Assembly: GCF_001194135.2 (NCBI RefSeq)
Contig: NC_068984.1
Coordinates: forward strand, 147,571,543 to 147,635,542
DNA: 64,000 nucleotides
Direction of reading: 5' to 3'
Origin: Octopus bimaculoides
Taxonomy: Eukaryota
The notes under the pieces are model-generated. The model was not told the DNA's origin, did not search any database, and worked only from the letters and a program-made list of their open reading frames with translations. Positions 1-64,000 of this stretch are shown here, piece after piece. A program made the position numbers and the translations under genes. Each line of letters starts with the position of its first letter. Position 1 is the stretch's first letter.

Positions 1-1228
1 TCTATTGCACTTTGACCTCTCATCACCTGGCAAAAACTCTCCCACCTTCTTCTATGCTAATTGGTTTTGTCTTGTTAGTTACTTAGTGACTGTACTTGTG
101 CCAGTGCTCTGTAAAAAAGTACACTCTGTGAAGTGGTTAGTATTAAAAAGGGCATCCAGCCATAAAAACCATGTCAAAGCACACTGGAACATGGTGCAGT
201 CCTCTGGCTTTCCAGCTCTTGTCAGATTGTCCATTCCACATCAACATGGAAAGCAAATGTTAAAAATGAGGATTAAGATTGCTTACCTGTTTGCTAAATG
301 GATTGAGACAGTGTAGAATTAAGTATACTTGCCAACGATGCCTGCAGGGAGTTTGAACTTTGAGCAGTTTGGTCAGTGCCATATCTTAGATTATTTTGTT
401 TTATTTATGTCAACAACACCGCCATACCATTCAACAATATCCTCTCTTTATTTGCCATCAACTCCAATGCACAGAGGAAATTGGCTGCACATAGAATGTG
501 TAGTCTTAATCTTTAACACCATGCAGAAGGAGCATGGAGTCTTAGTTCTTCACTGATATTGGTTAGAGAAAAGGGAACATGGTAAGAAACAGAAAACATG
601 GTCCATTTACTACTGCAATGGAACTTGGAGTTTCTGGTAAATTTGTAAAGATTTTATACTTGTATAGTTTGAAGAACAAAAGTAATGATTTCAGACTCTC
701 CAACTGGAGGCTATCAAAGATATGGCTACAGTACTAAAGGTAGTAAAAAAAGGTTGGTATGAGGAAAATTTGGCTATTGTTGAATAATAAATTGTTGATA
801 GTAATTATTTACTCAATAAATTTTCTGATGTCAGCCATTTAGAAATATCGGTTCTAAAGCTTCTACAATGCTCTTGGAGTTTATAGAATGTCTTGACTGT
901 TGAACCTGATTTGCAAGTTAGTAATCCATTTGCAAACTTCCTCAGATTTGGTTATCTTCAGTAAGTAGAGAGTACAAAAGTTGTAACTATTATTAGATTT
1001 GTACATTTGGACTGTCAGTCCGCCCGTCTCAAAAATGACAATAATTCATACAGATTAGTACTTAATAGTTGTAGTCATCAAGTAGGTAGAAATATAATCT
1101 CCAAATTTCCTGGAGTTCTGTCGAGTGGAAAAACTTCTCGCTTAAATATAGGTGCAGGCATGGCTGTGTGGTTAAGAAGTTTGCTTCTGAACCACTTGGT
1201 TTTGGATTCAATGTCAGTGTGTGAAATT

Positions 1229-2375
1229 ATTCGAGTGAGTTCGTTGCCAGTGCCCCTGAACTGGCTCTTGTGTGGGACCGTCGTAGGATTTTCGAGCGAG
1301 ATCGTTGCCAGTGCCCCTGGACTGGCTCTTGTGTGGGCGACACATGAAATCTTTCGAGCGGGATCGTTGCCAGTGCACCTGAACTGGCTCATGTGCGGGC
1401 GACACATGAAATATTTGGAGCAAGATCATTGCCAGTGTCACCCGCACAAGAGCCAGCCCAGGGGCACCGGCAATGATCTCGCTCGAAAGATATCATGTGT
1501 CGCCCGCACATGAGCCAGTCCAGGGGCACTGGCAACGATCNNNNNNNNNNNNNNNNNNNNNNNNNNNNNNNNNNNNNNNNNNNNNNNNNNNNNNNNNNNN
1601 NNNNNNNNNNNNNNNNNNNNNNNNNNNNNNNNNNNNNNNNNNNNNNNNNNNNNNNNNNNNNNNNNNNNNNNNNNNNNNNNNNNNNNNNNNNNNNNNNNNN
1701 NNNNNNNNNNNNNNNNNNNNNNNNNNNNNNNNNNNNNNNNNNNNNNNNNNNNNNNNNNNNNNNNNNNNNNNNNNNNNNNNNNNNNNNNNNNNNNNNNNNN
1801 NNNNNNNNNNNNNNNNNNNNNNNNNNNNNNNNNNNNNNNNNNNNNNNNNNNNNNNNNNNNNNNNNNNNNNNNNNNNNNNNNNNNNNNNNNNNNNNNNNNN
1901 NNNNNNNNNNNNNNNNNNNNNNNNNNNNNNNNNNNNNNNNNNNNNNNNNNNNNNNNNNNNNNNNNNNNNNNNNNNNNNNNNNNNNNNNNNNNNNNNNNNN
2001 NNNNNNNNNNNNNNNNNNNNNNNNNNNNNNNNNNNNNNNNNNNNNNNNNNNNNNNNNNNNNNNNNNNNNNNNNNNNNNNNNNNNNNNNNNNNNNNNNNNN
2101 NNNNNNNNNCCGCTCGAAAGATTTCATGTGTCGCCCGCACATGAGCCAGTCCAGGTGCACTGGCAACGATCCCGCTCGAAAGATTTCATGTGTCGCCCGC
2201 ACATGAGCCAGTCCAGGGGCACCGGCAACGGTCTCGCTCGAAACATTTCATGTGTCGCCCGCACATGAGCCAGTCCAGGGGCACTGGCAACGATCCCGCT
2301 CAAAACATTTCATGTGTCACCCACACAAGAGCTAGTCCAGGGGCACTGGCAACGATCTCGCTCGAAATATATCAT
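1229..2375. repeat. 62-bp GC-rich minisatellite (TTCGAGCGAGATCGTTGCCAGTGCCCCTGGACTGGCTCATGTGCGGGCGACACATGAAATCT) that switches orientation at about 1437; spans an N gap
   Basis: Unit starts at 1241, 1302, 1364 and 1426 on +; reverse-complement units from about 1437 to 1540 and from 2111 to 2375. Confidence 0.92.
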
Positions 2376-2620
2376 GTGAATCTGATTAATGTCTAGCTTT
2401 GACTTATGTTGTCTCTTTAGCTCAAAGTAAATTCTTTTATGACTTGACTTTATTTAGCTTTTACTCTAAGGATAAATAATACATGCAAAATAGGATAGTT
2501 TGTGAGTATAATGACATATACAAATGGAAGTATTAAATTGTGTTATAATTACAAGAACTTGTAACTGTTGGCATAATTAATAATGTCTGTGTAATACCTT
2601 ATATGGTATTTGTGTGTTCA

Positions 2621-2680
<60 letters not shown>

Positions 2681-3094
2681 TTTATACAGACAGTCATTGT
2701 CATTTTCCATCCTGTTTTTTTTTCCATGCTAGCATAAATACACGCACCAATCAACAATACATGTTACATACATCACAAACACATATTCCTACAATCTTGT
2801 TTTGTTTCTTTTTTAAACAAAACAATGGGAAAATACTCTCTCTACAGATGAACTTTGACTCCCCCTCCCTCTCTCCCTCCCTCCCCCCTTCTCTCCTTAA
2901 TATTCCAATGGTAGAAATGAAAGTATGTTTCTGTTTTCAATCCTATCCTATAGGTTCTAATTACTGTTAAATGAAAACACGGGTTTGTCCCATCTTGATA
3001 GAATTTTGAGTCATATTGGTACACTTAATCCAGAGACTCAACTTCAGTAACACCTGAGTGCTAATGTAAACAAAAGTTCTATATATGAATATAT

Positions 3095-4070
3095 CATCAT
3101 CATCATCATTTCAATGTCTGCTTTTTTCATGCAGGCATGGATTAGATGGTTCAACTGGAACCTGCAAGCCAGAGTTCTGCATGAAGCTCCATAGTCAGCT
3201 TTAGCATGCTTTCTGCAACTGGGTGACCTTCCTGAATGCTTTTTAAAAGGCTTTAGCTCTAGTGAAGTCAAGTCTGGTGAGTGGAGGGAATGGTATTGAG
3301 GGAAGAGGCTTTATAGCAGGTAATGGGAGTTGTATAGAAACAAGTGGATTTCTGTGGAGGAGGTACATGGTTACCGCAGTTGGAAAAGAAAGAGGAGGGT
3401 GTTGAAGATGCGTTAAGGCATACCCTCAAGTTAGAGCAAGATCTATTTTCCTGTAAAACAATGTCAACCTCATAAGGATGATTTCAAGTCACAACACTAA
3501 GAGTTGACAAATAACAAAGCATTTTATCAAATTCTACCAATCATCATCATCATTGAATGTCCGTTCCATGTTGGCATAGGTTGGACAGTTTGATCAGGGC
3601 TGACAAGCTGGAAGGCTACACCAGACTCCAGTCTGATTTGGCATGGTTTTCTACAGCTGGATGCCCTTTCTAACATCAACCACTTCAGGAGTGTAATGGG
3701 TGCTTTAACATGCCACCAGCATGGGTGCCATTTGCGTGACGCCAGTATCTGTCACGACTGCGATTTTGCTTGGCTTGATGGGTCTTCTTCTCAAGCATGA
3801 CATAATGCCAAATGGTCTCAGTCATTGTCTCCGTGCGGCCCAACACTCGAAAGGAACTCAGCCACTTTGCCTCCATGAGGCCCAACACTTGAAAGGTGCT
3901 CTTTACATGCTCATCATTGTTTAACGTCTTCTTTCCATGCTGGCATGGGTTGGATGGTTTGACAGGAGTTGGCCAGGCAGAAGCCTGCGCCATACTTCTG
4001 TGTTTGTTTTGGCATGGTTTTTCACAGCTAGATGCCCTTCCTAACACCAACCACTCAATAGAGTGCCACT
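3095..4070 (-). mobile_element. Cluster of RTE-LINE 3'-tail fragments
   Basis: Repeated (CAT)n..TTTAA.GTCC..TTCCATGCTGGCATGGGTTGGA..GGATGCCCTTCCTAAC tails at about 3095, 3540 and 3910. Confidence 0.75.
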
Positions 4071-4477
4071 GCCTCAAAATATATTTAATCATGACAGTCT
4101 CAATTATATTTTGTAGTTGTTGAATGAAAGCATACTTAATGCATGGAGTAGTTGAACATTGAAGTGAAATATATAATGTGTCGAGGAAAAAGTCTTAGAC
4201 CAGGACATCTATTTTCCAGTATTTATGGGTGACAACTTCAGACATGTTTCTGGATGTTTGAAACTTCTTAGCAAAAGTATGACCTTACTGCATCTTGATA
4301 AACTGGTAGCAAACAAACTAATAAGTAAATGGACAGAAGTATAGTTTGAAGGTATTAAAAATAAATTTGTTTAGAAATTACATAATTTTGAGATGTCATC
4401 TATTTGATGAACAATAAGGTAAGTGGGTTAATGGGGCATTAAAATGCTGAAGTAAACTAAAATAATGTAGTGAGAAA

Positions 4478-4676
4478 AATGGTGAAGAAGTTTGCTTCCC
4501 AAATACTTGGTTTTAAGTTCAGTCCCACTGTGTGGCACTTTGGGCAAGTATCTTCTACTTTTTGCCCTAGATTGCTCAAAGTTGTGTGAGTGGACTTGGT
4601 TGGTGGAAACAGTAAGAAGCTCACCACACACACACGCACACGCACACGCACACACACACACNNNNNNNNNNCACGC

Positions 4677-4726
<50 letters not shown>

Positions 4727-4985
4727 GTATGTGTATGAGTGTATCTCTTGATATCATAGTTGTAAATGAGTATTGCTGCTTTACAAGCAATGTTATTTGT
4801 TTCTGATATTCTACTGCACATGTCTGGCCATGGGGAAATATTACTTTACTTGGAAATAAGGTGAGGGTGGGTGACAGGAAGTGCATCCAACCATAGAAAA
4901 TCTGCTTTGATAAATTGTGCCTAATCCATGCAAGCATGTAAAAGTAGACATTAAAACAAGAATAATGATGATGATGATGATGCTG
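4478..4985 (+). mobile_element. tRNA-derived SINE (head GGCTGTGTGGTAAGAAG...GGTTCAGTCCCACTG, internal CA/TG repeat, LINE-like tail)
   Basis: A/B-box-like head; many related copies in the window. Confidence 0.75.
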
Positions 4986-6486
4986 ATTTCTGAAATTATT
5001 TTAAACTCATATTTTACAAAGGAAATTTTAAGTCAAGTTTCATCTACAAAATTCAGATTTTAACTTGAATGTGTGCATGTGTGTACTCATATATTTTACC
5101 AACCCGATAACTTTGCATTTTGGTTGGAATAAGTAATCAATACTCCATAATTAATGTTGTTGTTGTTGTCATAGGCACAAACATGGCTGCAGTAAAATCC
5201 AAACTCACTCTAAGGAAAATGCTGACAAGTCTACATTGGTATAAGAACAGTTTTCTTTTCTAACAACTGTTAATGCATCGAGCAGCTGTGAGATTTTATA
5301 GATCCTTTCATATTTTATCAATTATATGTAATAGTAGCATACTTTTATGGGAGTTTCCAACCATCTGTGGCTTAGAGATTATTTACTCATTCACTAAGCA
5401 AAGAGTTTACAGGCAAAAGAGGCCACCGACCACTCAGACTTTTTTCTCTGAGCTCATTTTTGTGCAAATTGTACAAATTACGAATTACCTGGGGCATAAA
5501 TGTGTCTATTCCTTTTTTTTTTCTTTTTTTTTTTTTTGCATAAGTCTAAAGTCCATTGGCTGCTGGAGATAGGTTGTGTTGATGATGCATATTGAGGCAG
5601 AAACTTATGTCCACAACTGTCCTCTTATCTGCAGACAATAATCCAATTCTTTCTTTTCCTTAATGGTCTATCAAGTTCAGAAAATCTTTGATACTTGAGA
5701 TTATCTCATGTGGAGCTGGTTTTAATTGCCATTTGGTAATTGATACATCTTCTTGAGGTGGAGATAATTTTAATAAATCAATAATTTTGTATGTTATTTG
5801 ATATATTTGTCTATCTCTAGTCCAAAGCCATAGGCAATAGTAAGCAGCTTTGGTTTGTTGGCATACAGTGAAGACTTCCTGTAGTAAAACTTACTTTCAA
5901 CTGACCAGCAAGTAGACTCATTTCTCATCCAGAATATCAATCAAAAAGTTTGTCTTTAACCAACTCAGTACTATGGAAACCAGAGATAATCTCCAATTTC
6001 ATGGATCTAGGAGGTTTGGAAAAGGATTAACTTTATCATAAAAAGGTGTACTTGCTAGGATTAACTTTATTGTGAACAAGATTAGAAAATTTTGTGTTTT
6101 AGATATTACAAAGAACGTATATAAAAGACACACTGTCCTTTCTCAAGTGATTAAAAATCTTTTGAAATTATAACATAAAAATTCACATCATTATAACCTT
6201 TAATCCTTCACCATTTTGTGGTGTGGAAGTGGTTTTGAATAGCATTGACCAGCCCTGTTTGAGTAAATTAATGGCTGGCCTAATAATAGCTACCATTATC
6301 CTCAGCATCAGAGACATGCAGATAGGTTTAATACATTGTTTTGTCGACCTTTACCATTTAATCCTCTTTGTATGTATGGCTATGTTGTAATTTGGGATAA
6401 ATGCTTTCACCAGATTTAGAACTTTTGTTCTCTTATCAAACTAATTGAGAATTGAACATGTAACTGATTGGGAATCTACATAGGAA

Positions 6487-6735
6487 AGGCGCACAGCCTA
6501 ATGGTTAGGTGGTTGCACTCATGGTCATGAAATTGTGGTTTCAATTCCTGGACTGGTTGGTGCATTGTGCTCCTGAATGAAACATTTCATTTCACATTAC
6601 TCCACTCCACTCAGCTGTAAATGAGGAACAACCCTGCAACAGGCTGGCATCCCATCCAGGGAGGGTGTTGTGACCTCGGTCATTTAAATGCCATGGAAAC
6701 TGGGTAACCAGTCCTATGAGTCCTTAAACTCAAGA
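6487..6735 (+). mobile_element. Third tRNA-derived SINE type with an L2-like tail (CCCTGC.A..G.CTGGCATCCCATCCAGGG)
   Basis: tRNA-like head GCGCACAGCCTAATGGTTAG...GGTTTCAATTCC; a degenerate relative lies at about 26300-26410. Confidence 0.55.
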
Positions 6736-7467
6736 CAATAACACCCTGGGGGAGTGGGGTTGGCTGGGCTGTTAATGAAACTACATAGAAGCTTCTTGAT
6801 TGCTTCACTGTTTCCATTGCTATCATGTTAAAGCAAAAAGGTTTACAGCCGCCACCGCTACCGCCACCGCCGCCACCGCTACCGCCGCCACCACAGCAGT
6901 GTTGAATTGAAGAAGAAGGAAAAACTGGCAGCATTTAATTTTCTCTGTCTGTATTTTATGTTCAGTCATGCATGGGTTGGTCGTTGGTCAATGAAATAAA
7001 TACCAAAAGGTTTTATCGATGAGATCAATCAATAAGCATGAGCAGTGTAGGTCATTTTATTATTTATTGGGAGGTTGACATTCAACAATCGATCACAGTT
7101 GGATTTGCAATCTCAACTCAGATCAATGCAATTCAATATTGTAAGGAATTTAGTCCAATTCTCTGTAGAATGATAAACTGTGTCCAGTGTCTATATTAAA
7201 AACTTACATGTGTACAATCCTATCAGTGTTGGAACAAAGTAAAATGGTAAATATTTTGTTTGCCTCTTCAATATTTGTGTTTCAGTCGTATGACTGCGGC
7301 CATGCTGGGGCGCAACCTTGATGGATTTAGTTGAACAAACTAACCTCAGTACTTGTTTTTTTAAGTCTTGGTACTTATTGTATTGATCTCTTTTGTAAAA
7401 CTGCTAAGTTACAACAATGTAAACAAATCAATTCAAATGTTGCTGGTGGTGATGAAAGACAGTGACA

Positions 7468-7512
<45 letters not shown>

Positions 7513-7669
7513 GCAGGTTTCTCAGTTTCTACCTACTAAATTCACTCAGAAGGCATTTGTTGGCCTAGGGCTAATCACAGACACTTGCCCAGGGTGTCTC
7601 ATACTGGGACTGAACCTGAAACTATGTGGTTAGAGAGCAAGCTTCTTAACCACTGCAGTGAACTCACAT

Positions 7670-7873
7670 GGAACTATCAAATGTAATAATCACATATTCA
7701 CATTGTTTTGAATTTAATCCTGCATTATCTCATGGCTTGCAGATTTCAATGATGTGATTATTCATTTTTAGACTAACATTGTAAGGTATGTGCAAGAAGT
7801 TGGATCTGGCCAGTTTAAGTATTAAACTGATAGAATATTTGGGTCAGATATTACCGGTTTACTAAAGGGTTAA
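7670..7873. mobile_element. piggyBac-like MITE fragment ending AAAGGG-TTAA
   Basis: Right end CCGGTTTACTAAAGGGTTAA; left end degenerate. Confidence 0.55.
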
Positions 7874-7924
7874 ATTATATACTTTCACCAGGGGTTTCGT
7901 GTCATCTTTCATCACTGATAATAA

Positions 7925-8130
7925 TTTCTCAGATTGGTAAAGCACATCCAGTCCCACGACATAGTCTTAGTTCCTCCCATGCAATTGACTGGGGTCCAGG
8001 TTTTGAATGTAGTTGCCAGCATCTTCTCAGGTGATACTAAATTATTTCAGATCTTCTTTGAAGGTGGGGCACCATGTTTTCTTGGCACTTCTATAGAATA
8101 CCAGCAGCATTATCTAAGAGATGTGCCATA
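7925..8130 (-). mobile_element. Degenerate LINE 3' coding fragment
   Basis: Minus strand AKKTWCPTFKEDLK...EDA resembles RPKKTWRRTxKEDL of RTE-like ORF2 C-termini. Confidence 0.4.
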
Positions 8131-8249
8131 GTTTACTTGTATAAAATTGTTTCTATTAGCGTTATTATTATTGTACAAAATGTGTAGATGTATGTAAATA
8201 TGCTTATTATATAATATAGACATAAATAAGCATGTTTATTATGCAATAC

Positions 8250-8302
<53 letters not shown>

Positions 8303-9051
8303 NNNNNNNNNNNNNNNNNNNNNNNNNNNNNNNNNNNNNNNNNNNNNNNNNNNNNNNNNNNNNNNNNNNNNNNNNNNNNNNNNNNNNNNNNNNNNNNNNN
8401 NNNNNNNNNNNNNNNNNNNNNNNNNNNNNNNNNNNNNNNNNNNNNNNNNNNNNNNNNNNNNNNNNNNNNNNNNNNNNNNNNNNNNNNNNNNNNNNNNNNN
8501 NNNNNNNNNNNNNNNNNNNNNNNNNNNNNNNNNNNNNNNNNNNNNNNNNNNNNNNNNNNNNNNNNNNNNNNNNNNNNNNNNNNNNNNNNNNNNNNNNNNN
8601 NNNNNNNNNNNNNNNNNNNNNNNNNNNNNNNNNNNNNNNNNNNNNNNNNNNNNNNNNNNNNNNNNNNNNNNNNNNNNNNNNNNNNNNNNNNNNNNNNNNN
8701 NNNNNNNNNNNNNNNNNNNNNNNNNNNNNNNNNNNNNNNNNNNNNNNNNNNNNNNNNNNNNNNNNNNNNNNNNNNNNNNNNNNNNNNNNNNNNNNNNNNN
8801 NNNNNNNNNNNNNNNNNNNNNNNNNNNNNNNNNNNNNNNNNNNNNNNNNNNNNNNNNNNNNNNNNNNNNNNNNNNNNNNNNNNNNNNNNNNNNNNNNNNN
8901 NNNNNNNNNNNNNNNNNNNNNNNNNNNNNNNNNNNNNNNNNNNNNNNNNNNNNNNNNNNNNNNNNNNNNNNNNNNNNNNNNNNNNNNNNNNNNNNNNNNN
9001 NNNNNNNNNNNNNNNNNNNNNNNNNNNNNNNNNNNNNNNNNNNNNNNNNNN

Positions 9052-9500
9052 ACCATTTCGAGCGTGGCCGTTTTCGTGCGGGTGACACGTAAAAGCACCC
9101 ACTACACTCTCTGAGTGGTTGGTGTTAGGAAGGGCATCCAGCTGTAGAAACTCTGCCAAATCAGACTGGAGCCTGGTGTTGCCATCCGGTTTCACCAGTC
9201 CTCAGTCAAATCGTCCAACCCATGCTAGCATGGAAAGCGGACGTTAAACGATGATGATGATGATGATGATGATATATATATATATCATCATCATCATCCA
9301 TTGTCCATGCTGGCATGGGTTGGATGGTTTGAACAGAAGTGGCAAGCTGGGGAGCTGCACCAGACTCTAGTCTGTTGTGGCATGGTTTCTACAGCTGGAT
9401 GCCCTTACTAACATGCCAACCACTTCACAATATGTGCTTTTATGTGGCACAAGTGCTTTTGGGGAACCACACAGGCACGTTTGCATGGCACCACCATGAA
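9052..9500. mobile_element. Two RTE-LINE tails in tail-to-tail orientation (9052-9275 on +, 9285-9500 on -)
   Basis: GGAAGGGCATCCAGCTGTAGAAAC...ACGTTAAAC(GAT)n immediately followed by (CAT)n...GGATGCCC. Confidence 0.75.
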
Positions 9501-9735
9501 TACTTTACACAACCAAAGGGACTGATGTTAATGCTTCAGCATCCTGAGTTCAGCATCCTGAGTTCATCCTTCAGTACTTCATGCCATCTCTTCTCGGGTC
9601 TTCCACTTTCATGTGTTCCATCTACTTTGACAAATTGGCACTTCTTTATGGCGCTGTCAACATCCATCCACATCACATGACCAAACCAGTGCAGTCTTCT
9701 CTCTTGCACACAAGTAATTCCTCTTATTGCCTAAC

Positions 9736-9769
<34 letters not shown>

Positions 9770-9783
9770 TTCTCTCTCTTTCT

Positions 9784-9824
<41 letters not shown>

Positions 9825-10289
9825 AGGCTGTGAAAGATTTCAGAACATTTATAAAGAGAAGGTCTCGCTGTTTCCGGGATATTTTATATATCCCTTCAAC
9901 AGAGACGGTGCGAGAAAATGGTTAAGCAGTTGTTATTCTAGAGAAGATATGGAATAGAGAGTGAAGTGGAGGAATGAAAACAGACGTGAGATATGCAAGG
10001 ATGTTGTATCTGCAGTTCCATTATTTAAGCAGAATGGTATACATATAAGATTCCTGTACCTTGTGTGTAAGTTCCAACAGTATTTAAAATTGGTCATTCC
10101 AAGCATAGAGTTTGTAACCCGTGTTATTGGAGTACAGCATGTCGTTTATCAAGTTTCTGGCACAGTAAATTATGTCATGGTGCTGTTTTTGTCACAGACG
10201 ATGCCCAACTGACCCCCTACTATTCAAACAATGTGCATGTATGAAGTTGAAAATATAAAATGGCAACAATTTACCCATTGCACCCTGTA

Positions 10290-10319
10290 TGTGTGTGTGT
10301 GTGCGTGTGTGTGTGTGTG

Positions 10320-10382
<63 letters not shown>
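10290..10382. repeat. (TG)n-AT-(AC)n self-complementary dinucleotide microsatellite; representative of dozens of (TA)n, (CA)n, (CT)n, (GAT)n, (ACT)n and (AAT)n tracts in the window
   Basis: Directly visible. Other examples: 2632-2677, 7469-7509, 9736-9821, 12258-12302, 46420-46465, 47683-47720. Confidence 0.95.
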
Positions 10383-10387
<5 letters not shown>

Positions 10388-11877
10388 CTTAACTCATTCC
10401 ATCTCACAAGTGATAAGTAATGCACATTTATTTAGTATGAAATTACTGTTGATGTTCATGGTAGTGTAGCATAGACATTGCACCTGTAATTGTTGGTGTC
10501 TGTGGAGTGCCTTGAGTGCAGCCTGTGTTATTTTACCTGTGGCAACAAGCATGAAATTAAAGGTGTCGGGGATGGAGTTAGGGGTGGAATGTCTCAAATT
10601 TATTTATTTTAGGTCGTTTGAAATTCCATTTCACCAAAGTTTTATCTATTTTCTCAACTTTTACTTGGATCTGTCATTGAAGCATGTAAAACAAATGAAT
10701 GAACTGAACGTTTAAATTACCATATGTGTGTGTGTGTGTGTGTTTGTGCGTAACCTTGTCTTGACATTACAATGTTGTAAGTGAGCACCACCATCATACA
10801 AGCGATGTTCATTTTCTTCTGTAGTAAAATATTACCTTTCTTAGCAACAAGAAGAGCATCCAGCAATCTGCTGTAAATTCTGTTTGACCCATTACAAGAA
10901 TGGAACAGTGTACGTTAAATGTTAACACACACACACACACACAATCTTAGCCGTTTTTTTGCTGCTTCTCCTTTCTTCTTTTTCTTGTCTTACAAGTCAC
11001 ATGGCAATCTCACTTGTGCCAGTAGCACAAAAAAAAAAAAAAATGACATTGGAACTCAGCACAGCCTTGCAATTCACTGGGCCTTGTCAAACCATTCAAC
11101 CCATGCCAGCATGGAAAAACAGATGTTAAACGACAATGATTATATGTTTTTTGTAATTTAAGATTAGTGTATGATTTGAGCAGGGAAGATTTGGTTGCTA
11201 TATCTAGTATGTTAAGCTACCATGTAAAGGCTTGTGCTTTGCTAGTTTGCAGATCTGGAATCAAATCCAGACTTGTAGACTTAACAGTATCCATGGAGAA
11301 TCTTCCTCCACCCCATGTATTTTTCTTTGATTCATTCTGACGTTTGTCCTTCATATCTCTGAATATGAACAGATTGGTAGTTTTAATCTTTGTGGACCCT
11401 GAGGTGACTTGGTTGAATATACGGTAACTTGAAGGAATTTCCAGTCCCCACAACCCCTGGGATGTGAGTTAAAACAACAAAAAGATTAAGAAAAAAGTTA
11501 TCAGATTTTTAGAACACAGATTGCTGTGAAATCACTTCCCAGCAGTTGTAGGGGGTGAGGGCCACAGTGGAGAGGATGAAACTAAAGTAAATGGAAGTAC
11601 AACTGTTTTGCATTAAATGTTAATAGAGATTAGATTAAGTGTTACAGGTGTGAGGTGGCTAGTTGTGGTGATGGTGGTGGTGGGGGGGGCAACTTATATT
11701 TATGATGTAGGATTACTGGAAAACCAACCAGACAGCCAACCAGCAAACCAGCCAGCCAGTTTGTCATAATCTGATGGGTGGTGCCTCTTGTATCTTCTAA
11801 TTCAAGTTAATCAATTTGTTTATCATCATAGCGCTTTTACAATGGCACCATCGCACTAATGTCAGTCTCCCTGTGAC

Positions 11878-11884
11878 TATAAAA
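11878..11884 (+). promoter_or_regulatory. Candidate TATA box for an internal/alternative CAP promoter
   Basis: TATAAAA in a repeat-free stretch about 460 nt upstream of the ATG at 12342. Confidence 0.3.
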
Positions 11885-12256
11885 TACCCATACATCTTCA
11901 CTCCTGGCATTATCTTGCAGAATCATTTTTATTCAGGTTTTTTCTTTTGCTTGTTTTAATTTTCTTTGTTTCTTTCTTTTATTTCACAAATTATTTTGTT
12001 GAAGTCATTTGACCCATTTTGTCTGTGATCAATCATTCAAACTCATTTTATATTTATATTTCATTTCATTTCGTTTCTTAAAGTAGGAAATTTATTTAAT
12101 AATAGCCGTTATGTAATTACAGAACAGCAATTTTAATTATCCACCTCACTTAATTGTGTTTACCGCTGAAGTTGTTGCAAATTTTCTGCCCAATTACACT
12201 CTTAGTATCCATCAAATTTATTTCTATACCAGTGTTTGGTGCCAAATAAGCTCCAC

Positions 12257-12303
<47 letters not shown>

Positions 12304-12341
12304 GAATCTTAAGAGTATTTTTTTTTTTATAAACTCTAAGC

Positions 12342-12444
12342 ATGTATGTAAACAATCCTAACAGCATGAATTGTTACTATCCCCCGCCATACAATTATTC
12401 CTATCAGTATTACCAATCGCCAGTATATTATCAACCTGTCACAG
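12342..12444 (+). CDS. CAP1: Putative alternative first coding exon of CAP: MYVNNPNSMNCYYPPPYNYSYQYYQSPVYYQPVT
   Basis: ATG at 12342 (A at -3, in-frame TAA at 12330 upstream) and a second in-frame ATG at 12366. The frame is open and Tyr/Pro-rich, ends at a strong donor ACAG|GTGAGT (phase 1), and matches the phase of the acceptor at 14855. Confidence 0.6.
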
Positions 12445-12794
12445 GTGAGTTATCAATTTTTCTGTTTTATGGTAAATAATGCTGCCAGCCAAATATTCCA
12501 GTTGCAGTTTTTCTGTCTTATTCTGTTTCAAAGAGTGGTGAGGTGGGGTTCTATCAAATTTATTCACTGTATCTGTAACACAATATATTTAAGTAATGCA
12601 GCACATGCAGGTACATATGGCAATATACGTATGTAGTACAATGTGTGAATGTAATACAATATATGCTGGTATATGATGCAATATATGTAATACAATGTAT
12701 GACTCCTCTGATGTATATGCTTGATTTTCATGCCCTCCACCACCATCACATTCTGCAAGCACCTCCCCATGCTGAGGAGATGCTTGCACTGTGT

Positions 12795-12844
<50 letters not shown>

Positions 12845-14854
12845 TGCGTGCGTGTGTGTGTGTTGCTCAGCAGTTTTTAGCATACAATCAAAGAAGAAAA
12901 TGATTTGCTTGACGCAACACAAAGGTTCTGATTTATGATAGGGTCCAAGTTCAAATCCAGCTGAACATTTTCAATATTGAATGCAATCACGACTCTTCCC
13001 AAACGTATGGTTTCAGGTTCAGTCTCACTGTGTGNNNNNNNNNNNNNNNNNNNNNNNNNNNNNNNNNNNNNNNNNNNNNNNNNNNNNNNNNNNNNNNNNN
13101 NNNNNNNNNNNNNNNNNNNNNNNNNNNNNNNNNNNNNNNNNNNNNNNNNNNNNNNNNNNNNNNNNNNNNNNNNNNNNNNNNNNNNNNNNNNNNNNNNNNN
13201 NNNNNNNNNNNNNNNNNNNNNNNNNNNNNNNNNNNNNNNNNNNNNNNNNNNNNNNNNNNNNNNNNNNNNNNNNNNNNNNNNNNNNNNNNNNNNNNNNNNA
13301 ACACAGAAATGGAATAATTCAGGTGTGAAAGGTGATTTATGATTGTCAAGTGAAAAAAATGGCATCTTCACAAATAAATACATTCATTGCTTATATGGTG
13401 ATGGTGATGGTAAGTGGTGGTGATGGTGAGGGTAAGTGGTGGTGGTGTAGTAGAAGCAATAATAGCAGCACTAGTGTAGTTAGTGGTGACTTGTAACTTG
13501 TGCACTTTCTCTGCCTGTCATAGGAATGAATGTACAAGCTTGGCTGGGTGGTTAAGAAGTTTGCTTGCCAACCACATGGTTTCGAGTTCAATTTCACTGC
13601 ATCACATATAGCTTCTAGTGAAGTCTCGGATTAACCACTGTGGTTTTACCTGAGAAATTTGCTACACAGAAACTGTACTGAAACCTGTGTGTGTATCTTC
13701 ACATTGACCCTGCTTGGGCAGCAGTGATGGGCTTATGACCCCACCACCACCGCCACCATCACCACACACTTAAATAAACAATAGGTTTGCTAATTTGATG
13801 GTTCACTGGCGAGAAGACATGGAATAAAGTACCTTGGCCCCATCCACCTCTAGCTATTCCATTATACTTCCACCCCTAGCTATGCCCTAAACAAGGGGAG
13901 GGGACATGTTCATTCACACATCTCTAGACACACTTTGTTTCCACCAACTTCTGCTTTTCCTAGTATTTAGTACCTTTTTTGGGCAACTTTTTGTAGTTGT
14001 CACTTTTGGCTGGTGTTCTTGGGTGACAAGAACAGAATGACAGGTTGTGTGGTGACAGGGTGGGGAAGGTTGAGAAAAGGAATTATGTTGTGGTGGTCGT
14101 GGTGGGATTTTTGTAGTGTGAACTTATGTGATGATGGTGATAGTAATGGTGGTAATAAGTAATAATGGTGTTGAGGATAATGATGGTAGGTGGTTGCTGT
14201 CTGCTGTTGTTGGGGAATGGTGAGTGATCTGTTGATGATTGAATGGAGATGGGAACAGCGGTGAGAAAAGTTTGTTTTCTTTCTTTCTTTCTTTTTAGTA
14301 ATCTACCCCTCTTCTGGGTGTCCCGTTGTTAGTGTTGGTGTTGAGGGGTCATAGCAATTCAAATAATGCTTGTTGGAGTAATGGAAGAGGTTGATTTAAG
14401 GTGCAGTTGCCCTAAAGGTAATGATTATGTTAGAGAGAAGGAGGGAGAGAAAAAGCAATTAAGTAACCTTCCTCATTTACTACATGAGTGGGGGACTGGA
14501 GTGGGGCTGGCCTAGAAAAGAAAGTAGGATTATCAGCCTGTAGCTGCAACAACACTAGTGTGTGTGTGTGTGTGTGTGTGTTGCTTGAGTACCACACAAA
14601 CCAACTAATCAGGAGCTTAGTGTCCTGGACTTGGTGTAAGGGGTCAGAGAAGTTTTGTGATAGTTTTGGTAGAGTTTTGAGTTTGTTTTCATGTCACATA
14701 TACATGGGTACTTGTGTTAGTCACAGTCACAAAAAGCCATTGGTGGCTGTTGTGACACAGGACAGCAGTTGTACTGTAGGTGGTGGTGGTGGTGGTGGTG
14801 GTGGTGATGATGACAGTAGAGTTATTACAGGTAAAAGTGCTGTTTGTGTATCAG

Positions 14855-15097
14855 ATTGCAATGAGGGCACTGAGACTACTTACTACGAGACTATCAACAA
14901 CTACCAGGAAAGCCACCACTACGTAAACAATTACCCCAACTACGATACTATCAAGGACCACTACTATGACAATAGCAAGAGCAGGACTTCTATCAGTGAC
15001 GACGAGTATGACCTCTCCATTGATAAAATCTCACAACAAAAAGTGGGAATAGAAAAAGAGGAGGAGGAAGAGGAGGACAGCGATTATGCAGAAGTAG
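14855..15097 (+). CDS. CAP1: Putative alternative N-terminal exon of CAP: (D)CNEGTETTYYETINNYQESHHYVNNYPNYDTIKDHYYDNSKSRTSISDDEYDLSIDKISQQKVGIEKEEEEEEDSDYAEV
   Basis: Acceptor tgtttgtgtatcag|AT and donor GTAG|GTAGGT. The exon is 243 nt, phase 1-1, with coding-like codon usage (TAC/AAC/GAC). It joins in frame to both 12444 and 23129. Confidence 0.65.
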
Positions 15098-15229
15098 GTA
15101 GGTGTTAACACACTCTCTCTCCCATTGACCAACTTAACATCCGTAGCCCTCATCCTCTCTGCTCCAGAGATTCTGCTTACATGTAAATGTTGACTTCTTT
15201 GCAAGATTCACAATTTATAGTATTATCCA

Positions 15230-15262
<33 letters not shown>

Positions 15263-15757
15263 TTAACTGCATATGTATGTATGGAAGTGTCGAGAAGAAT
15301 AATGTATGTGTCTGTGTGTGAGTATGTAGGGATGTCTATGTTTGTGTTAATGATAAAGGTGTTTGTGGATCAACTTCTTTCTGTATATGTATGCTTACAC
15401 ACACACACACACNNNNNNNNNNNNNNNNNNNNNNNNNNNNNNNNNNNNNNNNNNNNNNNNNNNNNNNNNNNNNNNNNNNNNNNNNNNNNNNNNNNNNNNN
15501 NNNNNNNNNNNNNNNNNNNNNNNNNNNNNNNNNNNNNNNNNNNNNNNNNNNNNNNNNNNNNNNNNNNNNNNNNNNNNNNNNNNNNNNNNNNNNNNNNNNN
15601 NNNNNNNNNNNNNNNNNNNNNNNNNNNNNNNNNNNNNNNNNNNNNNNNNNNNNNNNNNNNNNNNNNNNNNNNNNNNNNNNNNNNNNNNNNNNNNNNNNNN
15701 NNNNNNNNNNNNNNNNNNNNNNNNNNNNNNNNNNNNNNNNNNNNNNNNNNNNNNNNN

Positions 15758-15799
<42 letters not shown>

Positions 15800-17119
15800 C
15801 ATATGCATGTGTATGTATATGCATATGTGTATGTATATATATGTTCAATATGTTCAAGGTGATGCTCCAGCATGGCTGTAGTATAATGCATGAAACAAGT
15901 AAAAGATCAAATGTCTGTGTGTGTGTATGTATATACACAGGCATATATCTACTAGTCGTATGCGTGTGTGTGTGTGTGCATCTCTTCGTTTCTTAGCTCA
16001 AACCTTTCTCCTGACATCACCTGTTGTCTTTCAACAACCTGTACCTGTCTGAATCGTTGTTCTCTACACATTCCTGGAATACTAATCATGTGTTGTGCGT
16101 GACTCACACCAACTAAACTAGCTTAGTCTCTACTGTTGGAGCTATTTGGCTCTTCTGAAAACCGGAGGTAATTTAGTCATGATGCAGTCGCAACAGTATT
16201 TAGCAAAATAACTTCTGCTTTTATACTTTCCAACCTATACTCAGTTGCCTTTCTCTCTCTCATGCCAGTATACTTCTTTCCTCCCAGTACTCTCTCTTCT
16301 CTCTCTCTCTCTCTCTCTCTCCTTGTCAAAGACACAATGTAATATGTACATTCTACCACAAACAGTGATACAAGGGATGTATTATATAATCAGTTACTTT
16401 GCTCAGCAGCCTGAATTTCCTAAAACAAATGACCATTTTCTTTAAGAGGCCACTAGTTTTCCAACCCTTAATTGTAACATAGCTTGTCCCATAAATAAAA
16501 TGGAGGCAAAAAAAAAAAAACACAGAAATCTGTTAAACTTTCCACCCAAAGAAAATTATGACAAAGCATCATGTATTGTAGCACCACATGAAACTGAATG
16601 AAAGACTCTGCCTCTCCCTCACCCAATCTCCTATTCTCTCTTTTTTGACATTTCTGATTATTAGTACAATTGTCGTCAAAGTCCCTTAGAAACCCATTGC
16701 TATTTTTAAATTAGTGATATTGTTTTAAATGCCTAAATAATTACAGTATGCTCCACCATAAAGTCAAAATAATGATGATGATGATCATCATCATCATCTT
16801 AATGCCCATTTTTCCATACTTGCACAAGTCAGAGTTTAATGAGGAAAGTTCTCTATGGCTGGATGCCCTTCTTGTTGCCAACCTTCACCCGTTACCAAAC
16901 AAGGTAATATTTCCCCATGGCCAGTTGTGTGTGTGACTGATTTGTCTTAGCATCACAAGATTGTTGTAAATGAATGCCATTCATTTCCAATATTCTGTGA
17001 AAGAGATTATTCTCCAGTTCTGCTGTCGGTTACACTGTATAACAAATTGACCATATTATCACAACCTTTGGACTGTCAAAAGCTGTTTATGTATTATTTC
17101 TGCATCATCTTTTTCACTG

Positions 17120-17460
17120 CACGGTGTCTTGGACAAGTGTCTTCTGCTTTAGCCCCAAGCGAATCAAATCTGTGTGAGTGGATTTGATAGATTGAAGCTA
17201 AAAGAACCCAGTCTTGTGTGTGTTACTACCTCCTTGCCTTCACTTCACATGATAGCTGTAAATGAGTGTCACCATCATACAAGCTGTTCATTTCCAATCT
17301 TCCATGAATACCTGTCTGATCATGGGGAAATGCTACCTGATTTGGAAACTGATGAGATTTAAAATGCAGGGCAACTGGCCATAGACAATCTTTCTCAATA
17401 AATTCTGTCTGACCCATGCAAACATGGAAAATTGGGCAATATAAAGATGATGATGATGAT
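17120..17460 (+). mobile_element. SINE copy (same family)
   Basis: GGACAAGTGTCTTCT...GTGAGTGGATTTG...tail (GAT)n. Confidence 0.7.
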
Positions 17461-17535
17461 TGCAATGATGGACTTTAATCAATGGGTATGACTCCAGCTG
17501 GTTCTGCCACATATCGTAGTTTCAATTCTTTGGAA

Positions 17536-17636
17536 TCTGATAATCTGATAATCTGATAATCAATAACCTATTGCTGAGCAAATATTGATATTGCTGAGCA
17601 AATATTGATATTGCTGAGCAAATATTGATATTGCTG
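17536..17636. repeat. Compound tandem repeat: (TCTGATAA)x3 followed by (TATTGCTGAGCAAATATTGA)x3
   Basis: Directly visible exact repeats. Confidence 0.95.
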
Positions 17637-18359
17637 CTATTTTGTTGTTTTGTGTTTGTTTTAGATAAAAAGGGAATAAATTTGCGCTTGTTAAAAGATG
17701 TCTTAAATGCTGCAATTTTAATTGCTTTACTTTTTGCCAAATGCCCCAACATAGTTTTGGATCTTATCCAACATTTTCTATTTGTATTACTACATTTATT
17801 AGGTTATAAGTTCCCAAACGCTCAAGAGTACATGCGCACACACACACACACACACACACTATATTTATATCTACATCTTTTAATCTTCAATCATCATAAT
17901 AGTAAGATTAGAAGAAAATTGTTCACTAATTGGTGAATGGCATTTTGAAATTACAATTGTTCTTACTGGGTCTTAAATTGAATGAATGAAGCTCCCTTTT
18001 TTTTATTTGGTTATGAAAGTCAACTGATAGCACCTTGGGCAAGTATCTTCTGTAGTCTTGGGCTGACCAATACCTGTAAGTGAATTTGGTAGATGGAAAC
18101 TGTGTGGAAGCCTATCATGCACACACACACACACAAGTATGTGTGTGTTTGACCCTCACCCACCACTGTTTGACAACCGTTGTTGGTTTGTTTACATTCT
18201 CGTAACTTAGTGGTTGAGCAATAGAAATTGATAGCATAAATACTGCCCTTTAAAAATAAATTACTGTTCGTGATTTGTCTGATTAAAACCTTCAAGGCAG
18301 TGCCCCAGCATGGCTGCAATCTAATGACTGAAACAAGTAAAAGAAAAGATAAACAAAAT

Positions 18360-18415
<56 letters not shown>

Positions 18416-19401
18416 TTAAATTTAAATGTTTTATAAGTTTGTATTCCTTGGTGGGGATGGGGCCAGTCTTCTTTCGAGAAGCAAGAAAAGTTTTACTTCA
18501 TACTTAGTCGAAGGGAACAAGAAAANNNNNNNNNNNNNNNNNNNNNNNNNNNNNNNNNNNNNNNNNNNNNNNNNNNNNNNNNNNNNNNNNNNNNNNNNNN
18601 NNNNNNNNNNNNNNNNNNNNNNNNNNNNNNNNNNNNNNNNNNNNNNNNNNNNNNNNNNNNNNNNNNNNNNNNNNNNNNNNNNNNNNNNNNNNNNNNNNNN
18701 NNNNNNNNNNNNNNNNNNNNNNNNNNNNNNNNNNNNNNNNNNNNNNNNNNNNNNNNNNNNNNNNNNNNNNNNNNNNNNNNNNNNNNNNNNNNNNNNNNNN
18801 NNNNNNNNNNNNNNNNNNNNNNNNNNNNNNNNNNNNNNNNNNNNNNNNNNNNNNNNNNNNNNNNNNNNNNNNNNNNNNNNNNNNNNNNNNNNNNNNNNNN
18901 NNNNNNNNNNNNNNNNNNNNNNNNNNNNNNNNNNNNNNNNNNNNNNNNNNNNNNNNNNNNNNNNNNNNNNNNNNNNNNNNNNNNNNNNNNNNNNNNNNNN
19001 NNNNNNNNNNNNNNNNNNNNNNNNNNNNNNNNNNNNNNNNNNNNNNNNNNNNNNNNNNNNNNNNNNNNNNNNNNNNNNNNNNNNNNNNNNNNNNNNNNNN
19101 NNNNNNNNNNNNNNNNNNNNNNNNNNNNNNNNNNNNNNNNNNNNNNNNNNNNNNNNNNNNNNNNNNNNNNNNNNNNNNNNNNNNNNNNNNNNNNNNNNNN
19201 NNNNNNNNNNNNNNNNNNNNNNNNNNNNNNNNNNNNNNNNNNNNNNNNNNNNNNNNNNNNNNTTTTTTTTTCACCTTTACACCTCTCCTCCCTTATTTTA
19301 CTTGTCAAAACTAAGATTAGAAACTTGCTGAAAATTTGGACTGGTGAATCTTCTCAAATAACTCCCTCCATGTTATTTTTTTAATTTTGTGTGCATATAT
19401 A

Positions 19402-19435
<34 letters not shown>

Positions 19436-20649
19436 ATGGTGTATTAAATGTGTTCCACAAGGCAGCAGTTAAATACTAGAAAACCTGACATACTTATGGG
19501 ACATGCGAAATTGAAATATAAACATATACATGCTCTTTCTCTCTCTCTCTCACCCCCACCCCTTCTCTCTCCAATTTTGTGTTGGTTTTCTGCACCAATC
19601 ACAGGTATTGCTGTGAAAAAATAGGGGTTTGTAGATGTAATGGCATGCGTCATTGAAACTGAATTAACAGAAGACTCTTGAAGGTGGAGCAATCTCGGTT
19701 GTTGTTGGGGAGGAGCATCTTAACTGAGGAGTTAGAGAAGATAATGGTAAAAAGATTATTCTGTGTAGCAGCTGCAGAGGTGGTGGTGGTGGTGCAGTGT
19801 TGCTATGTTTGCTATCTGTTCCCCTATCATCCCTTTATTTTCCCAACTCCAGATGCAAAACTGCTTCACAAGGTGGTGCTGCTGCTGCTGCTATAACCTG
19901 AGGTGATAAGTTTAGTTATAGGGTCCCAAGTTTGCATTGATTTGGCAGAGTTGTTTCTGGTCAAAGGCTGAAACACTTTTGCTGATCGTTCAATATATTG
20001 ATAGGCCCAGGCATGGCTATTGTAGTTTAGAAGCTCACTTTGCAACCATCTGGTTTTCGGGCCAGTCCCACTGGGCAAATGTCTTCTATAGATACCTCAG
20101 GCCAACTTTTGAGTGAATTTGCTTAGACAGAAACTGAAAGAAGTCCACTGTGTGTGTGTGTGTGTGTGTGTGTGTTCTCACCCACTCTCACTGCTTCACA
20201 ACCAGTTTTTGTTTGTTTACATTCCTGTAACTTAGCAATTTGGAAAAAAGAGACCAATAGAATAAGTACCAGGCTTTAGAAGTACAAAGGTTAATTTGTT
20301 TGACTAAAAACCAGTGAATGTTGTGCCCACAGTCCAGTGACTGAAATAAATAAAAGAAACAGACAATATTCTCTTAATTTGTAGTAGTGTATGTTTTAAG
20401 TCACTGCAAAGTGGATCCCTTGTTGAGGCTCCCTTCTTGATTAATTCTAATTTTGACATAAGACCAACAATTTTTAGGGGTTTCAGTTAGTTGATTTCTT
20501 TGGCTCCATTACTTCACTGGTCCTTTGTTTTATCTGATCAACCCCAGTACTTGATTGCTATGATATTTTATTGACTCCAAAAGAATGTAAGGCAAAGTTG
20601 GCCTCCATGGGACTTAAACTCAGTGTATAATCTTTGGTAGCAGGCACCA

Positions 20650-20890
20650 AGGCCACTCACTGTTCCATTATAAGGACACTCTATAAAGACTTAGAAGATA
20701 AATCTGAAGACACAGGAATCAGAAGCACTAAAGCCATCTCTGACTTTGAGGCAGCCAAGATGTACACCCTAAAAAAAGAAAAGGACCCACCACAGAGCCA
20801 AGCCCAGATGACAGAGATGACTATTGCAATGTCAGCCACTGAATTTGCAAATCCTGGATAAGTTTGAACTCCCACATGAGAGACAACATG
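20650..20890 (+). mobile_element. Degenerate RTE-like LINE extreme C-terminus (zinc-finger remnant)
   Basis: ICKSWISLNSHMR near 20840-20880 resembles CxSRIGLxSHxR. Confidence 0.45.
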
Positions 20891-21679
20891 ATCAAACAGT
20901 GAACTAAGGACACTATTCACATGTGTCTTGTTGTTGAACCCTCATTCATTGCATGTGACAAGAGAATCCAATATAATGGGTGACCTTATCAGCAATTTCT
21001 TTACAATATTTCATACATTTAAAATCGATCAGCCTGTTGTCTAGAATATTTTACAATGTAGATCAGGTCAGGTATTTGGAATGCACTGTTGCTGCATCCA
21101 TCATTTGTCAGCAATTCCTGGTGGATGATGTGTCTGCACCACTCAGGTAACAACCCTCTGACCCATGAATCTGTCTGGGGTAGTTGGTGATTTGTTTTAC
21201 CATGTCACAGTACAAGTCCTATCCCAATCTCTTTTAATCACCTTTTGACATTCAGAGGAAATGTCAAATCTATTGTTTGGCATGCCATTCAGTACATTAC
21301 ATTCAGGATATGACATGCCATTCAGTACATTACAAAATGTAGTTTTGGATAGAATGTGATCCTCAACTTTCCAACCTTAAATAAATCATTAATATACGTA
21401 GCTCTTTGTTGTTCCCCTCATTTTCACCTTTTGATGGTTTCTACTAAACTTCTCACATTCACACAAGTAGGAATGGTATTGTTTATCCAAACTTAGATTT
21501 CCTCATCAGTAATTATTCTGTGAAGCTGTGAAGACGACAAAGATGTCAAAAGTCTGTATGATGTCATCAGCCTTACTTAATGGAAGATGATGAAAAAATT
21601 TTAATCATTGTTTAATATTATATTTTTCTAGTTTACATCATTAATTCTTTATACATTAATCACCACACCCTTATTATCT

Positions 21680-22050
21680 AGGTGTGTAGTTAAGAACCTT
21701 GCTTCCCAGCCATGCGGTCTCCAGTTCAGTCCTACTGTTAGGCACCTTGGGCAAGCATCTTCTACAACTCTGGGCTAATCAATACCTCTGTGAGTAGATT
21801 TGGGAGATAAAAACTGAAAGTCTATTGCGTGTGTGTATACCCTTTTCTTGTGATGAGTGTTCATTGTTTTTTTTTTTCCATCTTCCCTGAAAACCATGTC
21901 TGGTTATGAGAAAATATCCCCTTGCTTGAAAATAGTTATGGTTTGGTGACAGGAAGGGCATCCAGCTGTAGGAAATCTGTCATAACAAATTCCATCAGAG
22001 CCATGCAAACATTGAAAAGTAGATGTTAATGCAATGATGATAGTGGTGAT
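21680..22050 (+). mobile_element. SINE copy (same family)
   Basis: Head, body and tail all recognisable. Confidence 0.75.
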
Positions 22051-23128
22051 ATTTATAGTTTAAACTTTTAAGACTCTTATAAACTGATGATGTTAATTCC
22101 TGCTTAATTGTGATAGTTTGTAGTTGGGTTTTCTTTCTTTTTTTTCTTTTTTTTTTGCCTTCAGGGAAGAACTTGAAAGAACAAACTTCTCACTTTGCTC
22201 TGTCACAACTTAAAACGCCTTGTGTATTTGTGTGTGTATTGAAAGGATTATGGAAGTAGTGAGATTAGCATGGAATTAATACAGTGTGCAAGTGTATGTG
22301 TAAGACTTACACCAAGCTGGACCACTGCTGGCTAGATTATATATTACATTTGTTTATCTAATCTTACTTCACCGATACTACTAACAAGAATTTGTTAATT
22401 ACTGCTTGACTAATGATTCTAGCTAGTATTTAATCATCCTTCTGACACAACAATTATTGTTATTATTGTTGTTGTTTTACTTCTCAGAGCATTTGGTCTC
22501 GTTTGCTCTGGCTGATTTTGTGAGAGCAGACAGCAGCCTGCTGTCAGAGATCTCCCACGGTCTCTTTCTGCACATTATAAGCTTTGATAATTAGTTGTTA
22601 ATTAATGTGGAAGATATTCAACACCCAAGTACCAATCTCAAAATCCTAGCTGTCCCCAGCAGAGCAGTTTTTTAGGCTTGTGCTGCTCTCATGTCAATTG
22701 CGATTTCTCTGATATATTTCTTGAACTTGGTTGTTAGTGCTTTTCTCTGACATATTTCTCAAATTTGGTTGTCAGTGCTATTATTGTTATTGTTATTATT
22801 ATTAGTTTTTCGTCATCTTTCAGTTTTGTTTCCATTTCTGGCCGTATCTTCCCCAACACTTAGGGCAATAAAGCTCATTGTATACATTGATTGGCCATTT
22901 AAAGGCAAGTACCCCCTCCCTCATCGCCCTCTTTCGATCTATAGGCACATACTCAGAGCAGGCCCATTTGTCTGGACCATTCTTGCCACTCTCACCCATC
23001 TCTCAACAAGTTTGTTAGAAGGCACTATTTTCCTCTCCATCTTCCCTTTCCACTTCAAGTTGAAGCTGTCTGTCTTCAACCGTTTCTTTATTAATAATAA
23101 TCTTTTTTTTTTCTTCTTTTCATTGCAG

Positions 23129-23232
23129 AAGTACTTTCACCGTTTGTAGTGGCTTACGATGACATTATCAAGGGACCCGTGGCAACATTTATTGCCCTCT
23201 CTTCCAAGATTAATGGCAATGTGAAGATCCAG
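23129..23232 (+). CDS. CAP1: CAP exon: (E)VLSPFVVAYDDIIKGPVATFIALSSKINGNVKIQ, start of the helical-folded domain
   Basis: Long pyrimidine tract + ttgcag|, donor CAG|GTAAGT. Resembles the CAP segment [28 protein letters not shown]. Confidence 0.93.
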
Positions 23233-23854
23233 GTAAGTATTGGCAAACAAAATCCCACACTCACTCAGTCATTGGATCGAGTGAGGCCATACTGGGGCAC
23301 TACCTTATTTTATCCATCCATCTATTTTTCTCTGCCCACTGTTCTTGTTGAGTCCATAGCCACCACCTCCAACATTGAGGCCCACCAGAAGCAACCGTCA
23401 TTAACACTTTCCAGTTGCATTCCCAAACATGACAAATGAGACTATGGATGTTATCTAACCATTTTCTTTTTAGTCTACCCCCCTCCCCTAGGACTGCTGC
23501 TGTTGCTGGTAAGGCTCAGCATGAAGAACATTTCTTGCAATTCTTTCCTCTGGCATTCCCATGACCATAGTGCCAGAGCTGTAACTTCTCAGTGCCAAGA
23601 AGTAAGGCATTTCATTGTTTTATTCTTTTGCTTCAGTTTCATTATTGTGATGGTACAAAACCTGTGATGAGCAAAGAAAAAAGTATGCTGTTACATGTGT
23701 CATTGTCTTGTTCTATGATAATGTCCAACCTTCATACAGGTGTGGCCAACTTATTGAAAACTGTAATGGTTGGAGAGTGGGTGGTGATGCTGATAGAAGT
23801 AATAGCGGTGGTGGTGGTGGTGATAGTTGTTGCTGTTGTTACTAAAAGCAATGG

Positions 23855-24235
23855 CTATGACACAGGTGTGGCTGTGTGCTTAAGGAGTTTGCTTCCGAAT
23901 TAGAAGGCTCTGGGTTCAGTCCCATTGCATGGCACTTTAAGCAAATGCCTTCTCCTATAGCCTCGGGCTGACCAAAACCTTGTTATATATGTGTGTCTTT
24001 GTGTGTCCTCTTGTCTAGACATCACGTGATGGTTGTAAATGAGCATCCCTGTCATACAAGCAAGGTTATTTTGCTTCTGGTCTTCCATGAAAAATATATC
24101 TAGCTATGGTGAAATATTACTTTGCTTGACAATGGATAAGGGTCAGTGACAGGAAGGGCATCCAGCCATAGAAAAGTCTGCCTCAATAAATTCCATCTGA
24201 CCCATGCAAGCATGGAAAAGTGGACGTTAAATAAT
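23855..24235 (+). mobile_element. SINE copy (same family)
   Basis: CACAGGTGTGGCTGTGTG...GGGTTCAGTCCC...GGAAGGGCATCCAGCC...GTGGACGTTAAA. Confidence 0.82.
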
Positions 24236-24829
24236 GTTGACCAATATGGAATATAGTAATATACTCAGAAACACAAAAGACTCAGGATTTGCCCTGTGAA
24301 GAAGTCCTTCTCTACCTCACCCACTGTGCTATTTCATTTGTGTATAAATGCTAAAGTTACAAACATCAAAATAAAACCACTGTATTGTAAGCTTCCGTCT
24401 AGAAATTACCACTAACGAGATCGCCTAATTTTATTTCAATTAAAAACCAAATTAAATTAAACTAACGTTGAAATTGTGAGCAAGTGGAATAATTTTCAGA
24501 GCTTACTTATTTTTGTCATAAATTTCACTGGTTTACTGTTATTAATTATATTTAGACTTTCACCTGAGGTCAAGACAATTTAAAGAAAAATCTCGTTAAA
24601 TGTTACTGTTATCTTGAAACGCAATTACTATTTTATCAAAACTTTAACATCAGTCTATCAAGAAATTTAGAATAGAAACTAAATGTAATAAACTCAAACA
24701 TAATGGAAAAGGAAGGCATCGTAGGGGGCGATGCATACCCTGCACACAGATAAATTTTTTCGCAAATTATAAGCTTGAGAAAAATGAAGTCGGTATGCTT
24801 CACTGGATATGCAATATCAGTGTGCATGT

Positions 24830-25605
24830 TCAACAGAGTGTAAGCATCTTGAGAGAAAAGTTAGGCATAAGAGGTATTAGATGTGGTGTGCAGGAGAGAT
24901 GACTGCACTGGTACGGTCATGTGATGCATATAGACGAGGACGGTTGTGTAAAGAAGTGCTGATCTGTAACTGTGGAGGGGATCAGTGGCAGAGGTAGACC
25001 CAGGAAGACACAGGATAAGCTTTGAACCTCACAGAAGCAATGACTAGTGACTGAAACCTTTGGTGATGTACTCTGCTTAAGAGGAGTCATCGAGCCAGAG
25101 GCACCCGTGCTGGTGGCACATAAAAAAAAAAAATCAACCTTTGAATGCTGGGCCTCACGGAGGCAAAGTGGCTGAGTACCTTTCAAGTATTGGGCCTGAC
25201 AGAGGCAGTGTGACCGAGTTCCTTTTTTAGTTTGGGGCTTCATGGAGGCAAAGTGGCTGAGCTCCTTTCAAGTGTTGGGCCTCACAAAGGCAATGACCAT
25301 GACCTTTGACATTGTTGTGCTTGAGAAGAAGACCCATNNNNNNNNNNACAAAGGCAATGACCATGACCTTTGACATTGTTGTGCTTGAGAAGAAGACCCA
25401 TCAAGCCGAGCAAGATCACAGTCCTGGCAGATACCAGTGACACATAAAAGCACCCATTATGTTCTTGGCGTGGTTGGCGTTAGGAAGGGCATCCAGCTGT
25501 AGAAACTCTGCCAGATCAGACTGGAGCCTGGCGCAGCCTTCCAGCCCAGCCAGGCCCTCCAACGCATGCCAACAGAGACAACAGACATAAAATGATGATG
25601 ATGGA
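24830..25605 (+). mobile_element. RTE-type LINE 3' fragment with (GAT)n tail
   Basis: LREKLGIRGIRCGVQER*LHWYGHVM...GRGRPRKT followed by the common GGAAGGGCATCCAGCTGTAGAAAC tail. Confidence 0.82.
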
Positions 25606-25727
25606 TATATGGTAAGGTGCAGGTGGGGGGGCTTGAATCTAATATAGTTGTTGATTTATTTATTAATGGAAATTCCATGCATGAAGTAGCCTGTGTGTTG
25701 ATATGTTTTTTTTTTGTCTTCTTCCAG

Positions 25728-25805
25728 GCCGCTATGGTGCAGGAAGCTTTCAATGCTCAGCGAAGTTTCCTTGTTCAAGTATCTCGCAGCAAAAAGCCAG
25801 CAAAT
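25728..25805 (+). CDS. CAP1: CAP exon: AAMVQEAFNAQRSFLVQVSRSKKPAN
   Basis: cttccag| acceptor, AAT|GTAAGA donor, 78 nt, phase 0-0; CAP-like A-x-x-V...QR-x-FL...KP pattern. Confidence 0.92.
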
Positions 25806-26540
25806 GTAAGAAGTTGTCTCTTTATTTTGTCGGTCACCTATACATTGGCCATTGTTTTACAAATAATAAAAATATATTGTTTCCTTGAAATATTTTTGTA
25901 TATTTAAAGATGGAACATGTACAACAACGACAACACTAATCAAAACTAAAACAATCAATTTACTGAAAGAAAAGATTACTTCTTATCTTTATGTAGAATT
26001 TGTCTACAACAGTAGATGTTTCCAAATCAGGTTTGTTGTGCCATCAATAGTTATTAAAACACCCTTGTTTAGAGAAGACCATTTTATGAAAAGAGGTGTT
26101 CAGTTACAAAATGCTCAGAACTGTTGCTTTGTGACCCCCTGTAGCAAATCACAGTGTCTAGTTTACAAAACTCTCAGCCATTTACTGCAAGCCAGCTTGC
26201 TGGGGAGTTCATAGGTTTCATTTGATGTTTACCCTGGCTGATAATTATCCTAAACAAGATGAAGTTAATATGTGTTGTCAATGTATTTGGTATTGCAAAG
26301 ACATGCAGCCTAGTGGTGAGGATGTTGGGCTTATGATCATTACATCATTGGTTCAATTCTTTGAGCAAGATATTTCATTTTGCATTGCTCCAGTTTACTG
26401 AAGAATAAGTACGAGCCTTCAGCTAGGAACACAAAGAGCTGCATTGAATACTGCTAAGCCTCCACTCCATCACTCTAGAATGATTTTTCTTTAACTGAAG
26501 GTTGATCTTCTATAAATAGCTGAGCCTTGGATCGTTCCTG

Positions 26541-26581
<41 letters not shown>

Positions 26582-26591
26582 NNNNNNNNNN

Positions 26592-26636
<45 letters not shown>

Positions 26637-26872
26637 GATGTCATGCTTAGTCAAAAACAGGATGATCAAGATTATGTCTATGTTTGTTCCTAACTTCATA
26701 CACACCTAAAACAGTGAAAGGACTATCCATGCTCTCAACTCATACTTGCCAGTGAGTTATGGCTCTGCTTTATTATTTGAAACTATTTTGCTAAAAACTG
26801 AAAATAACATTTCTGAATTTATTCCATGACTGTTTAAATATTGTTTTTTGTTTGTTTTTTTCCTCTTCTCAG

Positions 26873-26926
26873 GAGCAAATGAACCACCTTTTGAATCCAA
26901 CAAGCTCTAAACTGCAAGCTATTCAG
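26873..26926 (+). CDS. CAP1: CAP exon: EQMNHLLNPTSSKLQAIQ
   Basis: ttctcag| acceptor, CAG|GTAAGA donor, 54 nt, phase 0-0; matches the CAP LL-x-P-x-S-x-x-I/L segment. Confidence 0.9.
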
Positions 26927-27469
26927 GTAAGATGTCTTCATGTGTTCATCAGGATTTTACTGAGACAGGTTTTATTATGTACACTGCCTTATATGGCATA
27001 TGACCTTCATTTTGTGTTAGTGAGAAAATGCTGCTGTGAAAATTGGTTCTGTGTTTTTAGACTTCAGGTTTGACTAAAGACACAGGCATGGTCATAGATA
27101 GCTTGAGGTGTGGTTATGAATCCCCGTTATGTTAACCAGGGTGATTGATATTATACATCACTCAAGTAAAGATTTAACCTTATCACTTGGTGCCTTGGAT
27201 TCCTTTAGCAAAGTCCACCCTCTTACAAACTTTTGGTTCAGGATTTCAGTTTCAGGATACCTTCATCTCTTCTCCACCCCATAATCTTGGAGAACCTGTG
27301 AAGAATCATGGATGCTACCTTTCCCCTTGAATAAACAAAAAAAAAAAAATAGCTGAGCTGAGGTTACACAATATCATTCTCTACCCAACACTATCTCCAC
27401 CTAGTAGCCCCACCATAGTACCACCATCCTCTTTTTCACACATTACCGTGAAACTCTATTATACATTGC

Positions 27470-28590
27470 AAACCTATCAAAGGAAGGCTAACTGGCAAAA
27501 TAGCTTTTGTGTGTGGCAAATGCACAGGGGCAATAAACCCTGAAAATGTGTAGAAAACAGCTTCTGTCACATGCCAGGGGAAAAAAACTGGAAGTAGTTG
27601 ATAGCTTCTGTTACCTAGGTGACCAAGTCAGTAACTGGGGTGGATCTAGAATAAGAATAGGCTGCGCAAAGTACAGAGAGCTCCTACCTCTGCTGGTGAC
27701 AAAGGGCCTCTTGCTCAGAGTGAACGGTAGACTGTATGACGCATGTGTGTGAACAACCATGCTACATGGCAGGGAAATATGGGCCGTGACTGTTGAGGAC
27801 ATGTGTAAGCTTGTAAGAAATGAAGCTAATATACTCCACTGGATGTGTAATGTTAGTGTTCATACATGACAGAGTGTAAGTGCCCTGAGAGAAAAGTTGG
27901 ACATAAGAAGCATCAGTTGTGGTGTGCAAGAGAGATGACTGCAACTAGTATGGTCATGTGATGTGTATGGATGAAGACAGCTGTGCGAAAAGGTGTCACA
28001 CCCTAACAAGCCAAGTGAGACCATAACCGTGGCCTATGCCAGTGTTGCATAACCAGCCAATTCAAGAATACCCTTCAATCATTGGGCAATAAACTATGCT
28101 TGCGAAGACCTGTTCAGTCAAGTGAAATCATTGTCGCAGCCAATGCCTGTACCACCTGACTGGTATGTAAATAGCACCATTTGAGCATGATTCATGCCAG
28201 TCCCACCAGATTGGCTACAGTAGCCAATGTGCCATACGAATGTGGTTGATGCCAGTGCCACCTGACTGGTCCCATGCTGGTGGCATGTAAAAAGCACCAT
28301 TCGAGCGTGGTTGTTGCCAGTGCTGCTTGACAAGTTCCCGTGCCAGTGGCATGTAAAAAGTACCATTCGAGCATGGTTGATGCCAGGACCGCCTGGTGGC
28401 ATGTAAAAAGCACCCACTACACTCTCAGAGTGGTTGGCTTTAGGAAGGGCATCCAACTGTAGAATCCTTGCCAGATCAGATTGGAGCCTGATGTAGCCTT
28501 CTGGCTTGCCAGTCCTCAATCAAACTGTCCAACCCATGCCAGCATGGAAAGCAGACGCTAAACGATGATGATGATGATGATGACCTTCAT
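27470..28590 (+). mobile_element. RTE-type LINE 3' portion (same family as 53357-55190) with tandem-repeat 3' UTR and (GAT)n tail
   Basis: KGRLTGKIAFVCGKCTG, LEVVDSFCYLGD, GRLYDACV, LREKL...GHVM; tail GAAAGCAGACGCTAAAC(GAT)n. Confidence 0.88.
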
Positions 28591-28946
28591 TCTTATTTTA
28601 CAATTAATTTGCATTATGAATTTAAAAGGTAAAAATCTCTTTGGGGCAAAATTGACATCAATTCATTTACATCCTAAAGGATAGAGAGTTTCTTACAGAC
28701 TGAAAACAGCGGCAATTGTGTCTTTTGATTCCATTCTAAGAATAGCTAGAGATTAAACTACAACCACAGTGGACAATGGCTAGTAGTAGTCCTGAAGAAC
28801 TAGGTCATATTACTATTTACCCTCAATAAAATCTAGGTTTCTTTTTTCTTTCTTTAGAGGTTTATATATATATATATNNNNNNNNNNNNNNNNNNNNNNN
28901 NTATATATATACCTGTACATATATATGCATATACTCATTGATTATT

Positions 28947-28982
<36 letters not shown>

Positions 28983-28987
<5 letters not shown>

Positions 28988-29300
28988 TCCAGTATTTGTT
29001 AAAACAGTATAAGCCCACATCAAAAATAAGTAAATAAAACAAATGATTCTGATAAAATCCCCAACCAACACAATTATAACTCCAAATCTCAAAGGTTGAA
29101 TTAAAATAATTAATGAAAGACCTATTATTAATATCATATTAAAATATGAAAACATTTTAATCTATAACTTCCGGTGTTATTATTTTACTCTTAAACTGTT
29201 TCTTGTCCTTTCACCAAAAGTAAATAACTTTTTCAAATTAAATATATTAATAAATCATAACAATCGCAAGAATAATCTGTGTGAACTCACATAAACCCCT
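28983..29300 (-). pseudogene. NUMT: degraded mitochondrial DNA fragment with nad6 5' part, a possible trnP remnant and nad1 3' part
   Basis: In the invertebrate mitochondrial code the minus strand 29155-28983 reads MFSYFNMMLMMGLSLIILIQPLSFG...WAYTVLTNTGGL (ND6-like QPLS..G and W-x-Y...GGL). Minus strand 29259-29221 reads YDLLMYLIWKSYL, using TGA=Trp and ATA=Met (ND1 RYDxLMxLxWK motif). Confidence 0.85.
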
Positions 29301-30306
29301 CAACGGTCCAACCACCTTTGTTGTACAACATACATCATTCTTCTTGTTGCATTTGTCTAGCACACTCCTGTCTGGAATCTCCTGTCACTGAGGTATTATT
29401 AAGATGACTGAAGTTCATGTGAAATACATTCGTAAAATGCTGGTTTCAATTGATTTAATACTGAAAACCTATCTGACTAGTTTAAATCCTCACACTGTAT
29501 ACAAATAAGAAAAACAGGTTAGCAGAAATAAACCACAGTTTATTTCTGTATCAAGCCATATGCTCTAATGTAACCTATCTGGCACTGATCGCTCATTAGC
29601 CCTGTCTTGTGTGTCTCTTTCAAATGGACTTCCCGAAGTGATTTTGTGTTGTTGTTTTGTAAGCAGCTCTTCTTATGATGGTCTCTGTCAACAAAATCTT
29701 TATTATTTATATTATGAAGGTTTTTTTTATTACATTGTTGTTGTTGTAGGAGATGTTAGACAATCTTTTTTTAATGGTTATATTCCCACAATATATTTTT
29801 AGAAATGTATTGCATATGAGTGACAGAGAAGAGAAAGTAGTTTGTGAAAGTATGCTGTTTACGTTGAAGTATTGAGGGGACTCTATAAAGTAATTATTCT
29901 TTGAAGCTCTAAAATTTGGGTTGTATGAGTCTTGGGGAGTGTTGTAACCCTGAGAAAGAAAATCTTACTTAAGAAGAGATTTTAGAATTTTTATTGTGTC
30001 ACCATGTTTAATGCTGGTGAGACAATAAAACGGACAAAACCCACTGTAGAGCAGTTGGTAACAAGAGTATCCAACCAAAACCTTATCATATACAGCAACA
30101 AAGATTGGCAGCTTTTTTTTTTTGCTGTTATTGTGTGCTTTAGATGAAGGACTACAGTAAGTGCTGGAAAAGACTCGTCCAACATACGTCAACATGGGAA
30201 AATGAACATAAAATGATGATGGTAATTACATGTGAATAAATGCATCCATCTAGATAGGTGCACAACACTCAGTCATATATGTATAAACATACATCTTGTA
30301 TGTATG

Positions 30307-30344
<38 letters not shown>

Positions 30345-30348
<4 letters not shown>

Positions 30349-30720
30349 ATCATCATCATTTAATGTCCATTGTCTATCCTGGCATGAGTTAGACAGTTTG
30401 ACCCGGGCTGGTAAGCTGGAAGGCTGCAGCAGACTCCAGTCTGTTTTGGCATGGTTTTCTATGGCTAGATGCCCTTCCTAATGCCCACCACTCCGAGAGT
30501 GTAATGGGTACTTTTAGGTGCCACTGGCAAGGGTACCATTTGCGTGGCACCAATATCTGTCACAAGTGCGGTTTTGCTGTGCTTGATGGGTCTTCACAAA
30601 CATGGCATAATGCCAAATGGTCTCAGTCCTTTTCTCCCTGAGGCCTAATGCTCAAAAGAGTGCTTTTACATGCCACTGGCACAGGTGCCATTTGTATGAC
30701 ACCAGTATCTGCCATGACTG
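30345..30720 (-). mobile_element. RTE-LINE 3'-tail fragment
   Basis: Same tail consensus as at 3540-3900. Confidence 0.75.
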
Positions 30721-31179
30721 TGAATTTAAGTGTTGTGTATGTTCACTGTCTATGGCTACCTGGTATTATCCATGGTAATTGCACAATTGTCTTTGATGCT
30801 ACCTCAGGAATTCCTCAGTGTACATTGAGTATAAAAGAGACAGAAAATGGTATACAAGGGAAACTTAATTGTTCACGACGATTGTTTTGAGATGTCTTGT
30901 GTTGATCCGTTGTTGGTGGGGAAAGAACGCTAACAAAATGGTTTTATTAAATGTGAGCGAAACCAAGATCATTTAACAAGATAACGTTTATTACATCACC
31001 TGACGAAATGCTTCTGCCCTGAGGGGGTCCACCACAACTAGTTGTATAGTTTCCCACCCGCAAGGGATCAATGCAGGGTGTCCAAACGATCATTGGTAAG
31101 CCAAGAAGTTTCCAGTGCATTCCATTTTCCATTTCTATCATCTGTTATATCTATAGACACACACACACACACACAGGCA

Positions 31180-31585
31180 TGGTGTAGGCATAGATGTGTC
31201 GTTTTAGTTTCCTTCCTGACCATGTAGTTTTGAGTTCAGTCCCACTGCACAGCACCTTGAGCAAGTCTTTTCTACTATAGTTCCAGGCCAACCAAAGCTG
31301 AGTGGATTTGATAGATGGAAACTGAAAGAAGCCTGTCATATATGCATGCATGTGTGTGTGTGTTTGTGTTTCCTCTTGTCTTGACATCCTTTGGTGGTTG
31401 TAAACCAGTCCTACAAGTGAGGGTCTTCATTTCAAGTCTTCCATGAAAAATGTCTGGCTATGAGAAAAGACTTCCTTGCTTGGTAACGGGTGTTGGCAAT
31501 AGGTAAGGCATCAAGCCATAGAAAATCCATCCCCCAAAATTCTGTCTGACCCATGCAAGCAAGAAAAAGTGGACATTAAATGTTA
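31180..31585 (+). mobile_element. SINE copy (same family)
   Basis: Full head-to-tail match to the other copies. Confidence 0.78.
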
Positions 31586-32134
31586 GTGAGGAGATGCAGT
31601 ACTAATTTTTCTACATCACCGAGTAGACTTATTGACCTACATATAGAAGATAGTTATTGCATTTAACCTATTTATTTGTCTCTTAAATCCTGACTACTTA
31701 GGGAAATCATTCCATGGCCAACAGCAGTTAGAACTTCCTGCTAACCCAATGACTTTTCATTGGAATTTGGTTGCATTAATTATGTTTTTTTTCTCCTTTC
31801 CTGTCCCTCATCATATCGAAGGGAAAAAGTGTGGGAATATGGGTCTCCATCTCAGGCAGAAAATTAATCATTTATCTCAAAATAGAATATTATATTAAAA
31901 ATATAAATTAAAGACAAACTAAGAGTGCAACACTTTAGCATAGAAACTATTGTATTATTTTAGAATAGCTGATCAAAGCAAAAGCCACACTGTTAATTGG
32001 GAAATTATTGAATCATTGTGTGTATATGGGAATGTGTCTACATAAACTTGTATATATAAATAAATAAAACAGAAATGTTATGTAAAAATTTCCAAGTAAT
32101 TTTGTTTACCAGTTATATGTTCTGTCTCTTTCAG

Positions 32135-32224
32135 GAATTGCGTGAGAAAAACCGTAGAGATCCATACTTTAACCATTTATCAGCCATCAGTGAATCAATC
32201 CCAGCGCTTGGATGGGTAACTTTG
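32135..32224 (+). CDS. CAP1: CAP exon: ELREKNRRDPYFNHLSAISESIPALGWVTL
   Basis: tctttcag| acceptor, TTG|GTAAGT donor; hallmark CAP motif REKNR...FNHLSAISESIPALGWV. Confidence 0.97.
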
Positions 32225-32589
32225 GTAAGTTCTCATTTTTTATTTTACTTTCACAGAAATTTAAGCAGAGTTTTGGGAGTAGCTTAACTTTCCTAGTTTG
32301 TTGTTTGAGTAATTTTTAATGCCGTTTCTACAACTTTTAGTAGTGATCTTGGGGTAATGTTTAAGATGTTAATTTAACCCCTTTGTTTCTATATTTCTGT
32401 TAAAATATACTGTTTTTGTTTCAATATAGAAATGCTGTATTTGCTCAAGTCGCTTCCCCTAATTCACTGTTAAAACTTGGTACAAAATTTTTTCCATGCC
32501 AGTTTTTTCAGTTAAATTCTCATTGCCCTTTCTAGACTCATGGGAGAAATTGAAATTAGTGTTACACGTCGTCAAGAAATATTTGTACT

Positions 32590-32985
32590 AGGCATTACCA
32601 TGTTGTTAAGAACTATGCTTCCCAGCCACGTGCTTTTTGGCTCAATCTCAGTGTGTTGCACCTTGAGCAAGTGTCTTCTATGATAGGCCAGTGATGACCA
32701 GAGCTTTGTGAGTGGATTTGGTAGGTGGAAACTGAAAGAAGTCCACTCTGTTGTGTATGTATGTATTTGTGTCTCCTTGTCTTGACATCATGTGACAGCT
32801 GTAAATGGAAGTCATTCATTTTCAAATATCCTGTGAAAACATGTCTGTTCGTGGAGGAATATTACCTTATTTGGAAACAGATAAGAGTTGACAATAGGAT
32901 CGGGATCCAACTGTAGAAAACCTGCCTCAATAAATTCCTTCTGATCCATGCAAGCTTGCAAAAATGAACATTAAAACAATGAGGA
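32590..32985 (+). mobile_element. SINE copy (same family)
   Basis: Full head-to-tail match to the other copies. Confidence 0.8.
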
Positions 32986-33109
32986 TAACTATTCCTATAG
33001 GTTTAAGAGATGAACCCGACTTAAGGCATGTATTTACAGTTCAATCACCTCAGTCAGCTAGAATCAAGTATCTTGTTCATGCAATTAAAATGACACTGGA
33101 GTAAAATAT

Positions 33110-33425
33110 ACAAAGCCCAGTATACCCATCATGTATACCCAGTATACCCATCATGACTATCCGTCTGATAAGGGTACACCAGGCCCATGCATCATAACCA
33201 AATGTGATATGTGGTGACATAGTGATCTGATACCAAAATAAACAGTGCACGACCTTGCAGGTGGGGCCCAGTTAGAATTTTCTTTAGATTAAGTAGCTCA
33301 TCCGGTTCAAAAGGTCCCTGAATAAGGGTTGTTTAAGGTTGTTGAACGAAACACCCATGTTTCCAAAGGTAAATTATCCAAACCCCAAAGAATTCCTTTC
33401 GGCACATGGCTATGATTCTTCCCCA
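33110..33425. repeat. Interspersed repeat of unclassified type (GACCTTGCAGGTGGGGCCCCAGTTAGAATTTTC...AAAAGGTCCCTGAATAAGGGTTG)
   Basis: GC-richer block resembling an octopus interspersed repeat as recalled; only one copy in this window. Confidence 0.4.
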
Positions 33426-33440
33426 AAAGTTTGTTATTAT

Positions 33441-33664
33441 TTAACCCTTTGTTTGCCAACCTGGCTGAAACCGGCTCTGGCAATACAAATGTCTTGTTTT
33501 CATAAGTTTTGAATTAAAATCTTCCACCAAACCTTAGTCACAATTTATGTTCCTAACACCAGCTGAATGATAACCAAGTTATTTTACTAAATTCTTTGTT
33601 ATATTTAAAGTAATTGAAAGAAACACAGAGCATCTCAACAGGAATATGGTAACGAAATGGTTAA
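33441..33664. mobile_element. piggyBac-like MITE (TTAA target site, CCC/GG ends)
   Basis: TTAA-CCCTTTGTTTGCC ... GGTAACGAAATGG-TTAA with imperfect terminal inverted repeats. Confidence 0.7.
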
Positions 33665-33667
33665 GAC

Positions 33668-33835
33668 AGCGAGCTGGCAGAATTGTTAGCAAAGCAGGCA
33701 AAATACTTAGAAGCATTTCCTCTGTCTTTACATTCTGAGTTCAAATTCCACCAAGGGCAATTTTGCCTTTCATCCTTTTGCTATTGATAAATTAAGAACC
33801 GGTGGAACACCGAGGTTGATGTAATTAACTAGCCT
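33668..33835 (+). mobile_element. Second SINE family (CORE/MIR-like body: GAGTTCAAATTCC..GG.C.A.TTTGCCTTTCATCC); other copies at about 39950-40110 (-), 41580-41720 (-), 47480-47670 (-), 49785-49985 (+) and 61070-61240 (-)
   Basis: Repeated head GCGAGCTGGCAGAAT.GTTAGC and B-box GAGTTCAAAT. Confidence 0.75.
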
Positions 33836-34558
33836 TTAATAGAAAGGATTATTATTACTTGTAGTAGTAGCAGTAGTAGTAGTCCACCACAGTTGACTTT
33901 GCCATTTGTCCTTTTGACATTGATGAAATAAGTTTGAACCCAAGATACCAAGAGCACTGGGGGGGGGCATTGTAATCGCCTCCCCACCTGCAAATTTCAG
34001 GCTTTGTGTTTATCATAGAAAGAAGTTTCATTATTACCCTGCATCTAACATACAGGCACAGCATCCTCCGTCCCAGGGCTAAGTTGACTTGCGAGCTTTA
34101 TTGTGACCTAAGTAGTGCCAGTGGCACGGAAAAAGCACCAAGCACACACTGTAAAGGGGTTGGCATTAGGAAGGGCGTCCACCACCCATAGAAACCAGAC
34201 AGCAGAGCACAATCCAATCCTTTCATTCATTGGATCCTTGTCAATGCATCCAACCCATGCCAGCATGGAATACAGATGTTAATGATGATGATGATTATGA
34301 ATAGATGTGAAGTAAAACTGCTGCAGATGGAATTCTCTTTCCACGACAGCAATTACCCACCAATCACTATACACATTAATGAGCTGATAGCAAATTAAAT
34401 GTGAAACAGTGTTATTATGTTGAATAAATTTAGAACTAAATGAAGAGTGAAAAACCATCCTCTTCCTCTCTAACCAAAATTGGCAGCAAGTTACCAAAAT
34501 GAAATAATGATTTCCTTGTGTCCTTGAGGTTTCATGAACTTAATTACTTTAATTGCAG

Positions 34559-34641
34559 AATACTCCGGTATCTTACATCAAGGAAATGTCTGATTCAGCA
34601 CTGTTCTACACCAACCGTGTTCTCAAAGAATTCAAAGAGAA
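34559..34641 (+). CDS. CAP1: CAP exon: NTPVSYIKEMSDSALFYTNRVLKEFKE(K)
   Basis: ttgcag| acceptor, AA|GTAAGT donor (phase 2); hallmark YIKEM..FYTNRVLKE. Confidence 0.97.
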
Positions 34642-34677
34642 GTAAGTCTCCAGTTATTTTTATCCTCATCCACCAAA

Positions 34678-35035
34678 TCATCATCATCATTTCATGCTAC
34701 TTTCCATGCTTGCATTGGATTGGATGGAATTTGTGGGCATAGATTTTATCTGCCCATCCTGTTACTAAACCTCAGCTGCTTCCCCCAACGACCAGACATG
34801 TTTTCATGGAAGTCTGCAAATGGACACCATTTGCTTGATGGTGGCACTCTTTTACAAGGAGACAATAACAGACATGCACTCACTTACATATACACACACA
34901 AACATACCCATGTACACACACTCAATGGGGCTTCCTTTCAGTTTCCATCTACCAAATCCACCTGCAAGGCTTTGATCAGCTTGGAGCTAAAGTAGAAGAC
35001 ATTTTCCCAGTGTACCACTGTGTGATACACTAGAC
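34678..35035 (-). mobile_element. SINE copy (same family), antisense
   Basis: Reverse complement of body and tail (TTTCAGTTTCCATCTACCAAATCCAC). Confidence 0.75.
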
Positions 35036-35552
35036 AAAGTTCTTACCCTTCTGCGTCAATAAATTTGATTTTCCTCCAAAGTAGTTCAATCATTTAAATT
35101 CTTTTTTAATTGTCTTTAATTAAGGGTCTGCTCTCTCTCTTCCTTCTTTTCTGTCTCCCCTCCTTTATCTTAAAACACAAAAAAAAAAAACCATCTACAA
35201 ACATCAATGATGTTTGAGTCAATCCCGCTTAAATTACTCGTCCACCACTGCCAAATAAAAAGTCCAGTCTACTTAGAAATCTTGGAAACTACATATTACA
35301 TTGGATTCTCAGTGTGTGTGTGTGATGAAAATGTTGTTTAAATATAATCACAGGTGTTATCTTCTATCTTTCTTCACCAGAATTGATTGTTGGTTCATGA
35401 CATTATGTACATTAGCACCGACCTTATCATTAGACTAAAATATATCCTTATTGATGATGATGATGATGATGGTGGTGGTGGAGGTAATAATATAGGTGTT
35501 ACTGTTGATTATGATGATGGTGATAACTATGATGATTTTGGTTTACTTGTAG

Positions 35553-35658
35553 AGATGCAACTCATGTTGAGTGGACCAAAGCTTGGATTAATGCCTTGAA
35601 AGAGCTTCAATCCTATGTCAAAGAATACCACACTACAGGACTCTCTTGGAATCCACAG
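35553..35658 (+). CDS. CAP1: CAP exon: (K)DATHVEWTKAWINALKELQSYVKEYHTTGLSWNPQ, end of the helical-folded domain
   Basis: tttacttgtag| acceptor (phase 2), CAG|GTCAGT donor; hallmark HVEW..ELQ-x-YVKEYHTTGLSW. Confidence 0.97.
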
Positions 35659-35869
35659 GTCAGTATTTTCTTCTTGGTGTCCAGCAAGCGCTTCTACAAG
35701 ATCTCACCAATTTAGGCCAGTATCAGTTTGCAATAAAAGAAAACTGCCGAATACATCAGACAGGATTAGGTTGCCATAGGTTACAGCAGCATGAAGATCT
35801 GAATTATTGATGCCAGGCCAAATATAAGAATGAAGTTGTTTTGAATTCATATTTATTGTGCAGCTAAGC

Positions 35870-36265
35870 ACAAGTGTGGGTATGCGGTTAAGAAGCTTGG
35901 TTGGAAACCATGTGGTCATGGGTTCAGTCCCATGTGTGGCACCTTGCACTATAGCCCATGTCTAACCAAAGCAATATGAGTGAATTTGTTTATCACCACC
36001 ATTTAGCATCTGTTTTCCATGCTGGCATTTATTGTGTGTTTGTGTCTAAAGTTAATAGAATGATTGTAAACGAGCATCATCGTCACACAAGCAAGGTTGT
36101 TTGTTTCAAATGTGTAAAAAAAAACATTTCTGGCCAAGGAGGGGAAATATTACCTTGCTTGGAAACAGGTTGGGGTTGGCAACAGCAAGGACATCCAGCT
36201 ATAGAGAATCTGTGTGAACCAGTTCGGTCTGACCCATGCAAGCATAGAAAAGTGGACATTTAATG
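35870..36265 (+). mobile_element. SINE copy (same family)
   Basis: Head GGTTAAGAAGCTT...GGGTTCAGTCCCA and tail GTGGACATTTAATGATG. Confidence 0.75.
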
Positions 36266-38471
36266 ATGGTGAGTGTGTTGCTGTAACCTATGGCAACCTA
36301 ATCCTGGGCCCTAAAACTGATGTATTAGGTAACAGTAACATCTTATACGGTATTTTTCTCCTTCTCTTTCTCTCTCTCCACTTTCTGTGTTTGAGGATTG
36401 TGTGTTTATTTATATGTAAAGTAAACAGGATTACATGACTGTATTGAACCCTTTTTTTATGTTTTTATACCACAAAATAAACAAACTCTACATGTTCGTA
36501 CTCACACATGCATGTAGAACTGGATAGACTCACCCTTCTTTAACAAATACAAGGGATAACCTCACCATATGTTGCAGTGATAAAGGGCATCTCCAACCAC
36601 TTCATCTCAACGTTTGTCATTCTCATGTTTTAGTTAATATTCCTGTAGCTCAGCTGACGATTGCCAACTGTCCCCTTTCTAGATGCAAGTCTCTTAAAGA
36701 AAATGTTTGAGGGGTTCAGCTACCATTTATCTGGTAGCTGTGACAAAGCTATTGAAGTTACTGTGTGGAAGCAAGGTTAGTTAGCATGGTGGAAAAGACA
36801 TTGACGTTTGGTGCTTTACTTTTCAATATATATTTTAACAATCCATTCACCCTATACAATCCTTGGTTTCACTTCTGTTCACTTTCCTGTAAGTTGAGTG
36901 TATCCTCTCCATCACATCTTCACCATCTCTCTCTCTGTCTCCCTCTCTCCCCAACCAAAGTATATCTGCTTTTCTGCAGTTGCCTAGTTTTTTCTCTCAA
37001 CTCTCATCTGGCACAAACCACCTTCCTCAATACTATTCCCTCACCTCATCTCATTTCAGAGATCTGGTCTTTTAAATTATTCGGTGACCTCACAGCTGCT
37101 GTGAAGTGGTTGGCATTAGGAAAGGCATCAAGCCATAGAAACCATGCGAGAGCAGACTTAGCTAGGTACAGTCTTCTGATATGCCATCTTCCCTCAAACT
37201 GTCCAGCCATGATGATGATGATGATGTTTGTTTTTATCTCAAGTTATAAAAACAATTTAACTTTGTACTAAAAAAAATGCTCAATACTTTTTTTGTTGGG
37301 TTCATTTGTTTTTACAAGAAGAGCTGTGACTGTCTGATGAGGAATATGTACCTGACAGAAATAAGTATTGAGGGTTGATCTGTTCAAATAAAACTCTTCA
37401 TGACAGTAGCTGCAATCCAATGACTGAAACCAGTAAAAGATCATAGAATAAATGATGAAAAAAAACAACTCAGTAAAATGTAAAGCAAACATTGTATGAA
37501 TTTTAGCCCCCCCCCGCCTCCTCCTCCTCCCCACCATTCTGCTGCCACCAAATAAAACCTTAACTTGATAGGAATCTCTTAAATAAATTCCCCTTTTTCT
37601 TTCTTCTTTTTCCTCCGTTGTTGTTGTAGTGTGGAATCAGCTGTGTTATGGAGGGGTCTAAAGTAACATTTGGTGAGCCAGAAATGTGGGAGGCAGGCAA
37701 TGTCAGCAGGAAAAGACCATTATCAGTTCTGCTTCAAAAGAATTCACTTTGATGTTGTCTTTTCATTCTGTTCTGGGAATTCACCTCTTTCCATTGAAAC
37801 CCCTTTCTTCTCACATATCTATCCCAACAACAACAACAACAACAACATAACACTTCACTGTTGCTGACGAAGGACCATCTTTACAATTGCTCAGCTTGCT
37901 AGAAATACTGAAATAGCAGCCAAATCTCCCTCACGTTGCATTCCATTATATCATCTATATAAGAAAAAGGAAGGACACATTAGAACAATCATGGAAAAAC
38001 TGTGGCTCATGGGTCACATGTGGCACTTGGGACTTTCTGAATGGCACACCTAATGAGAAATTACTTTGAATTTTTTTACTTGTGTGACCCAGCTGATGAT
38101 GAACCATCATGTCTCATGTGGCCCACTTCTCAAAAAAGGTGACCCAAGCCTGCATTAGAGAAAGCAATCCTAGATGTGTGAGAAAAGAAAAACAAAAACT
38201 GTAGAATGGCCACAGTTGGAACACCTTTGGTGATGAGTCTATTTAATCCTGGCCAAACAGCAACAATAACTTACTTCTGAAGGAGGGAACCTCTTTGTAG
38301 TTACTCACCTGTCAAAATTAACCAAATTACCTTCAAATAACAGCCAAAATAAAGCCAGATACATTAGAAAATGTAGTGTCTGATGAACAAGAAACCAAGA
38401 CGGTTATGGCTGTAAAAGTCTATAACATGATAGAGCTGCTCAGTTTAAGGCTGACCTGGAGTTAAACATTA

Positions 38472-38503
<32 letters not shown>

Positions 38504-40839
38504 CACTACTACCACCACCACCACCACCACCATCCACTTTTTACACTCACAGTATCAAACAGACCATCAGATACTTACTGTATACTGCTGGTCCCAATGC
38601 ACTTCTAATTCTCTCTTGATTGCATCATTCCTTTCCATCTTGTCCCAAATCCCTTAAATTGTCTCCCCATCGTTGTGGAGGCCTTCCATGTGGTCTTGGA
38701 TGTCCCTCAGCATCTGTGCAGGTCCACTTTGCAAGATATTCAGCCCTGCAATCACATTGTTCAGTCTGCTGCGAAAAAACTGCTAAGAATTTCACTTTTT
38801 ATATAATTAGAGTAATTGTTGGTCAACCTCAGTGTGGTGCACAGACTTGCAAGAAATAGCAGCTGAATCTCTGTCAAATCATAGATTGGCAATGTAGGCA
38901 CTCGAGATAGAAGGCTCATGGCTAAAGCAACTTTGATCTCTTAGGACCAACCTGTTTGTTGTTGGCTTTTTTCTTTTTTCTCTCTACTTTTCTGGGGCTT
39001 CAAAAGATTTGTTTTTTTATGACAAGTCTATCCTAGTGTTTCTTCACTTCTATCATTGCAAAGACTGTCACCAAGGTTTCAAGGTCTTTCTTCCATTCCT
39101 CCTTCCCTCTCTCTCTCTCCTCTTCTTTCTCTTTCACCTCACTCTGTGTTCATTCATTCCCTGCCTCTTCCCTCTCCAATTTCTTACTCTCCATTCCTCC
39201 CTTTAATCAATTCTCCTGTTAAACTCTCATCAACCCCACACACAGCTGGCCTCCACTTCTCACCAATTTGTTGTCAGTCAGAGCTGCACCTTTTTCCAGA
39301 CATGTTTATTTCACTTTCTCTCTCCTATTTTTCTTTACATTAACATAACATCTGTATGCATGTTCATGTATTTACACACACACACATATACATATACGTT
39401 GGGCCCAGGGCTATAGTAGAAGACACTTGCCCAAGGAGGTACACTGTAGAACTGAGACCAAGACAACATGATTGGGAAGCAAACATCTTAACCACACTGC
39501 CACACCTGTGTCTATCAGTGTATTAAGTTTTTTTTGTGTGTGTGTGTGTGTGTGTCCACCCAAATTATATTTGTCTTTGGAATTGTTACTTGCTTGGATA
39601 CCCCATTGTTTACTCCACATAAAAGGGATGCTTGTGACAGTCATAATTATCCATTCCACCCTTCAGTTTTTTTTATTATTATTAAACATGTCAGGAGTAA
39701 CTAATAAACACACACATGCACACACACACACACACACTTCATCAATCTATCTGTTCCTATTTTTCTTTAGTGGACATCTATCTGACATGTACAAATACAA
39801 ACATAATGTACATACCAATCATCATCATCATCATCATGGAAAATGTGGGAAAATTGAAACAAAACAACTCCACAATCTTGCTTGTGCACACACACACAAT
39901 TGTTTTTTCCTCTCTCTCTTCTTATGAAGGCTAAAAAAAAAATGATGGAGGGGGTGGAATAGTTGATTACATTGACCCCCAGTGATCAACTGGTACTTAT
40001 TTTATCAAACCCCAAAGGATGAAAGGTACAGTCAACCTCAGCAGAATTTGAACTCAAAGTGTAAACGCAGATGAAATGCTACTCAGCATCTTGTCCAGCA
40101 TATGCTAACGATTCTGCCCACTTGATACCTTTTGGTGTTGCTGTAATAATAAAACACTTGAGTTGCCATAATACAGCAATCAGAGGAGGAGAGGAGTTGA
40201 GGTCTGTGCAAAGATTCAGGTGAATACTCAGGAGTTACTGCAATGTGTTGGGTCAAGGTGCATTGGAAATAACACAAGAGGGAAATATTTACAAGGAAAA
40301 AAAAAAAGAAACAAATATAGCCCCCCCCCCCCCTCATTGTTACGTATCCATCCACCTTCAACAGCTGAAGTGGTGAAGGCTGAAATGGCATGAAACTAGT
40401 GAAGTCAGTAGCAGCAGCAGCAACAATGTTGACAAGGATGAGAATGTTGCAGATTGTTTATAGTTAGTTTCTGAAAGAAAGAAAGAAAGTGCTTTTGTTA
40501 GATTAAAGACTTGCAAACATATATACACATACACATGGGGCCCTTTTAAAATAACCTTATTTTTGTTATGATGTACAGAGAAAATACACAGTGAAATATA
40601 AGACCCATGTTAAGAAAAGTAATTTCCTTTTTAGGGTCTCAAATGCAACAGTAAGTAGGAGGGGAACACAACTTTCCTTATTTTATGTATGTGTGAGTGG
40701 AGATATACATATGTGTGTGTGTGTGTGTGTGTGTATATACACACACATACACGCGCACGTAGAGATATATGTATGTGGGTGTGTATGAGTGTATGTATGT
40801 GTATATGTAAGTGCATGTATGTGTGTGTGTGTATATATA

Positions 40840-40876
<37 letters not shown>

Positions 40877-42084
40877 TTGTATAGTAGATATTTTATCTCT
40901 TTACATACTCAAGTCAGCTCACTAATTGCTCTGCTGACGAGTTTTAGTAAGAGTGGTGAGGTAAAGGCAGGAAGAGGGGTGGGCAATGCTATCATCTTCA
41001 TCATCATCATCATCCTCATCACCTCCTCCTCTTCTGGCTCACTGCCCCCTTCAAAAGACTGTATGGTTAACTTAGCTTTTACACATTTCTGCAAAAATGT
41101 TTTATTTGTAACTATAGAAGGCAATTATCTTCTAAAATTATTTTTCTCTCCCACTTTTCCTCCTCCTTCTCCCCACCTTTTTTCTTGTTTCTTTTTGTCA
41201 TTTTACCACTTTTGAGAAAAGGGGGAAAGAAAAAGGGGATAGTTGTATAATTAAAACACACGGTGTTACTTTTGCTGTTGTTGTTGTTACTGGTGCTGTA
41301 ACAGATAGAATGGAAAGCTTATCAGCAGGTCTCATTGGCTGACAATTTAATTTGATATAAAAACAAAACAAATCTAGAGGACAAGGAACAAGGGCAGTGA
41401 TTGCTGTAGGATTAATAGTAGTGGTGGTGGTGGTGGTATCAGAAGGGAACCAGAAATTCTTGACGCCAACTGTATGAAACTATTTGTTGCATCATTGCTA
41501 TGATTCCTTATTAACAACAATACTATTACCACTACTACTACTACTAATAATAATAATAATAATGCTTTCTATTATAGGCACAAGGCCTGAAATTTGGGGG
41601 AGGGGTATAGTCGATTACATCAACCTCAGTACCTGACGGGTATTTATTTTATTAACCCTGAAAGGATTAAAAGCAAAGTTGATCTCAGCAGGATTTCAGC
41701 CCAGAATGTAAAAAAAACCAAAAGAAATGACAGAAAGCATTTTGTCTCAAAGACAGCTCTTTCCATTTGACAATGGTGGTAATTCTTTGTATGTTGTTGT
41801 TGCCGTCTCCCTCTCTCTCTCTCTCCTTTTCCTGTACTTCCTTCAGGTTGGGTAGCCATGTATTTCCTTTGCAGTAGTACACCTGTTTCTGTCTTCATTC
41901 CTGATCTCTCTCTCTCTCTCGGGCCAGGTAACCTGGTACCTCCTCTACAGCAAGACACTCGTTTCTGTCTCTCTGGCCTCACTATAACCTTTCATCATCT
42001 GACACAAAATCACCTCCTCCAAAACCCCCTCCCCTCTCAAAAGAGTTGTTTTCTTTTTGTTTGTTTTTTTGTCTTGCAAGGTAC

Positions 42085-42587
42085 TTGGTGACCCCTGTCA
42101 GTGCAGGTGCCACTTAAAGAGCACCCAGTCCACACTGTGAAGTGGTTGGTGTTAGGAAGGGCATCCAGCTGTAAAAATCCTGCTAAAACAGTTAGAGAGG
42201 TCTGGTGCAGACTTCTGCCTGGCCAGCTCTTGTGAAACGTCCACCTTCCATGGAAGCTGGATGTTAAATGATGATGGTGATGATGTATATGTAGATATAT
42301 GTATGTATGTATGTATATGTGTGTGTGTGTGTGTGTGTGTATAGATCGGAAGAGNNNNNNNNNNATATATATGGTAAATTCCCAAAAATGAAAAGCAAAC
42401 AAAAAAAAATGCAAGGACGTAGTACATGAAAAGTATTAGCAGATGCTCAGGGAAGGAAAGAAAGATGGTTTAACGTTTTGAGCAGATGCTCTTCTTCAGA
42501 AACAGGAAAATCCAAAAGAAAAGGCAGAGGAAGAAAATTGCCAATGATTCACATGTGGTTACATTTTGAATATATATGTATATGTAG

Positions 42588-42622
<35 letters not shown>

Positions 42623-42950
42623 AACATGTGTATATATATGTATGTAGGTATATATATATGCATATATAGATATGTGTGTGTCGTCATCATCACCACCATT
42701 TAATGTCCGTTTTCCATGCTGACATGGGTTGGACGGTTTGACTGAAGTCTGGAGAGCCAGTGGCTGCACCAGGCTCCTATCTGATCTGGCAGAGTTTCTA
42801 CAGCTGGATGCCTTTCCTAACGCCAAGCACTCCGCGAGTGTAGTGGGTGCTTTTTATGTGCCACCGACACGGGAGCCAGTCAGTTGGTACTGGCAATGGC
42901 CACGTTTGGATGGTGCTTTTTACATTCCACTGGCACAGGAGCCAGTCAGG
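42085..42950. mobile_element. RTE-LINE tails (42085-42290 on +, 42680-42950 on -) flanking microsatellites
   Basis: Tail consensus present in both orientations. Confidence 0.7.
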
Positions 42951-42974
42951 CAACAAATACCTAACATACATATA

Positions 42975-43275
42975 AGTGCAGGTACCAACCACATGGTTCC
43001 GGGTTCAGTCCCACTGCATGGCACCTTGGGGAAGTGTCTTCTACTACAGCCTCAGGCTGGCCAAAGCCTTGTGAGTGTACTTGGTAGAAGGAGACTGAAA
43101 GAAGCCCATTGTATATATGTGTGTGTCGTGGAAAGAGAATTCCAACTGCAGCAGTTTTACTTCACATCTGTTAATAATCATCATTGGCAAAAGAAACCGA
43201 TAGAATAAGTTCTGGGGTTGATTAGTCCGACTAAAGGTGGTGCTCCAGCATGGCTGCAAATGACTGAAACAAAAG
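42975..43275 (+). mobile_element. SINE copy (same family)
   Basis: CCAACCACATGGTTCCGGGTTCAGTCCCACTG...AAGAAGCCC. Confidence 0.78.
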
Positions 43276-44169
43276 AGTATACAAAAAAAAAAAAAGATAA
43301 CTGGTTATATTTATCTGAAGTCACCGCCACCACCACAAACCAATTAGTGAAGAGATATTTATATTACTATATATAATAAACTAATTTTAACTATCATGTT
43401 TGCCCCCGTCTCCATCCTCACACATCAATGGAGTGTCATGTACATTGTGTCATGTTACAACATCATCTGATAACTCTGATCTACTCGGTACCATTTGGTG
43501 ACCCTGTAAGAAACCCTCATCTAGTTTTCTTTTCATGTGGTGGATATGTTATATCAGAGTATCTGTTGCAGGATCTGTGTGTGTGTGTGTGTGTCTCTGT
43601 CTGAATGTGTATGTTTCAGCTCATACTCTACATGAAATGCGATATATATCATTTGATAACTTTCAAGTTCCTTATTGTGCTGTGGATGTTTGGTGGGGGA
43701 GGTATATTGGAAATATGACTGTACTTAAATATTATCTTCTCTGAGAAATTTTTTTTTTTATTAGACTTCTGCATATTACTTTATCAATTCGTATTTAGTT
43801 TTGAACAATATTATTCAGAGGTCCATCTATATTTCTAGCCTTTCTCTTAGAAGAAATCTTTTTAAACTGGACAGAAATCATGGGAATGATGTGTTAATGA
43901 CAATAACATCAACACAAACGTTGAAACCACATTTCAGTCCATTAGGAAGCAGGGATGTATTTCAGGGGCTGATTTTCTGTGAGTGTTTTTGCTCAAAGTT
44001 ATCTTTCATTCTCTTAGGGTTGAATTTATTTTCTTTTTTTATTTTGTAAATGGAACTCTGTCATCACTGAAGTGAGTTTCAGCAGAACACAATGTTTCTA
44101 GTTCAATGTTTTATGGTGTCATCTCATGTGAGAACTCAGACCTCTTTCGGATTTGCAGATCCAGTTGTT

Positions 44170-44600
44170 GCCATATTAAATGGCTAGACTCATTCCATCT
44201 TCACTGTATTCATACAATTTGCAACATCAAATGGCAGGCCAGTGTCTCTAACACAGGCTCTTTCAAGATGTGACATTCTAGGCATAGGGAGTCCCTACTA
44301 AAGTGAAACCGAGATGGGTTGGCCATGCAGTATGAATGAAAGACACTCACTTACCTAAAGCCCCCTTTTATGGTCAGTTCAGCTCTGATGCGAGGCACTA
44401 AGGTTGCCCACTGCAGTTATAAGGACGTGCTCTAAAGATTTACTTGAAAATCTACAATATAAAACTGAACACATGCAAATTGCTAGCACTGAGTAGAGCT
44501 CAGTGCAGTGAAGTGCTTGCTATAAAGCCGTCTCTACCTTTGAAGCAACCAAGAGCAACGTCCTAATGGAGAGAAAAGGCCAGAGCTGGATCCATTCTAC
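44170..44600 (+). mobile_element. Highly degenerate RTE/BovB-like LINE ORF2 C-terminal fragment
   Basis: FHLHCIHTICNIKWQ..VSNT, GLAM, LKPPFYGQ and AVSTFE resemble FHxRCLRxIxxIKWQDxVxN...WAGHV...PKxxFYGEL. Confidence 0.6.
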
Positions 44601-45249
44601 TTCCAAACTATCATGGAGACAGTGACAAACTTTGCTGCTGTATTATTGTTCTAAAATAAAGACAAAAAGACGACTAATATTAAGATAGGTGGCCCTCAAT
44701 GGAAAAATGGGAAGACAGCTGTGTTTTCAATGACATGTTTGGTGTAAAACATCTTTACCATGTGTGTGTGTGTGTGTGTGTGTATAGAATATCTGCTTCT
44801 TCTTGCTTGCATGGATTGTAAATTTTCTAAAGCTCGATAATCTTCCTGTGGCCAACCTTTGTCCCTTTCCAGATGACTCTTTCACTTTGTTACACATATT
44901 TAAAGTTGGTGATCCACTTCTTTGCACTGTTTATGAAGCTAGGGACATAATCATTAAAATAGAGATGCTAGCATGTGATCTATTCAATTATCTTATTTAC
45001 ATGATACAGATATGTGACCTGATGATTTCATTATAAATGTATGAGGTACATGGATGTTTGCTTGCCTTCTTGGAGGAGGGGATCATCTTGTATATGGAAG
45101 GGGATTTCCAGTAGACACTCACTCACTCCATACACACATTCACACACACACACACATTATATTATGCATATTAATAATCAATTTTCCTGTTTGCATCACC
45201 ACCAAACTTATAAATACACACACACACACACACACACATACATACATAC

Positions 45250-45293
<44 letters not shown>

Positions 45294-46417
45294 TTTTATT
45301 TGTATCAGACTGCAGCCATGCCGGAGCACCGTCTTTTAGTTGAACAAATTGACCCCAAGATTTATTCTTTGTAGGCCTGGTACTTATTCTCTCAGTCTCT
45401 TTTGCTGAACCACTAAGTTAGTGACATAGACACACCAACATCAGTTATCAAGTTATGGTGGGGGAACAAACACAAAGACACCTACATCCATGTGTGTGTG
45501 TGTGTGCATACACACAAAATCGAATAATATTTTGCCTTGTCTAAATACGGTTATTCCATTACACTATTTTTTTTCCTGTTTATCTTTGTGAGGTAGAGAG
45601 AAAGATGGATGTGTTAGATGACTCTTGTCATCTTTTCCTTTCTGCTTGGAGACAGGGAAAATGGAGAGAAGCTAGCTAAGATATCATTTGATAGCGATGG
45701 CAACAATGATTTGATAACTTTGATGTCAGTTTTGTCTTATCTCTGAGAGCAAGAAACAAATAGACAATCCAACAGACATTAATTTACTTCTTTACTTTTT
45801 GTAGTTCTACTCCTTTCTATGCAATCTTTATCTTGTTAGATTTTTTTGATGTTGGTTTGCACGAGAGAAGTCTTCAGTACAATATCTCAATCACATCTGC
45901 CTTCACTTGTAAGGCCAAATATTTATTGAGGAAGACCTCTGTTCCAAGGTCTTCCTATTATTGTGCAATGTTCCAAATTACTCTTTCTGGCTCCTCTTGT
46001 AATTTTGTTGGTTCTATTCCTTATTAACTGTGTGGTAAACTGTTTGCTTCTTAACCACATGGTTTCAGCTTCAGTGCTCTGCTTGGCACAAGACAAGTGT
46101 CTCAAAGAAATTATCTTACTTGGGGAAATGTGAGGGTTAGCAACATAAAAGGCATCCAGCTGTAGAAAATCTGCTTTACTAAACACTTCCCAACTCATAT
46201 AAGCATGGATAAAGTGAATGGTAAATGATGCAATGATATATACTGATTGTTGTGCTAACTCACCCTCTCCTCCTCCCATCCTTAACACACTGTAAATTTC
46301 TGTACTGTTTTTATTTATTTATTTTTTTTTTTTGTTTAACTAAATGTTCCACTTTTGTACAGCTCCCAACATCTTGGAACCTGTCGCTAATACAAAAATT
46401 GTCTCTTTCTGCTATTG

Positions 46418-46466
<49 letters not shown>

Positions 46467-46651
46467 AAAACGATGGAATGTCAAGAATGGTAGTTTGGGA
46501 TAAAATCTTATTTTCATAATTCTTTTAAATTCTGTAAATGTTGACTTTGTTGTCTTTCATCTTTGATTTAAAAAAACCCCCACTGTATTCCCCGCCCCCT
46601 TGTCCCACTATCAAAATATGTGGTCCCTGTATGAATGTATCATCAGGGTGG

Positions 46652-46699
46652 AGAATGGTAGAATGGTAGAATGGTAGAATGGTAGAATGGTAGAATGGT
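46652..46699. repeat. Octamer tandem repeat (AGAATGGT)x6
   Basis: Directly visible. Confidence 0.95.
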
Positions 46700-47681
46700 A
46701 AGTTCAGTAGAGCACCAAGCTGCCAGGTTGTATATAGTAACAGTTGTTCACAATCTGGGGTCTCTTCCCCCTCAGGTCACTGTTCACTATTTTTAGTGTT
46801 TTAGGGTTACTAAAATATGTAAGGGTCATGCACGAGATTGATATATAACTATTATAGCCCTTCTTCTCACCCAATAAAATGTGTGGTTCTGTACTGTTCC
46901 TGTGAAAGTTGTCGGGGTAGAGTTCTCAGTTGCCTTATCCATATTTTACACTTTTATGCTAGATTCCTAAGTGGGACCAACTCAAACTATGAACCATCCA
47001 ACCATCACATTCTTGTTCTAACCCTAGATCTCCTGCCATTCAGCCTGGTTTGAAGAATTTATCTTGTGATTCTTTCCTGCAAAATATAGGAGCTGTGACC
47101 TCTCAGTGCAGAGAAATAATGGCTTATCCTGGAGAACACCCTTGATCTCTGAGCTTTATACCCTGTCAAGTAATGCCATTCCAGAGATCCTTCAGATGCA
47201 CCCCATTCTGGTCCCTTGTATTCACAATGATAGGGGAGGAGCAACACGGAAACTAAATTGAAAATAGCAAGTGTGTGACTGTGTTAGAATTTCTTATCAT
47301 GAAGATAGCAATTAATATGGCAAGTACGTTATCAACGTGACAGTGATAAAAAAAAAAAAACCAAAAAATGTCCTTTAACTTCCATCAATAGAATTTGAGA
47401 CTAGTTTTAGATCTGGCATCCAACCATTTCTGTCACTACAGCATGATGATGAGGTTGATAATAACGACAATGGATTCAAGTTTTGGCACAAGGCCAGTAA
47501 GTTTGGAGAAGGGGGTGTTGATTACATCGACCCCAGTGATCAACTGGTATTTAATTTATTGACCCTGAAAGGATGAAAGGCAAAGTCAACCTTGGAAGAA
47601 TTTGAACTCAGTACATAAAGATGAACAAAATGCTGCAAAGCATTCTGTCTGATGTGCTAACAATTCTGCCATCTTGCCACC

Positions 47682-47724
<43 letters not shown>

Positions 47725-48179
47725 TAGTTGTTGCTGTGTCATTATTAAATCTGCAACAGATGCAGTCTGTTTTAACGAGATAATTTGTTGGCAGCTGAAA
47801 GGATAAAAAAAAATCTGTTAACGAGGAAGGTGAAGGGATATGTGTGAGGTGCAGTTACAGTATATTCCCAACTATTATTTTTGAATTTTTTTTTTTAAAA
47901 GCTCTAACAAGAACAGCATGATGAATAATAAAACTAAGGAGCCAGAAGGGAAAAGATAATAACGATTTCATGCATTAGCACAGCCCCCCCCCCCCTCTGC
48001 TCTAATTGTAACGTTTGACTGTGCAGTTGATTCGGTTGGCTCCAGTACATGATTATTGCTTATTTGTTTACGGACTGGTGTGAGGATGAGCAATGAGAGA
48101 AGTCAACCCCAGCCAGATTTCACCCTGTTAGGTTTCAAATACATGACATAATGCAGTAACAACTATATACATCTTTTAT

Positions 48180-48520
48180 CTTGTTTCAGTCATTAAACTG
48201 TGGCCATGCTGGGGCATCACCTTGACTTTAATCAAATGAATTTTTTTTCTTTTCTAAAGCCTGGTACATATTCTATCAGTCTTATTTGCCAAACAGTTAA
48301 GGCACGGAGATATATATATATACACATGCATACGATGGGCTTCTTTCAGTTTCCATCTACCAAATCCACTCATAAGGCTTTGGTCAACCCAAGGCTTTGG
48401 TCAACCCAAGGCTTTGGTCAACCCAAGGCTATGGTAAAGACACTTGCCCAAGGTGCCATGCAACTGGACTGAACCCAGAATCATGTGGTTTGGAAATAAG
48501 CTTCTTACCACACACAGCCA
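48180..48520 (-). mobile_element. SINE copy, antisense, with an internal 17-bp triplication (AGGCTTTGGTCAACCCA x3)
   Basis: Reverse complement of the family consensus; tandem triplication at about 48375-48427. Confidence 0.8.
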
Positions 48521-50003
48521 CATTGCTATCATTTCTGCCAGTCTGTCATCTGAATATCAATTAATAACAGCAAAAATTTCTTTTAATTACCACGGGAACA
48601 TTGGAGGATAGGGACCCGTTACCTCATTTCATCAGTTCATACTATTTTATGCTTGATTTTTACTTGAGGGACAGCTTGCACCCTGGGCAAAGCTAAAACT
48701 TCGGAAAGGGAAAAGATTTTGTATCAAGATTTCACTCCATGGTTTGGGCGCAAGTCATCTTTACCATTTAATGTGCATTTTCCATGCTGGCATGGAGTGG
48801 GTGGTTTGACTGGAGCTGGTAAGGCCAGGGGCCACATCAAGCTCCATTCTCTGTTCTGACATGGTTTCTATGGGTGGATTCCCTTCTTAATGCCAACCAC
48901 TTGTTTGCCTTCTTTTCTATTCTCATGGCTTTCCTTTCCCATCTAATGTTGGTACTCTGCAGGGGTGGGAGGTAAAGTCTATCCTGACAGGGATTTGAAC
49001 TCAGAATTTTAATGTTGAAACTCAAAAGTAAATAAATCCTCCAGAACATATTTTTCTGTTCTTCTGTTAAAACAAACAACTTTCTCTTCACACTACCATC
49101 TCCTCCTTCAGACAGAGGCCTGCGCTAATATATGCATGAATTTTCCCACCACTTTACAAGTTTTCTGAGTTTCCAACTTCCCTAACTTACAAAGGGAAGA
49201 AGGATCCCTACCCCTACTTTTTTTATTTTTTCATAATGTATAAACTGTCTATGCCGCATGTGGGTTTACAATAGTACATAAGTGTGTGTGTGTGTGTGGT
49301 GCATAGGTATGAGAGTTTACAATAGTGAGTGTGAAGAACCAGTAATCTCTACCCTCATCTTTCACACACACACACACTCTGCCCTTGATTTCTTCCTATG
49401 ACTATTACTGTTGTTATATCATTAGACAGCCAGAGGACCATCTGTAGAGAAGTGTTTTCTTGCTCATAAGCTGCAAAGATGGGAGGAATGCCTTTTTTTT
49501 TTTTTTTCCCCCCCTTTTTCTCCTCTTTGCCTGTTTACATGTGTGTGTGTAAGTTCCCCATCCCCATTACAACATGCTTCTCTCTCTCTCCTCACTTAGC
49601 TATAGCAGAGGAGGGCAAGCATCTCAAATAGCAGTGCCCAAATAAGTTCCTCTAAACCCCATCATTTAACAAGAACAAGATACTCCAACTACAGCGTTTG
49701 GTGCACACCTCACAACAAATCACAACAAATCAGATGCAATAAAAAAGCTTCTCAGGTTCTTCTAATTTTATTATTGTTATTAAAACGGCAAAACCTGGCA
49801 AAATGTTTAGGGGTATTTCGTCCCTCTTTATGTTTTGAGTTCAAATTATGCTGTGGTTCACTTTGCCTTTCATCCTCTCAGGGTTGGTAAAATAGATTCC
49901 AGTTGCATACTGGGCTTGATGTAATTAACTTACTTGCTCCCCCCCCTCCAAAAAAAATTACTGGCCTTGTGCCAAAATTTGAAACCATTATTATTTTATT
50001 ATT

Positions 50004-52455
50004 GTGATTTGTCTCAGGTTCAGTCTTATTCCTTGTAGGATTTACATGGGTGGCGGGTTACTATCTGTAACCTTGGGTACCCACAAGTTTTCAGCAGTCT
50101 TTCAAGTGCTTAGAACCTTCCCGATAATCCTTGCTATCTCTAAGAGATAAACTTCTTGTAAGAGCTCTACCAGGCAGTCTATTTCAGTCTCCTTCAGTCG
50201 TTTGTCTATATCTTGGTATACTGTTCCCAATGCACCAATTATTATAGGTACAACCTTTACTGTTCACAATGCTCTAAATTTTAAGGGATTGTATTTTTTT
50301 GTTTTTCTTCCTCTTTCTTTGTGGTCCTGGAATCAAACAGGTATGATGGGTTGATAAGTAAATAACTTTGCTTTTCCTTATCTATAATTGTTAAGTCTAG
50401 TCTATTATTTTCTAACTTCTTGTCCGTTTTAATAGGAAAGTCCCACAAAATCTTACATTTCTCCTACTCTAGTACTCTTGCAACTCATGTGTTTCCAGCT
50501 TTAAATCTCCAATTTTGGTACAGTTTCCTGCGTAAAACTTTTACAACCTGGTCATGCCTCCATTCCTTATATTCTTCCTATGCCCACTTGGAGCATTCTG
50601 TCACAAAGTGTGCCACTGTCTCGTTCCAAGTTCCACGGGCTCTACATTTTTCTGGCACGTTCTCTCCATGTATATTTTTTCTCAAGTTGTTTGTTTTTAT
50701 CGCTTGATCTTGGGATGCTATGATTAGGCTCCCTGTTTCTTTTTTTAACCAAGCTCAGGATTTTGTTCCACATACATCTTCAGTGACTCTCCAAAATTGG
50801 CCATGAAGAGGTTTCTGTCTGATGTGCTCTCTTTGTATTTCGCTCTTGTCCTTTTCTCCTATTACATGCGTCAATTGTCTGTATTTAGTTTTTCTCTGCT
50901 GCTCTGTAAATACTCTACTAGACTTTCTCTTTCCATCTGCCCACATTCTTCTACTTCTATTAAGCCCCTTCCACCCTGGTCTCTCCTCAAGTACAGCCGG
51001 TTGATATCAGCTTTTGGATAGTGGGTTCCATACATCAACAACTTTCTAGTTTTTCTGTCAAGTTTCTTTATATCATTTCTGGTCCAGTCTATAATTCCAA
51101 CTCTATATCTGATTAAAGGTATTGCTTCAATAAGATTTTTGGAATTCAGTTTGGACTGCAATAATTTTCTTACTCTCCTTGTGAACTCCCTACTGGTAAT
51201 TTCATCATTTTTTATCTCGTCTGCTTCCAGTATTCCCAAGTATTTATACCACTGTCCTTTCTCAATTGCCCTCATTATTTTGCCATTTGGCATTTCACTT
51301 TCTTGATTTCTTTCAAATCTTCCTTGTTTCATTTTCAATATAATGCATTTTTCTATCCCAAATTCCATAACTACGTCATTTGAGAAAATGCGGATAGTAT
51401 GTAGAAGACTTTCAAGTTGTTTCTCATTTTCCACATAAATCTTTATATCATCCATGAAAAGGAGAGGATTATTTATCTGACCATTTCCTTTTCCCAAATT
51501 GTAAGCTATTTTGACTTTACGTAGTATCGTAGTGAGCAGTGTCAGGGCCAATATGAATAGTAATGGAGATAAGCTATCACCTTAGAATATTCCCCATCTA
51601 ATGTTCACTTTTCCGAATTTTTGTTTCCCTCCGATTAATTCATTATTCCAATGTTTCATACTTTCATTAAGCATTTTCTCCATGTTTTTTGTTATTCCAA
51701 ACATGCTCATTGTTTTACTTATCCAACTGCATGGTACCATGTCATTTGCCTTATTGTAATCTAGCCATGCTATATTCAGTCCTTTCAATCTGTGTATCAT
51801 CAATTTCTAATTATCATTTTATCAACCGATGAGTGATTTTTTTGTTGCCCTACTTTGTTTCTTGCATCCTTTCTGTTCTTCTGTTACTTTCCAGATGGTT
51901 GTATAAATCTGCCGATACACCGGTCATAAGCTTCCATGTTCTCTTTCAAGGGATTGTTGAAGCATAGCAGCGTTCGCTTGTCATCCAGGCAGGGACATGA
52001 CCTTCCTGCAGGCAGTCATCCAGCGATCCTTTCATGCAACTCTGTCAAGTTCTTCAGCTAAGAGGCTTGCACTCCATTCGGGCATTGTCCTTTCCAATTT
52101 GCTATTTTTTAAAAACTTCTCTCTCACTGTATAGAGATTAATTCTGACGTCTCTTTGTCTTGGTACAGTTGCAAGTTTTCTTCCCACCTTTGTTCGCTGT
52201 TCTGTGCTTTCTATATGTCTCATCGGCCTGTTCCACAGCCTTCTCCAAAAATTCTTTACTTTCTTCCGCATCTGGAATCAGTTCCTGGTGTTGGCCTCCC
52301 TCTTTCTCCCTCAAATAGACACCTTCTATTTGATTGGAACAGTCTATTCTGTTCCCAGCCTTTGCATCTTGCATCATATATTTTCAATTTGGCCTTTTAT
52401 GCTGGTCCCTTTACGTCAGTTCTTTCTGTACTGTTTGTTTTTCCTCATTCATTAA
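50004..52455 (-). mobile_element. R4/Dong-clade non-LTR retrotransposon, 5'-truncated and degenerate (RT, zinc knuckle, restriction-like endonuclease region)
   Basis: Minus-strand peptides PDAEESKEF, WKLMTG...EEQKGC, AWLDYNKANDMVP, LLFMDDIKIY, YKYLGILE, LYLRRDQGGRGL, HGQFWR, QDQAI; 3' end at degenerate (TAA)n near 49988-50003. Confidence 0.88.
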
Positions 52456-53356
52456 TCAACTTATCCCCTCCCCTGAAATTGCTGGCTTTGTGCTAAAATT
52501 TGAAATCATCATCGTCGTCATTATTAAGGCAGCAGACTGCCTAACATTTCTTTCAGCTGGTTATGACTGGAATNNNNNNNNNNNNNNNNNNNNNNNNNNN
52601 NNNNNNNNNNNNNNNNNNNNNNNNNNNNNNNNNNNNNNNNNNNNNNNNNNNNNNNNNNNNNNNNNNNNNNNNNNNNNNNNNNNNNNNNNNNNNNNNNNNN
52701 NNNNNNNNNNNNNNNNNNNNNNNNNNNNNNNNNNNNNNNNNNNNNNNNNNNNNNNNNNNNNNNNNNNNNNNNNNNNNNNNNNNNNNNNNNNNNNNNNNNN
52801 NNNNNNNNNNNNNNNNNNNNNNNNNNNNNNNNNNNNNNNNNNNNNNNNNNNNNNNNNNNNNNNNNNNNNNNNNNNNNNNNNNNNNNNNNNNNNNNNNNNN
52901 NNNNNNNNNNNNNNNNNNNNNNNNNNNNNNNNNNNNNNNNNNNNNNNNNNNNNNNNNNNNNNNNNNNNNNNNNNNNNNNNNNNNNNNNNNNNNNNNNNNN
53001 NNNNNNNNNNNNNNNNNNNNNNNNNNNNNNNNNNNNNNNNNNNNNNNNNNNNNNNNNNNNNNNNNNNNNNNNNNNNNNNNNNNNNNNNNNNNNNNNNNNN
53101 NNNNNNNNNNNNNNNNNNNNNNNNNNNNNNNNNNNNNNNNNNNNNNNNNNNNNNNNNNNNNNNNNNNNNNNNNNNNNNNNNNNNNNNNNNNNNNNNNNNN
53201 NNNNNNNNNNNNNNNNNNNNNNNNNNNNNNNNNNNNNNNNNNNNNNNNNNNNNNNNNNNNNNNNNNNNNNNNNNNNNNNNNNNNNNNNNNNNNNNNNNNN
53301 NNNNNNNNNNNNNNNNNNNNNNNNNNNNNNNNNNNNNNNNNNNNNNNNNNNNNNNN

Positions 53357-55190
53357 GGGGGGGAGCATGTATAGGACTGTGAGAATTGAAAATGGCAATG
53401 TTCTGTCATAATGGAATCTGTTTTCTGAGCATCTGTGGTGTTTATTGTCCCTGTGCATCTGCCGCACATGAAAGCTATCCTCCCTGTTAGCCTTCCTTTG
53501 ATGTTGCTGCACCTCTCATGTGTCCATAGCTTACACTGGGTACATCGTATGGAGTTTCTACCTGAAGGGGTTTGTGATGTGTTCACCTTCCTACTAACTA
53601 GGACTTTGCTCTTTGCAACATTGACTCTAAGGCCGTTCAACTGAAAACCTTGCTTCCACACCTGAAATTTCTTCTCTAGTTCTGGTCGTGATTCTGCTGA
53701 GATCCAGGTCATCAGCACAGAGGAGCTCCCAGGTGCAACCTGTCTTGAATTCCTCTGTTATTGCCTGGAGGACTATGATGAATAAGAGGGGGCTGGGGGC
53801 TGATCCTTAGTGGACGCCTACCTCTACCCGGAATTCCTCACTATACTCATTGCCAATCCTAACCTTACTAATGGCATCTCTGTACAGCCCTTATTAAACA
53901 TTCGTCAATCCATAGTTTCCGCATCGCCCACCAGATAAGGGATCGGGGGACCCTGTCAAAGGCTTTCTCCAAGTCCACAAAAGCCAGGTATAGGGGTTTA
54001 TCTTTGCCTAGGTATTTCTCCTGCAGTTGCCATATCAATGGTGCTTCTACCTGGCACAAAACCGAACTGCATCTCATCTAAGCAGACTCTCTCCCTAATT
54101 AGTTGGGCTATGATCTTCTCCATGACTTTCATCACCTGATCCAGCAGTTTGATACTCCTGTAGTTATTTCTATCGAAAGCATCACCTTTACTCTTGTAGC
54201 AGTTGACTATGGTGCTGCTAAACTACCTGGTTTACAATATGGGTGACTAGGCCATAACCCACACCACCAGATATTTTAAGCATCTTAGCAGTGATTCCTA
54301 CTGGGCCAGAGGCTTTTCCTGACTTCATACCCTTAATTGCTTTATCTACCAGGGAGATGTCTATTCGGATACCTGGTCCCTCTACTGGGTCAACATTTGG
54401 TAGGCTCTCTTCTTCCCATTCATTCTCCATGTTCAGCAGTCTTTCATAATGGCTCATCCAAGCCTCTTTCTTTTCAGAATCATTAAAAGCAAGTGCACCA
54501 TCATCCACCCGGGCACATTTCTCTCCTGTGACATCACAATTTTCTCTCACACACAATCTTGCAATCCGAAATACTTCAGTTCTTTGGTCCTAACATTGCT
54601 GAACATTGGCAAACTTCTTTTCTGCTTCTCCCATGGCTATGTATACCTGTCGCCCAGTCTCCCTTCTGGCTATCTGGTACAGTTCCCTGCTACCCCAACT
54701 CTTCCAGGCTTTCCAGGCCTGTTTCTTTGCTCTAATGGTTTTCTCTACCATCTTATTCCACCACCATGTTACTCTAGGTCTGGAAGGGACTTTGAACCAT
54801 CTGCAGATTTGGTCTGTGGCACTCAGCAAGCTGTCCCGTAGGAATTTCCAGCTACCCTCTGTGTCTGAAGTCTGTAGCTCCTCCTCCCTCTCATCAATTT
54901 CTTGATGAGGATGTCCCTAAATCTCTGACCATGTGAAGGGTTCTTTAGCTTCCAAATCCTTCTTTTCTGGATTGGTCTGCTTTTTGGCATCCTTCTGGCC
55001 TCAAGTCTAAAGTCACTAATGACTAGCCTATGCTGGGGTTACATTCTTCACCAAGGAGGGTCTTTGCATTTAAGAGCAACCATGCGTCCTGCTGTCTGGT
55101 GAGGATGAAATCAATCTGGCTAGCAGAGTCACCTGATTGGTAGGTTAATCAGGTGGCTGTTTGGTTACCTGAAGTTAGTGTTGCAGATTA
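53357..55190 (-). mobile_element. RTE-type LINE fragment (endonuclease C-terminus + RT), degenerate
   Basis: Minus-strand SQIDFIL...PQHRLV (end of endonuclease), YLAFVDLEKAFDRVPR, SAPSPLLFIIV, (Y>C)ADD, LRVNVAKSKV, and a Cys/His-rich insert CTQCKLWTHERC...CGRC. Confidence 0.9.
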
Positions 55191-55227
55191 AAAGGTTACA
55201 TGCATCACAGAATTCCAGTAGAACAGA

Positions 55228-55745
55228 TTATTATTATTATTATTGTTCAAGCAAATTTCTTCTGCATTGTCTGCCCACAGCTCTGTGTTGGTGGGGTGTG
55301 TGCAGCATTGTGTCCTTTTTTTATTGTTGGGCAAGTGCAAACTTTTTCCGGTATTGTTTTGCATCAGTTTCTTTTGTTAGGGGACCTGGTTGCAGTCTTT
55401 TCTTGTATTAGTGTTTATATTGCGTTGTGTGTGCAATGTGTAGGGTATCTAGCCTGTAGGTGGTAGTTTATTTTATTGGATATTTGCTATATAGAGTGTC
55501 TTGTGTTTGTGGATTCTTTTTGTTTGGATTGTATTATTAAATTGATAGTGTCTTGTGTAGGCTGTGGGCTGTTCCTAGCAGGGATATGTTTTAGATAGTG
55601 TGTAGTGTTGAGGGTCCAGGTATCACTTCTACATTTTTGTTCATATGTTTTTTATCCTGCCCAATTATTACAGGTATTGTTTTCACCTTCATGCCCCACA
55701 CCTTGAATACTTCGATTTTGAGGTCTTTGTACTTTGACAAAAACA
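55228..55745 (-). mobile_element. Second R4/Dong-clade LINE 3' fragment ending at (TAA)n
   Basis: Minus strand SKYKDLKIEVFKVWGMKVKTIPVIIG...ISLLGTAHSLHKTLSI* (restriction-like endonuclease C-terminus), then a 3' UTR and (TAA)n at 55228-55244. Confidence 0.8.
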
Positions 55746-55774
55746 ACTTCTCCACTTCTTTTTGGGCAATATTA

Positions 55775-55850
55775 TTTTGCAGGCAGTGGGTTACTACATG
55801 TAACCTTAGGTATCCTCAAGTTTTCAGTTGTGTTTCAAGTGCTTAGAACC
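55775..55850 (-). mobile_element. Short 3'-end fragment of the same R4 family as 50004-52455
   Basis: GGGTTACTA..TGTAACCTT..GTA.CC.CAAGTTTTCAG...TTTCAAGTGCTTAGAACC is shared with about 50060-50118. Confidence 0.7.
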
Positions 55851-55869
55851 TTGTTTTTCATCCTTTTGG

Positions 55870-56247
55870 ATGAATAGTTATGATGGGATTTTGTTCCACC
55901 AGGGTTTGCAGGATGTCCTCGTCAAGCTCTACAGATCTTCCAGGATGAGGCTCATCTTCTAGGCTGTAGTTTCCGGCTCAGAATTTCTGGAACCACCGTA
56001 GACACTGGCTTACACTTATTGTCTGATCCCCATATACTGCATTAATATTCCTCGCACTTTCCGTTGCATTGTTGAGTTTATTGAACTCACAAAGCAAAAT
56101 ATGCTCCTTTGTCACTTCTATTATAACTTTGAAAAAAATAACTGTTAAAATCGAACTGTACTCTTCAGTACTTGCACTAGGAATAAGAACAAGGTAATTA
56201 CTTCCTGCAATTGAAAAAAACGCATTATTTAAGGGATGGCCCAATAA
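55870..56247 (-). mobile_element. Mariner transposon 5' remnant (TIR + HTH-coding region)
   Basis: Minus strand EVTKEHILLCEFNKLNNATESARNINAVYGDQTISVSQCLRWFQKF*AGNYSLEDEPHPGRSVELDEDILQTLVEQNP; TIR-like TATTGGGCCATCCCTTAAATAATGCG at 56221-56246. Confidence 0.88.
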
Positions 56248-56609
56248 TTTTCTTTATTGAAAGATTTTCTAGGAATATGTCATGGTAGATATGGCAGAAT
56301 TAGAAGAGCGAGCGTGATAATTAGTTTAGGTGTTGAATTCAAATTTCAACTTTGGTTTATAATTCCAGATTTTACAAAAGACAAATGCTTGTATCCTTTG
56401 TGTTCCTACTCCATGCCTCCTAGGCTTGTTACTGTCTGGACTGGCACTGGGTGAAGGCTGCAATATATTTTTCAAATAGATTCTTCTACCTAGGGCTCAA
56501 ATATATTCATAGTTAACCTATGTGATGGACGATGCCGTTTGTTAATTTTTTTAAAAAACTATTTTCATATTGAAAGAAACCTCTCCCTGCCAAGCTGTTA
56601 CTCTCCACA

Positions 56610-56830
56610 ACTCATATGTTATGGACATGGGAATAGAATGCTGAAGGAAATAATTGCAAGACTGATTGTTCAAGCTGAACCAACCAGGTGAAGACCTTGG
56701 GGTAAATCAAGAATGAGATGGTTGGATCCTTACTCTCAATTGGCCACTCTTGGGAATCCAGCTTGAAAGTGTAACAAGAATTGCTTTTGATAGGAACCTG
56801 TGCAGGAGGTACTTGAGGACTCTACTGCCA
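56610..56830 (+). mobile_element. Degenerate LINE 3' fragment
   Basis: GHMGIE..MLKEI...RP.GKSRMRWLD-like reading (RPRGRPRxRWxD). Confidence 0.45.
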
Positions 56831-57037
56831 CAACCCTCTTATGAACGGGATGCAAAAAATGGATGGATACCAATAATCTACAGGCATACTTTCTCTATAA
56901 ATTTCTAGCTTTATGGCCATATGAGAAATTATTATAGAAAATGGAAGAATTAGTAGAAACCGAAGCGCTTTACATAAAAGAATCTGCTGTTTTTCGTCTC
57001 CTCAATGTCATGTCAACCTTTCTCTGCTCCCCAGCAT

Positions 57038-57076
<39 letters not shown>

Positions 57077-57100
57077 ATTTTAACTTTGCTTCTCTTTTAG

Positions 57101-57279
57101 GTCTAAAGAAAGTTTCTGATGACCAGAAGACCCACAAAAACCCAACCTTACGAAAGGATGGAGCATGCCCTGTGAAATCACCTGCCAACGCCAGCTCTAA
57201 GAAAACTCCTTCCTATGGTGGCAATGCTCCAGTGACAAATGTTCCTCTCATAGAACTGCAGGACAAGAAATGGATCATC
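57101..57279 (+). CDS. CAP1: CAP exon: (G)LKKVSDDQKTHKNPTLRKDGACPVKSPANASSKKTPSYGGNAPVTNVPLIELQDKKWII (WH2 tail, P2 linker, CARP start)
   Basis: tctcttttag| acceptor (phase 1), ATC|GTAAGT donor; LKKV...KTHKNP and LEL-x-x-KKW motifs. Confidence 0.97.
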
Positions 57280-58011
57280 GTAAGTAAACACACTTGGCTT
57301 GACTTTTTTTTTTACTTTGTTTCTAACCCTGATGTGTTGGGTGGAGAGGCAAAAGTGGATTGATGGTCAGACAAGAAGTCCAACTCCCAACAGTGGTCCT
57401 CTCATGCATTTTTCACCCAAACATAAAAGTCCACCACATATTAGAGAATAGTGTTGCTCATTGTTGTTAGTGATGAGTGATTCATTAGCTTCAGTTCTTC
57501 CTTGCATTAGAAAAGCTATTTACAATGTGACCTATCCAGGAGGAAATCTATCTCTCTTCTAATGAACATTATGGAAATAAAAGTTCTGGCCACACGAAAC
57601 CTTGTGATTTGCAAAAAGGAAAGAATTTCCTTCCTTTCTTCCTTTAGTTGATCTAACCCTTTAAATTACTTTCATCCAGCTTCTTATGCTGGTGTGCGTT
57701 GCTTAAAACTTCTTCAAACCCTTTTTCTAACCAGATTCCTTTCCTTTCTTGTTTAAAGAATTTATTCCATGTCTTTGCATTTTGAACTGGTATTGAATGT
57801 TTTGCTTGAGAGACATGACGACCATCATCACTGAAGCAGTGGCAACACACACACACACACACACAGGCTTCTATACAGTTTCTATCTACCAATTTCATCC
57901 ACAAGACATGTTGGTCAACCCATACATGAGTGAGAGAGAGAGATATATATATATTTATATAGGTTCGCCACTGATTCTCTTTCCTGGTAATTCCTTTTTC
58001 TTACCTTCCAG

Positions 58012-58135
58012 GAATATCAAAACAACAACCAAAACATCCAGTTGACAGACACTAGCATGAAGCAAACTGTTTACATCTACAAGTGTCGGAATTCAGTTGT
58101 CAAAGTAACTGGCAAAGTTAATTCTATTGTTGTAG
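58012..58135 (+). CDS. CAP1: CAP exon: EYQNNNQNIQLTDTSMKQTVYIYKCRNSVVKVTGKVNSIVV(D), CARP beta-helix
   Basis: ccttccag| acceptor, TAG|GTAAGT donor; KQTVYIYKC...GKVNSI motif. Confidence 0.97.
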
Positions 58136-58249
58136 GTAAGTGCATCATTTTCATATCTTCTGTTTCATGTTTGCATTAATTCAAAAAGCCATCGAATCTT
58201 CCTGTTGCCAATCCTCACCACTTTCCAAGTAAGGTACTCGTTTTCATCT

Positions 58250-58515
58250 TTTATTTGTTTCAGTCGTTAGAGGTCATGCTGGGGCACCACCTTGAAGAAT
58301 TTTAATTAAACAAATCAACTCAAATACTTTTTTTTTTTTAAGCCTAGTACTTATTTTATAGACAACACACACAGAGGCTTCTTTCAGTTTTCATCTACCA
58401 AACCCACTCACAAGGCTTTGTTCAGCCCAAGGCTATAGTAGAAGACACTCGTCCAAGGTACCATGCACTGGGATTGAACCTAGGGAAGCAAACTTCCTAC
58501 CATGCAAGCCACACC
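58250..58515 (-). mobile_element. SINE copy, antisense
   Basis: Reverse complement of the family consensus. Confidence 0.75.
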
Positions 58516-60120
58516 TGAGCCAATTTTACTATAACCAACAGTCCTGCCTGTTGCCTCTCCTCTTTCAACGCAAATTCATCTGACTGCAGTTAATTTGTTG
58601 GCCTCTCTCCTCAGCTACTAACTTAGACTGAGATTCTTCCATGCTGCAAACTCTTTCCTGTTTGGTCAATTTACTGCAATCCTTCCCGTTCCTATCCAAC
58701 TTTGAATATCTGGCATCAGGTGTTCTTCGCCTGGCCCTCTTTCCATTCTGTGAGTGCCTCCATCATTTCATGCCAAGTAGCTGGCAGGTGCAGAATGATT
58801 TGTTGGTTATTGAACAGATATAGTGCTGTAGATGAAGGAAAGTTGAGTACCAATGTCCAAGTTCTGTTGTACTACAGTGAACCCCATGCCAGACTCTGCC
58901 CCCACACTTTCCAGGAGATCATCATCATTGTATCTTCCGACATTTCCGTTATGTGCAGTTAACAATGTGTGGAAAGGGAGATAACCCCCTATCTACAAAA
59001 AACCACAGTGCATCTCGGACTACAATATTGTCTGGGATTTGCTTCACAGAACTGTTTCTTCATTTATAATTAGTCCAATGACTTCCTTATAGATACACCC
59101 ACTTTTCCATGTTCATATGAGTGGGATGGAATATTTTAAAGCAGATTTTCTACGGCCAAATACATTGCTGTCATTAAAACTCTCATCTCTTTCCAAGGAA
59201 GCTAATATTTCCTCATAACAAGAGTTTCCACAGAAAACTGGATGGACACTCGTTTACAACCATCACATGATGTCAAGGCTTGAAGACAGTAAGACACCCA
59301 TGCTTGACAAGCTTCTTTCAGTTTCCACTGTCAAGGCTTTGGTCAGCCCCAGAGATATTGTAGAAGCCACTTGCCTAAGGTACCACACTATGGAACTGAA
59401 CCTGAAACGATGGAGTTGGGAAGCAAGCTTCTTACCATACAGCTATGCTTTTACTAATGTGTGTGTGTATGTAGATATGACATAACACATACAGGAAGCC
59501 AAATGTTCCATGAGGTGGTGACATCTACTGGTGATGAACTGAGGCCTGCCTTGTTGCTGTATCCCATGAAAGGCTGCTGAAGACAAGAGGCAAGACTTTT
59601 TGGTTGGCCCAAGGCTGTAACAGGCAAGTTTTGCCTTGCAGTAAGATGGAACTCCAAACCAGTTAGTAACAAAGCAAGCTCTCTCTCTCTCTCCCCACAC
59701 AGTCATGCCTGCTGCATGTGATTGGGATAATAATTGAGAGACAATCATTATGATTGATGTTATTTAGCCATAAATCAGATTTGTTCAAGCAGACTTCCGA
59801 TCAAAAATGTTTCAGCTATGACCAACCTCTCTTCTTTGTGGTTTATTTACAAAACAGATCAAATACAAAAGCAAAAAACAACACAAGTCCAATGGATGTT
59901 CACAATTAATTATTATTAAGTTTATAACTCAGAGAATGTATAATGTTTTGGGCATAATCTTTCATCAGATTATTCAATGTGTAAAGAGGGTGTGGTGTGC
60001 AGGATCTCTGGCTGTTATTTCTAGTCAGTGGAACAATCATGTCTTCTGATTATGACATTATTGGTGTTGGTGATATTTCTTTGTCCTCTTCATAAGTCTC
60101 ATCTCTCTTTCTCTCTTCAG

Positions 60121-60203
60121 ATAACAGCACAAAATGTGGAATTGTCTTTGATGATGTCATTTCTTCCATTGAATTTATCAACTGTTCCAGTGTTCAATCA
60201 CAG
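60121..60203 (+). CDS. CAP1: CAP exon: (D)NSTKCGIVFDDVISSIEFINCSSVQSQ
   Basis: tctcttcag| acceptor (phase 1), CAG|GTGAGC donor; matches the CAP segment [21 protein letters not shown]. Confidence 0.96.
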
Positions 60204-61261
60204 GTGAGCTTAGACTTGCATTATAGAATTATGAATGAAGAACTTTAATTAGAGACATTTTTTTCCAAATCTAAAAGTCTTTCTATGCAACATTATTGTT
60301 AATTGCAAAAATAACTGATGTTCTAATTACTGTTACGTTCTGAACATATTGAAAATTGTCCTCTTTTGTAACCCTACGATTTTCACCATCTGATACCACC
60401 TCTCTTTCATTTATAGTTTTGTTTTTTTTTAATATTTTGTTTCAATTTTTAATTATTTTACATAAAGTAACTGGGAAGCTGTTTTAGTTACCATTGTTCT
60501 CAAAGAATGGTAGCAGCATTCCCAGCAATCTGTTTGGAGAGGACTTGGGTTCAAAAATTTCTAGTTGAACTCTCCTAACCCCAAATGTTTGACCACCAGC
60601 TTGCAAGCATTCAGGCCAAATTTCAAATTTAAGGCCACCTCCCTCCCATCAGTCTTGTAAGCCTTGTTAAATGGGCCAAGGGGCACCGTCTTCCTGCCTG
60701 ACCAAAAGATTAAAAAGTAAAAAGTGTTGTTTTCTGAACTTTATATCTTAAATATCATCCGATCCTCATTGAAAAGTCTTTAGAGTTTGTTGTTGCTGGT
60801 TTGATTATTAAATCGAGCAAGTTGAATAAATCTTTCTGGTATATTTTTTTTTAAATGTTAATTTGTTGGTAGGAAGTAAATTCATTTTGTCTCGTTGATG
60901 ACTTGGTATAGTTCTATCGGTCTTTGGCTTGAGAGATGGACGGTGAGGATCTGTGCACTGAGAAGAGGACCAAAATTCGGACAATTTGGTTACTAGAGCC
61001 AGTGATAAATGTTGAAGGTGACAGTATTCTCCTGCAACAGAATGTTAGTCTGGTTGCAGGGTTCAAGACTAGCAAATTTTGAGGGGAGGGGGACAAGCCA
61101 ACGACATTGACTTCAGTTGTACTTTATTTAGTTAATCAACCCTGAAGAGATGAACTTTGGCAGGATTTGAACTCAGTACATAAAGAACTGGAAGAGATGC
61201 CACTAAGCATCTAAGTCAGACTCTACATGCTGCTTGCCACCTTTGCATTTAAAGGAGCAGA

Positions 61262-61311
61262 AACCAGCAGCCGAGATGAAGAGTGGAACCAGCAGCCGAG
61301 ATGAAGAGTGG
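61262..61311. repeat. Exact 25-bp tandem duplication (AACCAGCAGCCGAGATGAAGAGTGG)x2
   Basis: Directly visible. Confidence 0.95.
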
Positions 61312-61391
61312 ATACATATTTTGTAGTGAGGCCAAGTTTAGAGACATTTTAAATATTCATAAGAGAAAGCTAATCAGTTAGGGAGATGGTT

Positions 61392-61426
<35 letters not shown>

Positions 61427-61857
61427 AACATTGAGATTTGTAACTAATGCCCTCTAGTGTTGGCAACATATCTGATTATGATTCAGTTGGCACTGAGTAC
61501 CTGCTCAGGACATTTTGCTTGTCATCCTTTTGAGGTGAAAAAGCAAGACTTGTAAAAGCATCTCACCAAATGCTTTGCAGTATTTATTCCAACTTTTTAT
61601 GGTTTGAGTTCAAATCCCTTCATGGCCTGCTTGAAGGTTAAACTATGTTTATCACTTCTACCTGGCATCTCAGGTGTGTTTACCAGAATTCACTTTACAA
61701 ACAACATTCAAGCTATCCTCCTTCTCTTGCACCTTTCCTTTGGAAACCCTGTAAAGGGCCATGGCTACTGCCTTCCCCCTTGACCCCCCCCCCAAAAAAA
61801 AATGTCATTTGCTACTTCAAGAGGTTATTATTGTTTTTCTTCCCATCCTTGCAACAG

Positions 61858-62001
61858 GTGACTGGCAAAGTTCCAACAGTGAGTATTGAGAAAACAGATG
61901 GATGTATGGTCTACCTTAGCCCCGAGTCTTTGGACACAGAGATCATCACTGCTAAATCTTCAGAGGTTAATGTTCTTGTCCCAAAAGGCGATGGAGACTA
62001 C
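61858..62001 (+). CDS. CAP1: CAP exon: [48 protein letters not shown]
   Basis: gcaacag| acceptor, TAC|GTATGT donor; GKVPT-x-SI-x-KTDGC and AKSSE-x-NV motifs. Confidence 0.98.
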
Positions 62002-62054
62002 GTATGTATTCAATTGCTTCTTCATTTAACTTTGTTTCATGTAACATACCTTCT

Positions 62055-62325
62055 ACTTGCTGCAGCCATGCTGGAGCACCGCTTTGAACAGTTTCGACAT
62101 CAGTACTTCTTTTCAAGTTTGGTCCCACCTATTTTATTGGTCTCTTTTACCGAACTGCTGTGTTATGGGGTTGTAAAGCAAACAGACACTGGCTGTCAAG
62201 TAGTGGAGGAAGGGCAAAATACAGACACAACGATGCACACACATAGAGCTGCCACACAGTGGGACTGAACCTGAAATCAGATGGTTGCAAAGCAAGCTTC
62301 TTAACCACACAGCCATGCCTGTCTC
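62055..62325 (-). mobile_element. SINE copy, antisense
   Basis: Reverse complement; head AGCAAGCTTCTTAACCACACAGCCATGCCTG. Confidence 0.78.
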
Positions 62326-63198
62326 AATCCTGTACCCTCGTATTTCAAGACAACTGACTGTGAGTAGCAGTCTGTTATGGAGGGAACCTTTCCCACTCCC
62401 AAACCTGCTACTGCTACTCATTTCATCTGAGTAGACTGAAGCAGTGTGAAATGAATTGTCTTGCTCAAGGGTTGTGCTGTTGTGGTTCAAGTAGTGAATT
62501 CACATAGGAGTATATATATGTATATATTCCAAGTAAGCAATTATCACACACACACACACTGCATATATAATCTACATTGTTGCTCTCTGCAACGCACGGA
62601 CCTTTGAGTTTTCTTTCCATGAGCTTTTAGCACTGCTGATGACGTACAGACATCACAAGCATTTCATTCGGTATTTTGTGTGCATTGTCATTCAATGGAT
62701 GTCCTCAACTCAGTTGTTGTTTGTTTTTTAAGCTTTTAAGTGTCTCCATGAAAAAAAGTCTAGTAGTGTGAGGTCCAATGAATGTGAAGGGGGGGGGTAT
62801 TCTACTGAAGCTCTTCATCTTAGGGGCACCCTCATGTTACTAAGGTAGCATAAAGCACCATCTGGCTGGAAATACTTACTCTTCAAAGTCTTGTAGAATG
62901 TTTAGCATTGATATTCCTTTGTAATATGTGAATATTCAGACCTGCAGGATGTGCAATTGTCAAAGTTAATCAAGCCAATTAATTTAAATGTAGTCTCATC
63001 ACTACCAGCGATCTTTGCTTCTACATATCTTGCCAAGGACCCACTTCACTCTTTTAGTTCAGATCATCTTCACTAAGAGCAGGAACCATTCTTGGAATGT
63101 CACTTTTGAATACAGTGGGTGCTTGATTTTGAAATTCTTAACAATTTGCATGCCGCAGAGATTATCTGTCAGTTTAAATTTTTTTTTTCCCTTTTCAG

Positions 63199-63276
63199 AC
63201 GGAGTGTTTTATTCCAGAGCAATTCAAATCAACTTGGAATGGTACAAGCATGTCAACACAATTTTGTGAATCATAG
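63199..63276 (+). CDS. CAP1: CAP terminal coding exon: TECFIPEQFKSTWNGTSMSTQFCES*
   Basis: cccttttcag| acceptor; PEQFK-x-x-W motif; TAG at 63274-63276. Confidence 0.96.
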   Translation, partial: TECFIPEQFKSTWNGTSMSTQFCES

Positions 63277-63616
63277 ATGGAACAAGAAGGGCCTTTGCTC
63301 TACCAATTTACTTCTCAACACTACATCTTCCTACACCCCAGCCTGTGGATTTATGATGGGGGAGGGGGTGACATTCTAAAACTTTTTTTATACTTCTTTT
63401 TTGTCCTTCTTTGCCTGTCAATGCTACTGTCATCACAGAATGTCTTTGGCCTAATTATGCAACAATGTACTTAAAAATAAGATTTTTTTTTTTCCAAATT
63501 TTGTTTTTTTTATTTCATTTATATTACTATTGTACCATTTTGTATTCTTCAGAATCAGAGCAATTCTTTATTTCAAACACTATTTGAATAATACAATTAT
63601 TAATGATAATCATTAT

Positions 63617-63626
63617 AATAAATAAA
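63617..63626 (+). promoter_or_regulatory. Candidate polyadenylation signals (overlapping AATAAA x2) for CAP; another at 63795-63800
   Basis: AATAAATAAA about 340 nt after the stop codon. The context is AT-rich, so a chance occurrence is possible. Confidence 0.4.
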
Positions 63627-63747
63627 TTCTTTTAAATGTATGAGGGAGAGAGAGAAAGAAATGTAGAGAGTGCTGAGACTCTGTTGTTGAAGAATTATGA
63701 TTTATGAAACTTTCTATACCCTCTCATCAAATTCCAATTTGAAAAAG

Positions 63748-63785
<38 letters not shown>

Positions 63786-64000
63786 CAATCAATCAATAAA
63801 TAATTAAATTAAATGTTATTTTAATCACTTGTCTTGTCATTCAATCTCTTATCTTCTTTTTAGCCACCTCCATTCACTGATGCTTTTTATGTGCTACCAG
63901 CATGAATACCAATCAAAGAGGACTGTCTGAAAAGTTCCATGGATGGGATTTCCTTGAAAGTTCCGAGGTCTTCCTGGAAATTTTCGAGGATGAACTACTT

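What the first reader, a model, noticed from the sequence alone, without database searches (positions are those of the whole stretch)
12342..23232. Apparent novel CAP isoform with a 115-aa Tyr-rich, acidic N-terminus (PPxY and multiple YxxI/V/L motifs) in place of the RLE oligomerisation segment
Seen: two exons with strong donors (12342-12444, 14855-15097) splice in phase 1 to each other and to the first conserved CAP exon (23129). They give MYVNNPNSMNCYYPPPYNYSYQYYQSPVYYQPVTDCNEGTETTYYETINNYQESHHYVNNYPNYDTIKDHYYDNSKSRTSISDDEYDLSIDKISQQKVGIEKEEEEEEDSDYAEV-EVLSPFVVAYDD..., with 20 Tyr in 115 aa. Established: canonical CAP/Srv2 starts with a short RLE-motif coiled coil needed for hexamer formation; PPxY binds WW domains; acidic pY-x-x-hydrophobic motifs (YETI, YDTI, DEYDL, EEDSDYAEV) are typical tyrosine-kinase/SH2 docking sites. 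Inference: this isoform could turn an actin-depolymerisation factor into a phosphotyrosine/WW-regulated scaffold with altered oligomerisation.
Basis: partly seen in the sequence, partly recalled or inferred. Interest (0 to 1): 0.78.

Follow-up and report, generated by a model that had tools for sequence, protein, structure and literature searches.

The report
Tyrosine-rich extra exon inside octopus CAP

Summary
The window is Octopus bimaculoides. CAP exons from 23129 to 63276 are 100% identical to XP_014791006.1.

An exhaustive HMMER search found one true relative. It is a 153-aa ORF on genomic contigs of another octopod, collinear with window 14009-15366. It begins 50 codons upstream at a shared ATG (14704), reading MGTCVS, a myristoylation/palmitoylation-type start.

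- All seven indels between ATG and donor are multiples of three; the flanks have mostly non-3n indels.
- dN/dS is about 0.43, and every O. bimaculoides Tyr motif is kept.
- Constraint ends at the conserved phase-1 donor at 15097.

So the real unit is exon 14704-15097.

The canonical RLE exon exists in XP_014791006.1 but lies outside the readable window.

Splicing to CAP exon 23129 is phase-compatible, and other invertebrates have CAP isoforms without the RLE segment or with lipidation-type starts. No transcript evidence was obtainable. A separate nested gene remains a serious rival.

The parts
14704..15097 (+). Conserved protein-coding exon, 131 codons plus 1 nt (phase 1). It reads MGTCVSHSHKKPLVAVVTQDSSCTVGGGGGGGGGDDDSRVITGKSAVCVSDCNEGTETTYYETINNYQESHHYVNNYPNYDTIKDHYYDNSKSRTSISDDEYDLSIDKISQQKVGIEKEEEEEEDSDYAEV. 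Proposed to be a first exon.
   Evidence: Orthologous ORF P0121 on contigs L001-L003 of another octopod. All 7 indels inside it are 3n, against mostly non-3n in the flanks. dN/dS is 0.43. GC by codon position is 0.46/0.25/0.59 for 14857-15097. No Pfam or PDB match.
14704..14721 (+). MGTCVS: an N-myristoylation-type start (Gly2, Ser6) with Cys4 as a candidate palmitoylation site.
   Evidence: Identical in both species; of the three nucleotide differences in codons 1-7, two are synonymous and lie within these six codons (GGT/GGC, AGT/AGC), and the third changes codon 7. Fits the PROSITE PS00008-type pattern in both. Acylation itself is inferred.
14779..14805 (+). (GGT)9 microsatellite encoding Gly9 inside the exon.
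   Evidence: The other species is 9 nt shorter here, an in-frame length difference.
14875..14952 (+). Most conserved core, TTYYETINNYQESHHYVNNYPNYDTI, with YETI, YVNN (pY-x-N type) and YDTI motifs.
   Evidence: 57 of 60 identical columns at 14879-14938, the highest in the alignment. Tyr contexts are conserved.
15052..15096 (+). Acidic tail EKEEEEEEDSDYAEV, ending in the conserved DYAEV.
15098..15103 (+). Splice donor GTAGGT (exon side TAG|), phase 1.
   Evidence: GCAGAAGTAGGTAGGTGTT is identical in both species. The first non-3n indel lies immediately after it, and identity then drops.
15106..15108 (+). TAA stop reached if the donor is not used (product would end ...AEVGRC).
   Evidence: The other species has a 1-nt deletion here and reads on for 19 unrelated codons.
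14588..14680 (+). Conserved non-coding block just upstream of the ATG, a candidate 5' UTR or core promoter. An out-of-frame upstream ATG at 14691 is also conserved.
   Evidence: 55 of 60 identical columns at 14588-14647, against about 76% for the upstream flank.
12342..12444 (+). Status open; probably not the main 5' end.
   Evidence: Present as described, with donor CAG|GTGAGT. 10 of 11 TAY triplets are in one frame. No counterpart in P0121. No similarity to the conserved exon beyond composition.
14853..14854 (+). It lies inside the conserved ORF.
   Evidence: Weakest pyrimidine tract of all acceptors compared: 10/18 against 12-18/18.
23129..23232 (+). First helical-folded-domain exon of CAP (E)VLSPFVVAYDDIIKGPVATFIALSSKINGNVKIQ, with a phase-1 acceptor.
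   Evidence: 100% identical to XP_014791006.1 residues 218-252. Strong acceptor, 16/18 pyrimidines.
25728..63276 (+). Remaining CAP exons: 25728-25805, 26873-26926, 32135-32224, 34559-34641, 35553-35658, (56366-56389), 57101-57279, 58012-58135, 60121-60203, 61858-62001, 63199-63276 including the stop.
   Evidence: tblastn of XP_014791006.1, 100% identity within the exons. CAP_N and CAP_C domains.
13035..13299 (.).
15413..15757 (.). Assembly gap flanked by (CA)n and (TA)n, 316 nt downstream of the donor.
18526..19262 (.). Assembly gap between the conserved exon and CAP exon 23129. It could hide an exon.

Best explanation
Shown: positions 14704-15097 (+) are a genuine protein-coding exon, so far found only in octopods. 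It begins at its own ATG with MGTCVS. It continues through a Gly run into a hydrophilic, acidic (pI 4.35) tyrosine-rich segment with no recognisable domain, and ends at a conserved phase-1 splice donor.

Inferred: it is an alternative first exon with its own promoter, inside the intron of more than 23 kb that separates the canonical coiled-coil ('RLE') exon of CAP from the first helical-folded-domain exon. It would splice to 23129 to give ...DSDYAEV-E-VLSPFVVAYDD....

The product would be a CAP with these features:
- It is N-myristoylated on Gly2 and palmitoylated on Cys4, and so held at membranes.
- It lacks the N-terminal coiled coil that makes tetramers or hexamers, and so would be left with only C-terminal dimerisation.
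- It carries about ten conserved Tyr in contexts resembling SH2-docking sites (YETI, YVNN/YVNS, YD(T/N)I, YYDN/YYNN, EYDL, DYAEV).

For: - Identity of the locus: CAP exons are 100% identical to XP_014791006.1, whose residues 1-217, including SIERLETAVVSLERVSTRLE, do not map to the window.
- Exhaustive HMMER over 1.84 billion representatives: the only true hit is P0121, E 5e-26. P0121 and two cluster mates lie on contigs collinear with window 14009-15366.
- Shared ATG and MGTCVS; of three nucleotide differences in codons 1-7, two are synonymous and fall within the MGTCVS codons.
- Indels inside the ORF are 3, 9, 3, 3, 12, 3, 3. Upstream they are 2, 1, 14, 3, 11, 1, 1, 2 and downstream 1, 5, 2, 13, 1, 20, 10, 2.
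- dN/dS is 0.43 overall and 0.34 in the Tyr-rich part. All O. bimaculoides Tyr are conserved.
- The donor and its surroundings are identical between species, and constraint stops right after it.
- Phase 1 matches exon 23129, and the junction codon is GAA = Glu, as in the canonical isoform.
- Precedent for short alternative first exons joined at this same boundary without the coiled coil: Cherax P0059, Simocephalus P0037, P0027/P0044, P0084, P0102, and cephalopod transcript L004.
- Precedent for lipidation-type N-termini on long CAP isoforms: Cherax MGSSCSC, oyster MMCCC, Tigriopus MLLCC. Toxoplasma gondii longCAP localises apically in a manner dependent on two N-terminal cysteines predicted to be palmitoylated (PMC6785269).
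Against: - No transcript or junction evidence could be obtained.
- The RefSeq model for this gene carries no isoform label and does not use this exon.
- The fused sequence built on that model is not in the 15-billion-protein collection.
- 8 kb, including 1.08 kb of gaps, lie between the donor and exon 23129 and could hold other exons or a poly(A) site.
- The exon's contig (13300-15412) is bounded by gaps on both sides, so its place and orientation rest on scaffolding.
- Protein-level constraint is modest: substitutions by codon position are 15/20/23.
- The contigs of the other species are unspliced. If they derive from RNA rather than DNA, they would show the donor unused.
- Acylation and phosphorylation are inferred from motifs only.
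Confidence: 0.45

Rival explanations
1. The exon belongs to an independent, octopod-restricted gene nested on the sense strand in the CAP intron. It would encode a small dual-acylated, Tyr-rich acidic adaptor-like protein. This protein would either end just after the 'donor' (...AEVGRC*, 134 aa) or continue in exons not recognised here or hidden in a gap.
For: - It has its own ATG and a conserved upstream block.
- Reading through gives a stop three codons later in O. bimaculoides.
- No annotated CAP isoform uses it.
- 1.08 kb of gaps and several phase-1-open acceptor candidates lie before 23129.
- Myristoylated Tyr-motif adaptors exist as a class (FRS2-type; my own knowledge).
Against: - The C-terminus after AEV is not conserved: a 1-nt indel at the stop, and GRC* against GRC plus 19 unrelated residues. 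The donor sequence, by contrast, is perfectly conserved.
- No AATAAA or ATTAAA occurs in the 316 readable nt after the donor; the first lies at 16494, beyond the gap.
- No candidate downstream exon shows any sign of coding.
Confidence: 0.3
2. The reader's model holds, alone or alongside the MGTCVS start. Transcription would start upstream of 12342. Exon 12342-12444 (MYVNN...PPPY...) would splice to an internal acceptor at 14855, making the conserved exon a hybrid first/internal exon and giving the 115-aa N-terminus with the PPxY.
For: - Consensus donor CAG|GTGAGT and A at -3 of the ATG.
- 10 of 11 TAY triplets are in one frame, unlike the neighbouring TA-rich DNA.
- It is one of only a handful of non-microsatellite Tyr-rich ORF stretches in 64 kb, 2.3 kb upstream on the same strand as another, the conserved exon.
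- The AG at 14854 is conserved.
Against: - The homologue has no counterpart of residues 1-34 and instead continues the ORF upstream to a shared ATG.
- 14704-14854 keeps the frame with 3n indels only.
- Acceptor 14855 has the poorest pyrimidine tract compared.
- There is no similarity between the two exons beyond composition: 410 of 500 shuffles score as high.
- A gap and a contig boundary lie between them.
Confidence: 0.15
3. Nothing functional is made. Either the ORF is an unexpressed or recently dead relic that has not yet decayed between two close species, or its position next to CAP is a scaffolding artefact.
For: - The flanks are themselves 76-83% identical, so the species are close.
- There is no third-position excess of substitutions.
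- It is an orphan with no Pfam, PDB or other homologue.
- It sits on a small contig between two gaps.
Against: - Seven of seven indels are in frame, against 1 of 8 upstream and 0 of 8 downstream.
- No stop has arisen in 131 codons despite about 58 substitutions.
- ATG, MGTCVS, all O. bimaculoides Tyr and the donor are kept.
- There is clear codon-position GC periodicity.
Confidence: 0.1

Closest known systems
CAP isoforms without the N-terminal coiled coil, made from short alternative first exons (predicted in Cherax quadricarinatus, Simocephalus, Macrosteles, Scirpophaga and unnamed transcriptomes; also a cephalopod transcript, L004)
   Same: A different 5' coding exon is joined at exactly the boundary before the helical folded domain (...|V.PFV.AYDD), and the RLE-type segment is omitted.
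   Different: Those N-termini are only 5-10 residues long (MTEECT, MNQVG, MPEEALT, MECSDG). Here it would be 131 residues, with an acylation-type start and conserved Tyr motifs. The join to CAP is not shown for the octopus exon.
Toxoplasma gondii longCAP (PMC6785269)
   Same: A CAP isoform whose extra N-terminus carries lipidation sites and localises the protein to a membrane site, alongside a cytosolic isoform.
   Different: It is made by alternative translation initiation, not an alternative exon. It depends on palmitoylation of Cys6 and Cys8 only. It has no Tyr-rich region and no sequence relationship, and apicomplexan CAP lacks the N-terminal half altogether.
Long N-terminally extended CAP isoforms of molluscs and crustaceans (XP_014791006.1 MGLVCLEQ..., oyster MMCCCAMS..., Cherax MGSSCSC..., Tigriopus MLLCCSW...)
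   Same: Gly2- or Cys-rich starts suggest that lipid-anchored CAP isoforms recur in invertebrates.
   Different: Those extensions precede and keep the RLE coiled coil. They are Lys/Glu/Ser-rich rather than Tyr-rich, and show no similarity to this exon.
SH4-type dual acylation signals and myristoylated docking proteins (Src-family kinases, G-alpha i, FRS2/SNT; my own knowledge)
   Same: A Met-Gly start with Ser at position 6 and a nearby Cys, followed in FRS2 by multiple pY-x-N and pY-x-x-hydrophobic docking sites.
   Different: No kinase, PTB or other domain is present and there is no sequence homology. This is a resemblance of motifs only.

Membership tests
CAP/Srv2 (host gene) | Helical folded domain (Pfam CAP_N) and CARP/beta-helix domain (CAP_C) | tested here: met
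   XP_014791006.1 scores CAP_N 1e-63 and CAP_C 2e-60. Its exons map at 100% identity to 23129-63276.
CAP/Srv2 (host gene) | N-terminal coiled coil (RLE-type heptads) used for oligomerisation | tested here: met
   Present in the canonical product (MSAEQMIKSIERLETAVVSLERVSTRLE). Its exon is not in the readable window, so it is inferred to lie upstream of position 1.
CAP/Srv2 (host gene) | Pro-rich region and WH2 motif between the two halves | tested here: inconclusive
   Absent from the RefSeq model, which has the 8-residue ILQKTNAC exon instead, and not found in readable sequence. It may lie in a gap.
CAP isoform (the claim that the exon is part of CAP) | Exon spliced to CAP exons in a transcript | not testable with these tools
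   No octopod transcript data were reachable: the only octopod CAP in the protein collection is the RefSeq model. Same strand, phase 1 = phase 1 and a conserved donor are compatible.
CAP isoform lacking the coiled coil | No heptad/RLE segment between the start and the helical folded domain | tested here: met
   There is no R-[LIVM]-[ED] motif in the 131 residues (sequence). This holds only if the splice to 23129 is real.
N-myristoylated, palmitoylated (SH4-type) proteins | M-G-{EDRKHPFYW}-x-x-[STAGCN]-{P} at the extreme N-terminus, with a nearby Cys | tested here: met
   MGTCVSH and MGTCVSQ both fit, with Cys4 present and conserved.
N-myristoylated, palmitoylated (SH4-type) proteins | Actual attachment of myristate or palmitate, and use of this ATG | not testable with these tools
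   Needs metabolic labelling or mass spectrometry. An out-of-frame upstream ATG at 14691 may lower use of this ATG.
Phosphotyrosine docking/adaptor proteins (FRS2, Dok, LAT/PAG type) | Several Tyr in SH2-type contexts, conserved | tested here: met
   All 10 O. bimaculoides Tyr are conserved (the other species has 11). These include YETI, YVN(N/S), YD(T/N)I, YY(D/N)N, EYDL and DYAEV. This is pattern only.
Phosphotyrosine docking/adaptor proteins (FRS2, Dok, LAT/PAG type) | Family-defining domain (PTB, PH or transmembrane helix) or sequence homology | tested here: not met
   No Pfam family at E<=1. No homologue other than the octopod orthologue. No significant PDB match (best E 0.018).
WW-domain ligands (PPxY) | A PPxY motif in an expressed, conserved part of the protein | tested here: inconclusive
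The conserved exon has none.

The most novel reading that the evidence does not exclude
Octopods have evolved a lineage-specific alternative promoter and first exon in CAP. It would produce a membrane-anchored (myristoyl plus palmitoyl), coiled-coil-less CAP whose 130-residue acidic linker is a multi-site phosphotyrosine docking platform (Grb2/Drk-type YxN and Src-type YExI sites). That would couple receptor or Src-family tyrosine-kinase signalling directly to cofilin-dependent actin turnover at the plasma membrane.
Probability: 0.3. Interest if true: 0.65.

Novelty: new variant of a known kind. Interest (0 to 1): 0.42.

Why it matters
CAP is a core, conserved recycler of actin, and the activity of its N-terminal half depends on coiled-coil oligomerisation (PMC6888645). 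An isoform that swaps that coiled coil for a lipid anchor and a tyrosine-motif linker would be a natural experiment on what oligomerisation is for. Membrane clustering could substitute for it. It would also be a direct route from tyrosine-kinase signalling to actin disassembly.

If the exon is instead a separate nested gene, it is an orphan, octopod-restricted, lipid-anchored adaptor-like protein. That is of more modest interest.

In practical terms, the current gene model of this locus is incomplete.

Tried and rejected
- Two word-indexed protein searches that included CAP exon sequence found nothing or only P0121. Both missed XP_014791006.1, which shares 35-61 identical residues with the query. 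These negatives are therefore unreliable and I did not use them as evidence of absence.
- A regex for RLE in all forward frames of 1-23200 and tblastn of XP_014791006.1 residues 1-217 found no canonical exon in readable sequence.
- The second HMMER hit, P0122, is a 1938-aa repeat protein with 11 short matching stretches; I take it to be a composition match on its recurring NNYPSY-type repeats and rejected it.
- Literature searches for the run accessions, to learn the species and library type of L001-L003, found nothing relevant. A search for octopus CAP found nothing useful.
- No TE or repeat origin for either exon: no other copy in the window.
- A scan of 15120-23129 for strong phase-1 acceptors found 11 sites, 6 with at least 25 open codons. 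None apart from 23129 looked coding, and this is not decisive.
- A poly(A) signal scan was not decisive because of the gap.
- I ran no further search on alternative-start variants of the ORF, judging the chance of success too low for its cost.

Full report
**1. What the window is.** A protein search with the concatenated exons returned XP_014791006.1, 'adenylyl cyclase-associated protein 1-like [Octopus bimaculoides]', 598 aa (P0001). Its exons map back at 100% identity:
- 23129-23232, 25728-25805, 26873-26926, 32135-32224, 34559-34641, 35553-35658
- a tiny 56366-56389
- 57101-57279, 58012-58135, 60121-60203, 61858-62001, 63199-63276

So the window is O. bimaculoides. The canonical protein does have the coiled-coil segment (...MSAEQMIKSIERLETAVVSLERVSTRLENIANTSGKLVNTGNSE|EVLSPFVVAYDD). 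However, residues 1-217 map nowhere in the window, and no RLE-type ORF exists in 1-23200. The model is not flagged as corrected. I therefore infer that those exons lie upstream of the window, so the intron before 23129 is longer than 23 kb and contains the finding.

**2. The gaps, tested first.** Gaps lie at 13035-13299, 15413-15757 and 18526-19262, all within the proposed introns. No claimed exon or reading frame crosses a gap. But each of the three 'exons' is on a different contig: 9052-13034, 13300-15412 and 19263-25337. Order and strand therefore rest on scaffolding. The gaps total 1.35 kb and could hide exons. Continuity is independently confirmed only for 14009-15366.

**4. What the Tyr-rich exon really is.**

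This is P0121, 153 aa, E 5e-26, matching query residues 33-118 only. A second hit I take to be a composition match to a repeat protein.

P0121 and two cluster mates are ORFs on 1.1-1.4 kb Logan contigs from three runs of one project (SRR11869391, SRR11869384, SRR11869385). L001 and L002 were aligned and are collinear with window 14284-15366 and 14009-15366; L003 was retrieved but not aligned. Aligned columns are about 84-85% identical, non-coding flanks included, and both aligned contigs end in what I recognise, from memory, as an abundant octopus repeat. They are therefore unspliced sequence of a closely related octopod. I could not establish whether from DNA or RNA.

P0121 starts MGTCVSQSPKTPLVAV....

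Evidence that 14704-15097 is coding:
- The seven indels between ATG and donor are 3, 9, 3, 3, 12, 3 and 3 nt. The upstream flank has 2, 1, 14, 3, 11, 1, 1, 2 and the downstream flank 1, 5, 2, 13, 1, 20, 10, 2.
- The frame stays open in both species from the same ATG. In the other species a stop lies 22 codons upstream of it.
- Nei-Gojobori dN/dS is 0.43: 0.67 for residues 1-50 and 0.34 for 51-131.
- GC by codon position in 14857-15097 is 0.46, 0.25, 0.59.
- Of the three nucleotide differences in codons 1-7, two are synonymous and lie within the MGTCVS codons; the third changes codon 7 (His to Gln).

Constraint is modest, with no third-position excess of substitutions, as is usual for low-complexity linkers.

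Coding constraint ends at the donor. GCAGAAGTAGGTAGGTGTT is identical in both species. Immediately after it comes a 1-nt indel, and O. bimaculoides reads GRC-stop while the other species reads GRC plus 19 unrelated residues. Identity then falls.

The exon is unique in the window.

In favour:
- A consensus donor, with A at -3 of the ATG.
- 10 of 11 TAY triplets in one frame, whereas neighbouring TA-rich DNA shows no frame bias.
- Its position 2.3 kb upstream of another rare non-microsatellite Tyr-rich ORF.

Against:
- No counterpart in the homologue, which instead continues the ORF upstream.
- In-frame conservation of 14704-14854.
- The weakest acceptor of all those compared, 10/18 pyrimidines.
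- No similarity to the conserved exon beyond composition.
- A contig boundary between the two.

I rate it at about 15-25% as a real, possibly alternative, 5' exon. The PPxY/WW-domain idea depends entirely on it.

**6. Is the conserved exon part of CAP?** Compatible facts:
- Same strand.
- A conserved donor in phase 1 meets the phase-1 acceptor at 23129, which is the strongest acceptor in the interval.
- The junction codon is G|AA = Glu, the same as in the canonical isoform.

Precedent among the 120 CAP homologues retrieved:
- Several have a short alternative first exon joined at exactly this boundary with no RLE segment: Cherax P0059 MTEECT|VPFVLAYDD, from the same locus tag as the long P0081; Simocephalus P0037; P0027/P0044; P0084; P0102.
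- A cephalopod transcript contig (L004) joins the long N-terminal extension directly to the helical domain.
- Several long isoforms begin with lipidation-type motifs: Cherax MGSSCSC, oyster MMCCCAMS, Tigriopus MLLCCSW, and XP_014791006.1 itself MGLVCLEQ.
- In Toxoplasma gondii, a long CAP isoform with two N-terminal cysteines predicted to be palmitoylated localises apically, and mutating those cysteines makes it cytosolic (PMC6785269).

Against or missing:
- No transcript evidence was obtainable. The only octopod CAP in the protein collection is the RefSeq model, so the absence of a fused protein says little.
- RefSeq gives no isoform using this exon.
- The exon could continue into unrecognised exons or end nearby. 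Stop TAA lies at 15106-15108. No poly(A) signal occurs in the 316 readable nt before the gap, and the first is at 16494.

**7. Mechanism proposed (inferred).** Translation from ATG 14704 gives MGTCVS. Gly2 with Ser6 fits the N-myristoyltransferase consensus, and Cys4 is a typical palmitoylation partner. Both are conserved. This predicts stable attachment to the cytosolic face of membranes.

The following roughly 125 residues are hydrophilic and acidic (pI 4.35, GRAVY -0.97) with no recognisable domain. The product carries ten Tyr, all conserved, in the contexts YYETI, NYQES, HYVN(N/S), NY(P/S)N, NYD(T/N)I, HYY(D/N)N, EYDLS and DYAEV. YxN is the Grb2-type motif and YExI the Src-type motif (established knowledge). 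Nothing here shows phosphorylation.

If joined to 23129, the isoform lacks the coiled coil. Work on human CAP1 and CAP2 shows that monomeric N-terminal halves are the least active and that activity rises with oligomer order (PMC6888645). Such an isoform would therefore be a weak promoter of severing in solution unless membrane clustering or docking compensates. C-terminal dimerisation would remain.

My estimates:
- The exon is coding: about 0.85-0.9.
- It is an alternative first exon of CAP starting at MGTCVS: about 0.45.
- It is a nested independent gene: about 0.3.
- It is non-functional or an artefact: about 0.1.

It is a new variant of known kinds (CAP isoforms without the coiled coil; lipid-anchored CAP isoforms), not a new category.

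Noticed in passing
window 56366-56389 and 35659-57100: The RefSeq model XP_014791006.1 bridges the two halves of CAP with an 8-residue micro-exon (ILQKTNAC) and lacks the Pro-rich and WH2 regions that cephalopod homologues have. No convincing exon for them is in readable sequence; a PPPPPPPP ORF at 37484-37552 is doubtful. They may lie in a gap (42355-42364 or 52574-53356), or the model may be wrong.
   Followed up: partly
L004 (Logan SRR24189503 contig, 2027 nt), positions 1-560: A cephalopod-like CAP transcript in which the long Lys/Ser-rich N-terminal extension runs straight into the helical folded domain (...SLNSEMECSDGV|VAPFVVAYDD) with no RLE coiled-coil segment. Its 5' end has no ATG before MECSDG. 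This is an isoform without the coiled coil seen in a transcript, in one contig only.
   Followed up: partly
P0081, P0016, P0050, P0104, P0001 (proteins): Long CAP isoforms of crustaceans and molluscs begin with acylation-type motifs (MGSSCSCTKDGS, MMCCCAMSDDDE, MLLCCSWKND, MGKTKSKL, MGLVCLEQ). This suggests that lipid-anchored CAP isoforms are widespread in invertebrates. I know of no experimental study outside Toxoplasma.
   Followed up: no
window 50871-51551 (-), 53357-53718 (-), 54218-54556 (-): ORFs of retrotransposon type in the large CAP intron. Matches to reverse transcriptase (E 8e-4) and PHD finger (E 2e-4) are below the Pfam cut-offs, and one ORF is interrupted by the gap at 52574-53356.
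   Followed up: partly
window 14691-14720: An out-of-frame upstream ATG (ATGTCACATATACATGGGTACTTGTGTTAG, a 9-codon uORF) overlaps the MGTCVS start codon. It is conserved in the other octopod and could modulate translation if the transcript starts upstream of it.
   Followed up: no
window 14779-14805: A (GGT)9 microsatellite encodes Gly9 inside the conserved exon. The other species has a 9-nt shorter, different sequence here, so this is a likely site of length polymorphism.
   Followed up: no
tool behaviour: The word-indexed protein search failed to return XP_014791006.1 although the queries contained 35 and 61 residues identical to it. In one search it also missed P0121. Negative results from that tool for short or low-complexity queries should not be trusted.
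   Followed up: yes
window 15835-15906/18273-18344, 18030-18075/21742-21787, 18164-18210/20189-20235, 9119-9163/21943-21987: There are several diverged copies of an abundant octopus interspersed repeat in the intron. Microsatellites flank the gap at 15413-15757: (CA)n on one side and (TA)n on the other.
   Followed up: no
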